A DNA stretch of 64,000 nucleotides from a virus. The notes beneath the pieces are model-generated. The model did no database searches, was not told the DNA's origin, and worked only from the letters and a program-made list of their open reading frames with translations. Positions 1 to 64,000 of this stretch are shown here, piece by piece; within the stretch, counting starts at the first letter, position 1, and every line of letters begins with the position of its first letter. The stretch lies in IMG/VR virus record IMGVR_UViG_3300025383_000010; one strand, 5' to 3'. The position numbers and the translations under genes were made by a program.

Positions 1-1004
1 GTACTAACGGCACAGCAGGCCCAGGTGGTACAGCTGGCACGGCCGGTAATCCAGGCACACAGGGCGGACCAGGCAATCCAGGAACAAATGGCACTGCTGG
101 CCCAGGTGGTACAGCTGGTGCAGCCGGCAATCCAGGCACTATAGGCGGACCAGGCAATCCAGGTACTAATGGCACAGCAGGCCCGGGCGGTACTGCTGGC
201 ACGGCCGGCAATCCTGGTACAGCAGGTAATGCTGGTACTCGCGGTGGCGGCGGAGGCGGTGGCGGCGGAGGCGGCGGCGCCGGTAACAAGACATGCGGCC
301 CGGGCAGCCCGGGTTCAGCTGGTTCAGCAGGCACTGCCTCACCGGGAGTTAACGGTAACGGCGGCGCCGGCGGCAATGGAGGTCCCCAATCACTTACTGC
401 ATCTACTGGTCTAGCCGGGGGCAATGGTAATGCTGGTACTCCTGGTGCAGCCGGCAATCCTGGCACGGCTGGCTCTGGTGCCGGACCGGGCGGTGCTGCA
501 CCATGTACATGGACAGGTAAGTGCGGCACGGCAGGTACTGCCGGTAACGCCGGATCTGCTGGTACTGGTGCTACAGCAGGCGGCGCAGCTCCTGCTACTT
601 GGCCAGGTAAGTGCGGCACGGCAGGTACTGCCGGTAACGCCGGATCTGCTGGAACTGGCGCTACAGCAGGCGGCGCTGCTCCTACTTGCTGGTCTGGAAA
701 AACTGGTTCACCAGGTACTGCTGGCACAGCAGGTGGTGCTGGCACTGGTGCTACAGCAGGCGGCGCAGCTCCTGCTACTTGGCCGGGTAAATGCGGAAGT
801 GCCGGTACTACCGGAACTTCAGGATCTGCCGGTACTGGTGCTACAGCAGGCACGGCTGGCACCAGTAATCCAGGAACTGCGGGAAACCCAGGAAGTACTG
901 CGTCTACAACTAACGCAACTTCTGTGCAAGTTTATCCGTACCAATTGATAACAGTAACAGTCGGCACCGGTAGTGCTAATGGTGCTGTTACTGTCTCTTG
1001 GTAA
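1..1004 (+). CDS. Collagen-like (Gly-X-Y) fibre protein, C-terminal part (5'-truncated; absent from the ORF track)
   Basis: Frame starting at nt 3 reads TNGTAGPGGTAGTAGNPGTQGGPGNPGTNG... with no stop until TAA at 1002-1004; ends ...QVYPYQLITVTVGTGSANGAVTVSW*. Confidence 0.9.
   Translation, partial: TNGTAGPGGTAGTAGNPGTQGGPGNPGTNGTAGPGGTAGAAGNPGTIGGPGNPGTNGTAGPGGTAGTAGNPGTAGNAGTRGGGGGGGGGGGGAGNKTCGPGSPGSAGSAGTASPGVNGNGGAGGNGGPQSLTASTGLAGGNGNAGTPGAAGNPGTAGSGAGPGGAAPCTWTGKCGTAGTAGNAGSAGTGATAGGAAPATWPGKCGTAGTAGNAGSAGTGATAGGAAPTCWSGKTGSPGTAGTAGGAGTGATAGGAAPATWPGKCGSAGTTGTSGSAGTGATAGTAGTSNPGTAGNPGSTASTTNATSVQVYPYQLITVTVGTGSANGAVTVSW
514..784 (+). repeat. 90-nt (30 aa) period direct repeats inside the collagen-like gene
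   Basis: 514-562 is identical to 604-652; the ctggtgctacagcaggcggcgcagctcctgctacttggcc segment recurs 180 nt apart (ending at 604 and 784). Confidence 0.85.
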
Positions 1005-1091
1005 TAAATACGTGCACCGGTCTACTGGTAATAAATACAACAGTAAACAGCATGGGTCGAGACCCACGATTAAATCACTAGGAGTTAAAAA

Positions 1092-1397
1092 ATGATTGTT
1101 GGCATTAAAGATATTTTCCTCTATACTGGCCTTACACCTAATGGTGGAAATGATTCTGCTATAGCATTGCAATGGATGATTGATAACAATATTCCACACG
1201 ATAACCTATGGTATGGTGATCCAGCTCAACATTCTAGTGTATTCGCAGCTTTGAATACATGGGGCATCGGTGAGTTTACCGACTTCCCATTCGTAATTTA
1301 CGACGAGAAGCATGATGACTTCACGATCACAAAACAGGCTCTAATTGGACTTGATGCAATTACGAATAGTAATCTAGTTGAACTACTAGCACTCTAA
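1092..1397 (+). CDS. Hypothetical protein, possibly glutaredoxin-like fold without CxxC
   Basis: AGGAG RBS; FTDFPFVIY resembles the cis-Pro strand of a thioredoxin fold; weak. Confidence 0.55.
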   Translation: MIVGIKDIFLYTGLTPNGGNDSAIALQWMIDNNIPHDNLWYGDPAQHSSVFAALNTWGIGEFTDFPFVIYDEKHDDFTITKQALIGLDAITNSNLVELLAL

Positions 1398-1414
1398 CTA
1401 TATAGAGACAACTT

Positions 1415-1627
1415 TTGGAAGACTACACCGTAGATTGTAAACGAATGATGTTAGTCATGCGGTGTTATGATAAGCTCCCATTGCATCTAAGAGAATGGAT
1501 TTCAGGTTTACATTTTAGTTTGCATGATGATCACATTCTTCGCGGGACCGCAGAAGTTGAAAGATGCAAAGCCTTCATTGAATCAGGAGGCGTGCATTAC
1601 GAAAAACCAGGAAATGGACAAAATTAA
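1415..1627 (+). CDS. Hypothetical protein
   Basis: ORF coupled (TAATG) to the next gene; start uncertain. Confidence 0.5.
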   Translation: MEDYTVDCKRMMLVMRCYDKLPLHLREWISGLHFSLHDDHILRGTAEVERCKAFIESGGVHYEKPGNGQN

Positions 1628-2340
1628 TGTTCTCGTTTTTGAGAAAAAAAGAACCAAAGCTAGAGTTTCTTTGCTTTGATGATGATCTAGGTAACATTCC
1701 AGAACCCTACCCTGCAAGAAAACTTATGCCAAGTTGGTATAAAGCACTACCTATGAAACTGGGTGCTGGATTTGAGCAATCAACACTAAAGAGATGCCCT
1801 CCTTTTCTTGATGCAATGGTTACTGGATGGATTATACCTCTAGTTGCTGATGTGCATGTTGAATCCAATGAGGACTGCTCTCATATAAAATATGATACTA
1901 AATTCCCGCGGCCCATGATCGAAAATCACTTACAAAGTCAAGTAACATCTGATAAATGCCCCGCACCACATCTTCCCAAACCACCTATAAAATGGTTAAA
2001 CTATTGGGCCATCAAATGTCCTGAAGGATATTCATTGTTGTTTGTTCCACCACTGAATAGAGCAGATGAACGTTTCACTTGTTTCTCGGGTATGGTTGAT
2101 TGTGATGGATATTTTGAGTTTGTTAACTTCCCATTTGTTTGGAACAAGCCCAATGCAAATGAGATTATACCGGCGGGCACCCCATTGATGCAAGTTATAC
2201 CTATAAAAAGAGATTCATTGTTTACTAAACATGTAATACGCTCATTCAATGAAAATGAACTTAAAGAGTTAAATGATACTCATCGTAAACGTCAAAGCCA
2301 CGAGTCTCACTATAGGGATAACGTCTGGAAACTTAAGTAA
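1627..2340 (+). CDS. Conserved phage protein (DUF6065-like), typically found beside 2OG-Fe(II) oxygenases
   Basis: PEPYPARKLMPSWYK, TLKRCPPFLDAMVTGWIIPL and IPAGTPLMQVIP motifs. Confidence 0.6.
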   Translation: MFSFLRKKEPKLEFLCFDDDLGNIPEPYPARKLMPSWYKALPMKLGAGFEQSTLKRCPPFLDAMVTGWIIPLVADVHVESNEDCSHIKYDTKFPRPMIENHLQSQVTSDKCPAPHLPKPPIKWLNYWAIKCPEGYSLLFVPPLNRADERFTCFSGMVDCDGYFEFVNFPFVWNKPNANEIIPAGTPLMQVIPIKRDSLFTKHVIRSFNENELKELNDTHRKRQSHESHYRDNVWKLK

Positions 2341-2936
2341 TGTCAGTTTATCAACTTACTCCGCCGCCTCCTATTGCTGTACCAGAATTAAACTTTGCAC
2401 TATGGCATAATGGATTCTCAGATGAGGAACTTGCTCGCATCATAGAAATAGGGGATCAACTTGCAATTTCTGCTGCTACTGTAGGCCAAGATAATTGTGT
2501 TAGTGATAGAATAAGACAATCTAAAACAGGATGGATGAGCCTCAATGAGGATACTCAATTCATCTACGATAAGCTAGGTTACATAGCAAGACAATTGAAT
2601 GGACAGTTCTTTGACTTTGATATATGGGGTTTCGTTGAAGACTTGCAATATACAATCTATGACGGTGGAGACGGACATTACACTTGGCATTTAGATAGGG
2701 GAGGATCTACTTCTGATACTCCCAGAAAGTTGTCAATGGTTCTACAATTATCAGACCCATCTGAGTATGAGGGAGGAGACTTAGAACTGTTTGAAGGACC
2801 AAATCCAACTCAAGTAAAAAAAGAGAAAGGTTTAATTTCTGCCTTCCCTTCTTTTGTACTACATAGAGTGACACCGGTTACTAAAGGAACTAGAAAAACA
2901 TTAGTTGTTTGGTTGACCGGACCTCGCTTCAAATAG
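2340..2936 (+). CDS. 2OG-Fe(II) oxygenase (PKHD/prolyl-hydroxylase-like)
   Basis: YTWHLD (HxD), RKLSMVLQLS, YEGGDL, HRVTPVTKGTRKTLVVW (distal His and Arg). Confidence 0.9.
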   Translation: MSVYQLTPPPPIAVPELNFALWHNGFSDEELARIIEIGDQLAISAATVGQDNCVSDRIRQSKTGWMSLNEDTQFIYDKLGYIARQLNGQFFDFDIWGFVEDLQYTIYDGGDGHYTWHLDRGGSTSDTPRKLSMVLQLSDPSEYEGGDLELFEGPNPTQVKKEKGLISAFPSFVLHRVTPVTKGTRKTLVVWLTGPRFK

Positions 2937-2944
2937 GATTACAC

Positions 2945-3583
2945 ATGACTGACGTACTTGATCAATGGCATTACTTTGCCTCACCCGTTTATAGCATCAA
3001 AAAACCTGAGTTTCTTGATACTGTACGAAAGGCTAGCAATGATGTATTGCATATTCAACGCAAAGAAAATAAGATAGACGAAATATATCCTGTCATTCAG
3101 GCTGATGTATCAGGACATGACCAATTAATTGAGTTTCATGATTATGTAATCAACACTGCCTGGAATCTGTTGCGCGATCAGGGATACAACATGGACAACC
3201 GATCTACTTACTTCACAGAAAGTTGGGTGCAAGAACATCACAAGTATTCTTCTATGGAATATCACAATCATAATGATTGTAACCTTGTTGCGTTTTATTT
3301 CACTGAATGTCCTAGTAATCCACCCAAACTAGTAATACATGATCCTAGACCATCTAAGGTAATGATTGATCTTCCCGAAGCCGATTTTAGTAACATCTCA
3401 ATGGCTACTTCTATTATTAACTTCACTCCAACTCCCGGAATGCTATTCTTTGCAAACTCTTGGCTACCTCACAGCTTCACGCGCAATGCATCTACTAAGC
3501 CATTCAAGTTTATTCACATGAACATCGCTACTAGATTGAATCCTGTTCCAGTGGTATATCCTGCATCAGCGGAGATTATCTAA
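2945..3583 (+). CDS. Putative 2OG-Fe(II) oxygenase (TIGR02466-like)
   Basis: SWVQ..HNH, HDPRP, PGMLFFANSWLPH; ATG at 2945 after AGGA preferred over TTG 2909. Confidence 0.8.
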   Translation: MTDVLDQWHYFASPVYSIKKPEFLDTVRKASNDVLHIQRKENKIDEIYPVIQADVSGHDQLIEFHDYVINTAWNLLRDQGYNMDNRSTYFTESWVQEHHKYSSMEYHNHNDCNLVAFYFTECPSNPPKLVIHDPRPSKVMIDLPEADFSNISMATSIINFTPTPGMLFFANSWLPHSFTRNASTKPFKFIHMNIATRLNPVPVVYPASAEII

Positions 3584-3996
3584 TGAGAGAGTGCGGTTCA
3601 TGTCACAAATGCTGTGAAGGTCATTTACGCGGAGAAGCATACGGGTATGCGTTTTGGAATAGTAGAAAATGTCATTTCTTGAATGGTAATGGATGTTCTA
3701 TCTATAGTACTCGTCCCGATGATCCCTGCAAGTCGTATAAGTGCATGTGGTTGCAAGATGAAAATCAAGAGATTCCAGAATGGATGAAGCCAGACGAAGC
3801 AAATGCAATACTAACTTCGAGAACCATTGATGATATCTCATATATTGAATTGATCGAAGCGGGCGCGCCAATGAAGGCAGATGTTCTTAGTTGGGCTATA
3901 CAATATACATTAAATAACAAGCTAAACTTATATTATCAGGTCAATGGTGGTTGGAATAAAATAGGTAATACTGATTTCTTAGAGGCAAGATTATAA
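3583..3996 (+). CDS. YkgJ-like CxxCxxCC metal-binding protein
   Basis: RECGSCHKCC...CHFL...GCSIYSTRP..PCKSYKCMW. Confidence 0.75.
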   Translation: MRECGSCHKCCEGHLRGEAYGYAFWNSRKCHFLNGNGCSIYSTRPDDPCKSYKCMWLQDENQEIPEWMKPDEANAILTSRTIDDISYIELIEAGAPMKADVLSWAIQYTLNNKLNLYYQVNGGWNKIGNTDFLEARL

Positions 3997-4238
3997 TGTC
4001 AAGTTTCATGATCAGATTTAACAAATCACGCGGTGAGATTAATCGCGGAACAGTAGACCACGTTTGGCGTGTATTTGAAGATGGAAAAGAATATCTCTGT
4101 AAGCACGTTAAGATCAATGTACCTAGTTATGGTGCAAAAACAGGTGAGGATTGGAGTATGTGTTGTGAAGGCTCGTTGGAAATAGACAGAGAAACATCAA
4201 CACTTACTATTAACCCTCTAGAGGAAGAAAAATCATGA
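3996..4238 (+). CDS. Hypothetical protein
   Basis: Coupled ORF within the operon. Confidence 0.6.
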   Translation: MSSFMIRFNKSRGEINRGTVDHVWRVFEDGKEYLCKHVKINVPSYGAKTGEDWSMCCEGSLEIDRETSTLTINPLEEEKS

Positions 4239-4729
4239 AGTTTTATGATGATGTACTGAGTGATGACCTCATCACCTGGATCAATAGAGAAAGAGAAGAA
4301 TTCAGGTATAAACAAGTATGGAATTGCAGCGAACTGTTTTGGGACGATGATATAAAAACCGGGGTAACTGGAATCTGCTCAGCGTCTCATGTAAGTTCTG
4401 ATTTGCATCATGCCATCCTTGAACATATCAAATCTTATCTTCCCGAACATGATGACTTGTATATCCAGCATTATATATGGTTTAGGGGAAGCGGAATATG
4501 TATGCATGATGATGGTATCTATAAGTTTGGTGCTACTATCTATCTAAATGAGAACTGGGATATGGCATATGGTGGAATCTTTATATGGGAAGACAAAGAT
4601 GGATATAAGGCTATTTGTCCAAAGAAAAACATGCTTGCTTTAAACCATGACCATACTCAACACATGGTGACCACTGTCAGTGATCTTTCAGTAGAACCAA
4701 GATATACTATTCAGATTTGGGGCAAATAA
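4235..4729 (+). CDS. 2OG-Fe(II) oxygenase, prolyl 4-hydroxylase-like
   Basis: ICMHDD, ATIYLNENWDMAYGG, HMVTTV, RYTIQIW. Confidence 0.85.
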   Translation: MKFYDDVLSDDLITWINREREEFRYKQVWNCSELFWDDDIKTGVTGICSASHVSSDLHHAILEHIKSYLPEHDDLYIQHYIWFRGSGICMHDDGIYKFGATIYLNENWDMAYGGIFIWEDKDGYKAICPKKNMLALNHDHTQHMVTTVSDLSVEPRYTIQIWGK

Positions 4730-4730
4730 T

Positions 4731-5342
4731 ATGGAACTAGATTTCACTGAAGTAAAATTACACAACCCCGGTGTTCTCAAGACAAGAATCCCCGTCAGGG
4801 TGTTTGCTGAGTTGACCGCAGACCTACAACGACAAGTAGACGCTAAGCCCAGGAAATACAATAATGAGTTGGCCGGTCACTTAGAAACTGAACTACAGTA
4901 CAATATAAATGGTTCGTTCAAGGAATGTATAGACCGAACATTCCAAGAATACAGAGAAAGATTTGATTTCTATCGTAATAATGAGTATGTAATTGATGCT
5001 AGCTCATGGGTAAACTTTCAAAAGAAACACGAATACAATCCATTGCACTTTCATTATCAAGATATTTCTTGGGTTATTTGGGTTACCATACCGTATGATC
5101 TTCAAAAAGAAATGAATCTTCCTAGCATGAAAGAATCAAACAGTAATGTAGCATCAAAGTTTCAATTCGTGTATAACAGGCTGGACGGCGGCATTTATAT
5201 GCATGACATTGATATTGACCAAACATGGGAAGGTGTACTAATGATGTTCCCGTCATATCTCAAGCATCAGGTATATTCATTCCAAACAGTAGATGAGCAT
5301 AGAATCTCAATCGCCGGAAACATCCAAGTACTTAACAAATAA
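4731..5342 (+). CDS. Putative 2OG-Fe(II) oxygenase
   Basis: WVNFQKKHEYNPLHFH, MFPSYLKHQV, RISIAGN. Confidence 0.8.
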   Translation: MELDFTEVKLHNPGVLKTRIPVRVFAELTADLQRQVDAKPRKYNNELAGHLETELQYNINGSFKECIDRTFQEYRERFDFYRNNEYVIDASSWVNFQKKHEYNPLHFHYQDISWVIWVTIPYDLQKEMNLPSMKESNSNVASKFQFVYNRLDGGIYMHDIDIDQTWEGVLMMFPSYLKHQVYSFQTVDEHRISIAGNIQVLNK

Positions 5343-5373
5343 TACACTGACCCTTAGTATATCGTCATGCTAG

Positions 5374-5381
5374 CATAAATA
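5374..5381 (+). promoter_or_regulatory. T4-type late promoter (CATAAATA)
   Basis: Matches the recurring (G/C)ATAAATA motif; followed by AAGGAG and ATG 5402. Confidence 0.65.
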
Positions 5382-5401
5382 CATGATAAGGAGATATTAT
5401 C

Positions 5402-5566
5402 ATGGCAAAAGGTTCAAGCAGTGGCAAAACAGGCACCGGCAAAATTAGCTTTTCAGACAACCACAAGGGTGGTACTACAATTGGTCTAGGTAAGATCAAG
5501 TTTGGTACTATGAATAAGAATAAGCGTAGAAACTTCAAAGCATATCGCGGCCAGGGTAGACCATAA
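5402..5566 (+). CDS. Small basic protein, 54 aa (absent from the ORF track)
   Basis: MAKGSSSGKTGTGKISFSDNHKGGTTIGLGKIKFGTMNKNKRRNFKAYRGQGRP*; late promoter and AAGGAG RBS upstream. Confidence 0.8.
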   Translation: MAKGSSSGKTGTGKISFSDNHKGGTTIGLGKIKFGTMNKNKRRNFKAYRGQGRP

Positions 5567-5576
5567 GGAGTTAACA

Positions 5577-6200
5577 ATGGCAAAAGTAACATTAGATTTA
5601 TTGAAGCAGTTATGCCCACATACTAAGCCAGCAGTGTTAGAGAAGTACGTAGATCCTCTTAACACTGTGGGTGAACACTTTGGATTGTTTGAAAATCCAA
5701 AGAGAATGGCTGCATTCCTTGCTCAAGTAGCACACGAGTCAGGTGCATTCAACTTCACCAAAGAAGGTCTTAGCTATAGCGCACAATCGTTGAACAAGGT
5801 ATTTCACAAGTACTTCCCAACATTAGCTGCTGCTAAGCCTTATGAAAGACAACCTGCTAAGATTGCTAATAAGGTCTATGCAAATCGTATGGGTAATGGT
5901 CCTGAAAGTTCAGGCGATGGATACAAGTTCTGCGGTCGTGGGTTGATTCAGTTGACTGGTAAGCAGAACTACACCAAGTTTGCTGCATCAATCGGCAAGT
6001 CACTTGATGAGACAGTTGCATATCTTGAAACCGCTGAAGGTGCTGTAGCAAGTGCTGCATGGTTCTGGGACGCAAACAAGTTGAGTGTATATGCTGACAA
6101 GGGCGACTTCGTTGGTCTTACTCGCAGAATCAACGGCGGAACTATTGGTCTCGCTGATAGACAGCATCACTACGATCTAGCACTTAAAGCACTAGCTTAA
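5577..6200 (+). CDS. Glycoside hydrolase family 19 lysin (endolysin)
   Basis: AAFLAQVAHES, GDGYKFCGRGLIQLTGKQNY, SAAWFW, TRRINGG..GLADR. Confidence 0.92.
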   Translation: MAKVTLDLLKQLCPHTKPAVLEKYVDPLNTVGEHFGLFENPKRMAAFLAQVAHESGAFNFTKEGLSYSAQSLNKVFHKYFPTLAAAKPYERQPAKIANKVYANRMGNGPESSGDGYKFCGRGLIQLTGKQNYTKFAASIGKSLDETVAYLETAEGAVASAAWFWDANKLSVYADKGDFVGLTRRINGGTIGLADRQHHYDLALKALA

Positions 6201-6208
6201 GGATTATT

Positions 6209-8824
6209 ATGCAACAGCCAGTTTGGAACACCGTAGCAGGTTCATTAGGAAACTTTCCTTCTGCAACTGTGTTTGCTTATCAGTTGTCGGCTACTCCTCA
6301 GTTGCCGGCAGTTACATTGACATATGCACTCATAAGCGGTTCATTCCCTGCAGGATTAACAATGAACACTGCTGGCTTAATTTCCGGAACACCTTTGTTA
6401 GTAACTATTGATACTACTAGTACATTTGTTATTAGAGTAACTGACAACTATGGTAACATTAGAGACAGAACATTCAGTATAACGATGTCTGGTAGTGCGA
6501 TACCATCATTCACTACGCCCGGTGGTACTATTGCCACAATACTAGATAGTACTTGGACTGAGTTACCAATTGAATATAATAATCCAATCTCTACAAATCC
6601 AGTCACTATTAGAAAAATATCAGGGATATTACCACCAGGCATAGAAATCAACGAGTATGGATTGATCAGAGGATACGCTGCCCCTCCCACTACCGATGTC
6701 AATCTTCCATCTGTAGTGACCTTTGTAGTGGCGACTACCTCAGTAACCAATACGTTAACTTGCTTGAGTACAGCAGATATTAGTCCCGGTAGACCTGTTA
6801 TTTTCAGCGGCGCCACATTTGGGTCAATTGTAGCTAATCAAACATACTACGTAAAGACTGTACTCAATGGAACTCAATTCACGGTCGCGCATACAGTCAA
6901 TGGATCAGTAGTTGCAATGGATGATGCTGTTGGCTACATGGTTGCGACTCTTCCCAATATTACTGTTGGTGAACCTATCAATCAATCATATTCATTCACA
7001 TTGAAGTTAGAAAGTCCACTTGGATCGGCTACTCAGCTTTATACAATTTCAGTCATCAATCAAAACACCCCGTTGAATCAAGGTGGTCCGGGCTATCCGC
7101 CTAATACTAGAATACCTACGATCTATAACACTAGACCCGAAACATATATACTAGATAGTAATATCGCAGAATATGGATACTATGTCATCCCGCCGAACTC
7201 ACATGGAAATACCTATTCACCTTCCCAATATGCGTATATTGGGTCTTTCACAAGTAATAATATATTCAACTTTCAGGTATTAGGGCATGACTTTGATGGC
7301 AATCAATTAACCTATACTTTCTCTAATCTGCCCTTAGGATTAGTAGGAGATAGCAATACAGGATGGGTCACTGGAAATCCTATTATCAGTGATAACAGCA
7401 TAAGTCAGTTCAGTTTTAGTGTTTATGTATCTAAGGTCATACATACTAACATTGTATCGGATACATTTAACTTCTCATTCAATATCACAAATAACGTCTC
7501 CGGGAATGTTACTTGGATCACTCCTGCTAATATGGGTACGGTTCTAAATGGCATCACGAGCATAGAATATGTTCAAGCTGTAAGTGATGTTCCATTGCAA
7601 TATCGTCTTACTTCTGGAACTCTTCCACCAAACCTAACACTGTTACCAAACGGTGAATTGTCAGGAATCGTATCTTTTCAGCCGACTACTACTATTCAAT
7701 CTCCTAATACTTCAACTGACTTTACGTTTACTGTGCAGGCATACTCTGAACAATACCCGATAGTAAACTCATCTCAGACATTTACGTTAAGCGTATATCA
7801 AGAGTTTGATAGACCAGTTGACACATTGTATTGCAAATGCACACCTAGCATCTCGGATAGAAATCTATTAGCGACTTTGCTCAACAATGACTCGCTTATC
7901 CCAACTGATTATCTCTATAGAGCAGATGATCCTTTCTTTGGAAAAGCTACGAATATCATATATGATCACGCATATGGAATCTATGCAAATAACCTAGACG
8001 CATATGTTGCTGCTATTCAAGAAAAGAATCACTATTGGCGAAATATCACGTTAGGTGAAATCAAAACAGCCATCGCCCGCGATGAGAATACTGGCGAAAT
8101 ACTGTATGAAGTAGTCTATAGTGAGATTTATGACAATCTAGTGAACTATAATGAAGTAGATAATAACTATTCAAATGAGAGTCAATCTAATATTATCACA
8201 CCTCAAGGTGAGAGTGTAGCTAAAGAAATATACTGGCCTAGAGCTATACCATTATTCTTGGGTCCATGGTATGATACTGAAACTAACATTTATACTAGCT
8301 ATGAGGGAGAAAACTCGCCTCCTCCTACGTATTATACCAGTAGAACACCAGGCTTCGCTAGAGTATTATATCCTAACTCATTACCCAACATGAGACAGCA
8401 GGTAGTAGATGTTCTTGGGCAAGACTATAACTACAAGTTATTGCCCTTATGGATGACAAGTCAGCAACTTAATGGTTCTACATTGGGCTATACTCCGGCT
8501 TGGGTCATTGCATATTGCAAGCCGGGTACAACTACACTAAATGGCCAAACTGTTAGCTACGCAGAGTACATTCAATATCAGATTCAGAATAATTGGAAAA
8601 ACGAAGTAGGAGAAGTGCAGACATTAAATACTATCAACTTTGAAATTGATAGATTTACAGTGAACAAGAGCGCAACTTACAACTTTGATAATACTCTCAA
8701 TCCAGCAGCCTGGACTGTATTACCAAGTGCTACTCCTACTCCAAATCCTATTGATAGTAAAGACTTTTATGTGTTGTTCCCTCGTGAAACTATTTTACCT
8801 GACACGACACAATACAGGCAATAA
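6209..8824 (+). CDS. Virion structural protein with putative Ig (He_PIG-like) repeats, baseplate/tail
   Basis: Repeated SG.(F/L)P.G(L/I).....G.ISG.P units; Thr/Asn-rich beta composition. Confidence 0.7.
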   Translation: MQQPVWNTVAGSLGNFPSATVFAYQLSATPQLPAVTLTYALISGSFPAGLTMNTAGLISGTPLLVTIDTTSTFVIRVTDNYGNIRDRTFSITMSGSAIPSFTTPGGTIATILDSTWTELPIEYNNPISTNPVTIRKISGILPPGIEINEYGLIRGYAAPPTTDVNLPSVVTFVVATTSVTNTLTCLSTADISPGRPVIFSGATFGSIVANQTYYVKTVLNGTQFTVAHTVNGSVVAMDDAVGYMVATLPNITVGEPINQSYSFTLKLESPLGSATQLYTISVINQNTPLNQGGPGYPPNTRIPTIYNTRPETYILDSNIAEYGYYVIPPNSHGNTYSPSQYAYIGSFTSNNIFNFQVLGHDFDGNQLTYTFSNLPLGLVGDSNTGWVTGNPIISDNSISQFSFSVYVSKVIHTNIVSDTFNFSFNITNNVSGNVTWITPANMGTVLNGITSIEYVQAVSDVPLQYRLTSGTLPPNLTLLPNGELSGIVSFQPTTTIQSPNTSTDFTFTVQAYSEQYPIVNSSQTFTLSVYQEFDRPVDTLYCKCTPSISDRNLLATLLNNDSLIPTDYLYRADDPFFGKATNIIYDHAYGIYANNLDAYVAAIQEKNHYWRNITLGEIKTAIARDENTGEILYEVVYSEIYDNLVNYNEVDNNYSNESQSNIITPQGESVAKEIYWPRAIPLFLGPWYDTETNIYTSYEGENSPPPTYYTSRTPGFARVLYPNSLPNMRQQVVDVLGQDYNYKLLPLWMTSQQLNGSTLGYTPAWVIAYCKPGTTTLNGQTVSYAEYIQYQIQNNWKNEVGEVQTLNTINFEIDRFTVNKSATYNFDNTLNPAAWTVLPSATPTPNPIDSKDFYVLFPRETILPDTTQYRQ

Positions 8825-8847
8825 ATACATTACGGAAAAAGAGAAAC

Positions 8848-10149
8848 ATGACCAGTCAAATTAACACAAACGGAATCAATGTAAATTATCCAGTGCCGGG
8901 AGTCAACAATAGCTCTCAGGGCTTTAGAGATAACTTTACTCAAATCAGAGGGCAGTTCAACACTGCTGCCAATGAAATCACCGATTTGCAATCTAAGGTT
9001 GTTCTCAAGGCTGCACTTGACAACACAACTCTTAACAATGACATGGGCAATGCTCTTATCAGCAATGCATCAACGAGCGGCTTTAGAGCAACTACTTACA
9101 ACCTAGGCAATGCTCTTGCTGGAACTGTACTCGTTGACGTTAATCGTGCAGATGTACAGTTTGGTTCATTAACTGGAAATGTTACATTACAGTTTGGTAA
9201 TTGGGCACCCACTAACACACAAAGCAACGTTGTAGTTAGATTGACTTATGCTAATACGGGTCCTGCATATGTACAACTTCCAAGTAGCTGCATTAGTTCA
9301 AACAACAACTTTGGTGTAACACTACTTGAGAACTATGAAAACGTAGGTGGTGTTGCTACACTCAGTGCTCCTGCTAACGCAAACATCATTGAACTTCGCT
9401 TCTCATCTCTTGACTGCGGTAACACAGTCACAGTAGAACCAATCAATCGCCCTTACCAGTCAACTGAAATTCAAACAAGAAACATTCCACCGACTGGCCT
9501 TCCAGGTGATGTTAATGGAACAATCGCTGTTGGTCCTTCTGTAAACCAGTTGAACATCACTAGCACTAATGCAGCAGACTATCTAACTACAGGTAATACT
9601 GCACAGCTATATCCTGATCTACCTGTTGTATTCACTGGTACTAGCATGGAAGCTAACATCACAGTTGGTACAACTTACTATGTAAGAAACGTGGTGTCAA
9701 CTACTACCTTTACTGTAGCAACTTCAGTAGGCGGAGGAAATGTAAATCTAGCAGGTAATAGTACTCCAACTGCTGCAATGTATGCTAACCCGGTTTCATA
9801 TTTGTACATCAGCACCGATGATTACAACTCAAATGCATACAGTAAGGGTTTGGTCAACACTTACGCAACTGGTAATATTATTACATTAAGCGGAACAGCC
9901 AACGCAACACTAAATGCTCCAATTATTTTTAGCGGCAACGTTGATACAGCTAACACAAATATCGTTGCAGGAACTGTATATTATATTAAGACTATCAGTT
10001 CACCTAACGTAACTATCAGTCAGTCACGAGTAAATGGTGTTGCTGGAACTGCATTTGTTCCCGGCACTACAACAGGATTGTCCGGAGTAGCTACTATCTA
10101 CACTGAAGGCAATGATATTTGGAAAAGAATCGCTCTTACTTCTTGGTAA
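8848..10149 (+). CDS. Virion structural (tail/baseplate) protein
   Basis: N-terminal YPVPGVNNSSQGFRDNF, internal GTTYYV/GTVYYI repeats, C-terminal WKRIALTSW; ATAAATA upstream. Confidence 0.65.
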   Translation: MTSQINTNGINVNYPVPGVNNSSQGFRDNFTQIRGQFNTAANEITDLQSKVVLKAALDNTTLNNDMGNALISNASTSGFRATTYNLGNALAGTVLVDVNRADVQFGSLTGNVTLQFGNWAPTNTQSNVVVRLTYANTGPAYVQLPSSCISSNNNFGVTLLENYENVGGVATLSAPANANIIELRFSSLDCGNTVTVEPINRPYQSTEIQTRNIPPTGLPGDVNGTIAVGPSVNQLNITSTNAADYLTTGNTAQLYPDLPVVFTGTSMEANITVGTTYYVRNVVSTTTFTVATSVGGGNVNLAGNSTPTAAMYANPVSYLYISTDDYNSNAYSKGLVNTYATGNIITLSGTANATLNAPIIFSGNVDTANTNIVAGTVYYIKTISSPNVTISQSRVNGVAGTAFVPGTTTGLSGVATIYTEGNDIWKRIALTSW

Positions 10150-10152
10150 ACT

Positions 10153-10404
10153 ATGGAACATCCATTTATCAATAAAGACGAATTACAAGAGAAGACACTG
10201 GAGCAACTTCAGGATACTATCTCTAGCTTAAATACCAAACTTACTTTTGCGTATCGTACCGGTAACGGTCCTCTCATCCATCAACTTCAAATGGCTATCG
10301 GGACATATAAGGCCCAACATGCAAAGAAGATGGATGAGATTTTCGAAAAGCAAAAACTAAACAACAGAATCAACATATCGTCCGACAATGAACACAAGAA
10401 TTGA
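10153..10404 (+). CDS. Hypothetical protein
   Basis: ORF in operon. Confidence 0.6.
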   Translation: MEHPFINKDELQEKTLEQLQDTISSLNTKLTFAYRTGNGPLIHQLQMAIGTYKAQHAKKMDEIFEKQKLNNRINISSDNEHKN

Positions 10405-10927
10405 AAAAGACTACTATTTCCAAACAGGAGTCCATTACCAAGATACATTTTGGATCAATTCCTATGCAATCACGTTATCAATGCTTGTTGAGCAATGTGA
10501 TAGCCCAGATGAACCTAGTATTGCTGTAGGCAGAGCTACACATTATATTAGAAATGTAATTCAAAACTCTATACTTGTTGACGAAAACGATCAAGAAAGT
10601 ATTGACAAATACGAAAATGCAGGCTTGAAAGTATGCAAACTTCCTGCTGAGCCACATGATGAAATCTTTGCTTCATTATTGCTTCTTAAACTAAACGCCA
10701 TAATGAGAGGTAGAGTCCAAGTCACTGATCTTATCCTAGGCTCAGAATTGAGCGAGGGTGTTAGATATAATATAGTCTCTGAAGTGGCAGAAAACTATTA
10801 TCCCGGATCATATTGGTGGAACAAATCCGACCTCAGCATCAGCGACGAAGAACCAAACAACGAATCCAATATTGTCAAGTTGTTTGACGATAACGAATGG
10901 ATCGCATTAGAGTTGGGTTGGAAATAA
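10388..10927 (+). CDS. Hypothetical protein
   Basis: 179 aa ORF overlapping the previous gene. Confidence 0.65.
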   Translation: MNTRIEKDYYFQTGVHYQDTFWINSYAITLSMLVEQCDSPDEPSIAVGRATHYIRNVIQNSILVDENDQESIDKYENAGLKVCKLPAEPHDEIFASLLLLKLNAIMRGRVQVTDLILGSELSEGVRYNIVSEVAENYYPGSYWWNKSDLSISDEEPNNESNIVKLFDDNEWIALELGWK

Positions 10928-10928
10928 C

Positions 10929-10957
10929 TTGACAACATCAAATTGCTGTGTTATAAT
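10929..10957 (+). promoter_or_regulatory. sigma70-type promoter TTGACA-17-TATAAT
   Basis: Perfect consensus; ATG at 10964, 6 nt after the -10. Confidence 0.8.
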
Positions 10958-10963
10958 AGCAAC

Positions 10964-11473
10964 ATGATCACAGACAAATATGGGCAGCAGATTTATTCTG
11001 AAAGAGACATCTGCAATATATATCTAACCAACCCTGACATTCGTTTGAAGAACGTATTGGTTTCTGATAAGGTAACCTTCAATAACAGCCTATATGTAGA
11101 AAACATTCCAGAACTCATTGAGTATATCGTTGACGATAGTATGACAGTTGAAGAATTTGACATGAAGTGTCAAGAAAACTTCTTTATCCCAGTTGAATAC
11201 GCTAAGTTTGATATTGCAAAGTTTGTACTGGATCAATGCCAAAGTGAAGCTGAACTTCAACGAGTAGGGGAAGAACTACTATTGTATCAAGAACGTGATA
11301 TGTTTCCGCTATTGCGGTACCTAAAGTATCTTGTTGATACTATGCGAGCCAACAACATTGTTTGGGGAGTAGGTAGAGGGTCAAGTGTTGCAAGTTTTGT
11401 GTTGTTTCTTATTGGCGTACACAAGATCAATTCATTGTACTACGACCTACCAGTAGACGAGTTTTTGAAATAA
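10964..11473 (+). CDS. Stand-alone fragment of DNA polymerase III alpha (DnaE-like)
   Basis: RVGEELLLY...YLVDTMR..NIVWGVGRGSSVASFVLFLIGVHKIN..Y.L...EFL matches the DnaE G.GRGS region. Confidence 0.8.
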   Translation: MITDKYGQQIYSERDICNIYLTNPDIRLKNVLVSDKVTFNNSLYVENIPELIEYIVDDSMTVEEFDMKCQENFFIPVEYAKFDIAKFVLDQCQSEAELQRVGEELLLYQERDMFPLLRYLKYLVDTMRANNIVWGVGRGSSVASFVLFLIGVHKINSLYYDLPVDEFLK

Positions 11474-11487
11474 CCCACGTTTTTGAG

Positions 11488-11495
11488 CATAAATA
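11488..11495 (+). promoter_or_regulatory. T4-type late promoter (CATAAATA)
   Basis: Motif followed by AAGGAG and ATG 11517. Confidence 0.65.
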
Positions 11496-11516
11496 TAAGA
11501 CAAAGGAGAAAAACTC

Positions 11517-11927
11517 ATGGTAACTCATCGTTCTGCCCTAGGAAGAAATATTGATATGGGCCAGATTGCTGCTAGGAACGAACATGTTCGTGCAGTAGGT
11601 AATATGAACGTAAACGCACGTGGCGACACTATCGACAGTCATGGTAAGGTAGTTGTACCTGTCACTAAGAAGGTCGGTGATGCATATCAGCGTACAGTAT
11701 CTAATCGTGCTGCAAACGTATTAAAGCCAAAGGACGCACCTGCTGATATTCAGCCACCCGTCGAAGAACTTCATCCAGAAGAAATGGAGTTTGAAGACGA
11801 TAATGAAGCAGCAGAAATTGAAGCATTGAAGGCAGCAGAAGCAGAAAAGATCGTGATCAAGCCTGCTAGCGAAGCACCAGACTTCGTGATGCCTGACGTA
11901 ACTACTACTACCACCAAGAAAAAGTAA
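11517..11927 (+). CDS. Hypothetical protein
   Basis: RBS AAGGAG; RAVGNMNVNARGD motif; acidic C-terminus. Confidence 0.7.
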   Translation: MVTHRSALGRNIDMGQIAARNEHVRAVGNMNVNARGDTIDSHGKVVVPVTKKVGDAYQRTVSNRAANVLKPKDAPADIQPPVEELHPEEMEFEDDNEAAEIEALKAAEAEKIVIKPASEAPDFVMPDVTTTTTKKK

Positions 11928-11929
11928 TC

Positions 11930-12298
11930 ATGGCAGAAAAACGCAATTTATCTACTACAAAGTTTAACGAGTTCCGAGCAATCGGAGATCACATCCTAGT
12001 TCATGGGATGGAATTTAGAGAGCGCATCAGTCGTGGTGGCATCATCATTATTGATGACGATATGAAAAGCGCAGGCATTCGTCCACGTTGGGCGCAGGTC
12101 TACGCATTAGGGCCTAAAGTAACAGCCGATATAGAAGTAGGCGATTATATTATGATAGCACACGGTCGCTGGTCACGTGGTCAGACTATTGAAGACGAAG
12201 ACGGCGAGAAAGTCATCCGCAAAGTAGATCCAAATGATATTTTGTTAGTAAGTAAAGAAAAAGTTAACGATTATACAATGACAGATAAAGAATACTAA
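11930..12298 (+). CDS. groES: GroES-like co-chaperonin
   Basis: RAIGDHILV...SRGGIII...AQVYALGP...IEVGDYI...DILLV. Confidence 0.75.
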   Translation: MAEKRNLSTTKFNEFRAIGDHILVHGMEFRERISRGGIIIIDDDMKSAGIRPRWAQVYALGPKVTADIEVGDYIMIAHGRWSRGQTIEDEDGEKVIRKVDPNDILLVSKEKVNDYTMTDKEY

Positions 12299-12302
12299 TA
12301 CG

Positions 12303-12360
12303 TTTGGGGAAGTGAGAAACATTTCTACGAGGCTCGTGAGGCGAGAATCACTTCCCCAAA
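12303..12360 (+). other. Intergenic structured element closed by a perfect 13-bp stem
   Basis: TTTGGGGAAGTGA (12303-12315) pairs with TCACTTCCCCAAA (12348-12360). Confidence 0.6.
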
Positions 12361-12364
12361 TATC

Positions 12365-12393
12365 TTGACTTTTCACACAACATCAAGTATTCT
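12365..12393 (+). promoter_or_regulatory. sigma70-type promoter TTGACT-17-TATTCT
   Basis: Near consensus; ATG 12400 is 6 nt downstream. Confidence 0.65.
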
Positions 12394-12399
12394 ATTACA

Positions 12400-12612
12400 A
12401 TGACAAACAAAACTCTCAAAGATTACGCACCATATATTGCTGCACTTGCAGCAGTAGGAGCAGCCGCAGCAGCAGCTACCATTGCATTCTCTAGAACTAG
12501 CAAGGCTCTAAAAGAATTGGCTAACCTCGATCTTGACTTTGGCAACGATGAGGCACTAAACTCACTATACAACATTCGTAAAGAAATGAGAGACCGACAT
12601 AATGAAAAATAA
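12400..12612 (+). CDS. Small membrane-anchored protein
   Basis: Ala-rich hydrophobic segment YIAALAAVGAAAAAATIAF. Confidence 0.6.
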   Translation: MTNKTLKDYAPYIAALAAVGAAAAAATIAFSRTSKALKELANLDLDFGNDEALNSLYNIRKEMRDRHNEK

Positions 12613-13531
12613 TCTCTGGGTAGAAAAGTATCGCCCGAATAAGGTATCTGATTATGTGTTCGTTGATGAAACTCAGCGTAAGCAGGTAAAGAGTTGGATT
12701 GCAGAAGGTACGATTCCGCATCTTCTTCTCAGCGGTGATCCGGGTACAGGCAAGACTACTCTCGCTAAGGTTCTCATTCATGAACTTGGCGTTGATGCAT
12801 TTGACGTTCTAGAGATTAACGCTAGCCGTGAGAACGGCATTGACAACATGCGCGAACGAATCAATGGCTTTGTGCAGACTATGCCATTTGGTAAGTTCAA
12901 GGTCGTTCTTCTTGACGAGGCTGACTATCTAACTCAGGCAGCACAAGCAGCATTGCGTAATGATATGGAAGCATATGCTGATACTTGTCGTTACATTCTA
13001 ACTTGTAACTATGAACACAAGATCATCCCGGCATTGCGCGAAAGTCGTTGCTATAAGTTTCATATCGCTAGACCCGACATGACTGACTTTACTGCCCGTG
13101 CTGCAACAGTTCTTCTTACTGAAAACGTTGATTTTGAGCTTGATGATCTTGACACTTATGTTCGCGGATCATACCCCGATCTTCGTAAGTGTTTGAATCA
13201 ACTACAGCAGAATTCAACTACTGGAAAGCTCAACAAGCCGCAGTCAACTGGTAGTGGCGAAGATGAACTATTGATGGCTGCTGCTGAACTATTCAAGAAT
13301 GGTAAGATTCTTGAGGGCCGTCAACAGTTGATGCAGTATATTTCCTTGTACCCGACTCGCATTGAAGATACATATAGATGGATGTATGACAATCTTGATC
13401 TTTGGGGAACTGCACAAGAAAAGAAGGATGCAAACATTGTTATCATTCGCAATGGTCTTGCAAATCTTCCACTCGTTGGCATTCCTGAAATCAGTATGGC
13501 AGCTACGCTTTGTGAATTGACTACACTTTAA
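12602..13531 (+). CDS. Sliding-clamp loader AAA+ subunit (RFC/T4 gp44-like)
   Basis: WVEKYRP, GDPGTGKTT, LEINAS, VLLDEAD, ESRC, PDLRKCLN. Confidence 0.93.
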   Translation: MKNNLWVEKYRPNKVSDYVFVDETQRKQVKSWIAEGTIPHLLLSGDPGTGKTTLAKVLIHELGVDAFDVLEINASRENGIDNMRERINGFVQTMPFGKFKVVLLDEADYLTQAAQAALRNDMEAYADTCRYILTCNYEHKIIPALRESRCYKFHIARPDMTDFTARAATVLLTENVDFELDDLDTYVRGSYPDLRKCLNQLQQNSTTGKLNKPQSTGSGEDELLMAAAELFKNGKILEGRQQLMQYISLYPTRIEDTYRWMYDNLDLWGTAQEKKDANIVIIRNGLANLPLVGIPEISMAATLCELTTL

Positions 13532-13578
13532 CTGCTACTTTAGTGGAGTTGGCATAAATAACAATAAGGAGATTTGTT

Positions 13579-14271
13579 ATGTTATGTCATAGAGGATGTG
13601 GATTAGAAGCAACCTTCACTAATAAAGCTGGATTACTATGTTGTCATAAATCAGCCCCTAAGTGCCCTGTTGTTAAACAAAAAATAGGAACAAATAGTGG
13701 AGCAACACGAAAAGGTAAGTCTTATAATGAGTTGCATGGGGCTAACGCAGAAGCAATGCGTAAGAAACGCAGCGAGAAATTAACGGGCAGACCAGTTAAA
13801 GAAAGTAGTAGAACTAAGTCAAGTATAGCAAACAAAAAGCATCGGGAACTGAACCCAAGAGACCCTTGGAACAAAGGTAAAACTGGAGTTCAAGTACCTT
13901 GGAACAAAGGTAAAACCGGATACTCAATGCCCCCGAGACGAAAGATTTCGGAAGAAGATTATCAGGATTATCAAAGATACAAGAGAGCAGTATACACAGC
14001 ATCAAGGAAAACATATAATAGCAATGTTAATTTGCTGAATCCGAAAGGGTTGTTATTAGGACGATCAGGGACTCCTGATGCTCACCAAATAGATCACAAA
14101 GTTCCTATTTCAGTAGGATATCAGCTAAAGATTCCAGTTACTGTTATGTCAGTTGTGGAGAACCTGCAATTGCTGCCTTGGAAAGATAATCTTAATAAGT
14201 CTAATAAACATGACACTAATGAAGAAATATTGACTATACTGCTAGAACGCAGTAAATACATTGAGGATTGA
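13579..14271 (+). CDS. HNH homing endonuclease with PWNKGKTG (NUMOD-like) repeats
   Basis: QIDHKVP...NLQLLPWKDNLNKSNK; PWNKGKTG twice; own late promoter CATAAATA at 13553-13560. Confidence 0.8.
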   Translation: MLCHRGCGLEATFTNKAGLLCCHKSAPKCPVVKQKIGTNSGATRKGKSYNELHGANAEAMRKKRSEKLTGRPVKESSRTKSSIANKKHRELNPRDPWNKGKTGVQVPWNKGKTGYSMPPRRKISEEDYQDYQRYKRAVYTASRKTYNSNVNLLNPKGLLLGRSGTPDAHQIDHKVPISVGYQLKIPVTVMSVVENLQLLPWKDNLNKSNKHDTNEEILTILLERSKYIED

Positions 14272-14275
14272 TATT

Positions 14276-14500
14276 ATGAGTGTTCAAATAAAATATAGTT
14301 GGGGAGAAAGCCAACCGGAGCAGATTAGCATGTGTTCTGCGTATACTAGAAATATTTTAAAGATTACAGATGAGCAGGCAGCGGAATGGCGCCGAGAAAT
14401 CTTCGGAGTCCATACTGAAAGTGATTCCTTTGGGTTTACTATTATATACGATTCGCAGGATTGCTATGATAATTTCATGAAGATATGGGCACCGATATGA
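14276..14500 (+). CDS. Hypothetical protein
   Basis: GAGG RBS; coupled ORF. Confidence 0.5.
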   Translation: MSVQIKYSWGESQPEQISMCSAYTRNILKITDEQAAEWRREIFGVHTESDSFGFTIIYDSQDCYDNFMKIWAPI

Positions 14501-14808
14501 TCAATTTCTCATTCAACATCAATTGGCCTTGGTTTAAAAGTTTTGGCGACCAAACCGACTATATAGAAAAGACATGGAGTTTATCTAAGCACAAGTCATT
14601 AGAGATTCAGCTTAGTAAAGCAGGTAACACTCTTATTGGCGTCGCATTTGGATGTAACATGAGGTGTGACCATGCAGGAGTGATGCTTGATCTTAGCCTA
14701 TTCAGACATTTCTTAATCATTAATTTTTATGACAATAGGCATTGGAACTATGACAAGAATCGTTATATCAACTATGACGATCCAGAAGAAGTAAAGGAGT
14801 GGTCATGA
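14497..14808 (+). CDS. Hypothetical protein
   Basis: Coupled ORF (ATGA overlap). Confidence 0.6.
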   Translation: MINFSFNINWPWFKSFGDQTDYIEKTWSLSKHKSLEIQLSKAGNTLIGVAFGCNMRCDHAGVMLDLSLFRHFLIINFYDNRHWNYDKNRYINYDDPEEVKEWS

Positions 14809-15107
14809 GATATCTATTAATCAGTTTCTTGCGTAAGATGGGTGGACAGATTGACGAAATGGTGTCAGTCTCTAAGCGTGTCCGCACATCGGATATGAAT
14901 AGCTGCAATGTTATTCTTGACTTTGCCGACAAAAAGATTGTCAAGTCAGTCATTGAAGGCAAGCAGCATGACAGTGACTTTACCCTAATGCGTGACTATT
15001 ATGCAAGAGTCTACCCAAAGTTGATTGAACAGCTTGAAAAAGAAGCTGTAATCACTAAGGAACAGGAAAAATTAGCCGCTAAGATTGTTCCCGGCAAGAA
15101 GAAGTGA
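14805..15107 (+). CDS. Hypothetical protein
   Basis: AAGGAG RBS; ORF ends at the terminator. Confidence 0.65.
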   Translation: MRYLLISFLRKMGGQIDEMVSVSKRVRTSDMNSCNVILDFADKKIVKSVIEGKQHDSDFTLMRDYYARVYPKLIEQLEKEAVITKEQEKLAAKIVPGKKK

Positions 15108-15131
15108 TAAACGGGGCTTTCGCCCCGTTTA
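15108..15131. terminator. Probable bidirectional intrinsic terminator
   Basis: TAAACGGGGC-TTTC-GCCCCGTTTA between convergent genes. Confidence 0.75.
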
Positions 15132-15133
15132 CC

Positions 15134-15901
15134 TTATGAGTACATTTTTAAGACATGCTCAATAATTTCATGTCTTCTAATATCCTTAGTATCAAATTCG
15201 CATGTTTTCATGCCAGGGACATTGAACTTTTCAATTCGTGATTTCAAATCTAATAGTCCATTGTCGGGAGTTTTACGATCAGTCTGTTCTACGTCTCCAG
15301 TAATGACAATCTTACTGCCCTCACCAATTCTTGTCATTAGCATTTTCATCTGGCTAGGAGTAGCATTCTGAGCTTCATCTAGTATGATCCAACTGTGTTT
15401 AAAGTTACGACCACGGCAGAAAGCTAATGGAGTAACTTCAATTACTTGTTCTTCAACCATATATTCAAGTTCTTTGGTGGTATAGAACTCTCGTAGTACG
15501 TCAAATAGAGGTCTTACCCACGGTTCCATCTTTTGGTTTAGATCGCCAGGTAAGAATCCATGTTTCTCGTCATCGACGGCCACGGCTGGTCTGGTAAGTA
15601 GTATCTTTTCGCAGTCTCCTCTTCTCATAGCTTGAATTGCTGCAAGCATAGCTAGGTAAGTTTTACCCGTGCCAGCTGGGCCACTAACCACTACGATGTC
15701 TGTTTCAGGGTCAGTCAGTGCGACGATATATTTTTCCTGGTTCCTACTTTGGGGAATTAGCTCGACAGGTTTCTTGGCCTTTTTGGGTTGGGTTTGAGTA
15801 AAATCTATTGTCTTCGATTCATTCATGTAGAATGCCTTACTCTCGTTACGTCTTGAGTGTGTGTCTTTTTGTCTTAATGCGCTAGTTTTGCGTTTAGTCA
15901 C
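15134..15901 (-). CDS. phoH: PhoH-family ATPase
   Basis: GPAGTGKTYLA, LTRPAV, GFLPGDL..KM.PW, RGRNF, ILDEAQN, TRIGEGSK, GD.EQ.D. Confidence 0.95.
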   Translation of the reverse strand: MTKRKTSALRQKDTHSRRNESKAFYMNESKTIDFTQTQPKKAKKPVELIPQSRNQEKYIVALTDPETDIVVVSGPAGTGKTYLAMLAAIQAMRRGDCEKILLTRPAVAVDDEKHGFLPGDLNQKMEPWVRPLFDVLREFYTTKELEYMVEEQVIEVTPLAFCRGRNFKHSWIILDEAQNATPSQMKMLMTRIGEGSKIVITGDVEQTDRKTPDNGLLDLKSRIEKFNVPGMKTCEFDTKDIRRHEIIEHVLKMYS

Positions 15902-16068
15902 AAATATCTCCTAGATTTGATACTGTATGTGTGAGGGCGTTTGCTCTCATTCGTATTTAGGTTAGGCATTTGAGTAAAGTATGAGCATGTGGAAATTAGT
16001 TTCCTATGATAAATATATTGCTCGTTTCTGTAAGCACAAGCACGATTCCTACTTTCTGTTTCAGGAAA

Positions 16069-16076
16069 GATAAATA
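16069..16076 (+). promoter_or_regulatory. T4-type late promoter (GATAAATA), probably leaderless
   Basis: ATG 16082 lies 5 nt downstream with no SD. Confidence 0.6.
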
Positions 16077-16081
16077 CATTC

Positions 16082-16687
16082 ATGAGTACTTTGCCAGCAG
16101 ATAAGTTTTTTAACGATGTAGACTTCGTTAGCATTGTGGATACGATCAAGGGTATCTACATGAGTGATGGATCCATGTCTACTCTATTAGATTTTGAACG
16201 TGTCCTTGATGAAGCAGACTTGTATGCGTATAAGAACTGGATCGTAGGTGAGCTTGTACAAGGACCTACAGTTGGTAGATATAGCTGCAAGTGCATCTTT
16301 ATGTGGCCTTATAAGTTGATGCCTAATCCAAAGGGTGCATTACGTCTAATGAACATTGGATGCAAGGTTCGCTTTGGTAAAAGTGAGCTTGAAGTTCCAG
16401 TAGAAGTAAAAGACTACGAAGACTTTGTTCCTGGCACTAGATATCCAAAGATGCATAAGCGTAAAGTTTGGTTTGTTGAAATTGAGATTCCATTCGAACT
16501 TATGGATGACATCAAGGAAGGCTCTATCGACCTCGCTGACCAATCAATTGACTTGAGTGATATTCAAGATGCATATGACGAAGACCTTGATGAAGGCGGC
16601 GCGAGTCAAGAAGATCAGGGTCCTGAAACTATGCAGGATCAGAATCAGCCAGTAGCTCAAGCCGCAGATATGGGAGCACCGATGTAA
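16082..16687 (+). CDS. Hypothetical late protein
   Basis: 201 aa ORF, acidic tail. Confidence 0.75.
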   Translation: MSTLPADKFFNDVDFVSIVDTIKGIYMSDGSMSTLLDFERVLDEADLYAYKNWIVGELVQGPTVGRYSCKCIFMWPYKLMPNPKGALRLMNIGCKVRFGKSELEVPVEVKDYEDFVPGTRYPKMHKRKVWFVEIEIPFELMDDIKEGSIDLADQSIDLSDIQDAYDEDLDEGGASQEDQGPETMQDQNQPVAQAADMGAPM

Positions 16688-17232
16688 TGTCTATTCTCAC
16701 TGAAGGTCTTGATTACCTTGATATGGAAGGTCAAATTAAAGATTTGATGACCATTGATGAATATGCAGCTAAGATGGGAAGTGACTCGGATATTGTTACT
16801 TTAGCATTTACGGTAAACTCAAAGCTCGCTGCTAAGGATTTGGTAACTTGGCTTGAACGTGGCTATGACTGGGTATTAGATGCTAGTTTAAGTGATGGTG
16901 AAATTGAGCCAGGCAAGTGGATCGTATTCGTTGAATTGGATCGTCGCTCAAAGGTTCCAAATAGAATTATTACATTGTTGTCTGACTTAGAAACATTGAC
17001 TGGTATGAAGTTGAAAGACTGGTCAGTTGAGATTGATGGCGATGAATATGATGCAGATGAAGAAATCATTAGACAAAAGATGATTCTCAATCCAAACCAA
17101 TATGAAGAAAAAAGAGAAGGCAAAGAGGAAGAAATCAACGAGATGCGTACTCTTGCAGGTCTCGAAACTGAGTTAAAGTATAATCCCAACGACGATTATA
17201 TCAGAAACTTACAAGCAATGGCAGGACTATAA
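16687..17232 (+). CDS. Hypothetical protein, possibly head-associated
   Basis: Starts MSILTE; repeated MRTLAGL/LQAMAGL motifs at the C-terminus. Confidence 0.7.
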   Translation: MSILTEGLDYLDMEGQIKDLMTIDEYAAKMGSDSDIVTLAFTVNSKLAAKDLVTWLERGYDWVLDASLSDGEIEPGKWIVFVELDRRSKVPNRIITLLSDLETLTGMKLKDWSVEIDGDEYDADEEIIRQKMILNPNQYEEKREGKEEEINEMRTLAGLETELKYNPNDDYIRNLQAMAGL

Positions 17233-17233
17233 T

Positions 17234-17812
17234 ATGGCAAACATAGACGAAGATACTGATGCACATGAAGCAGTTAGCATTCCAGCATCATCAGCAATGG
17301 GCTTGGTTCTACCAAAGCCAAACGCAAGTGAAGAACTACAGCTTATCGCTAAGAATGATGAGCATGAAGATTCAATGAAACATGACGAGGGTTTTATGGC
17401 ACAGGTACACGAGAGAAACGAACAAGCTAATCAGCTTATGAATCTAAACAATGCTGCATTGACACAAGCCGGCACCAACGCAGCGCAGAATGCAGAAGTT
17501 CTTGTTAAGAATGACAATGAAGATTGGATTAACAAGAAGTGGCGTCCTGCAATGGGTTGGATGTACATGGCAGTATGTACTTTTGACTTCATTCTATTCC
17601 CTATTCTTTGGTCACTGTTGCAGGTAGTGCATGGTGGTAGCGTAACTACTCCTTGGCAGCCAATTACATTGCAGGGTGCTGGTCTATTCCACATCGCAAT
17701 GGGTGCAGTTCTTGGTATCGCTACTTATGGTCGTACTAAGGAAAAGATTGAAGGTGTCTCAAACAACAGCACTGATGTAGCTGCTGCTATTCCGGGACTA
17801 CCAGGAAAATAA
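17234..17812 (+). CDS. Holin-like membrane protein (3TM GTA-holin family)
   Basis: W..KKWRPAMGWMYM..C..DF..FP...GAVLGIATYGRTKEKI. Confidence 0.7.
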   Translation: MANIDEDTDAHEAVSIPASSAMGLVLPKPNASEELQLIAKNDEHEDSMKHDEGFMAQVHERNEQANQLMNLNNAALTQAGTNAAQNAEVLVKNDNEDWINKKWRPAMGWMYMAVCTFDFILFPILWSLLQVVHGGSVTTPWQPITLQGAGLFHIAMGAVLGIATYGRTKEKIEGVSNNSTDVAAAIPGLPGK

Positions 17813-17838
17813 TACTTGACTTTTGACACCTAATATGT

Positions 17839-17866
17839 TGCCCATCTAAGAATTCTTAGATGGGCA
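17839..17866. repeat. Perfect 28-bp palindrome overlapping the HNH stop codon
   Basis: TGCCCATCTAAGAATTCTTAGATGGGCA is its own reverse complement. Confidence 0.9.
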
Positions 17867-18370
17867 TTTTTCTCCGTGCCATCTTGTATAGTTAGATTTA
17901 CTCTTGCCTGTTTTACCGCAATGGGGGCAGACCCACATTTGCTGACTCGGTGCTCCAGGACCTACAAAAGGATGCGTTCCCGCATCTACACGACTTTTTT
18001 GAATTGCTCCTCCTAAAAAATGATGAGTGCCATTTTTTACTTTTTTGCGAGACGGGTTAGTTTCTCCCAAAAAATGATGAGTTCCGCAATCTATTCGGTG
18101 TTGATTCGATTTTTTAGACAGGTTTGATATTTCTGACGGTGTCAATTGCATCCGGGCTGACATCCGATGACATGCTGCCCAGTCACCTTGTGAATAATGA
18201 ATGTCATAATGCTCTTGGATAGTCACACATTGTAAATTTGATGGATCATTGTTGTGGTGATTACCGTCGATGTGATGTATTTCATATGAGCGGCCATTTG
18301 CGTCTTTGGGGATTGGTCCAAAATGCTGCTCATATATCTTACGATGGCCAATAGGTGAATAAATAGTCAT
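17846..18370 (-). CDS. HNH homing endonuclease
   Basis: YEIHHIDGNHHNNDPSNLQCVTIQEHYDIH; GTHHF repeats; C-terminal CPHCGK..NYTRWHGEKC. Confidence 0.88.
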   Translation of the reverse strand: MTIYSPIGHRKIYEQHFGPIPKDANGRSYEIHHIDGNHHNNDPSNLQCVTIQEHYDIHYSQGDWAACHRMSARMQLTPSEISNLSKKSNQHRIDCGTHHFLGETNPSRKKVKNGTHHFLGGAIQKSRVDAGTHPFVGPGAPSQQMWVCPHCGKTGKSKSNYTRWHGEKCPSKNS

Positions 18371-18439
18371 TGCTGATGCTCCTTTCTAGCATTAGAGTAG
18401 TTGGGGATTGCCGTCCCGCGAACTACATCTTTATTTATC
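18371..18439 (-). promoter_or_regulatory. Late promoter and double-hairpin leader sequestering the HNH RBS
   Basis: Minus strand: GATAAATA, then GTAGTT..GGGA-CGGCAA-TCCC..AACTAC, then ATGCT-AGAAAGG-AGCAT covering AAGGAG. Confidence 0.6.
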
Positions 18440-18446
18440 TTTTTGG

Positions 18447-18475
18447 TTGACAATGCGACGATAACATGATAATAT
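18447..18475 (+). promoter_or_regulatory. sigma70-type promoter TTGACA-17-TAATAT
   Basis: ATG 18483 is 7 nt downstream, no SD. Confidence 0.6.
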
Positions 18476-18482
18476 ATACTAT

Positions 18483-19295
18483 ATGACTAATTATTACGAT
18501 ACATTGGGTGTTCCACGTGACGCCTCCCAGGAAGAAATCAAAAAGGCATATCGTAAACTAGCGATGCAATATCACCCGGACAAAGGCGGTGATATCAACA
18601 AGTTCCAAGAAATCAGTAATGCCTATGAAACATTAAGCGATCCTGATAAGCGGTTTCAGTACGATAACCCATCCGCAAGACAGCAGCATAATCCATTCGG
18701 TGATCATCCCGGCGGATTCAGTTTCAACATGAATGGCTTTGACTTGAACGATTTATTCGGTCAGGCATTTGGACATCGTAATCCATTTCAACAACAGCAA
18801 CCGCAAAAGCCAAGCTATCGCACACGGGTAACTGTATCACTGGTCGATGTGTTCAATGGCGCTGATCAAGTATTGCAGTTGGGCACTCCTCAAGGAACCA
18901 AAGTAATTAACATTACGATTCCTAAAGGTATTCATACTGGTAGCAGCATTCGCTATGATAATATCATAGATGACGGTCACTTAATCATTGAGTTTTTGAT
19001 TCTACCTGATCTACGTTTTGATAGACAGGGTGATGATTTATATTCGAACTTCCCAATCTCTGTGCTAGACCTTATTGTTGGTACCAAGGTAAACTTTAAT
19101 ACCATTGATGGTAAGACATTAGAGGTTGATATCGCACCAAATACACAGCCTACTCAGCAAGTTAAAATTGCGGGTTATGGCATGACTCGCTCAAATGGAA
19201 CAAGAGGTAACCAAATACTATTGCTAAAACCTTATATCCCTGCTAATATTAACACTGAAGTACTTGAAGCCATTAAGCGTAACCAAACTAAGTAA
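18483..19295 (+). CDS. dnaJ: DnaJ/CbpA-type co-chaperone without zinc finger
   Basis: J-domain YYDTLGV...[16 protein letters not shown]; G/F-rich linker; C-terminal substrate-binding domain. Confidence 0.92.
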
Positions 19296-19306
19296 AGGAA
19301 AATAAC

Positions 19307-21577
19307 TTGCAAAACAGTCCTGAAATTGAAAACATTATTGAACGCGCCATTGAAGCAGCGAAGCAGAGGCAGCATCAATACTGCACTGTTGAACACTTGC
19401 TTTGGGCACTGGTGTCACACCCTCCGTTCAAGAAGTGTTTGAACAGCTTCAATGTTGACACTGATCTTATGACTCAGGAAATTGAATCCTATCTTAATGG
19501 GCTTCATGCAATTGAGAGCAAGGATCCTAACTATCAGCCCAAGCGCACTAATACTCTTGAGCGTGTAATGAATCGTGCAGTTACGCAGGTACTGTTCACT
19601 GGTCGTCGCCAGGTTACTACGATTGATCTTTACATGTCAATCGTTCACGAATCTAGTTCGCATGGCCATTACTTCCTGCTTAAGTATGGTGTGACTAAGG
19701 GTGAGTTTCTTGCTCACTGGCAGAAGCATTATAAAGGCGGCGACTTTGTTACTGCAATCACTGACAATCAGGCTGAGGAAATTCTTGAAGAATATACTAT
19801 CAACCTCACTAGCCTTGCTCGTGAAGGCAAGCTAGAACCTGTTATCGGTCGCAGTAAGGAAATTGATGACATCATCAATGTTCTTGCTAAGCGTTTCAAG
19901 AGTAACGTATTGATGGTTGGTGACCCGGGCGTTGGTAAGACTGCAATCGCAGAAGGCATTGCTAACGCTATTGTCAATGATGAAGTCCCTGAGTTTCTTG
20001 CAGGTTATGAACTTTATTCGCTTGAAGTTGGTTCATTGCTTGCTGGCAGTCGTTATCGCGGTGACTTTGAAGAAAAGGTCAAGAACGTCCTTGATGCATT
20101 GTCCGTGAAGAAGAATGCAATCCTCTTCATTGACGAAGCCCACACTATGCAGGGCGCAGGCTCAAGTGGTAGTAGCGGTAGCGTTGACTTCGCTAATATG
20201 CTCAAGCCCGCAATCACTAAGGGTCATCTTAAGGTCATCGCAAGCACGACTTGGGAAGAGTTTTACGAGTCGTTTGAAAAGGATCGTGCATTGATGCGCC
20301 GATTCTATCGGGTCAGCATTGATGAACCCAGCCGTGACAGCACTGTCCGTATTCTCAGTGGCCTTGCTGCTCGTTTGAATGACTTCCATGAAGTCAGCAT
20401 CACTCAGGAAGCAATTGAAGCCGCAGTTGACAATGCTGATCGCTATATCCATGATCGTAAGAACCCTGACAAGAGTATTGACTTGCTTGACGCAGCTTGT
20501 GCAAAGCAACGTGTTCTTGAAAACAAGGATGCAATTATCACTAAGGAACTGATCTTTGAACAGGTTGAAAAGTTCACTGGCGTTCCTGCTGATAAGCTCA
20601 GTGGTGATAACATGGATCGTGTGCAGAATCTTGAAATGAATGTCAAGAATAAATTGTATGGTCAGGATGAAACTGTTGACAGTGTTCTTGAACGTGTCTA
20701 TGTTTCGTTCGCAGGTATCGGCAACGATAAGAAGCCGATCGCAAGTTTCTTGTTCTTGGGCCCAACGGGCACGGGTAAAACTGAATTGGCTAAGCTGCTG
20801 TCCAAGAATCTGGATATGCCGCTTCTCAAGTACGACATGAGTGAGTATGGCGAGAAGCATAGCGTAAGCAGCTTGATTGGTCCGCCCCCGGGTTACGTGG
20901 GCTTTAGCGACTCGCAGGTGCAGGGCGGGCGTCTAATCTCAGACTTGAGCAAGAATCCTCATTCAATCCTGCTGTTTGACGAAGTTGAAAAGGCTCACCC
21001 CGATATTTTCAACATCTTCTTGCAGATGTTGGATGAGGGAATTGTGACTGGTAGTAATGGTAAGCAGGTGTCAATGAAGAACACTATTATCATTCTTACT
21101 AGTAACTTGGGCAGTGCTGATAACGAAAACAATGCTATTGGTTTCGGTAGTCTTGATAAGACTGGTGAAGAAGACAAGGCACTTAAGCAGTTCTTCAAGC
21201 CTGAGTTCCGTAATCGTCTTGATATGGTCTGCAAGTTCAATAAGCTGGATAGTCTTTCAATCAAGAAGATTGTTGTCAAGTTCGTTGAAGAACTCAAGAA
21301 GCCACTTCTTGACAAGCACAACATCACCCTCAACTTGACTGAGGAAGTTGTTGATCATCTTGCAGCAGTTGGTTACGATAGTAAGATGGGCGCTCGTCCT
21401 CTTGCTCGTAAGATTGATGAGTTGATTCGTGTTCCTCTTAGTAAGAAGGTACTGTTTGAGCGTATCAATAATGCGAATGTTATGGCTGTGATGGAAGAAG
21501 GCAACATTGCTTTCCATATTTCAGCTAAGCAAGCTGCAAGGATTGGTGACGATGGCATCATCCAAATTGAAAATTAA
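19307..21577 (+). CDS. clpA: ClpA/ClpB-family double AAA+ chaperone
   Basis: GDPGVGKT, LFIDEAH, GPTGTGKT, LLFDEVEKAHP; IGF loop (NAIGFG) for ClpP docking; TTG start after AAGGA. Confidence 0.92.
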   Translation: MQNSPEIENIIERAIEAAKQRQHQYCTVEHLLWALVSHPPFKKCLNSFNVDTDLMTQEIESYLNGLHAIESKDPNYQPKRTNTLERVMNRAVTQVLFTGRRQVTTIDLYMSIVHESSSHGHYFLLKYGVTKGEFLAHWQKHYKGGDFVTAITDNQAEEILEEYTINLTSLAREGKLEPVIGRSKEIDDIINVLAKRFKSNVLMVGDPGVGKTAIAEGIANAIVNDEVPEFLAGYELYSLEVGSLLAGSRYRGDFEEKVKNVLDALSVKKNAILFIDEAHTMQGAGSSGSSGSVDFANMLKPAITKGHLKVIASTTWEEFYESFEKDRALMRRFYRVSIDEPSRDSTVRILSGLAARLNDFHEVSITQEAIEAAVDNADRYIHDRKNPDKSIDLLDAACAKQRVLENKDAIITKELIFEQVEKFTGVPADKLSGDNMDRVQNLEMNVKNKLYGQDETVDSVLERVYVSFAGIGNDKKPIASFLFLGPTGTGKTELAKLLSKNLDMPLLKYDMSEYGEKHSVSSLIGPPPGYVGFSDSQVQGGRLISDLSKNPHSILLFDEVEKAHPDIFNIFLQMLDEGIVTGSNGKQVSMKNTIIILTSNLGSADNENNAIGFGSLDKTGEEDKALKQFFKPEFRNRLDMVCKFNKLDSLSIKKIVVKFVEELKKPLLDKHNITLNLTEEVVDHLAAVGYDSKMGARPLARKIDELIRVPLSKKVLFERINNANVMAVMEEGNIAFHISAKQAARIGDDGIIQIEN

Positions 21578-22256
21578 GCCTATTGATAGAGATAACTTGT
21601 ACTTCAACAAGTATCTCTATCGGGTCTACATTAGCGCACCTAATCTATATTGGGTGCAATATATGAATGACATTGATGAATATTGTAATAGGCTAGCAGA
21701 GGAACATGAGAACTATCTTGTAAAGAAAGATGACAAGAACTATTGGCCTTACTATAGAGAAAGATATACACCTGATCCAGTAGACTATCCTCTTATTACA
21801 CATCTTATTGATATTCGCAAAACCTACTACAAAAAGAATAAGAATATTGGTATGCGATACGAAAGTAATACTATTTGTGTCTATACTAACGAACTGCCTA
21901 TTGTAGAAAGTATTGTTGCTGTAAAACCCGATGTCAAAATCAATCAGGCAAATGTTGCTCCTAAGGGTGTTAAGTATTTCAAGAATGATCCCCCGGCTAA
22001 GTATAGAGCATATATGACTAGCAATAGAGTGCCGGCGGAATTTAGAAATGATATGCTTCAATATCTACAGAGAACACCTGATCTTCGCCCTAGTAAATCA
22101 TTTGAAACGTTCTTGAATCGTAATATGATGCATCGGTATGATATTTGGCTTTGGAATAATTACTTCCTAGATTATGACGATGACAGGAATCTTATGATGC
22201 TAATGTTGATGTTCCCCGGTGCTATTGGAAAGACGTACAAATTAGAAAAGAAATAG
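21552..22256 (+). CDS. Hypothetical protein
   Basis: Long ORF; start at ATG 21552 preferred. Confidence 0.7.
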   Translation: MASSKLKIKPIDRDNLYFNKYLYRVYISAPNLYWVQYMNDIDEYCNRLAEEHENYLVKKDDKNYWPYYRERYTPDPVDYPLITHLIDIRKTYYKKNKNIGMRYESNTICVYTNELPIVESIVAVKPDVKINQANVAPKGVKYFKNDPPAKYRAYMTSNRVPAEFRNDMLQYLQRTPDLRPSKSFETFLNRNMMHRYDIWLWNNYFLDYDDDRNLMMLMLMFPGAIGKTYKLEKK

Positions 22257-22262
22257 GCTAGA

Positions 22263-22280
22263 GATAAATACTCTATCAAA
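22263..22280 (+). promoter_or_regulatory. Late promoter GATAAATA (18-nt copy also at 37292-37309)
   Basis: GATAAATACTCTATCAAA is identical at both sites. Confidence 0.65.
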
Positions 22281-22292
22281 TGGAGTATTATC

Positions 22293-22457
22293 ATGGCTAA
22301 AATGATTGAGGATGTACTCGTTATCAAGTTGAGCAAACTTGTTAAGGACAGTGACTTAGACGATACTATTGTCACCGAGGACATTCAAACAGCACTAGAA
22401 CAAGTAGCACAGGAACTCGCTGGTAATGGGGTCTTAGTAGAGGTTGAGAGAGCTTAA
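22293..22457 (+). CDS. Small acidic protein, 54 aa (absent from the ORF track)
   Basis: MAKMIEDVLVIKLSKLVKDSDLDDTIVTEDIQTALEQVAQELAGNGVLVEVERA*; GGAG RBS; TAATG-coupled to the next gene. Confidence 0.75.
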   Translation: MAKMIEDVLVIKLSKLVKDSDLDDTIVTEDIQTALEQVAQELAGNGVLVEVERA

Positions 22458-22843
22458 TGTCTCAGCAAACTACTTTGATCCTATTGCCACAGACAGTCTA
22501 TCAAAATCCTGGTAATGGCGCGCCATATACTGTTGTTGGTAACAGTCAGCCCGCTGCCGCATACTATCTAGGCAATAAAGATTTACAAACTGTTAACATC
22601 AGTTTAACTAATTGCTCCGGCAATATCGTGCTTGAGGCAACTCTTGCATCGACTCCTGCTGACACTGACTGGTTCACTGTATATGAGCTTGAAGCTAATG
22701 CATATGCGCCAGCTAACTCAGCCCCTCAAATTGCAAGCAATGCAAGCATGTACACCAACGTTGAGGGCAACTTCGTTTATATGAGAGCGAAGGTTGAAGA
22801 TTTCAACAACGGTGGTGTAAACTACATTAAACTCAGCTATTAA
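22457..22843 (+). CDS. Hypothetical protein, probably structural
   Basis: Beta-rich; GNFVYMRAKV. Confidence 0.65.
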   Translation: MSQQTTLILLPQTVYQNPGNGAPYTVVGNSQPAAAYYLGNKDLQTVNISLTNCSGNIVLEATLASTPADTDWFTVYELEANAYAPANSAPQIASNASMYTNVEGNFVYMRAKVEDFNNGGVNYIKLSY

Positions 22844-22855
22844 AGAAAGAAGAAA

Positions 22856-23044
22856 ATGGAAAGTACAAGTTTTAAAATCAAGGCGCAACTTGACGCCTTT
22901 CTACTAGAAGACGCAAAGTTTGAAGCAGGTAATGCAGCCGCAGGTACCCGCGCTCGTAAGGCACTTGGTGAACTTGCAAAGTTGTGCAAGACTCGTCGTA
23001 ACGAAATCACCGAAGAAAAGAACGCACGTAAAGAAGCAAAGTAA
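22856..23044 (+). CDS. Histone H1-like Hc1-family small basic protein
   Basis: KFEAGNAAAGTRARKALGELAKLCKTRRNEI. Confidence 0.75.
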   Translation: MESTSFKIKAQLDAFLLEDAKFEAGNAAAGTRARKALGELAKLCKTRRNEITEEKNARKEAK

Positions 23045-23047
23045 GAT

Positions 23048-24733
23048 ATGCGCGTAATAGGTATATATCCAGGTAGATTTCATCCTTTTCACAAGGGTCA
23101 TGCTGCTAGCTTTAAGCAGCTAGCAAAGAAGTTTGGCTTGGATAATACCTATCTCGCTATCTCAGCAAAACAGGAACAGCCAAAGAGTCCATTCTCAGCG
23201 CAAGATCGCGCAAAGATGGCAATGGCTCTTGGCATTCCAAGCAAGAATATAATTGCTGTCCGCAATCCATACGCGGCTCAAGAATATATTGATCAACTGA
23301 ACCTTGATCCCGAGAAAACAGCAATTGTATTTGGCGTAAGTAAGAAGGACATGGAGGGCGATCCTAAGTTAGGTATAGCCCCTGATCCTCGCTTTAGCTT
23401 TAATCCTAAACGAGACGGTAGTCCTTCTTACTTACAGCCATATGGAAAAGATTTAGTCAAGCCAATGTCGGATCATGGTTATGTAATGTCAACTGATGTT
23501 GCAGAATTCCCTATCGCTGGCAAAACAATGCGCGATGCAAGTGCTATTCGTAAAGCATATGCAGGCGCAGATGACAAAACAAAAATGAGAATCCTTAGAG
23601 ATTTATATGGGGATGCAGCAGAGAAAATGAAGCAAGTATTTGACAATAACCTTCAGGTTACTGAGAGCATTCGCAGACTTATCAGCGCAATCAAGCCTAT
23701 GATCAGTGAAGCATCCCCTGCACAGAAGGCTAAGTTCGTTCAACTGTTGAGCGAGGCTAAATCTATCTTGACGGAAGGAGAGGTAGTTCCCTTTAAAAGG
23801 AAGCAGTCACAATACGACAAGTACGCAGATGCATTCTCTAAACAACACAATGATGAGCATAGACATGGTGTAGGATGGATTGAATGTCCGTATTGCGGAG
23901 ATGAAAACTGTGATTATGATTGTGATGGAAGTCAAGCAGATGGTCAACTAGACGAATACAACGTTCGTAAGACTAAGAAGTTCATTCAAAGAGCGCACGA
24001 TAAAGAACAAGGTCAGATGTATGGTTCAATGCCATATTCATCACACCCTAAGGCTGTAGCTGCAATTGGTAAGAAGTTCTTTGGTCCCAAGTTTACCCCA
24101 GATGCAGTTAAGGTAGCATTACTTCACGATGTTCTTGAAGATACACCTTATACTCCAGAACAACTTGCCAAGAAGGGCTTTAGTCCAGAAGTTATTGAAG
24201 CTGTACAATTATTAACCAAAGACAAGTCATTGTCCTATGCTGACAATATTCGCAAGATTATTAATAGCAAAAACCCATTAGCAATGATGGTTAAGTATTG
24301 CGACAACTACATGAACTATACAGGCGACAAATCACATTGGAGTCCTGAAAGAGCAGCAGCATCACAGAAAAAGTATCTAGCAAGTTTGAATATGCTTGGT
24401 GATGTGCTTGGTATTAAGAAGCATGTCGGTGATGAAGAAATGATAAGTGAAGCAGCCGGTACTGTTTATTCTGCTAGTATGGCATCTATCATTGAAGACC
24501 TAGGCAATGGTTATTTCCTAGGTGATGACAGCTATGATGACGATGAAGGATTCACTAAAGAAGGCTATTCAGTTTATCATCTTGAAGGACCTGATCAATA
24601 TAGATTAGTTGGTCATGTTCAGATGAGTCCATATCGCAATGAACCGGGTGCAATTGAAGCAAGTATTCAAAAGCTAATCACTACTGATCAAAACAATGTA
24701 TCCGAAAATATGGATTATTTAGAAGAAAAATAA
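23048..24733 (+). CDS. Multidomain protein: HxGH nucleotidyltransferase-like domain plus RelA/SpoT-type HD hydrolase plus extra modules
   Basis: YPGRFHPFHKGH; PYSSHPKAVA...ALLHDVLEDT...LLTKD...VKYCDNYMN. Confidence 0.8.
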   Translation: MRVIGIYPGRFHPFHKGHAASFKQLAKKFGLDNTYLAISAKQEQPKSPFSAQDRAKMAMALGIPSKNIIAVRNPYAAQEYIDQLNLDPEKTAIVFGVSKKDMEGDPKLGIAPDPRFSFNPKRDGSPSYLQPYGKDLVKPMSDHGYVMSTDVAEFPIAGKTMRDASAIRKAYAGADDKTKMRILRDLYGDAAEKMKQVFDNNLQVTESIRRLISAIKPMISEASPAQKAKFVQLLSEAKSILTEGEVVPFKRKQSQYDKYADAFSKQHNDEHRHGVGWIECPYCGDENCDYDCDGSQADGQLDEYNVRKTKKFIQRAHDKEQGQMYGSMPYSSHPKAVAAIGKKFFGPKFTPDAVKVALLHDVLEDTPYTPEQLAKKGFSPEVIEAVQLLTKDKSLSYADNIRKIINSKNPLAMMVKYCDNYMNYTGDKSHWSPERAAASQKKYLASLNMLGDVLGIKKHVGDEEMISEAAGTVYSASMASIIEDLGNGYFLGDDSYDDDEGFTKEGYSVYHLEGPDQYRLVGHVQMSPYRNEPGAIEASIQKLITTDQNNVSENMDYLEEK

Positions 24734-24790
24734 TTCCATAGCCTCTTCTCGTTGTAAATATCTTTATAGTTTACAACGAAAGAGGACCAA

Positions 24791-25702
24791 ATGGCACGTA
24801 AACCTACTACTAAGAATACCAAGAAGAATGTAGCCCCGAACGGCGAAGAACGCACTGTTCCAGTTGAACAGTTGCAGGAAATTGCTGAGCAAGCTGCACA
24901 AGAACAGGCCCCGGCTGAGGGTCAGGTTCAAGTTAACGTTGACTTCCTCCGTACAACTAAGGTGCATATTGCAATGCCTTGCTACGGTGGTATGTTGACT
25001 GAATCAACATTTATGTCATTCATCAAGTGGGCAAATACTGCTCGCCAGTTGGGCATTGACTGGACGCTTGAAACAATGGTAAATGAATCACTTATCAGCA
25101 GAGCAAGAAACACTCTGACTGCTAAGTTCCTAGACATGCCCGATGCAACACACTTGTTCTTCGTTGACGCTGATATCGGTTGGGAGCCCTGGCATTTGCT
25201 AGTCCTCTTGAACAGGGACGTTGACGTTATCGGTGGTTTGTACCCAATGAAGACTATGCCCATCAAGTGGGTTGTCAACGGGTTTGATGGTGCCGAAGAA
25301 GGTCCTGATGGTCTTCAAGAAGTTTCAAAGGCAGGCACCGGCTTCCTTCTTATGAAGAAGCATGTCTTTGAAAAGATGAACAGTCACCCAGCAGTTAAGC
25401 AGTACAAGAACGATATCGGCCTTGACCCGAAATATGATCAGCATTTGAAGACATATTTTGATACTGCTGTTCGCCAGAATCGTTACTATTCCGAGGATTG
25501 GACATTTTGCGAGAACCATAGAGATTTGGGAGGACGTATCTGGGTTGACAAGCGCGTCCTTCTTCGTCACTCTGGTTCCTACGTGTTCTGTCAGGAAAAC
25601 ATGAACTACCTCATTGAGAATATCGGTCCTATGTACCTTGAACAACAGCTTCAGGCAGGAAAGATTAAGTTAGTTGATGAGAACGGAAACGTAATCAACT
25701 AA
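24791..25702 (+). CDS. GT-A fold glycosyltransferase-like protein
   Basis: IAMPCYGG, ESLISRARN, LFFVDADIGW (DxD), GTGFLL, SEDWTFC. Confidence 0.75.
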   Translation: MARKPTTKNTKKNVAPNGEERTVPVEQLQEIAEQAAQEQAPAEGQVQVNVDFLRTTKVHIAMPCYGGMLTESTFMSFIKWANTARQLGIDWTLETMVNESLISRARNTLTAKFLDMPDATHLFFVDADIGWEPWHLLVLLNRDVDVIGGLYPMKTMPIKWVVNGFDGAEEGPDGLQEVSKAGTGFLLMKKHVFEKMNSHPAVKQYKNDIGLDPKYDQHLKTYFDTAVRQNRYYSEDWTFCENHRDLGGRIWVDKRVLLRHSGSYVFCQENMNYLIENIGPMYLEQQLQAGKIKLVDENGNVIN

Positions 25703-25707
25703 AAACT

Positions 25708-25742
25708 AGGAGGGGAGAGACAATAATCTCCCCTTCCTTTTT
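25708..25742 (+). terminator. Intrinsic terminator
   Basis: AGGAGGGGAGA-loop-TCTCCCCTTCCT followed by a T tract. Confidence 0.7.
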
Positions 25743-25804
25743 ATGAGTAGTAGTTTTCGTAAAAGGTTCTAGGAGTGATAAATAGATTATCAAAGGAGAT
25801 TGCA

Positions 25805-26542
25805 ATGTACCTGGAAAACAACTTTACTGAACAATACTATGATATTGTCAATCATGCTATTACAAGAGTTCCGCAATCTGCTTCTAGGAGAGAAGCAAAG
25901 ACCATACTAACTTATACCGAACGTCATCACATAATACCTAAATCAATGGGAGGCACCGACGAGAAATCTAACTTAGTGTGGTTAACTGCGGAGGAACACT
26001 TAAGAGTTCATTTGCTATTACCTAAAATGGTCAGTGAAGAAAAGAACATTAGGAAGATGACACTAGCTGCTGTGCGAATGGCTAATCCGCAAAGTAAAAC
26101 ACAACAAAGAATAATAGGAGATAACCTAATTCCCGAAATAGCTGCGATACGTGCGGAAGCAGCTATTCTACATAGCAAGTATATGAGCGAAAAACACAAA
26201 GGTAAAAATAATCCCTTCTACGGTCGTAAACACACTGATGAAACTAAAGAAATACAACGGGCGGCGTCTGCTAATAGAGTGATGACAGAACAGATGCACA
26301 CCAACTATAGTAATGGTAGAAAAACTTTTTATAAAAACAATCCGGATAAAAAGCCGTTGGGGAAAAATAATCCTAGATATGTAGATACTGTATATCTTTG
26401 GGAAAACATTAATACCGGAGAACAACTAACTGCTACTAGATTAGAGATGACCTCAACGTATCCGGAACTAAAAAGCAATATCAGCCAAGTTATTAATGGA
26501 AAATATAGTCATGCTAAAGGATGGAGAATAGTCAGCGGCTGA
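25805..26542 (+). CDS. HNH homing endonuclease with NUMOD3
   Basis: TERHHIIPKSMGGTDEKSNLVWLTAEEH..H; NPFYGRKHTDETK; late promoter 25777-25784 and AAGGAG. Confidence 0.85.
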   Translation: MYLENNFTEQYYDIVNHAITRVPQSASRREAKTILTYTERHHIIPKSMGGTDEKSNLVWLTAEEHLRVHLLLPKMVSEEKNIRKMTLAAVRMANPQSKTQQRIIGDNLIPEIAAIRAEAAILHSKYMSEKHKGKNNPFYGRKHTDETKEIQRAASANRVMTEQMHTNYSNGRKTFYKNNPDKKPLGKNNPRYVDTVYLWENINTGEQLTATRLEMTSTYPELKSNISQVINGKYSHAKGWRIVSG

Positions 26543-26573
26543 TAAATACTATATCACTATATAGGATTACCCC

Positions 26574-27410
26574 ATGAAGATCAATGAATTCATCAACGAA
26601 AGTACGACTGCTGGCGCTATTGCTACTGTAGCTACACCAATGACCACTCAAAAGCGCAGTGGAGTTGGTAAGGGAGTTTATGGCAACGAGAAGCCAGGTA
26701 CATTACTTACAGGTAAAAAGACAAGTAAGAAGTATGCCAACTCTGTCAATGAAAGCAAGATGAAAGAACTTGCTATTGATATTAGAGACATGGATAATGG
26801 CAACTTCCAAAAGAAGTATCGTACTAGTAAAGAACAGATGATCGCTTCACTAGGTACTCCTCCTTCATTGCGTCCAAAGTCAAAGAATGAAGTTAATGAA
26901 GCTGACTTACAAGAAGACGATTTGATTCTTGTTCCAGGTCAAGGTCATAGACTAAAGACCGGCTTTCATGCGTTTGACCCAGATAAAGCAGAGCATGAGG
27001 GTGAGACATTAAAGAATAGTCTTAGAACAATTGCACGTAATGCCAAAGAACTTCATACTAGATTAGAAAATAGTGATCAGTTTCCTGAATGGGTTAGTGA
27101 AAAGATTGGCACTATTAAGAGTATGATGACTAATGTAACTGAATATCTTATCAGTAAGCAAGAGTATAGTGAATCGGCAGGTGTTATTGCAGGTGGCGGC
27201 GTTGGTGAAAGTCAAGAACATTTTGACCATGAAATTAGCATGGCTAAGGGTGAAATGCGTAGTGCAGCCAAAGCTGCAAAGAGAATCTATCAAATGCTTG
27301 ATCAGCGTGACGAACTAATGGCATGGCAGCAAAGCTATATCACATTAGCAAGTGACTACTTAGATAGCGTTGCTGATAGTATGGAAGAAGAGGCTAAAGG
27401 AAATGCGTGA
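26574..27410 (+). CDS. Putative internal head polyprotein with two helical repeats
   Basis: MKINEFINE N-terminus; EHEGETL...EWVSEKI..I.SM...V.EY and DHEISMA...AWQQSYITLASDYLDSV; late promoter 26541-26548. Confidence 0.6.
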   Translation: MKINEFINESTTAGAIATVATPMTTQKRSGVGKGVYGNEKPGTLLTGKKTSKKYANSVNESKMKELAIDIRDMDNGNFQKKYRTSKEQMIASLGTPPSLRPKSKNEVNEADLQEDDLILVPGQGHRLKTGFHAFDPDKAEHEGETLKNSLRTIARNAKELHTRLENSDQFPEWVSEKIGTIKSMMTNVTEYLISKQEYSESAGVIAGGGVGESQEHFDHEISMAKGEMRSAAKAAKRIYQMLDQRDELMAWQQSYITLASDYLDSVADSMEEEAKGNA

Positions 27411-27831
27411 TCTTATCAATCTCTTAGAAGCAGTTGAAAAAGGTTGCCCCCGTGCCACACACGATATTAACTTAAATCTTAAGAATCGTCAAATTGCTAT
27501 TGACGAATATATGTATGGTCCTGCGAATCCAAATAAGCCTGGGTCATACTGGAAAGATATGAGCAACGTTTTTAAAGTAGACGAAGCAACCGCAAAGTCT
27601 ATGATGTGCGGAAACTGTGCTGCATTTGATGTTAGTGACAGTATGCGCGATTGCATTAGTAAAGGCATCAAAGGTGATGAAGAAAATATTGACAGTAATG
27701 CTACAATCAATCTTAGTGATTTAGGTTATTGTAATTTCTTACACTTCAAGTGCGCAGGCAGCCGCAGTTGCAAAGCATGGGTAACAGGCGGCCCTATTAC
27801 TGAAAAAGATAAAAACAAGAAGGCTGATTAA
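27403..27831 (+). CDS. Cys-rich metal-binding protein, putative internal head protein
   Basis: MRDLINLLE; CGNCAAF...GYC...FKCAGSRSCKAW. Confidence 0.65.
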   Translation: MRDLINLLEAVEKGCPRATHDINLNLKNRQIAIDEYMYGPANPNKPGSYWKDMSNVFKVDEATAKSMMCGNCAAFDVSDSMRDCISKGIKGDEENIDSNATINLSDLGYCNFLHFKCAGSRSCKAWVTGGPITEKDKNKKAD

Positions 27832-27832
27832 T

Positions 27833-30688
27833 ATGAGTTCTATCATGAAGGGTATCGTTGACGAAGGGGAAAACGTAGCTGTAATCTACATTGACGGTAA
27901 GGCAGCAACCAAATACGCAAGAGCGCATGAAGCAGAAGAAGATGCAAAGCGTATGCGTACTAAGTTCCCTAACAAGAAGATTGAAGTCAAGCAAGAAATG
28001 AGAGAAGATGTCCAGCTTGACGAAAACCTTCATAAATGGTTCAAAGAAAAGTGGGTACGTTTTGGACCTGATGGTAAGATTCGCGGTGCTTGTGCTAGAG
28101 GTAGCGATAGTGAAGGTAAGCCAAAGTGCCTACCGCAAAGCAAAGCTCACTCTATTGGCAAAAAGGGTCGCAAGTATGCTGCTAGTAAAAAGCGCAGAGA
28201 AGATCCAAACCCAGATCGTCATGGCCCAGCACACAATGTTGCTACAAAGAAAAAGACCAATGAAGAAATGATGGATGAGAATTGCTGGAAGGGTTATCAT
28301 AAAGAAGGTAACAAGAAGATGTTCGGCAAGACTGTTCCCAACTGTGTAAAGAACGAAGACCAAGAGTTGGACGAAAAGTGGAGCGCAAAGTATAAGCGCA
28401 GTATTGATTGCTCACATCCAAAAGGCTTCAGTCAAAAAGCACATTGTGCCGGACGCAAAAAGAATGAAGACATTCAAGAAACACAGCAATGCCCAGAATG
28501 CGGCGGAGCAATGTATCATGAATCAATGCTTAATGAAAAGCAAGATGCCTGCTATTATAAAGTTAAGAGTCGCTATAAGGTTTGGCCAAGTGCATATGCT
28601 AGCGGTGCATTAGTTCAGTGTCGCAAGAAAGGTGCTAAGAATTGGGGAACCAAGAGCGAGAGCGTAGAAGAAGCCGCTAATCCTGCACAACAGGCCGCTA
28701 TCGCTATCAATATGAAAAAGCATCATAAGAAGCCAAAGAATGAGGCAAAAGGCACACCTGGTGGTGTAGAAATGTTTAGAACACCTGCAATGGTCAATGC
28801 TACTATGCAGCAAAGTCTATACAAAAAGGATTTGGATCCTATTAAGAGAGCAGAAAACCTTGCAAAACAGAAAGCATATCGTGATGCTAATCCAAAAGAA
28901 CCGGTGCAAAACATTCACATAGGCGCAGGCGCATATCCTATCTCTGTACTTCAAAATTGGATGGATAATAAAGATATTAACAGCGTTATGCAGTTTGCAA
29001 TCAATAAGTTTGGCAATAAACAATCCAAGGAATTTAAAGCTGAATTAGCCTCGGATCCTAAGTTCAAAGAAGCATTTGTTAATCTACTGGATGTCGGCGC
29101 GGGCAACTTAGCTGCTAGAAATGCATATATGGCAAAACGAGGTGTTAAAACTCCGGACACTGATTATAGAACGGCGGAACAAACACAAGCCGGATATGAT
29201 GCAGTTAACAGAATAAATGATATATTACTCTCTTATTACAAAAAGTATGGGGTTGATAAAACTGGGCGCAGAGTGCCACCGGGATACAACTATAACTTAG
29301 AAGAGGGCGTAATCGTAGGACACGATGCTAAAGATCCAGAAGTTGCTATTCTCGGTGGTGCTGGAACAATGAGTCTATCACGATTAAAGAAGAAAGCGCA
29401 CGGTGAAGCTACTGCATTAGCAAATGACATTAGTAAAGGTTCATTCAAAGCAGCAGCCTACAATATCAAGCAACTCGCTAACACACTTAACACTATCGCA
29501 GCAGCCGAAGAAGAAATGGCAAAGAGATATTTCGTTGAAGCAATGGATTGGCAACAAGGAAACAATAACGTTCAACACGACCATACTTTTTTTGAAGCAA
29601 TGGAATATTTAAAGCATATTTATCCTATTGTAAAGCAGTATTTGATTCGTAGAGCAGAGGTAGGATTCCGTGCAGTAAAAAGCCTAGATTATCTATCTAG
29701 TGCTGACCCAATGAAGCATTTAGATGATAAGCAATTCCTAAAAAGCATGTCTAACATGAAAAATGTTGATGCGGTTATTAAATATCTCAATTTAAATAGA
29801 CTATCAATAATGAGCGGTAGTAAACAAGTTTCTGCTAGCATTGGTTATACATGGACCACTTTCTTAAGCCCGAAAAAGGATTTTGGAGTAATATACTATC
29901 AGGATCGCGGTATGGGGCAGGATATGATTGTCATTGGTGCCAAAGATAACGCTACACATAGAAAAGTTTATGATGTATTTGTTGATGCTGGCGTAATTGT
30001 AGGCAGAGAGAAAAAAATAAAAGAACCTGAATTGCCTAAGGGTATGAGAGTGTCCGGTGCAGCTTCTCGTGATGACGCATATAACCGTGCAATGAATAAG
30101 TTCTTAGGCAATAATGATGATGACGGGGTTAACGAAGACTATACTGGAGAGTTTGCAGCAGAAAAGACTCCTGCAGTTAATCCATATGGTGGGTTAAAGG
30201 ATCGTAAGTTTAGAGGTGCTATCAGTGAAGGTATTGCATTGAGTGAAATGCCAGACACTTCAGGTGCAGTTGGTGTTCAGCCAGGCGGTTGGAGAACTTA
30301 TAAATCAAAAAGTGCCGGCGTAAGCGAAAGTAGATATACCGATGACATCATGACATTCGCAAAGGATTTAAATAGTGAAATGCGTAGAGAACGCTATGAT
30401 TGGGAATATGTTGATCTAGGCGATTTAGAAGAAGCGATTGATGACGCCAGCGAACAACTCAGTATGTTTGCACATAGCAATATGTGCGATGCGTTCCGTG
30501 AATATGATCTAGAGGATCAAATCAAACTCATCAAGGCATTCAACAAGAAAGCAGTAAAGAACGAAGACACTTCATACGCAGGTGGCATGGGTCAAGGTCA
30601 CTCAGGTGAATCTTATCGCAAGTTTACTCCAAAGAGTGCCGGCACTTTCAAAAAAGAATCAGCCATTATGAAGGGCCTTAAGAGGTAA
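27833..30688 (+). CDS. Putative polyprotein of small basic/Cys modules
   Basis: Modules LHKWFKEKWV, CWKGY..G.K...GKTVPNCV, KWSAKYKRSIDC..PKGFSQKAHC, DACYYKVKSRYKVWPSAYASGAL separated by xxE linkers. Confidence 0.65.
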   Translation: MSSIMKGIVDEGENVAVIYIDGKAATKYARAHEAEEDAKRMRTKFPNKKIEVKQEMREDVQLDENLHKWFKEKWVRFGPDGKIRGACARGSDSEGKPKCLPQSKAHSIGKKGRKYAASKKRREDPNPDRHGPAHNVATKKKTNEEMMDENCWKGYHKEGNKKMFGKTVPNCVKNEDQELDEKWSAKYKRSIDCSHPKGFSQKAHCAGRKKNEDIQETQQCPECGGAMYHESMLNEKQDACYYKVKSRYKVWPSAYASGALVQCRKKGAKNWGTKSESVEEAANPAQQAAIAINMKKHHKKPKNEAKGTPGGVEMFRTPAMVNATMQQSLYKKDLDPIKRAENLAKQKAYRDANPKEPVQNIHIGAGAYPISVLQNWMDNKDINSVMQFAINKFGNKQSKEFKAELASDPKFKEAFVNLLDVGAGNLAARNAYMAKRGVKTPDTDYRTAEQTQAGYDAVNRINDILLSYYKKYGVDKTGRRVPPGYNYNLEEGVIVGHDAKDPEVAILGGAGTMSLSRLKKKAHGEATALANDISKGSFKAAAYNIKQLANTLNTIAAAEEEMAKRYFVEAMDWQQGNNNVQHDHTFFEAMEYLKHIYPIVKQYLIRRAEVGFRAVKSLDYLSSADPMKHLDDKQFLKSMSNMKNVDAVIKYLNLNRLSIMSGSKQVSASIGYTWTTFLSPKKDFGVIYYQDRGMGQDMIVIGAKDNATHRKVYDVFVDAGVIVGREKKIKEPELPKGMRVSGAASRDDAYNRAMNKFLGNNDDDGVNEDYTGEFAAEKTPAVNPYGGLKDRKFRGAISEGIALSEMPDTSGAVGVQPGGWRTYKSKSAGVSESRYTDDIMTFAKDLNSEMRRERYDWEYVDLGDLEEAIDDASEQLSMFAHSNMCDAFREYDLEDQIKLIKAFNKKAVKNEDTSYAGGMGQGHSGESYRKFTPKSAGTFKKESAIMKGLKR

Positions 30689-30693
30689 TAAGA

Positions 30694-32649
30694 ATGACCT
30701 CTGATTTAGCAAAGTTAATGGAATATATTGATATGCTACAGTCAGAGGAAGTTCCTGAACCAATTGAGGAAATAGTAGAAGAAAACAAAGTGCATCCACT
30801 ATTACAAGCAATGCAAGAACTTCGTGAAGAAGGTATAGTTGAATCTGTTGATCCTGGCACAATCTTCAATCAAGTGAAAGATATTCACAGAGAGTTTAGC
30901 GACATTGAAGAAGGTGACTTGCCTGATCGTATTTATTGGTTTGATGAATATAAGAAAAGTGAACTACCACTATCAAAGATTAACTTAGATGAGTTCTATG
31001 TTGATGAAGATTTAGTAGAAGACTATATTGAATATATCAAAGACTCACCCAAAACAATGCCACCTATTGTTTATGACCCCATTGCAGGTTCAGTGATTGA
31101 TGGTATGCATCGTGCTAATGCTTATGCTCGTTTAGGGTATGAGACGATCCCTGCTTATGTTGGCTTAACGAAGTCAAGCAGCTACGGTGAGCGCGAACCA
31201 GATAACATTGATGAGACAGTTGAAGAACCAGTCATTGAAGCAAGCCCCGATACATTAGAGGGTAGCTTCACTCCAGACTTAGTTGAGAGTAAGACATGGT
31301 TAGCTAAATTGTTAGCTAAGGGTCTAAAGGGCAAGAATGCTGGTACTATCTATGTATTAGGTAGCTGGTATGGCAACATGGGTATCTTCTTACAGCAAGC
31401 TGGTGTAAACTTTAAGAAACTAGTATTAGTTGAACCAGACGAAGAAAAGTTAATGCGTAGTAAAGACTTATTACAGCAACTAAATGATGACGGTAAACTC
31501 ATATTAATTCATCAAAATGCAGAAGATATTGTATATGAAAAGCCATGCGTAGTAATTAATACTAGCTGCAATGAAACAGGTCCAGTATTCTTAGCAAAAC
31601 TTCCTGATAATGTATTATGTTGTTTACAGGCTCGTAATAATGTTGACAATGTATTATTAGATACAGATAGTTTAGAAGAATTTGTTGAATATTTCCCATT
31701 AAACAAAACTTATTATACTGGCGAGAAAGAGTTAGCTGATCCTGAAACAGAATATACTCGTTATATGATCATTGGTCGTAGTGGTAAAAAGCTAAATGAG
31801 TCAGCAACAGACAATAAACAGAGAATGTCATCGGAACAGACTCTTGACTATTTACGATCAATCATGGGTACTGTTATAGATAGAGACGATTATGATCATT
31901 GGCGAAATCGTGTTTTAGATCACGATCACTTTGACTTCAAGACCATTCCTACAAATTCAATTTATAATGAACTGCCCGGATTGGAAAAAGACAAGATTGA
32001 AAAATACAAAAAGATGGACTTTTCAAAGGCACCTCCCGTTGTAGTAGACAGTGATGGCTATCTAATAGATGGATATCATAGAGTAAACACAGCAAGGGCA
32101 CTGGGCGTACCGACTGTCAAGGCCTGGGTAGGTGTTAAACAAACTAATGAAACAGTAAGCACTGGACTAGGCGGTGGTAGTGCTGGTAACAATGGTGGCT
32201 CAATGGTCGGCGGCCCTACTACATATGAGCAAGAATATGGTATGGTAAAGAGTAGAGGTCAACGTAGAATCATGACCATGACTGAGGATACTACTACATT
32301 AAGTGATATCTACGATAACAACTACCCAGATCATAATGAATTGATTTGGAACTATATCGGCACCAGTGACCTTGATACTCCATTCATGATTCAAACTATT
32401 AATCCAAACAAACTAAATCTATGCTTGACTAGCCAGTATAGAATAGAACATATTGAAGAACTATTTGATATGATGGATGAAGATCAACGAGAAACAGTAG
32501 AACATTATGAAAATGATCCTAATCTCAGTGATCAAATCATTGTAATGAACGATGGTAGAATCATTGACGGCAATCATAGAGCGTTAGCAGCAGTGTTGTC
32601 TAATCGTCCAATCAAGTTTGTTGACATTGGTGAAGAAGAAGACATATAA
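30694..32649 (+). CDS. Multidomain protein: three ParB/Srx-like domains plus a Rossmann methyltransferase-like domain
   Basis: PPIV..VIDGMHRA, PPVVV..LIDGYHRV, IIDGNHRA; YVLGSWYGNMG...VINTSCNE. Confidence 0.75.
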   Translation: MTSDLAKLMEYIDMLQSEEVPEPIEEIVEENKVHPLLQAMQELREEGIVESVDPGTIFNQVKDIHREFSDIEEGDLPDRIYWFDEYKKSELPLSKINLDEFYVDEDLVEDYIEYIKDSPKTMPPIVYDPIAGSVIDGMHRANAYARLGYETIPAYVGLTKSSSYGEREPDNIDETVEEPVIEASPDTLEGSFTPDLVESKTWLAKLLAKGLKGKNAGTIYVLGSWYGNMGIFLQQAGVNFKKLVLVEPDEEKLMRSKDLLQQLNDDGKLILIHQNAEDIVYEKPCVVINTSCNETGPVFLAKLPDNVLCCLQARNNVDNVLLDTDSLEEFVEYFPLNKTYYTGEKELADPETEYTRYMIIGRSGKKLNESATDNKQRMSSEQTLDYLRSIMGTVIDRDDYDHWRNRVLDHDHFDFKTIPTNSIYNELPGLEKDKIEKYKKMDFSKAPPVVVDSDGYLIDGYHRVNTARALGVPTVKAWVGVKQTNETVSTGLGGGSAGNNGGSMVGGPTTYEQEYGMVKSRGQRRIMTMTEDTTTLSDIYDNNYPDHNELIWNYIGTSDLDTPFMIQTINPNKLNLCLTSQYRIEHIEELFDMMDEDQRETVEHYENDPNLSDQIIVMNDGRIIDGNHRALAAVLSNRPIKFVDIGEEEDI

Positions 32650-32676
32650 GCATAAATAGTCTATAGGACTATAATC

Positions 32677-33120
32677 ATGCTACCAGAAACACTTAAAACA
32701 CTTTTGGCTTCAGCCTACACGCTTTCTATCAAGGCTCAACAGTTTCATTGGAACGTTGAAGGCCCTGACTTCCCCCAGTATCACGAGTTTCTAGGCAACT
32801 TCTATGAAGAAGTTTATGGAAACACTATTGATAGACTAGCGGAAACTATTCGCCAGTTAGATGAATATGCTCCTGGCAGTCTCACTCGCTTTGCTGAGTT
32901 GTCACAAATCTCAGACCAGACTAAAGTTCCTCGTGCTGAATTGATGATGCAGGAACTATATCATGATAACGCTACGATTCTTGCTATGTACAAGCAAGCG
33001 TTTCATGTAGCTAATGATGCAGATGAACAGGGCATTGCGAACTTCATTGCAGAGCGCATTGATGCTCACGCCAAGCATAATTGGATGTTGAGAAGTATTC
33101 TTAAAACTCAGAGAGCATAA
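32677..33120 (+). CDS. dps: Dps ferritin-like protein
   Basis: QQFHWNVEGPDFPQYHEFL...IDRLAE...KHNWML; late promoter 32651-32658. Confidence 0.92.
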   Translation: MLPETLKTLLASAYTLSIKAQQFHWNVEGPDFPQYHEFLGNFYEEVYGNTIDRLAETIRQLDEYAPGSLTRFAELSQISDQTKVPRAELMMQELYHDNATILAMYKQAFHVANDADEQGIANFIAERIDAHAKHNWMLRSILKTQRA

Positions 33121-36050
33121 TGAGAGCAAAACATTTTCTTGAACTATATGAGGCTCAGCAAGAGTTATTTGAAGTTGAAATGAGTCCTTCAAATCTCAAG
33201 AAGTTGGCCGCTGGTGTTCCTGGTGCCAAAGTTGGCATAGAGTTTGAAATGGTCGTCCCTGATGTTGAAATTGATGATGAAGATAGATATGACGAGCCAG
33301 AAGAAGATTATAGCCATGATCCACGTCCCGATGATATTGATGACATCGTTCGTTTCTTTGGTGGTGAAGACGAGTATGTTGGACAACAGAATAGTGATCG
33401 TGAAGTAGAACGACTAGGCGAAGAACTTACTGAAAAGTTTCATGAATGGCAAACTGAGCAGATTGACAATGATTGGAATGGTCCAGATGGTAAAGGCTTC
33501 TTTAGAGACTGGTGTCACAATAACATAAGTGATGAAGACGTTGCCGAGCATGTAGGCAAAGGAGAAGACTTATTCGGAGAAACAGTTCCCGACAAAGAAG
33601 ATTGGGAAAAGTTTATTGAAGATGAATGGGACGAACAGGGCGATAATTATAATAGAGCCTATGAAGAATATATTGAAACTAAACGAGACGAAGGTGACTT
33701 TAGCGAAAGAGACTTTTTGCACGACATTGGCATTGATGAGATGTCGGATGTTATGAGACGAGTTAACGCAAATATTTCGTGGCCATATTACACTGCGCCG
33801 GAATCTAGTTATGGTGGTGGTGAAGCCATTGAATCTATCGGTGATGATTTTAGTGAGGCAATTGGCAAAAAAGTTTATTCAAGCAGTGATTATCACGGCG
33901 CACGTAGAGCACCGGATGCATACTCATTAGAAACTGATAGTAGTATTAATCATAGATCAGGTGAAGCTGGATTAGAGTTTATCAGTCCTCCCATGCCTGT
34001 TGATGAAATGATTGAAGACTTAAAGAAAGTTAAAGAATGGGCTGATGACCGCGGAGCATATACTAATAATTCAACTGGTCTGCACATTAACGTTAGTGTT
34101 CCTAACTATAGTCGTGATGACCTTGACTATGTAAAGTTAGCTATATTACTTGGCGACAAGTATGTATTAGATAAGTTTGGACGTATTGGCAATACATATG
34201 CTAAATCAGCACTTGACATTATTAAAGAAAGAGCTAATAGTCCAGCAGATGTTGATAGACTATTAAAGCAATTAAAAGGCAATATGGAAACTATTGCTAG
34301 TAAATTAATTCACAGTGGTCGCACTAACAAGTATACTAGTATTAATACTAAAGATAGCTACGTAGAATTCCGTAGTGCAGGTGGCGATTGGCTTGACAAA
34401 AACTTTGATAAGATTGAAGATACATTATTGAGATTCGTAGTAGCACTTGATGCTGCCTGCGATCCAAAGAAGTATAAGAAAGAATACTTAAAGGGTTTGT
34501 ATAAGTTGCTCAAGCCTAAGGATCCAAAGAGCGATATGAGCTATCTTGCTCGTTATATGGCTGGGGAAATCACTCGCTCAGAATATGCTAAGCAGCTTGA
34601 AAAAACTCGCACCGAACGTTTTAAAGACCAAGGTATTAGAATCCTTCACCCAGATGATGTTGAAGAAAACGATTGGGTAGTAGAATATAACGATGGTAAG
34701 AAAGAAAATACCATTTATATTGCAAACACTGATACAGTTCCTGATGAGTCATCCGCATTTAAGGCCGCACAAAAGTTCAAGCCAAATTGGTTTAGACCAG
34801 ACACGATTGAATATATCACTGTAAAGCCATTTAAGTTTGACCCTTCATTAGATGATCTTAAACTATATCGTGCTGACTATGGTCATGGGCTTACCAGCGT
34901 TGTTGCAGAAAACGAAGAAGAAGCAAGAGATTATGTACTAGCAATGAATCCGGAATATTTTGCAGCACATCCCAATACTGAAATCACGTTGACTGACGAA
35001 CATGCTAGTAAGCGTCAAATTAATCAGATGATTGAATGGCAAACTAATAAAGTTCGTGAGGGTCTAGAATGGTCACAGCGTCCAAAGATTTGGCGTGTTA
35101 GAGTAGTTGATGGATCAAATGGTTATCAACGCTACTTCTTTATAGCTGCAACTACAAGAGATAACGCAATTAATGTAGCGAATAAACTTGAAGGTGAAGA
35201 CGTAGAAGGTATGCAAGGGTTTGATATGTATATAGATCAAAACTATCCTGATGAGGACACATATCAAGAATATGAAAAAGCGCAAGAAGATTTAATTCAA
35301 CAACGTGAACAAGAAAGACAGCGAGATAGAGAAACTACTGAGTTCAATAAAGCCGGCGAAGATGAAACTATTGACATTAGTAATCTAAAGACATATCGTT
35401 TAAGCAATTACAATGGTTATGCATATTTTGTTGCTGAAAATGGTGCTGAGGCTGTTGAAATAGCTATGAAATTAGAACCTGATAAGTTTGTTCGTCCAGA
35501 AGATATTACGGTACAAGATCAATCAGGTTTAGTATCTACCAGCCAGCCTTCGTTAATGCGTAGTATGTATAAGAGTCAGCAAGAAAAGTTAGCCCGTCTT
35601 GAGCAGTCTACTCAACCTGAGCAGTATAGCGTTTATGACACAAGCAATGGCCGCGGCGACAATATCTTTATTGCAGCAAGAACACCAGTTGAAGCGCATA
35701 CAATCGCTGCTAGACTATACCCTGATATCTTCAATGATGAAATAAGAACAGAGAGATATGGTGCCGCTACGCAAATGGATGCTAATAGATTATTGCGACA
35801 GCAAGCCGCAAGAGAGCAGGCATTAAGACAATCTAATCCACAATTTAGCGGATCATTTGGATCTCCAGAGCCTGCATTTAGTGAACCATCATCTACTAGA
35901 CAGTCTTGGAGAGTTCAAAATGTAGACTCCGGAGAAGCTCGCTATTTCCCGGCTATTGATATGCAGGATGCTATTAACACAGCAAGACGAGAATATCCTG
36001 CAATGTTCCCACGATCTGCGGGATTGTATGCTACACGAGCAAGTAACTAA
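33120..36050 (+). CDS. Putative amidoligase (COOH-NH2 ligase type 2) with six C-terminal repeats
   Basis: GIEFE, ETDSSI, GLEFISPP, STGLHINVS, KYTSIN, YVEFR. Confidence 0.8.
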   Translation: MRAKHFLELYEAQQELFEVEMSPSNLKKLAAGVPGAKVGIEFEMVVPDVEIDDEDRYDEPEEDYSHDPRPDDIDDIVRFFGGEDEYVGQQNSDREVERLGEELTEKFHEWQTEQIDNDWNGPDGKGFFRDWCHNNISDEDVAEHVGKGEDLFGETVPDKEDWEKFIEDEWDEQGDNYNRAYEEYIETKRDEGDFSERDFLHDIGIDEMSDVMRRVNANISWPYYTAPESSYGGGEAIESIGDDFSEAIGKKVYSSSDYHGARRAPDAYSLETDSSINHRSGEAGLEFISPPMPVDEMIEDLKKVKEWADDRGAYTNNSTGLHINVSVPNYSRDDLDYVKLAILLGDKYVLDKFGRIGNTYAKSALDIIKERANSPADVDRLLKQLKGNMETIASKLIHSGRTNKYTSINTKDSYVEFRSAGGDWLDKNFDKIEDTLLRFVVALDAACDPKKYKKEYLKGLYKLLKPKDPKSDMSYLARYMAGEITRSEYAKQLEKTRTERFKDQGIRILHPDDVEENDWVVEYNDGKKENTIYIANTDTVPDESSAFKAAQKFKPNWFRPDTIEYITVKPFKFDPSLDDLKLYRADYGHGLTSVVAENEEEARDYVLAMNPEYFAAHPNTEITLTDEHASKRQINQMIEWQTNKVREGLEWSQRPKIWRVRVVDGSNGYQRYFFIAATTRDNAINVANKLEGEDVEGMQGFDMYIDQNYPDEDTYQEYEKAQEDLIQQREQERQRDRETTEFNKAGEDETIDISNLKTYRLSNYNGYAYFVAENGAEAVEIAMKLEPDKFVRPEDITVQDQSGLVSTSQPSLMRSMYKSQQEKLARLEQSTQPEQYSVYDTSNGRGDNIFIAARTPVEAHTIAARLYPDIFNDEIRTERYGAATQMDANRLLRQQAAREQALRQSNPQFSGSFGSPEPAFSEPSSTRQSWRVQNVDSGEARYFPAIDMQDAINTARREYPAMFPRSAGLYATRASN

Positions 36051-37240
36051 TGAGAGCTAATGAATTCATAACCAGTCAACAGTTGGATGAAGACTGGAAG
36101 AAAACTCTAGGCACAGTAGGCGCGGCTGGTGCATTAGCATTAGGTGCTCATTCTCTTATGAAGCCAAAAAATGACTTTCAGCCTGTTACTAGAATTGATT
36201 TGTCCGCACCAAAACCACTAGCTGCTAATGTATTGCATCAAGTTAAAGCAATCATGAATAAGCCCGCTGCAAAGATATTAAAAAATGCTGCTATTAAAGC
36301 AGGGTTGAAGGGTGCAGAGTTGCAACAGTTCATGGCACAATGCGCCCACGAAACTCAGAACTTTTCTTCATTGAAAGAGTTCGGCGGCTCATTAGACTTT
36401 AGAAAATATGATCCAAAATATGCACCAAAGAAAGCAGCAATACTAGGAAATACTAATCCCGGTGATGGTGTCAAATATCATGGGCGCGGATTTATTCAAT
36501 TAACTGGTCGTGAAAACTACAAGAAAGCAGGCACTGCATTAGGACTTCCATTAGAGAAACATCCTGAGTTAGTTGAGAAGCCTAATGTAGCAGCTAAGGT
36601 TGCATTATGGTTTTGGCAGCATCGTGTATCACCTAAGGTAAATGACTTCACTGACACAGAACAGGCTACTAAACATATCAACTCTGGTCTTCATGGATTA
36701 GCCGACAGAGATAAAAAGTTTCAAGCACTACATCAACTAGCATATGTTAGAGAAGATGAGTTAGACGAATACAAAGCTGATAACGATATAAACGGTAAGG
36801 GACTTGGCACCACTGGTTATAACAGTAACGTAGACTATCGTGGATTAAGAGTATTGATGAAGCCAAGTGACTTCTTATCACTTGCTGCACATCTTCCAAG
36901 TCCAACAAGCGTTGATTATATCGTACAGCACATGGAAAAGGGTGGAAGTTTAGGTTCTCCATTCTTGATCATTGACATTCCTGAAAAATACTTTGATGGT
37001 GACTTCACTGGCTTGAACTATGCACAAGTTGTAGGGCATGAAGGTCGCAATCGTATGCTCGCTATTCAGAAAGTAGAAGGTGATGAGCCATGTGAAGTTC
37101 ATATCTTTGGTTACGGAGAAATCAGAGCCAGACACTTTACACCGGAAATCATTGAGCAACTAGAGGTTGCAATGCGTAACCAAGATGGCAAGCTAGTGTT
37201 TGCTAAGCCTGGCCAATTATTATTTGAGCCAATGGCATAA
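36050..37240 (+). CDS. Second GH19 lysin fused to a ParB-like C-terminal module
   Basis: QFMAQCAHET, GDGVKYHGRGFIQLTGRENY, ALWFW, TKHINSG; after ELDE: PFLII...VVGHEGRNRM. Confidence 0.8.
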   Translation: MRANEFITSQQLDEDWKKTLGTVGAAGALALGAHSLMKPKNDFQPVTRIDLSAPKPLAANVLHQVKAIMNKPAAKILKNAAIKAGLKGAELQQFMAQCAHETQNFSSLKEFGGSLDFRKYDPKYAPKKAAILGNTNPGDGVKYHGRGFIQLTGRENYKKAGTALGLPLEKHPELVEKPNVAAKVALWFWQHRVSPKVNDFTDTEQATKHINSGLHGLADRDKKFQALHQLAYVREDELDEYKADNDINGKGLGTTGYNSNVDYRGLRVLMKPSDFLSLAAHLPSPTSVDYIVQHMEKGGSLGSPFLIIDIPEKYFDGDFTGLNYAQVVGHEGRNRMLAIQKVEGDEPCEVHIFGYGEIRARHFTPEIIEQLEVAMRNQDGKLVFAKPGQLLFEPMA

Positions 37241-37246
37241 AAAAGG

Positions 37247-37275
37247 TTGACAACGGTACACACCAATGATATAGT
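37247..37275 (+). promoter_or_regulatory. sigma70-type promoter TTGACA-17-TATAGT, with a late promoter at 37292
   Basis: Near-consensus elements with 17-nt spacing. Confidence 0.65.
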
Positions 37276-37326
37276 GATATTTGTCAGCAGTGATAAATAC
37301 TCTATCAAAACAAAAAGGGTTATAAA

Positions 37327-37656
37327 ATGAAGATTAACGAACTGCTCATGGAATCGTTTGATGACGAAGAAGAACTTGACATCGTAGACGATCCGGATAC
37401 TGATAAGGTTCCTCACATCGTAATGCAGTTCAAGAAGGCTCTTGACAACGGTGGTCGTTCGCCTGTTATCTTCAAGGACGGTGATAAGGTGAGCATCCCT
37501 GTTGCTGTTATGGCTGACTTCCTAAACGGCTATGATTCAATGAAGCCGTTTGAGCGTGAAGAATTGCAGAAGGTTGCAACTCAGAGCCTAGAACACTTCA
37601 AGGAAGCACTTCGTACTATGAAGCGTAACACTATGCATAAGAGTATCTACCGTTAA
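37327..37656 (+). CDS. Hypothetical protein, putative internal head protein
   Basis: MKINELLME N-terminus. Confidence 0.65.
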   Translation: MKINELLMESFDDEEELDIVDDPDTDKVPHIVMQFKKALDNGGRSPVIFKDGDKVSIPVAVMADFLNGYDSMKPFEREELQKVATQSLEHFKEALRTMKRNTMHKSIYR

Positions 37657-37762
37657 TTTGACCTACGTCAAAACCGTGTAGTTATTTTTACTCCCATATT
37701 GCTAAATACATATGAAGCCCGTAGTTAATCTACGGGTTTCCTATAATACAATAGGAGTACGA

Positions 37763-38044
37763 ATGGGAGAGTTCTTTAATTTAGTAGCCCAGGTTGGCTT
37801 TCCAATCGCTGCTGCATGTGGCGCTGGTTACTTCGTATTCCTTACATTGAAGTTTATTCTTGCGGGTGTGTCTGGTAGCGTATCAGGCATGAAAGGGATC
37901 ATTTCTTCTCTTGACAATCGTGTTAAGACAATGAACCATGATGTCATTCGAATTGATACAGTAGTTAGTAATGCTCTTGGCCTAAAACCAGACGTAGATC
38001 GCATTGCTCGTGCTGATGGTAAGACGGATGCAAGGAGAGACTAA
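37763..38044 (+). CDS. Small membrane protein (GFPI motif, YvrJ-like)
   Basis: AGGAG RBS then MGEFFNLVAQVGFPIAAACGAGYFVF; coiled-coil-like tail. Confidence 0.7.
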   Translation: MGEFFNLVAQVGFPIAAACGAGYFVFLTLKFILAGVSGSVSGMKGIISSLDNRVKTMNHDVIRIDTVVSNALGLKPDVDRIARADGKTDARRD

Positions 38045-38196
38045 TGCTTATTGTAGAATGTTGGCTAGACGTTCATAATAATGGAAGCATCACGATAGAT
38101 GAAGATGCGTCCAGACATTTGAAGGTTGAGGAAGGAGACGAGTTTGTTGCGTTTATACGTGATGAACGTGTGATATTGGTAAAGAAGAAGAAATAA
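38044..38196 (+). CDS. Small AbrB/MazE/SpoVT-like protein, 50 aa (absent from the ORF track)
   Basis: MLIVECWLDVHNNGSITIDEDASRHLKVEEGDEFVAFIRDERVILVKKKK*; AAGGAG RBS; fills the gap exactly. Confidence 0.6.
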   Translation: MLIVECWLDVHNNGSITIDEDASRHLKVEEGDEFVAFIRDERVILVKKKK

Positions 38197-38505
38197 ATGG
38201 GCAGTGGATTAGCAGACTTAATCAACAAATATGGATTCCCCATCATTGCTGCTGGCGGCATGGGATACCTCATATATTATGTATGGGAGTGGGCAACCAA
38301 AGAAGTTAAGCCTGTTCTCAGTGAAGCTAATACCACGTTGATTGCTCTAATTGATCGCATTAGAATGCTAGACAATGACTTGATTCGTTTAAATCAAAAA
38401 GTGAACACCGTATTGCACTTGCGCGGTAAGACTATTGAGCATGAACGTGTTGAAGCAGAACATATTATCAACCAGCCAAAGAAAGCAGAAGAACATAAGA
38501 AATAA
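38197..38505 (+). CDS. Small membrane protein, paralogue of 37763..38044
   Basis: DLINKYGFPIIAAGGMGYLIYYVW...LIDRIRMLDNDLIRL versus LDNRVKTMNHDVIRI. Confidence 0.7.
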   Translation: MGSGLADLINKYGFPIIAAGGMGYLIYYVWEWATKEVKPVLSEANTTLIALIDRIRMLDNDLIRLNQKVNTVLHLRGKTIEHERVEAEHIINQPKKAEEHKK

Positions 38506-38521
38506 TACTAGGGAGAGAATA

Positions 38522-38968
38522 ATGATAAGAAAAATAATGATATTACTTTCTCTATGTGCAAGTAGTACAGCATATGCAGATCCAATAGTACAGCAATTCA
38601 AAGACCCATCCTTTAGTGGCTATGGCTGGTCTACTCATGTCCTACAAGTTGAAGCAGCAATGGAAGCACATAAAGCATCAAACGATAATGCTATTGCTAC
38701 TGCTCAAGCAAATGCTGTATCAGCCGCTGCAAATACTCCATTAGCAAAGTTCATCAATCTATTCACTAGCCAAGTATATGCACAACTTGCTACACAGTTG
38801 TCTAATAATCTATTTCAAACAGGTGGCTCGGCTACTACTGGCACATTTAACTTAGATGGTAACACTATTAGCTATGTGAAAACAGGAACTAATGTTCAAC
38901 TTACTGTAATAGACAAGACGGGTAATCAAACTGTAGTAACAGTTCCGATTGCTACGTTTGCGTTTTAA
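38522..38968 (+). CDS. csgF: Curli assembly factor CsgF-like
   Basis: Signal peptide then DPIVQQFKDPSFSG (F.NPSF.G-like); QVYAQLA.QL..NLF; directly upstream of csgG. Confidence 0.75.
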   Translation: MIRKIMILLSLCASSTAYADPIVQQFKDPSFSGYGWSTHVLQVEAAMEAHKASNDNAIATAQANAVSAAANTPLAKFINLFTSQVYAQLATQLSNNLFQTGGSATTGTFNLDGNTISYVKTGTNVQLTVIDKTGNQTVVTVPIATFAF

Positions 38969-38978
38969 GGAGTAAGTT

Positions 38979-39806
38979 ATGAAGAAACTTATTCTATTAT
39001 TAGCTGCTACCACGATGCTTACAGGGTGTGTTGGTGCAATACATCCTAGACTAAACCAAGACAACGAATTATTACGCTCTAAGCCAAAAGTAGTTACTTT
39101 TGCTAATAAAAAAGTGTTCGATTCTATTCCTGAATTAGATGGGCCACCAATTCCTATTGCAGTATATGCATTCACAGATAAGACTGGACAAAGAAAGCCA
39201 TCATCAACTACAGCGTCATTTAGTAGCGCAGTAACACAAGGCGGTGAGGCTTATCTAATCAAGACATTGGGTGATGCGGCAGGCGGCAAATGGTTTAAAC
39301 CAGTTGAACGTGTTGGCATTGATAGTCTCATTAAAGAACGTCAATTGATTCGTCAAATGCGTGAACAAGAATTCGGTGAAAAGGCTGAACCTCTGCCGCC
39401 ATTAATGGTTGCAGGCCTTATCATTGAAGGTGGTATTATTGATTACAATAGTAACACTAAAACAGGAGGTAATGGTGTTCGTTACTTAGGAATAGGTCCG
39501 AACACTCAGTACAGTGAAGATATGGTCGTCATCAGTATGCGACTTGTATCAACACAAACCGGTGAAGTGCTAGATAGTGTTACTGTAACCAAGACAGTAC
39601 TATCAACATCTGAAGGGATCACTGCTTTTAAGTTCTTTGATTTAGGAACACAAGCATTTGAACTTGACGGGCAGCAAACAGCAAACGAACCGGGAAGTTA
39701 TGCTATACGCAGTGCCATAGAACTCGGTGTAGCAGAACTAATTAAAAGTGGTGAAAAGAAAGGACTTTGGCACTATAAAACCACTATTACTAAAGCAACA
39801 AAATAA
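38979..39806 (+). CDS. csgG: Curli secretion channel lipoprotein CsgG
   Basis: Lipobox MLTGC; AVYAFTDKTGQRKP..SFSSAVTQG; WFKPVERVG; KERQLIR; EGGIIDY..N..TGG.G..YLGIG. Confidence 0.92.
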   Translation: MKKLILLLAATTMLTGCVGAIHPRLNQDNELLRSKPKVVTFANKKVFDSIPELDGPPIPIAVYAFTDKTGQRKPSSTTASFSSAVTQGGEAYLIKTLGDAAGGKWFKPVERVGIDSLIKERQLIRQMREQEFGEKAEPLPPLMVAGLIIEGGIIDYNSNTKTGGNGVRYLGIGPNTQYSEDMVVISMRLVSTQTGEVLDSVTVTKTVLSTSEGITAFKFFDLGTQAFELDGQQTANEPGSYAIRSAIELGVAELIKSGEKKGLWHYKTTITKATK

Positions 39807-39817
39807 GGATTATAACG

Positions 39818-40612
39818 ATGAAAATAATAATGAAAGCACTAATTCTTGGTTCGTTGTTGGTATCGGGCACTGCATTTGCTCAGCAAGCAAGCACTCCTAC
39901 TACAGCAGTTCTTCCTACTGCGCCGACTCCTCCTGCTATTGTAACTACTTCACCGAACGAAGTTGAAGCAGCAGCAGTGGCAACAACTAACAAAGTATAC
40001 ATCAATCAGTCAGGCGGTAGTGTGAATGTCAACATTCAACAGACTGGCACTGCTGATATAGTCGGCACATTAGCTGATCCTATCTATCTACGTGGTGATA
40101 GCAACGCTGTTACTGTTATTCAAACTGGTAACAGCAACACACTATTAATGGGTATTGTCGGTGATACTGGCGCAGGAACAGGCACCAATTCTACTATTAG
40201 ACAGATTGGAAACAACAACAGTGCTGATATTCGTTGCGGAACTTATCAGAATGATGCAAATTGTAATGGATTGAATCTAAATGACAAGTTTGTTGGTAAC
40301 AACAATACTCTTGCATTCCACGGCGCAGCAGCAAACATTACACAAACAATTGATACTAACGGCAACAATAATGCAATTACTGTTACTGTCACTGCTCCTA
40401 ATTCTTCACAGAACTTGTATTTCACTGGTGATAGCAACACTATCAATGTAACACAAACTGATACGGCCGGCACATACGGGCACAGTTTATGGGCCAACTT
40501 CACTGGAAGCAACAACACGGTAACAACGCAGCAGTATGGTGCGTCAGAAACTGTTGTTCACATTCAAAGTGTAGGGTCTAATGGCGTTTACAATATCAAA
40601 ACTGGTCACTAA
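39818..40612 (+). CDS. Curlin-like repeat protein (CsgA/CsgB-like)
   Basis: Sec signal; repeats VIQTGNSN, IRQIGNNN, DTNGNNN, FTGSNN; Asn/Gln/Gly/Thr-rich. Confidence 0.75.
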   Translation: MKIIMKALILGSLLVSGTAFAQQASTPTTAVLPTAPTPPAIVTTSPNEVEAAAVATTNKVYINQSGGSVNVNIQQTGTADIVGTLADPIYLRGDSNAVTVIQTGNSNTLLMGIVGDTGAGTGTNSTIRQIGNNNSADIRCGTYQNDANCNGLNLNDKFVGNNNTLAFHGAAANITQTIDTNGNNNAITVTVTAPNSSQNLYFTGDSNTINVTQTDTAGTYGHSLWANFTGSNNTVTTQQYGASETVVHIQSVGSNGVYNIKTGH

Positions 40613-41744
40613 GACTCTTGGAATCCTATTGCTTGCTTTAGCCTCACCCGCTTTAGCAAGCATAGGTTCCATAACAGAGGCAAAAGGCGGAGGGCAGATC
40701 AGAAGAGGGCCCAGTGCTATGCCTGCTGGTAGAGGTGCCGGCATTGAAAAGATGGATACTGTCTCTACTAATAGTCAAGGCAAGTTCAAGATAGTGTTTG
40801 TTGACGCTACTACAGTCAACATTACTGAAAATAGTAGACTTGTCATTGACGCCTTTGTGTTTGATAATAACAATAAAGCTAAAGGAAAATTAGGACTTAA
40901 GGTAGCATTAGGCACTGTGCGCTATGCATCAGGTGCTCTCGCTCACGGTAATCCAAAAGGTGTAAACATTCGCACACCAACTGCTACTATTGCTGTTCGT
41001 GGTACAGACTTTGTTATGAGTGTTGATGAAGCTGGCCGCTCAACAGTTGTTCTGGTTCCAAGTTGCTTTGACGATAAAGATATTACCAAAACAAACTTTG
41101 ATTGTCCAGCTGGCGCAATTGATGTTATAACGGCATCAGGTGTTGTGTCAATGACTAAGCCATTCCAAGCAACTGTTGTAGAGAATGCATTTGCTCCCCC
41201 AAGTCCGCCGGTCATCGTTAATCCAGCAATGAAAGCACTTAACAATACGATTCAGATTGCTCCACTAGCTACAGATGATGGGCAGAGCTTGCTTAAGGTA
41301 GCAAGAGAGGCAGTAAAAAAGTTTGTTAACCCTTCTAAAGCTGCATCAGATGATAACAAGGACCCTAACTCCGGAACAGGAGACAACGTTGAACAAGTTG
41401 CAATAGCTATTCAACCAAGACAGGCTACGCAAGCTGAGATTGAACAGGTCTATGAGGACATTAATGGTGCGTTACCTAAACAAACCATATACACAAACGT
41501 TTCACCCACGTATAGAAAGAAAATTCAAGAGGGTTGGGTCTATGCAAGAATATCTGATGATAAAAATCAGATAGTAGGAGTTTGGGTCCCTAAAGATTCA
41601 GAAGTACAAGTCGTATCATCACAGAATGGCATCGTTGACGCATATAACTTTATGGATCACAAATGGACTACATCAGGTACAGGTAGACCCCAAGGTACTA
41701 TCACTGTTATACAGAACGGTGCTCCACCGGACATGAACAAATGA
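40581..41744 (+). CDS. FecR-domain secreted/periplasmic protein
   Basis: Signal peptide; IVFVDATTVNITENSRLVID...GTVRY.SG...IRTPTATIAVRGTDF. Confidence 0.85.
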   Translation: MAFTISKLVTKTLGILLLALASPALASIGSITEAKGGGQIRRGPSAMPAGRGAGIEKMDTVSTNSQGKFKIVFVDATTVNITENSRLVIDAFVFDNNNKAKGKLGLKVALGTVRYASGALAHGNPKGVNIRTPTATIAVRGTDFVMSVDEAGRSTVVLVPSCFDDKDITKTNFDCPAGAIDVITASGVVSMTKPFQATVVENAFAPPSPPVIVNPAMKALNNTIQIAPLATDDGQSLLKVAREAVKKFVNPSKAASDDNKDPNSGTGDNVEQVAIAIQPRQATQAEIEQVYEDINGALPKQTIYTNVSPTYRKKIQEGWVYARISDDKNQIVGVWVPKDSEVQVVSSQNGIVDAYNFMDHKWTTSGTGRPQGTITVIQNGAPPDMNK

Positions 41745-42928
41745 GAAAGTTAATTGCTCTCTTTATGTTATTGTGGTCGTCAATGGCCTATGCCACTACG
41801 TTTGCTGATCTAAAGTTTGGTGCCGCACAATTCAGCGATACACAATGGAATGTCAGTGCTTGTTTATATACGAATACTTGTCAAATCTATAGCCTCAGTG
41901 GTATAGGAACAAGTTGGAATACTGGATCACCATATCATCTTTCATCAACTCAGTATATACAGTTCTCACCGAGCGGCAATCCAAGTTACCCCTGGACGAT
42001 GAAAGTCTATAATAGCAATGGAACACTTGTCGCTAATCTAGGCAATGGCAAATTAACTGTGCAGGGATTAGGTACCGATAGCTCAGGTCACCATTTCTTC
42101 TTCTTCACTAACGCTAACTATAACGGTACTGTATTCAGCACTGACTATGGTTTTCCCAACAACAATGGATTCAGCTTTACTGGTACATTGAATCCTACAA
42201 CTACACAGACTGATAGTTTTGCTAGTAGTGGTTCAACTACTCCACTAAATGCAGGTCAAACATATACTTCTGCTCCTACCTACCCTCTAGCAACTATTAC
42301 GTCAACCGAACAAACTAAGATCAACCAGACAACAACTATTGGTTACAATTCAGTCTATATCAGTCAATCAGGTGGCGATAATACAAATGTCACTGTCACT
42401 CAGACGGGAGACTTCAATGCTGTACGAGGAGTTAATGGTACTCAATCTTTCACTATCACAGGTGGATCAAATGCGTTGAATGTCACACAGGGTAGTCAGA
42501 CTATATCAGGGTATCATAACCTAGTTGAAGGTTCTATTAATGGAACAGGGAACAATTTGACGATAAATCAGCAGGGTACCGCAAATTATGAACAAGCATT
42601 GATCAGTGGTAACGCAAATGTTATTAGCAACCAGTTATCAGGTGGTAATAAAAGTTTGTTTGAGAATGTATCTAACAATAATAACACCATAAACACTTCT
42701 CAGGTAGGTACTGGCAATCACTTTCTAGAACTAAACATACCAACGAGCGGAAACAATGTATCTGTCACACAATCGGGCGCAGCACAGAAAATGTTCTCTT
42801 TAACGCTAAATAATAATAACATCGGCGTAACTGTAACTCAAGATAACGCAACTACTAGTGATAGTGCTGCTATGTCTATCACTTGCACTTCCGGCCCATG
42901 TACTGGATACACATACACGAAACACTAA
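41741..42928 (+). CDS. Secreted protein with N-terminal beta domain and C-terminal curlin-like repeats
   Basis: Signal peptide; YISQSGGDN, VTQTGDFN, INQQGTAN, TSQVGTGN, VTQSGAAQ; terminal CTSGPC. Confidence 0.7.
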   Translation: MRKLIALFMLLWSSMAYATTFADLKFGAAQFSDTQWNVSACLYTNTCQIYSLSGIGTSWNTGSPYHLSSTQYIQFSPSGNPSYPWTMKVYNSNGTLVANLGNGKLTVQGLGTDSSGHHFFFFTNANYNGTVFSTDYGFPNNNGFSFTGTLNPTTTQTDSFASSGSTTPLNAGQTYTSAPTYPLATITSTEQTKINQTTTIGYNSVYISQSGGDNTNVTVTQTGDFNAVRGVNGTQSFTITGGSNALNVTQGSQTISGYHNLVEGSINGTGNNLTINQQGTANYEQALISGNANVISNQLSGGNKSLFENVSNNNNTINTSQVGTGNHFLELNIPTSGNNVSVTQSGAAQKMFSLTLNNNNIGVTVTQDNATTSDSAAMSITCTSGPCTGYTYTKH

Positions 42929-42938
42929 AGGATAGTTT

Positions 42939-44993
42939 ATGAATAAGTTAAAGAAAGTTTTATTGAGTCCCTGGCTAGCATTATTTACAGTAGGATTACT
43001 TCTTGTTGTTAAGTTAAGCAATCCATATATGGTTGACGCAATGAAACTTAAGTTCTATGACTATTTGATGCTAGGTAAGCCAGTACATTCGGAACAGATT
43101 GTAGTTGCAAATATCGGGGAGAAAGCGATTGAGAAATATGGGCAGTATCCTTTTCCAAGGGAAGTTTATGCTAAGATTATTACTGATATTTATGGCAGAG
43201 GTGCTGGTCTTGTCGGCAGTACTATTCTTATGCCTGAATCTGATCGCTTTGGCACCGACCACGTACTAGTAGATACACTAAAGAAGTATCCGGTTGTACT
43301 TAGTCAGACTGTAACGTCGGATTGCTCTGCATCAAGGAAAGACCAAACGATTCGTCGGACTGGAGTTGCTGTGATTGGGGACGGGCAACCATCCGAGTTC
43401 TTACCTCAATATCCATGTGTCTTATCCAATATCTCAAGTTTTCAAGATGCTGCCGTAGGGGTAGGTATAACTTCAACTCTTCCTGAATCTGATGGTGTTG
43501 TTCGTCGTGTACCCCTGCTTGCCCAATCAAAAGGCGAATTTTATCCTGCGTTTGGGCTTGAGTTAATTCGAGTTGCGTCAGGAGATCCTTCATACCAAGC
43601 GAAGGTAAATCAGACAGGTGTTGAGGCATTACGTGTTCCTTCTTTCAATACTATTAAAACTGATGAATATGGTCGCGTTTTTACGAACCCGAATTACGTA
43701 TTCTCATCGTTTGAAGTAGGCGAGAATATTCCTCGTCTCGATGGTAAGATCGTTCTACTCGGTGTGACTGCGAATGGCGTTGTAAATCCCGTAGCAACTC
43801 CAAATGGTGCCCAAATGCCGCATCAGCTTCAGGCCAGTCTTCTTCAGACGTTGATAAATGGGGATTCAGTGTCAATTCCGAATTGGGTAAGTCTGGTTGA
43901 TCTTGCTGCATTCTTCATCCTTTCACTTGCAATCATCATTCTATCAAGAGTACGCTACTCTATAGTTTGGATACTTATATTACTAGCAGGCTATGTATAC
44001 GCACCATATTATCTATATGCACACAACAAGATTCTAGTTGACATTTCATTCAACGTTGTTGCAGCAGTGCTTATTTATATGCATATCTATACTGCAAAGT
44101 TTATTAGTGAGTTCCTTCAAAAGCAACAGATTAAGAAACAGTTTGGTACTTACTTGTCACCTGATCTTGTCGCACAATTGCAGCGTCAACCTGACCTACT
44201 ACAACTAGGCGGCACCGAACAAGAACTATCAATTATGTTCACCGACGTTCGTGGATTCACTACAATTAGTGAACACTATGGTAAAGATGTTCAAGGCTTG
44301 ACAAAGATCATGAACCGCTATATGACTGCTATGACTAAGGCAATTTTAGAAAACAAGGGTACGCTTGATAAGTATATCGGTGATGCTCAAATGGCTTTCT
44401 GGAACGCACCATTGAACAATGAGCAACATGCATTGGACTCAGTAAGAACTGCGTTCCAAATGCTTAAATCGTTAGAGGACTTCAATGCAGAAATTAAAGA
44501 AGAAGGCATACCAGCTTTTGGAATGGGTCTCGGTATTAATACTGATACCGTTGTTGTTGGCAATATGGGTAGTGATCAGCGTTTTGACTATACTTGCCTC
44601 GGTGACGGAGTTAATTTGGCGTCTCGTCTCGAAGGTCAAAGCAAACCATATGGCGTCAAAATCATCATTGGACCAAAGACCGCCGAGTATGTACGACATA
44701 CATACCAAGTCATTGAACTTGACTTACTTGCAGTCAAGGGAAAGACAGAACCTGTAAAAATCTACACTGTTCTTGAGAGTTTTTATGAAGAAGATGAGAA
44801 AGCTCATATTCGCTTCCTAGATTATTATCGTAAGGGTGAGTGGGAAACAGCAGAAACTTTTGCTCATAACTTAAAGAAATCTTGGAATGGTGAATTAGAT
44901 AAGTACTATGATGCAATGATTGAAAGAATTGAAGAATACAAGGCTAACCCACCAAGTAACTGGGACGGCGTGTATAGAGCAACTTCTAAATAA
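42939..44993 (+). CDS. CHASE2-domain class III adenylate cyclase (membrane sensor)
   Basis: CHASE2 (YGQYPFPR, DGVVRRVPL), TM helices, MFTDVRGFT, DKYIGDA.MAFWNAP, RFDYT.LGD.VNLASRLEG. Confidence 0.93.
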   Translation: MNKLKKVLLSPWLALFTVGLLLVVKLSNPYMVDAMKLKFYDYLMLGKPVHSEQIVVANIGEKAIEKYGQYPFPREVYAKIITDIYGRGAGLVGSTILMPESDRFGTDHVLVDTLKKYPVVLSQTVTSDCSASRKDQTIRRTGVAVIGDGQPSEFLPQYPCVLSNISSFQDAAVGVGITSTLPESDGVVRRVPLLAQSKGEFYPAFGLELIRVASGDPSYQAKVNQTGVEALRVPSFNTIKTDEYGRVFTNPNYVFSSFEVGENIPRLDGKIVLLGVTANGVVNPVATPNGAQMPHQLQASLLQTLINGDSVSIPNWVSLVDLAAFFILSLAIIILSRVRYSIVWILILLAGYVYAPYYLYAHNKILVDISFNVVAAVLIYMHIYTAKFISEFLQKQQIKKQFGTYLSPDLVAQLQRQPDLLQLGGTEQELSIMFTDVRGFTTISEHYGKDVQGLTKIMNRYMTAMTKAILENKGTLDKYIGDAQMAFWNAPLNNEQHALDSVRTAFQMLKSLEDFNAEIKEEGIPAFGMGLGINTDTVVVGNMGSDQRFDYTCLGDGVNLASRLEGQSKPYGVKIIIGPKTAEYVRHTYQVIELDLLAVKGKTEPVKIYTVLESFYEEDEKAHIRFLDYYRKGEWETAETFAHNLKKSWNGELDKYYDAMIERIEEYKANPPSNWDGVYRATSK

Positions 44994-45020
44994 GTAGGGT
45001 TGCTAAAAAGGAGAAGTAAA

Positions 45021-45230
45021 ATGAAGAAACTACTACTAGCAACTGCTGTTCTAATGGGAGCAACATCTGCATGTGCGTCTACCCCAGCCCCTAAGGGACA
45101 TTGGGTACAGGGTGCAAACAAGATGGCAATTTTTGTTCCAGCTAAGAATGAAGCAAACTGCAAGCTAACTGGCCCAAGTTGGACTCCTGGTCCACGTGGC
45201 GTGTTTGGCTATCATTATAATTGCAAGTAA
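45021..45230 (+). CDS. Small secreted protein
   Basis: AGGAG RBS; signal-like MKKLLLATAVLMGATSAC. Confidence 0.55.
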   Translation: MKKLLLATAVLMGATSACASTPAPKGHWVQGANKMAIFVPAKNEANCKLTGPSWTPGPRGVFGYHYNCK

Positions 45231-45323
45231 TTGCCCAAATAAATTGCAGTTAATGCAATAATACTGTAAATAGTATAGAAGACTCATGCATACTGCATGT
45301 CTCTATCATATAAAGGATATACT

Positions 45324-46046
45324 ATGATTTTTAAGAAGACTATTCTCGCAGTAGTTGCTGCTCTTGGATTCGCTTCCGCTGCACACGCTACTGATCTTTC
45401 CGGCAATATCACTGTTTCGTCAGACTATCGTTATCGCGGCGTCAGCCAAACTAACGTAGGACCTGAAGTATCGGGTAACCTTGACGTTACTGATAAGAGC
45501 GGTCTATATGCAGGCACGTTCTTTAGTAACGTTTCTAGTGAATATTACACCGGTGGGGCTGGTTACGAAGAAGATTTTTACGTTGGATACAAGCATGAAG
45601 TTGCTAAGGGTCTTACTCTTGACGTAGGTTCTTACACTGACACTTACTTCCATGCTAAGAACGGTAATGTTTCGTATACTACTAGTGAAGCATATCTTGC
45701 TGCTACATATGGTCCAGTTACTGTAAAGGGTAGCCACTCTTTCACTAACTACTTTGGTATTCCAAATACCCATGGCACTCATTATGTAACTGCTGATGTT
45801 TCTCAGCCAGTTGGTCCAGTTACTTTGATCGCACACTATGGTCATACGTTCACTGCACACCACAATAACTACGACTATAATGACATTAACTTCGGCGCTA
45901 GCTATAATCTCCCTAAGGGATTCACTGTTACTGGTCTTTACTATGTCAACACCAATGAAGGTGCAGGCATGAAGGCATACAACAGTGTTAATGGTCATGG
46001 ACTTTATGGAAATAACTTTGTTGTTTCTTTGAAGAAGAACTTCTAA
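45324..46046 (+). CDS. TorF/Gcw_chp-family outer-membrane beta-barrel porin
   Basis: Signal peptide; SGNITVSSDYRYRGVSQT..GP; LYAGTF.SNV; E.D.YVGY; C-terminal SLKKNF. Confidence 0.85.
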   Translation: MIFKKTILAVVAALGFASAAHATDLSGNITVSSDYRYRGVSQTNVGPEVSGNLDVTDKSGLYAGTFFSNVSSEYYTGGAGYEEDFYVGYKHEVAKGLTLDVGSYTDTYFHAKNGNVSYTTSEAYLAATYGPVTVKGSHSFTNYFGIPNTHGTHYVTADVSQPVGPVTLIAHYGHTFTAHHNNYDYNDINFGASYNLPKGFTVTGLYYVNTNEGAGMKAYNSVNGHGLYGNNFVVSLKKNF

Positions 46047-46069
46047 GTAACACTTAATAGTCACTTTAC

Positions 46070-46105
46070 TAACGGCGGGGAGTAAAATCCTCGCCGTTAT
46101 TTTTT
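46070..46105 (+). terminator. Intrinsic terminator ending the curli/cyclase/porin block
   Basis: TAACGGCGGGGA-GTAAAA-TCCTCGCCGTTA followed by TTTTTT. Confidence 0.85.
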
Positions 46106-46119
46106 GTCTAAATATATCT

Positions 46120-46668
46120 ATGAAGATAGGCCTTAGTAAATCTGTAATCACCCAAGATGGTGTGACTTATGATGCCATTGAGCAGGGATGGTACAATACC
46201 ATTCGTGGGCATAGCCTATTTGTCGTCCCCAACACAATGAATCAAGACTTCAATGCAATGGCCAATGACCTAGACTCATTGATTATCACTGCTGGAAATG
46301 ACAACGCAACAAGACGTAACGTTGAAATAGAACTAGCTAACAAGATGCTTGAACGTGGCAAACCTGTCGTGGGTATTGCGAGAGGTGCCTTTTTAGCTGC
46401 GGAAATGATCGGTGGCACAGTTGAACCGATTAATAATCACAATGGATTGGATCATCCCATCTTCTATCATAGAGAAGTACGCGAAGTTAACAGCAATCAT
46501 GGCTACTGCATCAAAAGTCTACCTGATAGTGCAAACATTCTTTGCTTAGATTACTTGGGTAATCCAGAAGCGTTTATCAATGGTAACATCGCAGGCATTG
46601 TTTGGAATCCAGAAAGGATGAAGGAACCTTGGATTCCGCCTGAAATCGCATATATGCTCCGCATTTGA
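46120..46668 (+). CDS. Class I glutamine amidotransferase / peptidase C26-like protein, catalytic Cys and His lost
   Basis: KPVVGIARG (canonical GICRG), VNSNH, GIVWNPE (canonical WHPE). Confidence 0.75.
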   Translation: MKIGLSKSVITQDGVTYDAIEQGWYNTIRGHSLFVVPNTMNQDFNAMANDLDSLIITAGNDNATRRNVEIELANKMLERGKPVVGIARGAFLAAEMIGGTVEPINNHNGLDHPIFYHREVREVNSNHGYCIKSLPDSANILCLDYLGNPEAFINGNIAGIVWNPERMKEPWIPPEIAYMLRI

Positions 46669-46679
46669 TAAATATATTG

Positions 46680-47258
46680 ATGCGAGCTAAACAATTCATT
46701 ATAGAATCCCCTGTTGACGAACTGGCTGAGAAGTTACCTTCTCTAGCCAAGCACGACTATGACACCATAGATAAGTTGATGCGTAAGATTGCTGAAAAGC
46801 ACAAGATCACAGGTAAAGCATTGCATGATCTATTTGTCAAAAAGTACAAGAAAACACCTGATACTTGGGTTAAGGGCAAGCTAGATGAATCTGATAAAGA
46901 TAATCTTGACCTTGATGCAGAAGTACAAAAGTTTGCCGAGTGGGCAATGCGTAGAGTACACTTAGAGAATCCAATCAAGATTGACTTAAGCTATGACACT
47001 AAGGATGCCCAAGACAATCATCACACTGGTCGTCATATTGAGGGTGATCCTACTATCTGGGTATATGCAAAGAATCGCAATCTTGTAGATATCCTTCGCA
47101 CAGTATTTCACGAAATCGTACACTGCCGTCAAAGCGAACTAGGCATGATCAAGCCAGGTGATAGCTATCCTGGCTCACCTATAGAAGCAATGGCTGATAT
47201 GCTTGCTGGGAAATATATTAAGATTTACGGCGAAAAGCATCACTATATCTTTCAATAA
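46680..47258 (+). CDS. Zincin-like metallopeptidase, putative internal head protein
   Basis: MRAKQFIIE N-terminus; LRTVFHEIVHCRQ (HExxH) and IEAMAD; late promoter 46667-46674. Confidence 0.7.
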   Translation: MRAKQFIIESPVDELAEKLPSLAKHDYDTIDKLMRKIAEKHKITGKALHDLFVKKYKKTPDTWVKGKLDESDKDNLDLDAEVQKFAEWAMRRVHLENPIKIDLSYDTKDAQDNHHTGRHIEGDPTIWVYAKNRNLVDILRTVFHEIVHCRQSELGMIKPGDSYPGSPIEAMADMLAGKYIKIYGEKHHYIFQ

Positions 47259-47323
47259 CGGTTACCAATATAGTTGAATTCTCTGCGTAGTCTGTTATAA
47301 TAACTAGACTAGAAGGAGAAAAC

Positions 47324-47581
47324 ATGTCACGTACATTTAATCAAGAAGCTAAGGTCAAGTTGACCCAGCTCATCAACGAGGGTATCTCGGTTATTCAAGA
47401 AGTCGAAACTCTCAACGAAGGTCTTAACGATACTGTTAAGGCAATTGCAGAAGAACTTGAAGTCAAGCCCTCGATTCTTAAGAAGGCTATCAAGATTGCT
47501 TACAAGCAGCGTCTCAATGAGACGAATGAAGAAAACGAAGAACTCAACAACATCCTGGAGACCGTTGGTAAGACTAACTGA
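47324..47581 (+). CDS. Small dsDNA-binding protein (T4 DsbA/GapR-like)
   Basis: Helical; VKAIAEELEVKPSILKKAIKIAYK; AAGGAG RBS; upstream TTGAAT-16-TATAAT. Confidence 0.55.
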   Translation: MSRTFNQEAKVKLTQLINEGISVIQEVETLNEGLNDTVKAIAEELEVKPSILKKAIKIAYKQRLNETNEENEELNNILETVGKTN

Positions 47582-50289
47582 TGTCATACGTTGATGCTGT
47601 CCTAGATTCCAATGCAGATAAAATCTACGTAGTAGAGCGTACTCCCGAGGGTAAACGCGCCTATAGAGAATATAGTACGAACTATGTTTTCTATCACGAA
47701 GACCCGAAGGGTAAGTATCGCTCTATCTATGGAGATAATGTATCTCGTTTCTCTACTCGTAAGAAACAAGAGTTTGAGAAGGAGAAGAGGATCCATCGCG
47801 GCAAGAGGTTGTTTGAAAGCGATGTTAACGTAGTATTCAGATGTTTGTCTGACAACTATCTTAAGGTTGAACCTCCCAAACTGCACACTTGCTTCTTCGA
47901 TATTGAAGTGGACTTTGACCCGGAGAAGGGTTATAGTCCAACCAGTGATCCATTCAACTCAGTAACAGCAATCACTTGTTATCTGGATTGGCTTGAGCAA
48001 CTTGTTACGCTAGTCATTCCTCCGAAGCATATGACCGATGAGACTGCACAGGAATTGACTAAGGACTTTCCAAACTGTTTTCTGTTTCGCTCTGAAATTG
48101 AAATGTTTGAGACGTTCTTTGATCTAATTGAGGATGCAGACGTTGTTACTGGTTGGAACTCAGAAGGGTATGACGTTCCCTATTGCGTGAATCGCGTTAA
48201 GCGAATCATGACTAAGGACGATACTCGCAAGTTCTGTCTGCTTGGTCAGATGCCTAAGCCTCGTACTTATGAACGCTTTGGTAAGGAAGAGCAGACTTAC
48301 GACTTTGTTGGTCGTATTCATATGGACTATCTGCAACTCTACAAGAAGTACAACTACGAATCTCGCCATAGCTATTCACTAGACGCAATCGGTGAGTATG
48401 AACTAGGTGAACGTAAGACTCCATATGAAGGATCGCTTGATCAGCTTTACAACAAGGACTTCAAGAAGTTCGTAGAGTATAACCGGCAGGATACTATGCT
48501 GGTGTTCAAGATTCACAACAAGCTAAAGTTTCTTGATCTAGCAAATGCGCTAGCTCACGAAAACACCGTACTGCTGCCGACGGTGATGGGTTCGGTGGCA
48601 ATGATTGAAATGGCAATTTATAATGAAGCACATGAACGAGGATTCATCGTTCCTGACAAAAAGCGTCAGGATAGTTACGGTGAAGGACAACAAGCTGCCG
48701 GAGCTTATGTTGCTGTTCCCAAGAAGGGGATTCACGAATGGGTCGGAGCAGTTGACATCAACAGTCTCTACCCCTCAGCAATCCGGGCACTCAACATGGC
48801 CCCAGAAACAATCGTGGGACAGGTTCGACAAACCCTCACAGACCAATACATGCACGAAAAAAGCATCGCCCTCGCAAAACAAAAGCGAAAGAAAAAGAAC
48901 GGAGACGATGCTGACGCAGTTACTGGAGCGATTCTTTGGGAAGGGCTCTTCGGATCGCTAGAATATACTGCTATTATGAACCAAGAGCGCGGGACAATGC
49001 TCACTGTTGACTATGAAGATGGTCGCAGTGTAGAAATGTCTGCTGCTGAGATTTGGAAGATGATCTTTGATAGTAGTCGCCCGTGGATTCTATCTGCGAA
49101 CGGCACCATCTTCACTTATGAACAAGAAGGCATCATTCCAGGTCTATTGAGTCGCTGGTATTCAGAACGTAAGAGTATTCAGAAAGAAGCAAAGGCTGCG
49201 TATGGCACTGATATGTTTGAGTATTACGACAAGCGACAGCTAGTCCGTAAGATTTTGCTTAACTCAGCATATGGCGCACTTCTAAACGAACACTGTAGAT
49301 TCTACGATAAGCGTATTGGTCAATCAGTTACGTTGAGTGGTCGTCAAGTCGTTAAGCACATGATGAGCCAGATCAATGAAACTATCGCAGAAAAGTATCA
49401 ACACGACGGTGATGCGATTGTGTATGGCGATACTGACAGTTGCTACTTCACTGCATATCCGATCTTGAAGGATCAGATTGATTCAGGCGAACTTACATGG
49501 ACTAAGGAAACTTGCATTGACTTGTATGACCAAATTGCAGAGTTGACTAACGCTAGCTTCCCTGCTTTCATGGAACGTGCATTTCACTGCCCTCGTAAGA
49601 ACGGCGAAGTGATTAAAGCTGGGCGTGAACTTATCGGTGATCGCACCCTCTTTATCACTAAGAAGCGGTATGCAATCAACATCTTTGACTTAGAAGGCAA
49701 GCGTCAAGATATTGACGGCAAGATGGGTAAGATCAAGGCTATGGGTCTTGATCTTAAAAGAGCAGATACTCCCAAGTATGTTCAAGAATTCCTAATGGAA
49801 GTTCTTAAGATGGTACTAGGTGGTTCTACTAGAGAGGAAGTTGTAGCTAAAATTCGTGAATTCAAGAAGTGGCTGAGTGAGCAAGATAGTTGGACTAAGG
49901 GTTCTCCTAAGAGTGTCAACAATCTAACTAATCACACTATCAAGTTTGAAAAGACTGGTAAGTGTGCGGTTGGTCATGCAAGAGCAGCTATTAACTACAA
50001 CTATTTACGTAAGATGAACGGTGACCAGTATAGTCAAAAGATTGTAGACGGCATGAAGGTTATCGTTTGCTCATTGAAGGATAATCCACTGGGCTTTACT
50101 AATGTGGCATATCCAACAGATGAACTTCGTCTTCCGCAATGGTTCCTTGATCTTCCCTTTGATGATCTTGACATGGAACGCAAGCTAGTTGACGAGAAGA
50201 TTGACAACTTGCTAGGCGTTCTTGACTGGGACATTCGCAGCGATACCAATACTAATAGCACATTTGATGACTTGTTTAGTTTCGGATAA
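47581..50289 (+). CDS. Family B DNA polymerase (T4 gp43-like)
   Basis: Exonuclease FFDIEV, GWNSEGYDVPY, YNRQD; polymerase DINSLYPS, KILLNSAYG, YGDTDS, KKRY. Confidence 0.96.
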   Translation: MSYVDAVLDSNADKIYVVERTPEGKRAYREYSTNYVFYHEDPKGKYRSIYGDNVSRFSTRKKQEFEKEKRIHRGKRLFESDVNVVFRCLSDNYLKVEPPKLHTCFFDIEVDFDPEKGYSPTSDPFNSVTAITCYLDWLEQLVTLVIPPKHMTDETAQELTKDFPNCFLFRSEIEMFETFFDLIEDADVVTGWNSEGYDVPYCVNRVKRIMTKDDTRKFCLLGQMPKPRTYERFGKEEQTYDFVGRIHMDYLQLYKKYNYESRHSYSLDAIGEYELGERKTPYEGSLDQLYNKDFKKFVEYNRQDTMLVFKIHNKLKFLDLANALAHENTVLLPTVMGSVAMIEMAIYNEAHERGFIVPDKKRQDSYGEGQQAAGAYVAVPKKGIHEWVGAVDINSLYPSAIRALNMAPETIVGQVRQTLTDQYMHEKSIALAKQKRKKKNGDDADAVTGAILWEGLFGSLEYTAIMNQERGTMLTVDYEDGRSVEMSAAEIWKMIFDSSRPWILSANGTIFTYEQEGIIPGLLSRWYSERKSIQKEAKAAYGTDMFEYYDKRQLVRKILLNSAYGALLNEHCRFYDKRIGQSVTLSGRQVVKHMMSQINETIAEKYQHDGDAIVYGDTDSCYFTAYPILKDQIDSGELTWTKETCIDLYDQIAELTNASFPAFMERAFHCPRKNGEVIKAGRELIGDRTLFITKKRYAINIFDLEGKRQDIDGKMGKIKAMGLDLKRADTPKYVQEFLMEVLKMVLGGSTREEVVAKIREFKKWLSEQDSWTKGSPKSVNNLTNHTIKFEKTGKCAVGHARAAINYNYLRKMNGDQYSQKIVDGMKVIVCSLKDNPLGFTNVAYPTDELRLPQWFLDLPFDDLDMERKLVDEKIDNLLGVLDWDIRSDTNTNSTFDDLFSFG

Positions 50290-50297
50290 ACAACTAA

Positions 50298-50326
50298 TTG
50301 ACTTTTGCAAAGTATTCCACTATAAT
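50298..50326 (+). promoter_or_regulatory. sigma70-type promoter TTGACT-17-TATAAT
   Basis: Near-perfect consensus. Confidence 0.75.
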
Positions 50327-50364
50327 ACACACAATACAAACCTAAATATCATAAAGGATGAAAC

Positions 50365-50559
50365 ATGAATATTGATTTTGAAAAGTTCGACACCGAAGAA
50401 AAGATTGCGTGTCTTCGCAGTGACCTAGATGAGATTATGCGTCATTTAGATATGCGTAGCTATTACGTTAGCAAGGCTGAAATGGCGGAACGCATCGCAG
50501 AAACTGAGGCTGACCGGAAGCGTCGGGCCCGACGCGCCGAAATTATTGCAAGTTTATAA
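50365..50559 (+). CDS. Hypothetical protein
   Basis: AAGGA RBS. Confidence 0.55.
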   Translation: MNIDFEKFDTEEKIACLRSDLDEIMRHLDMRSYYVSKAEMAERIAETEADRKRRARRAEIIASL

Positions 50560-50569
50560 AGGAAAAACA

Positions 50570-51304
50570 ATGAAAGACTACCTATTGGACTTAATTCAGC
50601 ACACTCAGGGTTTGGGTGTTGTTGACCTCGTAAAGATTGATGGCACTGATACTGAAACTAAGGTTTCTGCTTATGCTGATGATCGCTCAGTTGTCGTTAC
50701 TGGCGTTCTTAACGCTCCGATTTCTCAATTTAAGGGCGTATTCGGTATGCCTAACTTGACTAAGCTCAAGACTATTCTTAGCTTTGATGACTTGTACGAT
50801 GATAAGGCTATCATCAACGTCACTACTAAGGACGTTGATGGAACTCAGATTCCAAGTGCTATTCACTTTGAAACTGCAACGGGCGACTTCGTTAACGACT
50901 ATCGCTTGATGGCTAAGAACATTGTTGAAGACAAGGTTAAGACTGTTTCGTTTCGTGGTACTACTTGGGACGTAGAGTTTACTCCTACTGTTGATGGTAT
51001 TCAGCGTCTTAAGAAGCAGGCTCAGGCTAACAGCGAAGAAATCACTTTCACTACTAAGACTGACAATGGTGATCTTAAGATTTACTTTGGTGATCCCTCA
51101 ACTCACTCAGGCAACTTTGTCTTCCAGCCGAGTGTAAGTGGTACGTTGAACAAGCCTTGGAACTGGCCTGTCAAGGTCTTTCTCGCAATCATGGATCTTC
51201 CGGGTGAGAAGACTGTTCGCTTCGCTGATGCAGGCGCTGCTGAAATCGTTGTTGATAGCGGTTTCGCTACTTGGACTTATTTGCTTCCCGCACAGGCTAA
51301 GTAA
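50570..51304 (+). CDS. Probable sliding clamp / processivity factor
   Basis: ~244 aa alpha/beta protein just downstream of polB in a genome with a clamp loader; clamp-like C-terminus (GAAEIVVDSG...YLLPAQ); inference from context. Confidence 0.5.
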   Translation: MKDYLLDLIQHTQGLGVVDLVKIDGTDTETKVSAYADDRSVVVTGVLNAPISQFKGVFGMPNLTKLKTILSFDDLYDDKAIINVTTKDVDGTQIPSAIHFETATGDFVNDYRLMAKNIVEDKVKTVSFRGTTWDVEFTPTVDGIQRLKKQAQANSEEITFTTKTDNGDLKIYFGDPSTHSGNFVFQPSVSGTLNKPWNWPVKVFLAIMDLPGEKTVRFADAGAAEIVVDSGFATWTYLLPAQAK

Positions 51305-51657
51305 TGCTTAAGACTATCAACGGTTCTGGTAGATATATGATGGTCAACGGTGGAATGCCTGCGACCACATATATTAACAACAGTTCAGGACTGGGCGCTG
51401 GAAACATTAGATGGAACGCCAGCACTCAATCTATGGAAGTCTATGATGGTTATACCTGGATGCAGATTAACACTAGCCATGCTAGTGTTGGTCTAACTCC
51501 TGATGCTGAATCTGCACTTTCTTGGGCTATCAAGAAGCAATATGAAGAAGCAGAACTTGAAAGGCTGGCTAAGTCTAACCCTACCATCGCTGATCTTGTG
51601 GAACAGAAAAAGAACCTTGACCACAAAATAAAGATGGTCCAAACATTAGTAAAATAG
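51304..51657 (+). CDS. Hypothetical protein
   Basis: GNIRWN...MEVYDGYTW. Confidence 0.65.
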   Translation: MLKTINGSGRYMMVNGGMPATTYINNSSGLGAGNIRWNASTQSMEVYDGYTWMQINTSHASVGLTPDAESALSWAIKKQYEEAELERLAKSNPTIADLVEQKKNLDHKIKMVQTLVK

Positions 51658-51666
51658 GATCCTACA

Positions 51667-53226
51667 TTGGAACAAATTAATCTCTCCGCAGCACATAACC
51701 CAGATTGGGCGTTGTTTCTGCCAGCAGTCTCGTCTTTCTTCATTGCCGGCTTAGGCAAGCAGCGTGAAGGTGAAAACTATTTTGACCCAGCGAGAATCCC
51801 TGCGGCCTTCAACGGTGATGTTGAGAAGTTAAACTTCCTTAATGAGAAGGAAGGATTGTATACGTACAAGTGGGGACTATATTCTGCGGGTCACGCGAAT
51901 CTGGATATTACTAAGGATGACAATAACGAATCTATCATCCGCAAGAGAGATAGACAGAATACTTTTCTGCTAGGAGACTCGGGCGGGTTCCAGATTCTTA
52001 AATGTCAGTGGCCCGCAGATTGGAAAGACCCCAACTGCCCCCGCGCAATGAAGAAGCGTCAACAAGTTCTTACTTGGATGGATGAGTACATGGACTATGG
52101 CATGTGTCTTGATATTCCATCACAGTCACTAACAACTTATCACATTAAGGATAAGAAGACTGGCAAATCTGCACATGGTATCAGCACGATCCAAGAAGCA
52201 ATTACTGCTACTCATATCAATAACGAATACTTCATCCAAAATCGTGATGGTCGCTGCAAGTTCTTAAACGTACTACAGGGTCGCAATCATAAGCAGTCAG
52301 ATGACTGGTATGAAGAAATGAAGAAGTATTGCGATACTAGCATCTACGGTGATCGTGCATTCAATGGCTGGGCGTTCGGTGGTCAGAATAAGATTGACAT
52401 TCACTTGATGCTAAAGCGTTTGGTTGGCATCATTCACGATGGCTTTCTTGAAGAAGGCAAGCATGATCTAATTCACTGTCTTGGTACTAGTATCATGGAA
52501 TATGCTGTTCTCTTTACCGATATTCAAAGAGCAGTTCGTAAGCATCATAATCCAAAGTTCCAAATTACATTTGACTGTGCTAGCCCGTTCTTTGCTGCTG
52601 CTAAGGGTCTTGCTTATAACAATAACACGTTTGAACATGACACTAAGTGGACTTATGCAATGGAAAAGACTGCGGAAGCTAAGAAGTATTCAACTGATAC
52701 CCGCAAGTTCAGTGATGGTGTCTTAGCTGATAATATTCACAAAGTCTTCACTGACAGTCCAGTTACCGATCTAATGGTCATGAAAGACCTTTGCTATCGT
52801 GGTAAGGGCTTTCTTGGTCAGCATGGTAAGGAAACAAAGACTAGCTGGGACACTCTTAGCTATACATTGATTCAGGCTCACAATGTCTATCAGCATATGT
52901 CTGCTGTCCAAGAAGCAAATCGTAGATATGAACAGGGAATCAAACCAAAGATGGTTATGGATCCTCTTGGTCATCTTAACTTTGCTGACATTGTTGATGA
53001 GATTTTCTCATTGAAGGATCGTGAAAAGAGTCTTGCAATGATTGATCAGTACAGCAAGTTTTGGATGCAGATGAAGGCTGGTCAAGGATTCAGTGGCAAG
53101 AAAACTATGAACGCACATACTATGTTTGACCAGTTGTTTAGCATTGATGAACCGGTCAATGATGATCCTGAAATTGATGAAATCATTGAGGATAGTGATG
53201 ATGCAATGGCAGAAGTTCTTGATTGA
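51667..53226 (+). CDS. TGT-fold transglycosylase, DpdA-like (7-deazaguanine insertion)
   Basis: LGDSGGFQI, MCLDIP, LNVLQG, GWAFGG, IHCLGTS, TFDCASP; neighbours folE/queD/queE. Confidence 0.75.
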   Translation: MEQINLSAAHNPDWALFLPAVSSFFIAGLGKQREGENYFDPARIPAAFNGDVEKLNFLNEKEGLYTYKWGLYSAGHANLDITKDDNNESIIRKRDRQNTFLLGDSGGFQILKCQWPADWKDPNCPRAMKKRQQVLTWMDEYMDYGMCLDIPSQSLTTYHIKDKKTGKSAHGISTIQEAITATHINNEYFIQNRDGRCKFLNVLQGRNHKQSDDWYEEMKKYCDTSIYGDRAFNGWAFGGQNKIDIHLMLKRLVGIIHDGFLEEGKHDLIHCLGTSIMEYAVLFTDIQRAVRKHHNPKFQITFDCASPFFAAAKGLAYNNNTFEHDTKWTYAMEKTAEAKKYSTDTRKFSDGVLADNIHKVFTDSPVTDLMVMKDLCYRGKGFLGQHGKETKTSWDTLSYTLIQAHNVYQHMSAVQEANRRYEQGIKPKMVMDPLGHLNFADIVDEIFSLKDREKSLAMIDQYSKFWMQMKAGQGFSGKKTMNAHTMFDQLFSIDEPVNDDPEIDEIIEDSDDAMAEVLD

Positions 53227-53273
53227 CCAAAACATTTGCGTTTATAACAACAAAGTGATAAAGTAAAAACATA

Positions 53274-53735
53274 ATGACTATTGAAACATATATCTTGCAG
53301 ACTCAGGCTGATACTCGCAATAGAATCAATAACGCTGCAAAGCGTATGATTTGGGTTACGTTTCAGCGTGAAGGCATTCACATGTATCCCGGTGCAGACA
53401 CCGACAAGAGCTTGGCAACTGGCGACGAATATGACGTTAGTTTCCTAGGATACCCGCATCGTCACATCTTTCATTTCAAGGTGGCGATTCAGGTAACACA
53501 CAATGACCGTGACATTGAGTTTATTCAGTTCAAACGATGGCTAGAGAATAGCTTTAAGGATGGAGTGATGCAGCTTGATCATAAGTCTTGTGAAATGATT
53601 TGTGATGATCTATATCAGTTTATCGCAAGTCGCTACCCCAACCGTGACATTGAAATCACTGTCAGTGAAGATGGTGAGAACGGTGCCACAATTTACTACA
53701 ACACAACTAAACCTTATCAATCACTAACCATTTAA
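53274..53735 (+). CDS. QueD-paralogous T-fold protein (DpdL-like)
   Basis: EGIHMYP...FLGYPHRHIFHF...HNDRDIEFI...SCEMI...VSEDGENGA. Confidence 0.7.
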   Translation: MTIETYILQTQADTRNRINNAAKRMIWVTFQREGIHMYPGADTDKSLATGDEYDVSFLGYPHRHIFHFKVAIQVTHNDRDIEFIQFKRWLENSFKDGVMQLDHKSCEMICDDLYQFIASRYPNRDIEITVSEDGENGATIYYNTTKPYQSLTI

Positions 53736-53745
53736 GGAAAATAAA

Positions 53746-53973
53746 ATGGCAAAGAATACCACTAAGTCTAACGCTCGGGTCAATCAGATTTTTGAAGACC
53801 TTGACAAGTATCGCAACTTCTGCCGTGACTACGGTTATCGTTTTGACGAAGCCGAACTTTACAATAGCAGAAGCTATGTTTATCGTCAGTTCCAGAAGTT
53901 TGTCATTGGCAAGCCAGTGAAGAATCAGTGGGAAATTGACTTGGCTCGTTTCAAGGAACAGGGCCGAGGCTAA
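53746..53973 (+). CDS. Hypothetical protein
   Basis: IFEDLDKYRNFCRDYGYRFDEAELY; AAGGA RBS. Confidence 0.65.
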   Translation: MAKNTTKSNARVNQIFEDLDKYRNFCRDYGYRFDEAELYNSRSYVYRQFQKFVIGKPVKNQWEIDLARFKEQGRG

Positions 53974-53994
53974 TATAATACAGAACGGGGACAT

Positions 53995-55173
53995 ATGAGA
54001 AAACTATTCTACATGGGCTTAGAAGCCTATAACGCAAGGTACACTCTACAGCTTACAGAGTGGAACAAGCGCGTCTTTGATCGGCGCGGGATTGATGTCG
54101 TGTATGTCCCCGGTCTGACTCTTGATAATAGCCAAAAGATTGTAACTGGTCAGGTGCTTGATGCACATGGTCGTTCATACTTTGGCATGAGTCAAATGAT
54201 GAACCTTGTTAAGATGATGCAGCAAGGTGAGGTAACGAGCGAAGACGTAATCTACTTTGAAGATATGTTCCAGCCGGGCTTTGAATCATTGCCCTATATC
54301 ATTGACCAGCTTCCCGAAGATAAGCAGCCGAAAATCTTTGTGCGCTGCCTTGCACAGACAATTGACCCCGATGACTTTGTTCATGTGTGGGGAATGGATC
54401 GCTGGATGAGAGCATATGAACAGATGGTATGCTCTAGTGTATCAGGTGTTCTCGCAACTAACGAAGAAATGGTTGCACACATGAAGGTTGCAGGATGGGA
54501 CGTTCCTATCTACAATATTTCAGGTCTTGCATTCGGTAAGGATGAAGTGACTGAAAGAGTAGACAACTATATTACTCCATTTAGTTCACGTAGATTGCGT
54601 GTTGTATTCAGTGCCCGTTGGGATCAAGAGAAGCAACCTGACTTCTACATGGACTTGATTGATGTATGGCATGAACGCTATCCTAGCAAGGATGTTGAGT
54701 TTGTTGTTTGCAGCGGCGGTGAACTAAAGAGCAACAACGATAGCTACATGGCTCGCACTCGCAAGATGGTCGAAGATGGCAAGTTAATCATCTATGATAA
54801 TCTTGACAAGAACAAGTATTACGAGATTGTCAACAACAGTCGCGTAGTGTTCAACTGTGCATTGCAAGATTGGGTATCTAATACTGTAAGTGAAGCTGAT
54901 GCACTCGGTTGCAATGTTCTATACCCTGCGTATCGTAGCTTCCCCGAAACATTTGCAAATGACCATGAGCGTATGTATATCCCTTGGTCTATTGATGATG
55001 CTATTGCTAAGCTAGATGTATTGTTGAAGAAGCCGCATCCTAATATGGGCAACATCAGCGATTGGACTGATGGCACTATTGATCGTATCTGTGACATTCT
55101 TGAAGGCAAGGGTCAGAAGTATCTGCGCGACAGTGCTGACTACAGAAAACATACTCGTGAAGCGAAGTATTGA
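53995..55173 (+). CDS. GT-B (GT4-like) glycosyltransferase
   Basis: VVFSARWDQEKQP, VFNCALQDWVSNTVSEADALGC..LYP.YRSFPE. Confidence 0.75.
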   Translation: MRKLFYMGLEAYNARYTLQLTEWNKRVFDRRGIDVVYVPGLTLDNSQKIVTGQVLDAHGRSYFGMSQMMNLVKMMQQGEVTSEDVIYFEDMFQPGFESLPYIIDQLPEDKQPKIFVRCLAQTIDPDDFVHVWGMDRWMRAYEQMVCSSVSGVLATNEEMVAHMKVAGWDVPIYNISGLAFGKDEVTERVDNYITPFSSRRLRVVFSARWDQEKQPDFYMDLIDVWHERYPSKDVEFVVCSGGELKSNNDSYMARTRKMVEDGKLIIYDNLDKNKYYEIVNNSRVVFNCALQDWVSNTVSEADALGCNVLYPAYRSFPETFANDHERMYIPWSIDDAIAKLDVLLKKPHPNMGNISDWTDGTIDRICDILEGKGQKYLRDSADYRKHTREAKY

Positions 55174-55424
55174 TGCATATCAATACGATAGATGAACAGG
55201 TTCAGCATATTATGTTGAAGTATCTATATGATGTTGCTGATGATTTTACCTGTATGCGATTAATGATGGAACTGCTTCCGATTGTCGGCGAAAGAGCAGG
55301 TTTGTTGGTATTAGCAGAATCCAAGACTGACTCGCTTGAGGTATCATTTACCAACAACACAACCGGATTGCTCAATAAGTTTATCCTAGCAAACGGGCAG
55401 GTGAAGGACAAAACTAAAGAATAA
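55170..55424 (+). CDS. Hypothetical protein
   Basis: Coupled ORF. Confidence 0.5.
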   Translation: MMHINTIDEQVQHIMLKYLYDVADDFTCMRLMMELLPIVGERAGLLVLAESKTDSLEVSFTNNTTGLLNKFILANGQVKDKTKE

Positions 55425-55438
55425 AAGTACATATCTAA

Positions 55439-55520
55439 GATAAATAATGTTGTTACAGGCGGTAACAACATTGAAGCATATGCTTCCGTTGAGCATTAAC
55501 GATAGATGCTTTGGAGAGAG
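55439..55520 (+). promoter_or_regulatory. Late promoter and multi-hairpin leader
   Basis: GATAAATA 55439-55446; AATGTTGTTAC-AGGCG-GTAACAACATT; GAAGCATATGCTTC palindrome; AGCAT..ATGCT just before GGAG. Confidence 0.55.
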
Positions 55521-55522
55521 AT

Positions 55523-56200
55523 ATGTATAAACTATACAAAATAACCAATTCGGTTAATAACAAGCTATATATCGGTATAACTAAACTGAAGATTGAGCAA
55601 CGATGGTCTCAACATGTAAAAGATTCCGAAAATCCTGAATATCCCCTGCACCGAGCGATAAAGAAATACGGAGCGGATAGTTTTGCGGTTGAACTACTAG
55701 AAGAATCGGATGATCGGAACTATATCAGTGAGTTAGAAGAACCCACTATTCAAAAATACAACAGCAGAAAAGATGGATACAACGTTGCTAAAGGGGGTTA
55801 CGGAGGGGACCTCGGTCCAGAAGCCAATCGGAAACGAAGCACTACCTTATTAAATCGTCCCGAAGATGTTAAAAAGCACTATTCTGATATGCAGCGCAGC
55901 CGGCGGCTAGGTAAAACCAAAGACAATGATCAAGGTAGGAAGGCCCAATCCGAAAAGATAAAAGGCAACGCCTTTGCTCAAGGGCTAACACATTCGCTCG
56001 AAACCAAACAAATAATAAGCGAAGCTAATAAGGGTCCAAAGTCCCAAAAGACTAGACAAAAGATGAGCGAAAGTGCTATACTTAATAATAACGGAGCAAG
56101 ATTTGAGAGACACAACAGTTGTTGTCTCTGTTGCCGCCGAGAGTTTAATAAGGGCAACCTAGTACAACATTTAAGAAGGATGAATAAGAATGAGCTTTAA
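55523..56200 (+). CDS. GIY-YIG homing endonuclease with NUMOD3
   Basis: KLYKITNSVNNKLYIGIT...RWSQH...LEE..I..YN....GYN...GG; THSLETKQIISEA. Confidence 0.9.
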   Translation: MYKLYKITNSVNNKLYIGITKLKIEQRWSQHVKDSENPEYPLHRAIKKYGADSFAVELLEESDDRNYISELEEPTIQKYNSRKDGYNVAKGGYGGDLGPEANRKRSTTLLNRPEDVKKHYSDMQRSRRLGKTKDNDQGRKAQSEKIKGNAFAQGLTHSLETKQIISEANKGPKSQKTRQKMSESAILNNNGARFERHNSCCLCCRREFNKGNLVQHLRRMNKNEL

Positions 56201-56867
56201 TAAGAGTAAGTGTGATCCGGCGTTAGGTCAACAAGTTCACGAATATCTCGTAAAGATGGGAGTTGAAACACCGACAGTTGACAATGGACTGAGCCGTACT
56301 GATAAGATTGAAATCATTGAGCGTAAGTTTAAGGATATTATGGAGACTCTCGGGCTTGACCTAACTGATGATAGCTTAGAGGAAACCCCGAAGCGGGTCG
56401 CTAAAATGTATGTAGGAGAAATCTTTTGGGGACTTGACTATGAAGCATTCCCCAAGTGTACAACTGTTGCGAACAAGATGGGCTATGATGAAATGGTCGT
56501 TGAACGCAACGTGAATGTACAAAGTAATTGTGAACATCATTTTGTAATCATTGACGGTCTTGCTACTGTTGCTTATGTTCCCAACGAAAAGGTTCTTGGT
56601 CTCTCAAAGATCAATCGTATCGTTGAGTACTTTGCAAAGCGTCCTCAGATTCAAGAGCGACTAACTGAGCAGGTATTCCACACTCTTTGCTATATCCTTG
56701 AAACTGACAATGTTGCAGTTATGATTGATGCACAGCACTATTGCGTTAAGAGTCGCGGTGTTGAAGATACTGGTTCGTCAACTGTGACTTGTAAGCTCGG
56801 TGGTGGATTCAAGACTGATCCTGCAGCAAGAGCAGAGTTTCTTAGCATCGCACGAATGGGCAAGTGA
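56190..56867 (+). CDS. folE: GTP cyclohydrolase I
   Basis: ETPKRVAKMY, SNCEHH, GLSKINR, RPQIQERLT, HYCVKSRGV. Confidence 0.96.
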   Translation: MSFNKSKCDPALGQQVHEYLVKMGVETPTVDNGLSRTDKIEIIERKFKDIMETLGLDLTDDSLEETPKRVAKMYVGEIFWGLDYEAFPKCTTVANKMGYDEMVVERNVNVQSNCEHHFVIIDGLATVAYVPNEKVLGLSKINRIVEYFAKRPQIQERLTEQVFHTLCYILETDNVAVMIDAQHYCVKSRGVEDTGSSTVTCKLGGGFKTDPAARAEFLSIARMGK

Positions 56868-57121
56868 AATACAAGTTTATCGTGACTCCTGAGGAACTTC
56901 TTAACAAAGTAGGTCCGGTTAATTGGGTTAATTGGTTTAGAGAGCCTAGTGGCTCAGAGGAGACTAACCGATACCGATGGGCTATGGAACAAATGCAGTC
57001 GCACTTCCCGGGAAAGTATGATTTAGAAGAAGCATACGATCCCGTGTCAATGACATTCAAGTATCGCTTGAAGTTCCTCACAGAAGCAGATGAAATGTGG
57101 TTTAAACTTAAATATGAATGA
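56864..57121 (+). CDS. Hypothetical protein (F..E.D..WF.L family)
   Basis: C-terminus LKFLTEADEMWFKLKYE. Confidence 0.6.
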   Translation: MKYKFIVTPEELLNKVGPVNWVNWFREPSGSEETNRYRWAMEQMQSHFPGKYDLEEAYDPVSMTFKYRLKFLTEADEMWFKLKYE

Positions 57122-57302
57122 CGATATCATTCATACCTACAAGATTCAAATTAAGATCAATCCCAATTCGGTTAATTTGAGTCAGCAATGGTTGAATGAA
57201 AACTGTAAGGGCACGTGGTCTATCGGAAAGAACATAGATAGCTACGACCTGCACTTTGAGTACGAGGAAGACGCTCTGTTAACTTGGTGGAAATGGGGAT
57301 GA
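57114..57302 (+). CDS. Hypothetical protein (F..E.D..WF.L family)
   Basis: WLNENCKGTW...FEYEEDALLTWWKWG. Confidence 0.6.
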   Translation: MNDDIIHTYKIQIKINPNSVNLSQQWLNENCKGTWSIGKNIDSYDLHFEYEEDALLTWWKWG

Positions 57303-57625
57303 CTGACAAATATCTTAAAATTATCGAAGCCATGCGTAAACAAACCGAAGAACGTATGCAGTGGCCTGTTGAAAAACTGCGAGAATGGATTCGTCAGGTA
57401 CATGGTCCTGAAATGCGGGAACTTGTAGGTGAAGAAGCAGAGCAAATGCTCATTGTTCTTAAATTAGTGGGACATTACTCTGATTCCAATAATCAAAGAA
57501 CTCATACCTATTTCTACGAACATGCCGGCAAAGAATACAGAGTAACATATGGAATAGGGGGCGAACCCTTAGTAGAGGAAGTGGTTTATGATATCTGCCC
57601 AGATAACAATCAAAGCAGTAGATGA
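57299..57625 (+). CDS. Hypothetical protein
   Basis: Coupled ORF (ATGA overlap). Confidence 0.55.
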   Translation: MTDKYLKIIEAMRKQTEERMQWPVEKLREWIRQVHGPEMRELVGEEAEQMLIVLKLVGHYSDSNNQRTHTYFYEHAGKEYRVTYGIGGEPLVEEVVYDICPDNNQSSR

Positions 57626-57794
57626 TGTTATTCCTATTATTGACTGGTGTGAAAAGAATATCGGTACTAAAGCTCCCTTTAAGGATTGCGTAGACACCGA
57701 AAGACCGTGGGTATGGGATGCCGCTTATGGTACAATGACATATTATTTTGCTAACGAAGGAGATGCAAGTTGGTTCGCATTGAGGTGGCTTTAA
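57588..57794 (+). CDS. Hypothetical protein (F..E.D..WF.L family)
   Basis: DWCEKNIG...FANEGDASWFALRWL. Confidence 0.6.
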   Translation: MISAQITIKAVDDVIPIIDWCEKNIGTKAPFKDCVDTERPWVWDAAYGTMTYYFANEGDASWFALRWL

Positions 57795-57852
57795 CAAACT
57801 TTTGATATAAAACACGCAGGCGGTGATAAATACTTTATACGAGGAGTCACCG

Positions 57853-58572
57853 ATGAGCAAGCGATTAACCAAAGACGAGTTTGTTAGTAGAGCAGTTGAA
57901 GTACATCAAGGCAAATATACTTATGATAATGTAGAATATAAGGCTATGCTAGAAAAGGTAAGCATCACTTGTCCTATTCATGGTGATTGGATGCAGAAGC
58001 CGGCTGATCATTTAGGAAAACACGGATGCCCGAAATGTAAAGCTGACAAGGCCGGGGGCAAGTGGGATGACATTAAAGTTCTGTTTGAACAAGTTCATGG
58101 TTCCTATTATTCATACGATGAATCTACCTTTACTAGAATATCTGTGAAGATGAAGATGTTTTGCCCTGATCACGGTGAGTTTTGGCAGAAGCCAGAGCTT
58201 CATAAAAACGGTTCCGGGTGCAAACTATGCACTGCGAGTAGTGGTCCTGGAAAGTATTGTGAATCTGTGTTTGCTAAGAAACCCGAACTCAAAGAAACTC
58301 CCGGAGTTTTATACTTTATAGAACTAAATGATACCGATGGTACTAAGTTCTATAAAGTAGGAATCACTATGAATATGCGTACTAGGTATTATGACTTTAT
58401 TACTCGCAATGGAGGCAGGATTTGTTGGACTAAAGAATCTAATCTGTATGATTGTTTCCAACAAGAACAAGCTATTCTTAAAGAATACGCAGACTTTAGT
58501 TATTATCCGGAACTAGCAATGGCAGGTAAAACAGAATGTTTATCAAAGGAGATTGAATATGATATTCAATAA
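57853..58572 (+). CDS. Homing endonuclease-like protein: CPxHG zinc-ribbon repeats plus GIY-YIG-like C-terminal domain
   Basis: ITCPIHG..CPKC, FCPDHG..CKLC; VLYFIEL...FYKVGIT...R; GKTECL; late promoter 57825-57832. Confidence 0.75.
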   Translation: MSKRLTKDEFVSRAVEVHQGKYTYDNVEYKAMLEKVSITCPIHGDWMQKPADHLGKHGCPKCKADKAGGKWDDIKVLFEQVHGSYYSYDESTFTRISVKMKMFCPDHGEFWQKPELHKNGSGCKLCTASSGPGKYCESVFAKKPELKETPGVLYFIELNDTDGTKFYKVGITMNMRTRYYDFITRNGGRICWTKESNLYDCFQQEQAILKEYADFSYYPELAMAGKTECLSKEIEYDIQ

Positions 58573-59017
58573 GATTAAAGAACTTAAAGAGCAAGGAAAG
58601 CGGATAGGGATAACATTTAGCGCATGGGACCTACTTCATGCCGGACACATCGCCATGCTTGCCGAAGCCAAAAATCACTGTGACTATCTGATTGCCGGGC
58701 TACAGACTGATCCAACCATTGATCGCCCAGATACAAAGAACAAGCCTGTCCAGTCAATCGTTGAACGTCAAATCCAACTTAGTGCATGTCGCTTTGTTGA
58801 CGAGATTGTGGTTTACGAAACGGAAAAAGATTTGGTAGATTTACTCTTGACATTGCCCCTAGATTGTCGTATATTGGGTGTAGAGTATGAAACTACAGAC
58901 TTTACTGGTCGCAAAGAATGTGAGCATCGTAATATTGAGTTAATCTTTAACAGCCGCGATCATAGCTTTAGTTCAAGTATTCTTCGTAAACGTGTAGCAC
59001 AAGCAGAAGGAAAGTAA
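58559..59017 (+). CDS. Cytidylyltransferase (glycerol-3-phosphate CT/TagD-like)
   Basis: GITFSAWDLLHAGH, DYLIAGLQTD, ERQIQL...VDEI, SSSILR. Confidence 0.88.
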   Translation: MIFNKIKELKEQGKRIGITFSAWDLLHAGHIAMLAEAKNHCDYLIAGLQTDPTIDRPDTKNKPVQSIVERQIQLSACRFVDEIVVYETEKDLVDLLLTLPLDCRILGVEYETTDFTGRKECEHRNIELIFNSRDHSFSSSILRKRVAQAEGK

Positions 59018-59018
59018 C

Positions 59019-59234
59019 ATGGAACCTAAGGACCCTAACAAGAAGTTTAATGACCTATTCAAGAACCTGAACTTTTCGTTCACCGTTCCTGTCGGATTCT
59101 ATAACTTCAATCAGAAGCATGAAACTCCTGAGGAAATGATTGCTCGTCTGGACGAGGTTGATGCAGTTGTTGATGCTATGGATAGCTATCCAACTGCAAA
59201 GAAAATGCTTGACAAACTGTATGGAAAGTTGTAA
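59019..59234 (+). CDS. Hypothetical protein
   Basis: ORF with AAGGA RBS. Confidence 0.55.
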   Translation: MEPKDPNKKFNDLFKNLNFSFTVPVGFYNFNQKHETPEEMIARLDEVDAVVDAMDSYPTAKKMLDKLYGKL

Positions 59235-59439
59235 GTTAGACTTACACGGCGTTAAGCATCAAGATGTTGATGCGTTAGTGGAGAACTTTGTTCTGATGAA
59301 TCAGAACAGTTTTCCACTCACCGTCATTTGTGGCAACAGCGTAAAAATGGTTAAACTAACCGAACAAGTACTAAATAGGATTGGATGCGAATACAAGATG
59401 TATCGCTTCGGTGTAATTACAATAGGAAGATTTAAATAA
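59221..59439 (+). CDS. Smr-domain-like small protein
   Basis: KLDLHGVKHQDV...VICGNS. Confidence 0.65.
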   Translation: MESCKLDLHGVKHQDVDALVENFVLMNQNSFPLTVICGNSVKMVKLTEQVLNRIGCEYKMYRFGVITIGRFK

Positions 59440-59672
59440 TGGTTAACCGCGATAAAGATTGGTGGGTAAAGAGAGCCGCAAATGAGCCGGATGATGCTAA
59501 TGTCGGGGCTGGCTGCGAACCTCCTTATGAAGCAGTTCCAGCATCACGAGCAGGAATGGTTTTACTAAGCATTCGTGCTAAGTTTGCCTGGGTGTGGAGA
59601 ATAGGTTTGATTAAAAGAACAACAGCGTTTCGTTGGGAAATGGACCGCTTTTTGGGGCAGTGGAGCAAATAA
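59439..59672 (+). CDS. Hypothetical protein
   Basis: TAATG-coupled ORF. Confidence 0.45.
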   Translation: MVNRDKDWWVKRAANEPDDANVGAGCEPPYEAVPASRAGMVLLSIRAKFAWVWRIGLIKRTTAFRWEMDRFLGQWSK

Positions 59673-59731
59673 TGCTTCACTTAGCCTTACACCTGTCACC
59701 GTGAACTACACACTTTTATTTATCTTTTTGA

Positions 59732-59760
59732 TTGACAAACTATCCTAAATAGTATATAGT
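59732..59760 (+). promoter_or_regulatory. sigma70-type promoter TTGACA-17-TATAGT
   Basis: Near consensus; upstream of the GGCT-queD operon. Confidence 0.7.
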
Positions 59761-59785
59761 AAGACTTTAATATAGGAGAATACAG

Positions 59786-60244
59786 ATGGCCCTCATGCTG
59801 TCATATGGCATGAACACTAACATTGCACAGATGGCTTCGCGCTGTCCTAATGCCATTAGTATTGGCCGTGTTGATATCCCCAACTATCGTCTCGTATTCC
59901 GAGGTGTTGCGGATATTGAAGAAAGCTATGGCGATACGTTACAGTGTGTTCTTTGGGACATCACTGAGAATTGTGAAAAGGCGCTGGATATCCTTGAGGG
60001 CTTCCCAGACTTTTATGGCAAGGAATATATTGACGTAACTTTTGGGAAAAAGACGTATACCGCAATGATCTATAAGATGATCGGTAGTGATCTTGGTTAC
60101 TCTATCCCGAGCAGTTACTATCAAGAAATGCTAGAAGACGGTTATGCTGATCATGGTCTAGATGTACAGCAAATCTATGAAGCAGAAGGTTTTTGTGAAG
60201 TAGAAGATACACTAGACTGGATTAACCGTCGCTATGCGTACTAA
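59786..60244 (+). CDS. Gamma-glutamylcyclotransferase (GGCT/AIG2-like)
   Basis: SYGMNTN..QMASRCP, YRLVFRGVADI, LDILEG.P..Y, PSSYY. Confidence 0.85.
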   Translation: MALMLSYGMNTNIAQMASRCPNAISIGRVDIPNYRLVFRGVADIEESYGDTLQCVLWDITENCEKALDILEGFPDFYGKEYIDVTFGKKTYTAMIYKMIGSDLGYSIPSSYYQEMLEDGYADHGLDVQQIYEAEGFCEVEDTLDWINRRYAY

Positions 60245-60297
60245 AGTGGTCTTTGATACTCACCCCACTATAAACATTCTGCGTGTCATCTAAGGAG
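60245..60297 (+). ncRNA. Candidate preQ1-I-like pseudoknot riboswitch upstream of queD
   Basis: P1 AGTGG/CCACT, loop ending CTCACC, A-rich tail ATAAAC, loop TGATAC pairs with GTGTCA, and loop TCTT can pair with the SD. Confidence 0.5.
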
Positions 60298-60304
60298 AAA
60301 AAGA

Positions 60305-60847
60305 ATGTCTTTTATTGATGATGCAACTAAGAAATATAAGTTAGAAACACGACCGCAGATGTCGTACAAGTATACCAGCACTAAGGAGTGGCATGACGCA
60401 TTCCCGTGTGCATATCGTCAGTGGCGAGCCGATAGCCACTGTAATCAGATTCATGGTTACAGTTTCACTATCAAGGTATACTTTGGTGCCGACACGTTAG
60501 ACGCACGTAATTGGTGTGCAGACTACGGCGGCTTGAAGGACCTTAAGGGTATTCTTGAGGATCAGTTTGATCATACCCTTCTTGTAGCAGAAGACGATCC
60601 GGATATGGATGTGTTCAAATTGTTGCAAGAACGTGGTATGGCTAAGTTGACTATCATCCCTGCAACTGGGTGTGAAGCACTTGCCGACATGATCTATAAC
60701 TTCATCAACGGTGTTTACATTCCAGACCATTGGGGTGCAGGTGAAGCCGATCGTCTTTGGTGCTATCGCGTTGAAGTTCGTGAAACACAGAGCAACATGG
60801 CTTTCCGTGAAGGTCATCGTGAATGGCATGAGGATTTGCTGGGATGA
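60305..60847 (+). CDS. queD: 6-carboxy-5,6,7,8-tetrahydropterin synthase
   Basis: SHCNQIHGYS (CxxxHG), DYGGLK, FDHTLL, GCEALA, VEVRET. Confidence 0.9.
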   Translation: MSFIDDATKKYKLETRPQMSYKYTSTKEWHDAFPCAYRQWRADSHCNQIHGYSFTIKVYFGADTLDARNWCADYGGLKDLKGILEDQFDHTLLVAEDDPDMDVFKLLQERGMAKLTIIPATGCEALADMIYNFINGVYIPDHWGAGEADRLWCYRVEVRETQSNMAFREGHREWHEDLLG

Positions 60848-61017
60848 TTGAATGTTCTTGTGAAGAGGTTTGCTTTCGCTGGGGCAAAAATAGTGATGGA
60901 TCAGGTGGATTCTTCTGTCCACGCAACCCATATGATGATACTAAATGCAAGCAGCTTCTTTACGGAAACATGAGGCCGACCATCATGCACAAGGATACAG
61001 TAGATAATGACAAATAA
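60844..61017 (+). CDS. Small Cys-rich protein, 57 aa (absent from the ORF track)
   Basis: MIECSCEEVCFRWG...FFCPRNPYDDTKCKQ...; fills the gap with ATGA overlap. Confidence 0.45.
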   Translation: MIECSCEEVCFRWGKNSDGSGGFFCPRNPYDDTKCKQLLYGNMRPTIMHKDTVDNDK

Positions 61018-61501
61018 AGTATACTACACCGATGAACAGATTGACACATTGGTTCATAATATCATGCGTCAAATGATCAAGGATCATTGGGTGCCTGATT
61101 ATGTTGTTGGACTGACTCGTGGGGGCCTAGTCCCTGCACTTAAGATTAGTCATTATCTCGACATTCCTATGGAGACACTTAAGGTCAGTCTTCGTGACGG
61201 TGGCGAATCTGAATCTAACTGCTGGATGGCAGAAGACGCCTACAATGGTAAGAACATTCTAATCGTTGATGATATCAATGATACTGGTGCAACACTCAAC
61301 TGGATCAAGAATGATTGGGCATGTAGCGCATTCAAACATGATCCTAAGTGGGACGGTATTTGGAATGAAAGTGTTCGCTTCGCTACATTAGTTGACAATG
61401 ACGTAAGCCTAGTTGAAGTTAACTATATCGGTGAGAGTATCAATAAGGCAGAAAACCCAGTTTGGGTCGTCTTCCCCTGGGAAGAATGGTGGAAAAGGTA
61501 G
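61007..61501 (+). CDS. Purine phosphoribosyltransferase (xanthine/guanine PRT-like)
   Basis: VVGLTRGGLVPA, ILIVDDINDTGATL (PRPP loop), WVVFPWE. Confidence 0.9.
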   Translation: MTNKVYYTDEQIDTLVHNIMRQMIKDHWVPDYVVGLTRGGLVPALKISHYLDIPMETLKVSLRDGGESESNCWMAEDAYNGKNILIVDDINDTGATLNWIKNDWACSAFKHDPKWDGIWNESVRFATLVDNDVSLVEVNYIGESINKAENPVWVVFPWEEWWKR

Positions 61502-61530
61502 TTGACAATGTTTACATTTCAGCTTATAAT
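61502..61530 (+). promoter_or_regulatory. sigma70-type promoter TTGACA-17-TATAAT
   Basis: Perfect consensus upstream of queE. Confidence 0.7.
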
Positions 61531-61738
61531 TATAACTGTACTATGTGCTGCCGGGTCCTTTATATTGTACAAAAACTGGATGCATGAAATCAATTCAGGC
61601 AATAAACCGCAGTGCGTAACAAAGGGCGACATGTATTGTAATCATGTAGGTTGGTGTGATGCAGAAATCGCACTGTACCCAGATGAATATGAAATAGAAA
61701 TGAAAAGATTAAAGAATGACAAAAATCAAGATCAGTGA
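61508..61738 (+). CDS. Small membrane-anchored hypothetical protein
   Basis: Hydrophobic N-terminus; overlaps the promoter, so uncertain. Confidence 0.4.
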   Translation: MFTFQLIIITVLCAAGSFILYKNWMHEINSGNKPQCVTKGDMYCNHVGWCDAEIALYPDEYEIEMKRLKNDKNQDQ

Positions 61739-62576
61739 ACTATTTTACTCAATTCAGGGTGAAGGTCGTTATATGGGTGTACCGAGCGTGTTCTTACGCA
61801 CGTTCGGTTGTAATTTTAAATGCAGTGGGTTCGGTATGCCCAAGGGAGAACTATCAAGTGAGCGAGAACAAATCAATCCCGAAGATTACAAGGAATATGG
61901 CGAACTTCCGCTCGTCACTACGGGATGCGACTCGTATGCATCCTGGGATCCTCGCTTTAAGCATCTTTCTCCCGTTAGGGATATTGATTCCATTGTCAAT
62001 AGTATTATGGAACTCCTTCCGTTTGGGGAATGGCGAGACGAACACCTCGTCATCACAGGAGGAGAACCACTCCTAGGTTGGCAACGTGCTTTTCCTGAAC
62101 TACTGAGTCATCCTAAGATGCAGGGTCTTAAAGAGATTACTTTTGAGACCAATGGTACTCAGGAGCTATCCCCTGCTGTTGCTGATTATCTTGAGGCTTG
62201 GGCATGGCATGATGATCGTCCGCACCCCGGCTTTGAGCGAGAAATTACTTTCAGCGTCAGTGCTAAGTTGAGTTGTTCAGGTGAGTCTCGTGAAGACGCA
62301 ATCAAGCCTGAGGTTGTTGCAAGCTATCAAAATGTAGGTCACGTTTATCTCAAGTTTGTTGTTGCAACAGAAGATGATATTAATGAAGCACTTGAAACTG
62401 TCAAGATTTATCGTGATGCAGGATTTAAGGGTGATGTTTATCTGATGCCAGTTGGTGGTGTTGAAAGCGTCTATGCTCTCAACAACAAGAATGTTGCATT
62501 GGCTGCAATGAAGCATGGTCTTCGTTATTCGGACAGGCTCCAGGTGCCACTTTTCAAAAACCAATGGGCAACTTAA
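61716..62576 (+). CDS. queE: 7-carboxy-7-deazaguanine synthase (radical SAM)
   Basis: ELFYSIQGEG, FLRTFGCNFKC...(insertion)...GCDS, VITGGEPLL, FETNGT, RLQV. Confidence 0.92.
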   Translation: MTKIKISELFYSIQGEGRYMGVPSVFLRTFGCNFKCSGFGMPKGELSSEREQINPEDYKEYGELPLVTTGCDSYASWDPRFKHLSPVRDIDSIVNSIMELLPFGEWRDEHLVITGGEPLLGWQRAFPELLSHPKMQGLKEITFETNGTQELSPAVADYLEAWAWHDDRPHPGFEREITFSVSAKLSCSGESREDAIKPEVVASYQNVGHVYLKFVVATEDDINEALETVKIYRDAGFKGDVYLMPVGGVESVYALNNKNVALAAMKHGLRYSDRLQVPLFKNQWAT

Positions 62577-63904
62577 TGAAACGTATCGGATTCCTAGTTA
62601 GTTCACAGACATTGATTCCACATGGTGGTATCGGTCAGTTCACAAAGAGTTTTTGTGACTTGATGAACACACATGGAATATATGTAGATATTATCACAGA
62701 TAAGAGTCCTCAGGGTGTAGCTGATGAGTTTATCAAAGAACTCAAAGCAAATATCATCTACCCTAGCAATCCAATGCGCTATACCGATCATAGTGCTATC
62801 TTTATGTATGAGGATAGTTACTGCTATGAGCGTATGGCTAACTTTCGTGACGCTACGATCAAGGCATTAACTACGAATATTTACGATGCATTTGTGTGCA
62901 ATACCTATGAAACTATTCAGGTAATCTCTACGCTTGGATTGTCAGATTATATTCAGACTATTGCATACACTCATCTAGAAAGTCAAATCTTCAAAAATAC
63001 TAAGAATCCATTTCTTGACAGTGTAAACGAAATGATGCGTTTACAATTAAAGATGGATAACATCACTATCGGCACACAAAGTACGTTCAATAAATTGCAT
63101 TTTGACAATGCGGTTCATCTTCCTATTCCCCTTCCCGAAAAAGGCTTGTTACAAGAATATGACAAGCCTCGCGAGGGAGTATTGTTTATTGGACGTTGGG
63201 AAGAAGGTAAGAATCCTGAACTCTATCTTGACTTGATTGAACAGACTAAGCTACCTGCTCGTGTAATGACAAGTGCTAATGGTGCTAAGAAGTTTGAAGA
63301 ACGATTGAAGAAGATCGGAGTTGACTACAAGATTGCTGTCAGTGTCATTGGAGAAGAGAAGGTAGACTTCATCACAAGCTGCCGTGTAGCATTCAACCCT
63401 AGCACTGTAGAAAGCTATGGCATTGCATTTCTTGAACAGATGATTCAGCTACCTACGTTTGCGCTTGAGAATCAACGCTGGACGCAGAACTTCCCCAGCA
63501 CACAGTTCTTCACTACCAGTAAAAAGCATATGGTTGAGGATATCAAGTTTGTCTATGAGAGATATCCTACGGCAAAAGACTGGTATACTGCATATGTTTC
63601 AGTGAATCATTTCAAGATTCATGAGGATGCAGCGTTTCATAAGTGGAATCATTGTTTCAATGAGTTTGAATCTAAGAAATCAAACAACAATACAGCTAAG
63701 ATTTGTAATGAAACCACTGTTAAATATAGTGACTTTATCAAAAGTTTGAAGCGCAACATTATCTGTATTGACGATGTTAGGTCTGTGTTGTCTAATAAAC
63801 ATAAGTTTAGAATCATCTACACTGACAAGGAAACTTGGCTGACTAAGGATCCTACATTTGAACCCGTAGAAGAAGTAACTGGAATGGGATTGTTTGACTT
63901 TTGA
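62576..63904 (+). CDS. GT-B (GT4-like) glycosyltransferase
   Basis: PHGGIG, LFIGRWEEGKNP, FNPSTVESYGIAFLEQ. Confidence 0.8.
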   Translation: MKRIGFLVSSQTLIPHGGIGQFTKSFCDLMNTHGIYVDIITDKSPQGVADEFIKELKANIIYPSNPMRYTDHSAIFMYEDSYCYERMANFRDATIKALTTNIYDAFVCNTYETIQVISTLGLSDYIQTIAYTHLESQIFKNTKNPFLDSVNEMMRLQLKMDNITIGTQSTFNKLHFDNAVHLPIPLPEKGLLQEYDKPREGVLFIGRWEEGKNPELYLDLIEQTKLPARVMTSANGAKKFEERLKKIGVDYKIAVSVIGEEKVDFITSCRVAFNPSTVESYGIAFLEQMIQLPTFALENQRWTQNFPSTQFFTTSKKHMVEDIKFVYERYPTAKDWYTAYVSVNHFKIHEDAAFHKWNHCFNEFESKKSNNNTAKICNETTVKYSDFIKSLKRNIICIDDVRSVLSNKHKFRIIYTDKETWLTKDPTFEPVEEVTGMGLFDF

Positions 63905-63912
63905 GAAAGTGC

Positions 63913-63941
63913 TTGACAATGACTCAAGATAATGATAGAGT
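63913..63941 (+). promoter_or_regulatory. sigma70-type promoter TTGACA-17-TAGAGT
   Basis: ATG at 63949, 7 nt downstream. Confidence 0.6.
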
Positions 63942-63948
63942 GGATACT

Positions 63949-64000
63949 ATGACAAACACTATCAAACGCATCGGCTTTGCCTGTAAGTGGGCAGAAATCA
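63949..64000 (+). CDS. Start of a probable UV-damage endonuclease (UvsE/UvdE), truncated by the window end
   Basis: MTNTIKRIGFACKWAEI; RIGFAC matches the UvsE N-terminus; only 17 codons visible. Confidence 0.5.
   Translation, partial: MTNTIKRIGFACKWAEI

Follow-up and report, generated by a model that had tools for sequence, protein, structure and literature searches.

In the window analysed here (64,000 nt, part of a 113-kb contig from an uncultured jumbo phage of the T4 superfamily), a group of late genes appears to encode T4-type head-internal cargo, part of which would be built as polyproteins jointed for the prohead protease; this reading is drawn from sequence, and we assign it a probability of about 0.52. 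A short N-terminal leader that ends in the motif of the T4 prohead protease is common to otherwise unrelated proteins, and from orthologue and homologue comparisons it was observed that relatives acquire, drop and exchange modules directly after hydrophobic-x-Glu joints. The completeness of the contig is 31%. The comparison set included 80 related contigs or loci (1.33 Mb in total), and orthologue comparisons were made with G001, a syntenic relative of 244 kb. The coordinates of the features are given in Table 1.

Table 1. Genes, promoter boxes and modules referred to in the text (a slash follows the terminal Glu of a leader or joint)
Feature	Position	Strand	Remarks
561-aa cytidylyltransferase-like + HD phosphohydrolase protein	23048..24733	+	Pfam, PHROG; no leader
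Late-promoter-like ATAAATA box	26542..26548	+	heads operon 26574-32649
278-aa modular protein	26574..27410	+	9-residue leader MKINEFINE/S at 26574-26600
142-aa Cys-rich protein	27403..27831	+	leader MRDLINLLE/A; 8-nt overlap with upstream gene
951-aa polyprotein (putative)	27833..30688	+	11-residue leader ending VDE/G
651-aa polyvalent protein	30694..32649	+	PHROG ParB matches, AF2 model, Foldseek
ParB-like module 2 + linker (residues 370-486)	31801..32151	+	flanked by LNE/ and TNE/
ATAAATA box	32652		upstream of Dps/ferritin-like gene 32677
Dps/ferritin-like gene	32677..33120	+	Pfam Ferritin E = 3.5e-22, domain from residue 5; no leader
976-aa protein	33120..36050	+	leader MRAKHFLE; Amidoligase_2 (Pfam 241-386)
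396-aa protein	36050..37240	+	14-residue leader ending LDE/D; GH19 muramidase-like domain 88-196
ATAAATA box	37293		upstream of leader gene 37327
109-aa acidic protein	37327..37656	+	leader MKINELLME/S; kept in G001 orthologue
192-aa protein	46680..47258	+	leader MRAKQFIIE/S; HExxH zincin-like motif
Leader genes in window	starts 26574, 27403, 33120, 36050, 37327, 46680		pattern matches
Leader genes beyond window, same contig	starts 72887, 103103, 107185, 107883		pattern matches

The leader has 8-10 residues with the consensus M-[KR]-[AI]-x-[EQ]-[FLI]-[LI]-x-E, and heads 10 genes of the 113-kb contig whose products carry differing domains. In the six-frame translation of this contig, a pattern fitted to the leader gave 10 matches, all of them on the coding strand and coinciding with the initial Met of an ORF. 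A second pattern, built exclusively from T4 leaders that were read directly from T4 records, gave 5 matches, 5/5 at ORF starts, against a mean of 0.14 and a maximum of 1 in 100 second-order Markov shuffles. Among the related contigs (1.33 Mb) there are 216 pattern matches, every one on the coding strand and 185 at ORF starts, and the leader was found on at least 14 single-linkage protein families in the 80 related loci. The likeness to the T4 capsid-targeting leader (CTS) that had been noted earlier is borne out, given that the sequence closely matches both the T4 CTS (IPII/IPIII, MKTYQEFIAE/A) and the gp24 propeptide (MAKINELLRE/S): its hydrophobic positions 3, 6 and 7 and Glu 9 correspond to CTS positions 4, 7, 8 and 10. 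By mutagenesis, T4 residues 4 and 7 have been assigned to targeting and residues 8 and 10 to processing, and gp21 cleaves after L/I-x-E (PMC9026906). In one tagged protein the leader precedes an NT5C domain that begins at residue 14, and in a tagged Fe/Mn SOD it lies within a 19-residue N-terminal extension, hence it seems to be an add-on to known domains.

All the N-termini quoted in the earlier note are present where it placed them; its claim of similar starts ending in Glu stands for the pattern genes that it quoted, but the MSILTE start at 16687 is not conserved in the orthologue, and the leaders of 27833 and 30694 are of other, longer types. Within the block, 23048, 24791, 25775 and 32677 have no leader, the HD, Dps and HNH genes being among the untagged ones. 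The gp21 homologue proposed there was located in the lineage, since G001 encodes an S77 prohead protease (E = 5e-29, 32% identical to T4 gp21), but none was found on the window's own contig, which is 31% complete. G001 also carries scaffold, portal and capsid genes, and its capsid propeptide includes four L-x-E sites.

Modular architecture is seen in the operon 26574-32649. In the 278-aa protein, the leader is followed by a stretch that resembles the N-arm of a capsid protein; the modules that come next are connected by the joints VNE59, VNE109 and VGE212, which fall within disordered stretches of the AF2 model. This protein has 431 homologues, none of them in cultured phages; the leader motif is kept in 120/120 among the matches listed, in 2 of which it follows a longer called N-terminus, and modules are inserted or added terminally after [ILV]xE, with breakpoints clustering at the motif. 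The 142-aa protein had no match in family searches. In the 951-aa protein, six small Cys modules of basic character span about residues 64-304; a large domain follows (305-768, nt 28745-30136), and further modules make up the C-terminus. T4-like cyanophages encode homologues of its residues 63-277 in the region of their structural genes. In the G001 orthologue, of 475 aa, the first small module is missing, and so are three others of this kind (about residues 176-276) as well as the large domain, all of them flanked by xxE (PKNE/...GVNE/).

The 651-aa protein consists of a leader helix (2-16), a first ParB-like domain (50-165), a class I SAM-methyltransferase fold (188-365; Foldseek matches to methyltransferases, E about 1e-6), and two further ParB-like domains (412-481 and 532-647); every low-confidence linker of its AlphaFold model is disordered and contains at least one hydrophobic-x-Glu site. 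ParB-like module 2 is precisely missing in P0124, a 98%-identical relative of this protein, where the joint reads KKLDE/TVSTG. Homologues of the 651-aa protein carry PF18760 (ART-PolyVal), PF18765, PF01909 and GNAT; most of those listed have ART-PolyVal and share a methyltransferase module with 75-84% identity. With their ART-PolyVal, nucleotidyltransferase and GNAT domains, these homologues qualify as bona fide polyvalent proteins; Pfam found no ART-PolyVal in the proteins of the window itself. Module differences are also evident in the 561-aa protein, given that its G001 orthologue differs by whole modules bounded by xxE, being without the HD module and having a different module ahead of the conserved DYLEEK tail. 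The HD hydrolase had been listed among the packed effectors, which is not supported: 23048 has no leader, and its first residues form the active-site strand of the nucleotidyltransferase.

The earlier prediction that orthologues would gain, lose or swap modules at xxE sites agrees with these indels, which occur exactly after xxE. Of the right-hand homology breakpoints, 13.5% end exactly at the motif versus 3.4% at random, counts that are not phylogenetically independent, and P3 is hydrophobic for 65% of the junction Glu residues versus 42% of Glu residues overall (odds ratio 3.1). The idea that xxE is more frequent than expected from Glu content held for the homology breakpoints, but neither for overall [ILVM]xE density (observed/expected of 1.34 in the leader set and 1.22 in control ORFs) nor for the linkers of the 651-aa protein, where the motif shows no excess relative to other Glu residues (Fisher p = 0.36). 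Likewise, the view that domains are bounded by xxE fits the indels and the linkers of the 651-aa protein but not the C-terminus of the 976-aa protein, where about six alpha/beta repeats follow each other without xxE joints.

A tentative alternative, to which we give clearly less weight, is that the leader is a capsid-targeting propeptide that is removed while the internal joints stay uncut, the large polyvalent proteins being packaged, or acting, in intact form; the xxE joints would then be flexible Glu-rich linkers whose similarity guides recombination between modules. The unremarkable motif density and linker composition favour this idea, as linkers are generally rich in Glu, and so do the joints that read K-N-E or T-N-E, with K or T at P3, unlike the canonical L/I-x-E. 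It is also favoured by 23048, equally modular at its joints though it has no leader, and by known polyvalent proteins that are packaged unprocessed, e.g. N4 vRNAP (PMC5512222). In contrast, the position of the breakpoints exactly after Glu and the preference for a hydrophobic P3 count against it; moreover, the motif at the end of each leader is the one that also fills the lineage's capsid propeptide, the modules of 25-45 residues in 27833 make little sense within one fold, and T4 core proteins are cleaved at many such sites (PMC9026906).

According to the head-cargo reading, which we prefer, the amphipathic leader would act like the T4 CTS and dock its protein on the core of the prohead while the shell is still open, and the gp21-type (S77) protease would then cleave after the hydrophobic-x-Glu that closes the leader. 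In the modular proteins (26574, 27833, 30694 and relatives) the same protease probably cuts the disordered joints too, and this cleavage would release separate modules (ParB-like domains, the methyltransferase-fold domain and small basic Cys peptides) that may remain associated with the DNA and exit together with it upon infection; we infer docking, cleavage, head retention and injection from the sequences. Since each module has its own downstream joint, modules could be added, lost or moved by recombination with targeting and release undisturbed, a design that looks like a plug-in way of packing changeable enzymes into the virion. The payload-polyprotein interpretation of the earlier note is partly sustained, by the leader, the protease of the lineage, lateness, module exchange, the kinship with polyvalent proteins and one homologue detected in virions (Atu_ph07 gp196), but it is not supported for the untagged HD, Dps and HNH proteins.

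In T4, the proteins IPI, IPII, IPIII and Alt bear a CTS and are processed by gp21 (Mullaney & Black 1996; reviews PMC9026906, PMC3012670), and the same reviews already propose the CTS as a general loading route for varied proteins in T4-like phages. The two systems have in common a leader of some 10 residues, equal in hydrophobic spacing and closed by a Glu, its presence on unrelated late proteins of a hypervariable locus, and the L/I-x-E motif; a T4-type S77 protease is seen in the relative G001. In contrast, T4 packs single small proteins or one enzyme as cargo, cut at the termini only, whereas the putative cargo of this phage includes multi-domain chains of 650-980 residues with the motif at their joints (the repeats of 33120 excepted), and far more genes are tagged, including ordinary enzymes (nucleotidase, SOD, GNAT-like), as judged from sequence alone. 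The T4 core proteins gp22, gp67 and gp68 also have multiple L/I-x-E sites per chain and yield small peptides, some of them retained in the head; nonetheless, these proteins serve as scaffold and are broken down, and they are not composed of folded enzyme or binding modules in series.

Polyvalent proteins (Iyer, Burroughs, Anand, de Souza, Aravind 2017, PMC5512222) likewise combine unrelated conflict-type domains (ParB/DdrB-like, methyltransferase, lysozyme, zincin, GNAT, ART) in one chain; they are strongly mosaic among relatives, and packing in the head has been predicted for them. The protein of 30694, with three ParB-like domains and a methyltransferase fold in one chain and mosaic relatives, corresponds to this layout. 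However, for those proteins release by embedded peptidase domains (MPTase autoproteolysis) was proposed, and neither a T4-type N-terminal address nor joints with a prohead-protease motif were described (PMC5512222). In the phiKZ-like giant phages (phiKZ, 201phi2-1, SPN3US), a protease related to gp21 acts on inner-body and ejection proteins at S/A/G-x-E (PMC5694885, PMC9026906), and, similarly, many head-internal proteins are cleaved after Glu, sometimes multiply, the fragments staying in the head until ejection. These phages belong to a separate lineage with another P3 preference and propeptides of more than 100 residues instead of a shared 9-10-residue tag, and combinatorial exchange of modules at cleavage sites is not described there.

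The claim that several of these genes follow late promoters was corroborated: an ATAAATA box lies at most 40 nt upstream of 6/10 leader genes and of 15/170 others (odds ratio 15.5, p = 2e-4), and the four remaining leader genes are stop/start-coupled within operons headed by ATAAATA, a pattern that points to the leader genes being late genes. The + strand bears 31 copies of the box against 10 on the - strand, and it is also found upstream of the G001 portal gene. In eight genes, 7 of which have a leader or a leader-like start, it is placed just 4-7 nt before the ATG, hence their mRNAs may be leaderless. This short distance is in line with an unlikely explanation, in which the shared N-terminus would not be a capsid address but a constraint on translation start of late mRNAs, a Clp degron or a tag for a modifying enzyme (e.g. 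radical-SAM). A ClpA-like ATPase and DnaJ are encoded in the window, ClpX-, ClpP- and ClpS-like genes, judged by their N-terminal sequences only, lie beyond it, and G001 has a radical-SAM cluster. Against these options, leader codons differ synonymously while the residue classes stay, and G001 orthologues retain the leader even behind GTG or TTG start codons, so selection would act at the peptide level; leaders are also kept in coupled genes without a nearby promoter. In addition, a terminal Glu that never varies and a motif that returns at internal joints are in keeping with a protease and not with a degron or an mRNA element. QueE is the only radical-SAM gene on the phage's own contig and the G001 cluster is more than 110 kb away from the block.

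The Dps gene heads an operon with 33120 and 36050, and overlaps 33120 at TAATG. For the 976-aa protein, the G001 orthologue and a paralogue keep an RAK[ED]FL leader behind TTG and GTG starts. A homologue, gp196 of Atu_ph07, a phage in which this leader is hardly used, is encoded next to the portal gene and has been detected in virions by mass spectrometry with 14 peptides. The GH19 domain of the 396-aa protein (Pfam 8.7e-13) also matches PHROG endolysin families; residues 240-396 had no family match, and no ParB assignment for this C-terminus was confirmed. Least probable of all is that this late gene alone encodes a SAR endolysin, exported via the weakly hydrophobic Gly/Ala-rich segment at residues 19-37 and not packed in the head, since the leader precedes that segment, a 150-residue C-terminal domain is added, the gene is start/stop-coupled to the amidoligase cargo gene and has no G001 orthologue whereas an untagged second GH19 gene (5577-6200) is 81% conserved there, and lysozymes fused with other domains are a known polyvalent-protein layout (PMC5512222). 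Outside the block, the ATAAATA box of the 192-aa protein ends 5 nt before the ATG, and its G001 orthologue, with 81% identity, retains LVE/S.

The window corresponds to bases 49553-113552, read on the reverse strand, of a viral contig of 113.5 kb that was judged 31% complete. The family-B DNA polymerase of this contig shares 46-47% identity with its counterparts in the jumbo phages Atu_ph07 and Phosso and 43% with that of Rak2-like phages, and the clamp loader, the ClpA-like ATPase and the virion-protein PHROGs fit a T4-superfamily jumbo phage; a DNA-level comparison with cultured phages found no close one. An uncultured syntenic relative of 244 kb, IMGVR_UViG_3300043399_000297 (G001), has most of the genes flanking the block 23048-37656 in common with the window, at 70-88% identity; the block itself, unlike its flanks, is heavily rearranged in G001. 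The genes of the block are named here by their start coordinates.

Genes of the block, and sites where an ATAAATA box lies close to an ATG (extended coordinates are positions on the rest of the same contig, beyond the window)
Feature	Coordinates	Length (aa)	Assignment	Leader peptide
23048	23048-24733	561	cytidylyltransferase-like (NMNAT-like) + HD	no
24791	24791	303	PHROG 1574	no
25775	25775-26542	255	HNH/NUMOD3 homing endonuclease	no
26574	26574	278	modular; no family match	yes
27403	27403	142	Cys-rich	yes
27833	27833	951	modular polyprotein	yes, longer type
30694	30694	651	several ParB-like matches	yes, longer type
32677	32677	147	Dps/ferritin	no
33120	33120	976	Amidoligase_2	yes
36050	36050	396	GH19	yes
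37327	37327	109	acidic	yes
Close box, window	16070-16082			
Close box, window	46668-46680			
Close box, extended	69512			
Close box, extended	72875			
Close box, extended	82220			
Close box, extended	103092			
Close box, extended	106082			
Close box, extended	107171			

The earlier note had quoted a set of similar N-terminal peptides ending in Glu, and this leader is confirmed: in the six-frame translation of the whole contig, a pattern derived from these N-termini has 10 matches, all of them the first Met of a coding-strand ORF. A non-circular test used leaders read from T4 records (MKTYQEFIAE followed by A in IPII/IPIII, and MAKINELLRE followed by S in gp24). On the contig this T4-only pattern matches 5 ORF starts, whereas 100 Markov shuffles gave 0.14 matches on average and never more than 1; in G001 it has four more matches, again all ORF starts. 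In 80 related loci collected via the 26574 family (1.33 Mb in total), all 216 matches of the leader pattern are in coding-strand sequence, 185 of them at ORF starts; the leader-bearing ORFs form at least 14 single-linkage families. The leader observation stands, far beyond chance. In the whole genome of Atu_ph07, for which the mass-spectrometry virion set comprises 131 proteins, the T4-type pattern matches one ORF start only. In the block, 23048, 24791, 25775 and 32677 do not have a leader-type start, and the MSILTE start at 16687 is not conserved.

The leader consensus is M-[RK]-[AI]-x-[EQD]-[FIL]-[LIV]-x-E, followed by S, T, L or A. With the Glu as the anchor of the alignment, the hydrophobic leader positions 3, 6 and 7 pair with residues 4, 7 and 8 of the T4 capsid-targeting sequence (CTS), and Glu 9 with residue 10; T4 genetics has tied residues 4 and 7 to targeting, and residues 8 and 10 to processing (PMC9026906). 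As read from the codons, the constraint is on the peptide and not on the RNA: synonymous variation is found at each leader position (Ile ATC/ATT/ATA, Arg AGA/CGA/CGG, Ala GCA/GCG/GCC), and two G001 orthologues retain RAK[ED]FL upstream of the first ATG, behind GTG and TTG starts. The leader is evidently an add-on to domains with known ends; beyond the window, the domain of an NT5C nucleotidase begins at residue 14, behind the leader, and a Fe/Mn superoxide dismutase (SOD) has a 19-residue leader-like extension with two such Glu sites. In one 26574 homologue a whole module is inserted between the leader Glu and the next residue, therefore the leader is a separable unit. It probably works as an address.

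A Peptidase_S77 gene, which would encode the T4-type prohead protease, was not found on the window's own, 31% complete contig. In G001 a Peptidase_S77 match (E = 5e-29) lies in a T4-like head module together with the portal, core proteins, scaffold and capsid protein; the protease has 212 residues, like T4 gp21, and is 32% identical to it. The G001 capsid protein can be aligned with T4 gp23 from the conserved N-arm onwards; upstream of this arm is a propeptide of 43 residues in which L-x-E occurs four times, the last site being directly before a mature-looking Ser-Thr-Ala-Gly N-terminus. Since T4 gp21 cleaves after L/I-x-E (PMC9026906), and given the G001 protease and the four sites of the capsid propeptide, we infer that the protease of this lineage would follow the same rule. 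After the leader, the 26574 family (window 26601-26650) reads Ser-Thr-Thr-Ala-Gly-x-Ile-Ala-Thr, which resembles the presumed mature N-terminus of the G001 capsid protein (L007:1999-3195:-) and T4 gp24. It looks as if the leader, cut site and N-arm of this family had been copied from a capsid protein.

The sequence ATAAATA is the core of the T4 late promoter. The coding strand has 31 copies and the other strand 10, mostly 18-27 nt or 4-7 nt upstream of a start. The proposal that late promoters precede leader genes agrees with the distribution of this sequence, which lies within 40 nt upstream of 6 of the 10 leader genes and of 15 of 170 others (odds ratio 15.5, p = 2e-4). In the block, boxes are placed ahead of 26574, 32677 and 37327, and the genes between are coupled by overlapping stop/start codons; the portal gene of G001 is also preceded by a box. 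In eight genes the ATAAATA box lies only 4-7 nt before the ATG, without room for a Shine-Dalgarno site, and the late transcripts of these genes may have little or no 5' leader. A leader-type or leader-like N-terminus is present in seven of these eight genes, an overlap that hints at a portable promoter-plus-address cassette.

Gain and loss of modules at hydrophobic-x-Glu motifs ([ILVM]xE or, more loosely, xxE), referred to as joints, had been anticipated for orthologues, and was seen in 26574, 27833 and 30694. The comparison of 26574 with G001 revealed two inserted modules, each begun after and closed by [IV]xE, and different C-terminal modules after VGE. Compared with its 475-aa orthologue, 27833 has extra small Cys-rich basic modules and a 460-residue domain, each with xNE or xSE at its borders. 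In G001, an amidoligase paralogue carries the last ParB module of 30694 as a fusion, and the homology starts immediately behind TNE in the window and behind VDE in G001; a metagenomic protein 98% identical to 30694 is devoid of exactly residues 370-486 (one ParB module and linker), with KKLDE joined to TVSTG; and other homologues carry at the same linker an ART-PolyVal module, between IDE or VDE and VTE or LEE. Some joints are K-N-E or T-N-E. Whole-module differences bounded by xxE also separate 23048 from its G001 orthologue, though 23048 has no leader. The C-terminal tail, DYLEEK, is conserved in both of these proteins.

Since pairwise aligners misplace gaps by a few residues and split insertions, testing indel ends for an exact or a common shift was mostly unsuccessful, and homology breakpoints were analyzed instead; in a looser window test, 15 of 35 indel ends were at a motif, against 13% expected. 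In breakpoint counts that are not phylogenetically independent, 13.5% of the right ends of local homology in the 26574 family fall exactly on the motif Glu (3.4% at random), and 15% of the left ends fall three residues before it (2.8% at random). In counts deduplicated by context, a Glu is within two residues of 45% of the breakpoints; the first motif residue is hydrophobic for 65% of breakpoint Glu versus 42% of all Glu (odds ratio 3.1), and for 40% versus 31% in the 30694 family (odds ratio 1.55). An excess of xxE over Glu content is thus found at homology breakpoints but not by two other measures. The overall [ILVM]xE density is 1.34 times expectation in leader proteins and 1.22 in 69 control ORFs, which is no difference, and this density is not evidence for joints. 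The AlphaFold model of 30694 has a mean pLDDT of 68, with four confident domains and four disordered linkers. The linkers represent 28% of the length and hold 14 of the 26 motif sites (p = 0.005), but Glu is generally concentrated in them, and relative to other Glu the motif shows no enrichment there (p = 0.36). Nor is xxE a separator throughout the polyproteins: the C-terminal half of 33120 (window 34617-36047) contains about six repeats of a ~35-residue alpha/beta unit, whose number and order differ in G001, with no motif between them. Cleavage of the internal joints has slightly less than an even chance.

Regarding the cargo itself, 30694 comprises a leader helix, three ParB-like domains and a class I SAM-methyltransferase fold (PHROG, AlphaFold model). 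Its homologues combine a 75-84% identical methyltransferase module with ART-PolyVal, Pol-beta-type nucleotidyltransferase, GGACT and GNAT domains, and by these combinations the family belongs to the polyvalent proteins, which were predicted to be head-packaged and released by embedded peptidases (Iyer et al. 2017; PMC5512222); in contrast, the prohead protease is proposed for this role in the present lineage. Atu_ph07 gp196, encoded next to the portal gene, is homologous to the amidoligase part of 33120, and 14 unique peptides of gp196 (30% coverage) were identified in virions (PMC6102473); the RsoM2USA virion data cover ten abundant bands only and are silent on its amidoligase homologue. In T4-like cyanophages, a protein whose gene lies among the structural genes is similar to residues 63-277 of 27833; an ESM Atlas search with the large domain of 27833 gave no usable match. 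Pfam searches with sub-regions (the 36050 C-terminus, the 33120 repeats, parts of 27833, 27403 and the zincin part) gave none above threshold. The 431 homologues of the 26574 family are all from uncultured sources, and its 209-aa core form has no match in cultured phages.

The GH19 protein 36050 could be a SAR endolysin; against this, it carries the leader and an extra domain, its gene is coupled to the cargo operon, and there is another GH19 gene, without the leader, outside the block. This second gene (5577-6200), 81% identical in G001 and upstream of large tail-fibre-like genes, may encode the true endolysin or a tail lysozyme. Among the cargo polyproteins, the Dps/ferritin-like gene (window 32652-33120) has its own late box and is start/stop-coupled to the amidoligase gene. 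The co-transcribed Dps and the SOD with its leader-like extension hint at protection of DNA from oxidative damage in or by the virion.

Judging from these comparisons, the most likely explanation is that capsid targeting and processing of the T4 type have come to serve many enzymes as well as modular polyvalent polyproteins with protease-motif joints; this putative cargo would be packaged, cleaved and injected. Whatever its nature, a module flanked by two hydrophobic-x-Glu joints and preceded by a T4-type address would enter the prohead, be freed by the head protease and be delivered with the phage DNA. Relatives would hold different effector combinations from one shared pool of ART, ParB-like nucleases, methyltransferase, nucleotidyltransferases, muramidase and small DNA-binding peptides. 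The 26574 family, the most widespread member, may anchor by copying the N-terminal arm of the capsid protein, and some cargo (tagged SOD, Dps) might shield packaged DNA instead of attacking the host. To this plug-in cargo system with all its parts we assign a probability of about 0.4. In the T4 field the CTS already counts as a device for loading proteins in general (PMC9026906, PMC3012670), and polyvalent proteins have also been described before; the new element is the joint-coded, exchangeable polyprotein form. If true, one rule, an address peptide plus protease-readable joints, would link the T4 CTS with the polyvalent proteins of mobile elements and would explain how giant phages diversify their injected proteins. 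Virion cargo would be predictable from sequence alone, so that virion mass spectrometry could directly test predictions on the proteins that uncultured jumbo phages inject, a set of which little is known, and the rule would suggest a natural design for loading several proteins together into the T4-type capsids of laboratory strains.

The idea that the shared N-terminal peptide is a tag for a radical-SAM enzyme was checked and is unlikely in the present lineage. A cluster of about six radical-SAM genes is located in G001 (G001:C1:65700-79900), far from the cargo block. Proteostasis genes include DnaJ and a ClpA-like ATPase in the window (18483-21577), and ClpX-, ClpS-, small-heat-shock- and ClpP-like genes, judged from their N-terminal sequences only, at extended coordinates 79050-85260. 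The nearest G001 relative of the HNH/NUMOD3 gene occupies the matching place on the opposite strand, which fits a mobile gene. A run of secreted and membrane protein genes (window 37702-46105) is wholly missing from G001, where the orthologues of 37327 and 46680 are only about 700 bp apart; this run therefore represents an insertion or deletion in a hypervariable cargo region.

Follow-up and report, generated by a model that had tools for sequence, protein, structure and literature searches.

Class I preQ1 riboswitches (preQ1-I, RF00522) are small H-type pseudoknots in which the hairpin loop and the 3' tail come together as P2; the family features compared here come from PMC11625349. P1 has 5 bp with a conserved G-C closing pair, a cytosine preceded by U or A stands directly 5' of the P1 3' strand, L1 is U-rich with a conserved U6 that reads the ligand N9-H, and L3, about 6-8 nt long, carries conserved adenines after P1 and a 3' adenine that contacts the ligand. 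Members of the family, which comprises types I-III and is exemplified by those of B. subtilis queC, T. tengcongensis, C. antarcticum and E. coli, precede genes of the queuosine/7-deazaguanine pathway and can control translation, the Shine-Dalgarno (SD) or terminator strand lying within P2 and the ligand acting as repressor. The preQ1-II and preQ1-III classes (RF01054 and RF02680) occupy the same metabolic neighbourhood, and they too are pseudoknots whose ligand has its guanine-like face recognised by a cytosine (PMC11625349).

A second point of reference is the published QueC-less 7-deazaguanine DNA pathway, which combines FolE, QueD, QueE, a DpdL-like paralogue and DpdA3, and has no QueC. The paper on this pathway (PMC10516641) describes the LxxxHRH motif, with DpdL as the proposed CDG decarboxylase, and makes no mention of any riboswitch.

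The window analysed here, a stretch of 64,000 nt (64 kb) from the 113-kb record of an uncultured jumbo phage, contains a queD gene preceded by a short leader. The genes and signals around that leader are as follows.

51667-53226, plus strand: 519-aa candidate DNA transglycosylase, DpdA3-like, with signature motifs resembling those of TGT
53274-53735, plus strand: QueD paralogue with the sequence LGYPHRH (LxxxHRH), DpdL-like by motif and relatives
56190-56867, plus strand: FolE (GTP cyclohydrolase I; 2e-60)
59732-59760, plus strand: sigma-70-like promoter, TTGACA-17-TATAGT, upstream of the GGCT-like gene (a consensus match only, 11/12)
59786-60244, plus strand: GGCT/AIG2-like gene (PF06094, 7.5e-07; phrog_2520)
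60292-60297, plus strand: Shine-Dalgarno AAGGAG, 7 nt before the queD ATG
60305-60847, plus strand: queD, QueD-like protein of the 6-carboxytetrahydropterin synthase/PTPS family (PF01242, 1.9e-17; phrog_2389, 1.8e-37)
61007-61501, plus strand: purine-type phosphoribosyltransferase (family search)
61716-62576, plus strand: QueE-like radical SAM enzyme (phrog_2076, 1.6e-54)

Judged by its gene content, this cluster matches the published QueC-less pathway, except that in place of DpdA3 the window has only a distant TGT-like candidate. In that candidate (51667-53226) the motifs GDSGGFQ, WAFGGQ, HCLGTS and TFDCASP are invariant; searches of Pfam, PHROG and the PDB returned no sequence match, and its top fold matches are TGTs, at a weak TM of about 0.3. 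The protein was found in 29 of 50 phage records that bear the leader motif described below. A tally of Pfam TGT matches across the same 50 records was negative, but is unreliable, since this very protein escapes Pfam while carrying the TGT signature. The DpdL-like paralogue is 53% identical to a protein of Acidovorax phage ACP17 and 35% identical to one of Cellulophaga phage phiST. That the pathway shows no preQ1 route, as the original prediction held, agrees with our searches, in which no QueC or QueF route was detected: Pfam matches to QueC were partial, covered the N-terminal PP-loop only and occurred in 10 of the 50 motif-bearing records, four of them above the Pfam cut-off. The promoter at 59732-59760 probably drives a transcript of GGCT-like gene, leader and queD in this phage, and queD would be the gene under leader control.

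Between the stop codon of the GGCT-like gene and the queD ATG lies a gap of 60 nt. The TAA stop (60242-60244) abuts the first stem of the leader, which can be laid out as a pseudoknot with the following parts.

60245-60249, plus strand: P1 5' strand AGUGG, 98-100% paired in alignments
60250-60253, plus strand: L1, UCUU; consensus N-C-U plus 0-5 variable bases
60254-60259, plus strand: P2a 5' strand UGAUAC, whose core pairs show all pair types
60260-60262, plus strand: U60260, one half of a U/C mismatch, and the P2b 5' strand (C60261, A60262), from the alignments
60263-60264, plus strand: L2; C60263 is variable (U/A/C in relatives), C60264 has the position of the preQ1-I specificity cytosine
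60265-60269, plus strand: P1 3' strand CCACU, pairing with 60245-60249
60270-60279, plus strand: L3, AUAAACAUUC, 10 nt; consensus N-N-A-N-A-N-A-Y-U-C
60280-60282, plus strand: P2b 3' strand (U60280, G60281) and C60282, the other half of the mismatch, from the alignments
60283-60288, plus strand: P2a 3' strand GUGUCA, 6 bp with 60254-60259, one of them U-G

P1 thus has 5 bp closed by a G-C pair (G60249-C60265), around a hairpin loop of 15 nt (60250-60264), and L3 begins with the tail AUAAAC (60270-60275). The stem, the 15-nt loop, the tail, the P2 pairing, the SD and the 60-nt gap all have the coordinates and letters that the original prediction gave them, and L3 is indeed longer than in canonical preQ1-I. 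What that prediction lacked is the continuation of P2 past the conserved U60260/C60282 mismatch, through C60261-G60281 and A60262-U60280, so that P2 overall starts as a variable helix of 3-6 bp and, beyond the U/C mismatch, adds one C-G pair that never changes and one pair that covaries between A-U and G-C. This last R-Y pair stacks beside C60264 and above the G-C floor of P1, which is where preQ1-I binds its ligand.

How far does the likeness to preQ1-I go? Shared are the small H-type pseudoknot with P2 built from hairpin loop and 3' tail, the 5-bp P1 with its conserved G-C closing pair, the cytosine adjoining the P1 3' strand on its 5' side (following U, A or C in the leaders), the conserved L3 adenines after P1 and the position before a gene of the queuosine/7-deazaguanine pathway, with translation as the presumed level of control. 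The differences are equally plain: L1 is N-C-U in place of a U-rich loop with U6, L3 ends in YUC rather than in a ligand-contacting adenine, P2 runs on through the mismatch into the C-G and R-Y pairs, and the SD lies outside the aptamer. The leader has moreover been found in uncultured phage contigs only.

Sequence models of known RNA families do not recognise the element. A full-library cmscan of 59000-61500 and of 60225-60325 gave chance-level matches only (Yfr17, S15 leader, Pistol, freshwater-2); none of RF00522, RF01054 and RF02680 matched with E<=10 on 60225-60325 (101 nt) or on the compact relatives L057 and L018; and across 20 diverse loci no Rfam family reached its gathering score. 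RF00522 run over the whole 113-kb record produced two chance-level matches, both away from the leader, the better of which, at G000:C1:43960-43994 with 11.7 bits, falls within a 70-aa ORF and was dismissed as chance. PreQ1-II and preQ1-III, besides lacking a cmscan match to the leader, are larger HLout pseudoknots with extra helices and another pocket. The original prediction of a variant of preQ1-I therefore divides in two: the fold, an H-type pseudoknot before queD, stands, and membership of the family does not, there being no Rfam preQ1 score at the queD leader. An ordinary RF00522 member sensing host or phage preQ1 would account for the overall fold, the G-C floor, the specificity cytosine, the L3 adenines and the que-gene context. 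Such a member is nevertheless very improbable, as the leader failed the sequence-model test, departs from the family in L1, the L3 end, the extended P2 and SD placement, and occurs in 50 records in which no full-length QueC was detected. The leader looks like a new preQ1-I-like riboswitch, apparently outside the catalogued RNA families, the analogy with preQ1-I being one of architecture since no Rfam preQ1 model matches.

Pistol ribozymes are often associated with phages. The Pistol match (RF02679) scored 11.8 bits against a gathering score of 34.5 (E = 3.5) and was rejected as chance. There is a local likeness, in that both have a 5-bp hairpin, a loop starting GUCU, then AUAAAYA and a pseudoknot from loop to downstream sequence, but the leader is without Pistol's conserved P2/P3 helices and cleavage-site junction.

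The single-sequence fold of the window leader is unremarkable by itself (z = -1.28), so the evidence for structure is comparative. Two alignments were used. In the first, 36 distinct queD leaders aligned with MAFFT and not fitted to the structure, P1 is 100% paired and three of its five pairs covary; the two helices together have 93.9% of their cells paired, a value that none of 500 shuffles reached (shuffled alignments give 74.7%), and sliding the partner strand lowers pairing to 30-50%. The covariation score is 0.548 against 0.192 in shuffled alignments (0/500). In the second, of 140 diverse sequences, 87.6% of cells are paired against 67.1% when shuffled, with a covariation score of 0.521 against 0.160 (0/500), and alignment pair 24-42 is A-U in 94 sequences, G-C in 46 and broken in none. 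The column pairs of highest mutual information are exactly the proposed base pairs. The alignment of queD leaders thus bears out the predicted P1 and P2, both helices covarying strongly.

The wider collection of motifs tells the same story. Among the 217 distinct motifs listed, the R-Y pair of P2b is without exception either A-U (133 motifs) or G-C (84), and P1 pair 3 is U-A in 47, A-U in 73 and C-G in 97. L1 opens with A in 104 of these motifs, with U in 65 and with C in 48, and the C-U that the pattern required comes next. At least 79 distinct P2a helices occur among the motifs, of which there are at least 217 distinct ones. P1 is paired at all five positions in 259 of the 291 matches listed, though the scan patterns had no pairing requirement. 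Covariation also links P1 pair 3 to positions 4 and 6 of L3, as would fit an L3 lying in the groove of P1. The C-G pair of P2b and the G-C pair that closes P1 are invariant, invariance in this large set being partly built in wherever the search patterns fixed bases (GG, CU, UC, CC, three L3 adenines and UC-GC). The queD-anchored set was collected with no such requirement for the three L3 adenines or for the UC that precedes the covarying R base, and there too these bases are invariant. When C, U or A was allowed at the position of C60264, it was C in 117 of the 119 matches listed and the other two were chance; the relaxed scan mostly returned known loci, and no U or A variant proved real. Sequence 3' of P2' is not conserved. 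That the queD leader is a structured, functional RNA is, on this comparative evidence, close to certain.

At least 217 distinct versions of the motif are present in IMG/VR phage contigs. It stands 5' of queD in 48 of 80 related loci and is nearly always directly 5' of a QueD-like gene (114 of the 118 downstream ORFs at the motif loci listed), with one copy per phage record; there is no second copy in the window or on its other strand. Since the gene after queD varies among motif loci, queD is the only constant partner of the motif, and across these loci we found no constant operon partner or neighbouring protein gene besides it. At locus L038, queD is followed by a homologue of the YhhQ/Vut_1 transporter of 7-deazaguanine precursors. 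Isolate bacterial genomes did not yield the motif, and in prokaryote genomes taken as one representative per species the 71 pattern matches are about the chance expectation; seven of the 71 are true motifs, each followed by a QueD-like gene, and since their contigs (4-32 kb) all belong to metagenome-assembled genomes they are probably mis-binned phage DNA. The cultured phages phiST, ACP17, BUDD, BUCT-ZZ01 and Erebus, which have related QueD or DpdL proteins, carry no such leader before queD; a nucleotide search of cultured phages gave no close relative of the region, and full-text literature searches found no description of the motif.

A TATAAT-like box (5/6 or better) ends 3-12 nt before P1 in 90 of the 213 motifs listed, with a peak at 7 nt, a position suggesting that the motif starts many transcripts. 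In 57 of the 217 leaders listed (26%), a TTGACA-like hexamer falls within P1'/L3 and a TATAAT box follows 16-18 nt later. Might the element, then, be a promoter or operator acting at the DNA level, the RNA pairings being incidental? The overlap of these hexamers with the element would suit such a reading, yet we regard it as scarcely credible: compensatory changes affect both of two interleaved helices, P2 existing in about 80 distinct versions, the A-U/G-C swap is exceptionless, the element is found on one strand only, upstream of queD, and leaders of the window type lack a -10 box at that spacing and have the SD there instead.

The internal sigma-70-like promoter of these leaders lies within L3 and the hairpin loop, and could bypass a switch.

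What could such an RNA do to queD? In the window, a second structure competes with the pseudoknot.

60274-60308, plus strand: competing hairpin in which ACAUUCU (60274-60280) pairs with AGAAUGU (60302-60308), covering the AUG

Close relatives have GUCAUCU(U) with (A)AGAUGAC instead. The hairpins differ among lineages, the SD being hidden in some and the AUG in others, and all of them overlap P2' or L3. In nearest-neighbour, equilibrium energy models, with no pseudoknot term and with heuristic start-codon calls, opening the ribosome-binding site (RBS, -13 to +3) costs on average 7.2 kcal/mol in the free leader and 4.05 kcal/mol when the aptamer through P2' is made unavailable, so that this 'bound' model keeps about 4 kcal/mol of RBS structure; blocking only the 5' two-thirds leaves the cost unchanged at 7.7 kcal/mol. 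The drop exceeds 1 kcal/mol in 83% of the 214 leaders listed. The 5' arm of the hairpin shares bases with the 3' portion of the pseudoknot, so the ribosome site should become free once the pseudoknot forms, making an ON switch. If the leader is a riboswitch, these models make the ON direction the better bet, at fair confidence.

The spacing of the SD bears on the same question. P2' ends 14-38 nt upstream of the AUG (20-38 nt in most lineages, median 26), and the SD begins 3 to about 30 nt beyond P2' and is never inside P2, the distance being 3 nt in the window and 3-5 nt in the window together with its close relatives. The pairing of the loop UCUU with the SD that had been proposed is possible on paper, but was abandoned, as the SD spacing is not conserved and nothing covaries with the SD. 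The YUCY run, formed by the last three bases of L3 and U60280, is complementary to the SD purines.

The feedback logic of the original prediction is not supported either. Under it, a product of the pathway (7-deazaguanine, CDG or a related base) would stabilise the pseudoknot and so block the ribosome or trap the SD. End-product repression is usual for biosynthetic genes and is found in all known preQ1 classes (PMC11625349), an SD only 3 nt after P2' in the window makes steric control conceivable, and PMC10018353 is reported to show repression persisting in a preQ1-I riboswitch that is set apart from its RBS. We nevertheless consider an OFF switch distinctly unlikely. Besides the SD lying outside P2, most lineages have it in a hairpin of its own, a competitor of the pseudoknot's 3' portion. 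With P2' free this hairpin masks the RBS, and the models accordingly take the unbound state to be off; once the aptamer is blocked, the RBS becomes cheaper to open in the great majority of leaders.

For the ON wiring, which preQ1-I does not have, a parallel is found among the purine riboswitches. The add adenine riboswitch of Vibrio vulnificus, a bacterial three-way junction with a known ligand, is an ON-type translational switch. As modelled for our leader, the unbound RNA of add-type riboswitches forms a hairpin that hides SD and AUG and shares nucleotides with the 3' strand of the aptamer, ligand binding makes the ribosome site accessible, and a single ligand-pairing pyrimidine sets specificity; the fold is unrelated to that of the leader. 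Biosynthetic genes are more usually repressed by feedback than switched on.

The generic features of a riboswitch are present: the leader is structured and covaries, its junction bases are conserved, it has an expression platform, and its metabolic partner gene is constant. Covariation, however, proves structure and not ligand binding, and the element might instead work independently of any ligand, either as a site for a protein of phage or host (a translational repressor or activator, or QueD regulating itself) or as a pseudoknot that simply occupies the anti-RBS strand and so lets full-length transcripts be translated into QueD. An RBS-hiding hairpin together with an internal promoter-like sequence in about a quarter of leaders could fit transcript-specific control, and in the window the upstream stop codon abuts P1, so that terminating ribosomes must unfold it. 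Against this, the unpaired junction bases (N-C-U, U/C, the C before P1' and A-N-A-N-A-Y-U-C) are highly conserved at the site where preQ1-I binds its ligand, the association with one metabolic gene is strict across unrelated phage contexts, and no constant neighbouring protein gene accompanies the motif. We therefore judge a ligand-independent element unlikely and the leader probably a riboswitch.

From the architecture and the energy models we infer ligand binding, the kind of ligand and the ON direction; taken as a whole, the proposal of a phage-specific, preQ1-I-like, ON-type riboswitch before queD is evenly balanced. In this proposal the sensor would be the pseudoknot at 60245-60288, with a platform reaching 60308. 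With no ligand present, L3 and P2' would form a hairpin with the SD or start codon, keeping queD translation off. A guanine-like ligand would pair with C60264 and lock P2, removing the 5' arm of the hairpin and leaving the ribosome site free, and the committed step of 7-deazaguanine synthesis would thus be switched on with queD. The pocket differs from that of preQ1-I in its N-C-U L1, its U/C mismatch and the YUC end of L3, and so may recognise another 7-deazapurine, a purine or a pterin. More tentatively, and with doubt prevailing, a phage-only riboswitch class may sense substrate supply, a guanine-like base or a pterin turning queD ON; the ligand could then be guanine freed by a DpdA3-type exchange and recycled by the co-encoded phosphoribosyltransferase, or else dihydroneopterin triphosphate.

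If the leader is the riboswitch that we propose, it would represent a class restricted to viruses, as far as searched, and abundant there. Surveys of intergenic regions in bacteria have not reported the motif, perhaps because isolate genomes lack it. RNA-based metabolite sensing would thereby be tied to phage DNA hypermodification, an anti-restriction strategy, and the substrate-supply reading, if true, would mean feed-forward RNA control over the replacement of G by 7-deazaguanine in phage DNA. The well-studied preQ1-I fold, which serves as a model for RNA-ligand recognition and for RNA-targeted drug design, would also gain an ON-type relative, with an aptamer RNA about 45 nt long.

Re-reading the 60-nt gap between the GGCT/AIG2-like gene and queD agrees exactly with the letters and coordinates of the original prediction, and the leader is laid out as follows.

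59786-60244 (+): GGCT/AIG2-like open reading frame, TAA stop at 60242-60244
60245-60249 (+): P1 5' strand, AGUGG, followed by a 15-nt loop
60254-60259 with 60283-60288 (+): P2a, loop UGAUAC complementary to GUGUCA in the sequence of the gap
60265-60269 (+): P1 3' strand, CCACU, followed by AUAAAC
60274-60280 with 60302-60308 (+): hairpin from folding, ACAUUCU with AGAAUGU
60305 (+): ATG of the QueD-like open reading frame, preceded by AAGGAG (60292-60297)

Folded singly, the leader is not unusually stable (z = -1.28), and the case was therefore built on comparison with relatives. A QueD protein query retrieved 80 related IMG/VR loci (55-94% identity), and in 48 of these the element lies directly 5' of queD, irrespective of the upstream gene. 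When 36 distinct queD leaders were aligned with MAFFT without structure fitting, every cell of P1 was paired (100%), three pairs covaried, and the second helix, between loop and tail, was rich in compensatory changes. Taking both helices together, pairing holds in 93.9% of cells, compared with 74.7% after shuffling; the covariation score is 0.548 against 0.192, and slid-partner controls give 30-50% paired. The P1/P2 covariation that had been proposed as a check is thus found in both helices, its score being reached by 0 of 500 shuffles. P2 also has an extension that had gone unnoticed: beyond a conserved U60260/C60282 mismatch, the same alignment shows an unvarying C-G at 60261-60281 and, at 60262-60280, either A-U or G-C.

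Two IUPAC patterns demanding the conserved single-stranded bases, and not pairing, were then run on IMG/VR. A perfect 5-bp P1 is present in 259 of the 291 matches listed (chance, about 5%), which comprise at least 217 distinct motifs. Across these 217 listed motifs, 47 have U-A as the third P1 pair, 73 have A-U and 97 have C-G; the variable extension pair is always either A-U (133 motifs) or G-C (84 motifs), and P2a occurs as at least 79 different helices. These counts were confirmed when 140 diverse sequences were aligned, again without fitting (cells paired, 87.6% against 67.1%; covariation score, 0.521 against 0.160; 0 of 500), and the column pairs highest in mutual information coincide exactly with the base pairs proposed. 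Because the patterns demanded them, GG, CU, UC, CC, the L3 adenines and UC-GC are in part invariant by construction in this large set. The queD-anchored set placed no such demand on the three L3 adenines or on the UC preceding the covarying R base, and there too they are invariant. Searched with a covariance model, each phage record shows a single copy of the element, located at queD, and among the matches listed 114 of 118 downstream reading frames are QueD-like, the gene that follows being highly variable. On this comparative evidence, the element is almost certainly a structured functional RNA.

A further covariation in the 217 listed motifs links the third P1 pair to L3 positions 4 and 6, which would fit L3 sitting in the P1 groove. 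This covariation is non-Watson-Crick: with C-G, position 4 is C or U and position 6 is A, and with A-U or U-A, position 4 is A and position 6 is U or C. It could reflect an L3-to-P1 minor-groove contact, or shared ancestry.

Is the element, proposed in the original prediction as a variant of the preQ1-I fold, a member of that family? A 101-nt slice searched against the full Rfam library left preQ1-I, -II and -III unmatched even at E<=10 and gave chance-level matches only, including Pistol at 11.8 bits. The preQ1-I model (RF00522) alone, run over the full 113-kb record (G000), gave nothing at the queD leader and two chance-level matches elsewhere, the best (11.7 bits, E = 0.84) lying inside a 70-aa reading frame past the window end (G000:C1:43960-43994, minus strand). 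Neither the compact relatives nor 20 diverse loci match any Rfam family. Set against the defining features of preQ1-I (PMC11625349), the element shares the H-type fold, a 5-bp P1 with a G-C floor and a cytosine directly 5' of the P1 3' strand; with C, U or A permitted at that position, C occurs in 117 of 119 matches, the two exceptions being chance. The conserved L3 adenines are a further likeness, and the base preceding the conserved cytosine is U, A or C. In contrast, the first base of L1 (N-C-U) varies where preQ1-I conserves a U; the 10-nt L3, longer than canonical, as had been noted, finishes in YUC; P2 carries an extension; and the Shine-Dalgarno (SD) sequence is never within P2. Taken together, these features describe a putative aptamer that is preQ1-I-like in architecture yet fails the tests of family membership.

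In every lineage a hairpin masks the SD or AUG, and its 5' arm overlaps the P2 3' strand (P2') or the L3 pyrimidine run; its sequence varies by lineage (CCUAUG...CAUAGG, ACUCC...GGAGU, GUCAUCU...AGAUGAC). For 214 leaders among the matches listed, equilibrium nearest-neighbour models, which hold no pseudoknot energies, put the mean cost of opening -13 to +3 at 7.2 kcal/mol. This becomes 4.05 kcal/mol with the aptamer through P2' unavailable, a 'bound' model that keeps about 4 kcal/mol of structure and in which 83% of these leaders show a drop of more than 1 kcal/mol; blocking the aptamer's 5' two-thirds only gives 7.7 kcal/mol. The OFF feedback first proposed is not supported here, since the masking hairpin overlaps P2'/L3 and blocking the aptamer cheapens opening of the ribosome-binding site. 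In this window, where just 3 nt separate P2' from the SD, steric repression may nevertheless operate. The modelled wiring is probably that of an ON switch, in which ligand would lock P2, thereby removing the anti-RBS strand and opening the ribosome site.

In 90 of 213 leaders among the matches listed, P1 is preceded by a TATAAT-like box whose end lies 3-12 nt (mode 7) away, so the motif often stands at the mRNA start; the window element is intercistronic, with a strong promoter-like site upstream at 59732-59760. A TTGACA-like box lying in P1'/L3 is combined with TATAAT in the hairpin loop in 57 of 217 listed leaders, none of which is of window type. This sigma-70-like arrangement lies just 5' of queD (L017, L020, L059 and 54 other loci), with TG-n-TATAAT well conserved in the loop of the SD-masking hairpin, and transcripts from it would be without the aptamer and anti-SD arm.

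Three further genes bear on the pathway and its possible ligand.

51667-53226 (+): 519-aa protein, invariant GDSGGFQ, WAFGGQ, HCLGTS and TFDCASP; >6900 metagenomic homologues
53274-53735 (+): 153-aa QueD paralogue with LGYPHRH (LxxxHRH instead of CxxxHGH)
61007-61501 (+): purine-type phosphoribosyltransferase, between queD and queE

In 50 motif-bearing records (4 of them >=92% complete), Pfam detects neither a full-length QueC nor a TGT, but the TGT negative is misleading given the TGT-like motifs of the 519-aa protein. This protein, present in 29 of the 50 records, has no Pfam, PHROG or PDB sequence match; TGTs are the top fold matches of its model, weakly (pLDDT 68.7, TM ~0.3), and a DpdA3-like DNA transglycosylase is its probable identity. 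The 153-aa paralogue matches proteins of ACP17 (53%) and phiST (35%) and is consistent with DpdL, the enzyme proposed to decarboxylate CDG in the 2'-deoxy-7-deazaguanine (dDG) pathway (PMC10516641). That route comprises FolE, QueD, QueE, DpdL (a QueD paralogue whose CxxxHGH has Cys->Leu and Gly->Arg) and DpdA3 (a distant TGT homologue), without QueC, and its product fully replaces G in phiST (PMC10516641). The window carries the same gene set, so there was good reason for the original view of a pathway without a preQ1 route, and some compound other than preQ1 may be the ligand. Given ON wiring and a cytosine reader, candidates include guanine (a product of base exchange that the neighbouring phosphoribosyltransferase could salvage), the QueD substrate dihydroneopterin triphosphate, or a 7-deazaguanine. 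Recycling of exchanged guanine into the GTP pool by the phosphoribosyltransferase, which also occurs in the cyanophage BUCT-ZZ01 cluster, is an idea only. Relatives also encode PP-loop ATPases of ~300-340 aa (G001:C1:69035-69220, G008:C1:69500-69685, G018:C1:71437-71634 and others); their match to the QueC model is confined to its N-terminal 60-70 positions, and they are not clearly QueC.

Two homing-endonuclease-like genes lie in the window's deazaguanine cluster, GIY-YIG/NUMOD3 (55511-56200, +), overlapping the folE start, and T5orf172/DUF723 (57823-58572, +). By tblastn, a glycosyltransferase of ~230-280 aa (phrog_1962 or phrog_14945) often directly follows queD (~126 of 286 motif loci listed; L353:4105-4932 (-), L020:3507-4346 (+), L028:3514-4344 (+) and many others), and the window has two GT1-like genes (53995-55173 and 62564-63904), which suggests further sugar decoration tied to the pathway. 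A YhhQ/Vut_1 gene, of the queuosine-precursor transporter family, directly follows the motif-controlled queD at L038:3509-4153 (+), and of 150 loci listed, 3 have Vut_1 in this position.

A one-genome-per-species prokaryote scan gave 71 matches, roughly the chance expectation; the seven real ones are all on metagenome-assembled-genome contigs (4-32 kb) with a QueD-like gene downstream. The element is absent from the checked cultured phages with related QueD or DpdL (ACP17, BUDD, BUCT-ZZ01, phiST and Erebus), and full-text searching of the literature found no description of the motif. The fold and its link to queD thus hold, with covariation and with no Rfam counterpart, while preQ1-I membership and OFF logic do not. 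As judged from sequence, the element is likely to be a riboswitch, and if it is one, modelling leads us to favour, slightly less firmly, the ON direction. We therefore propose a new, phage-restricted, preQ1-I-like riboswitch candidate, by which queD translation is probably turned on.
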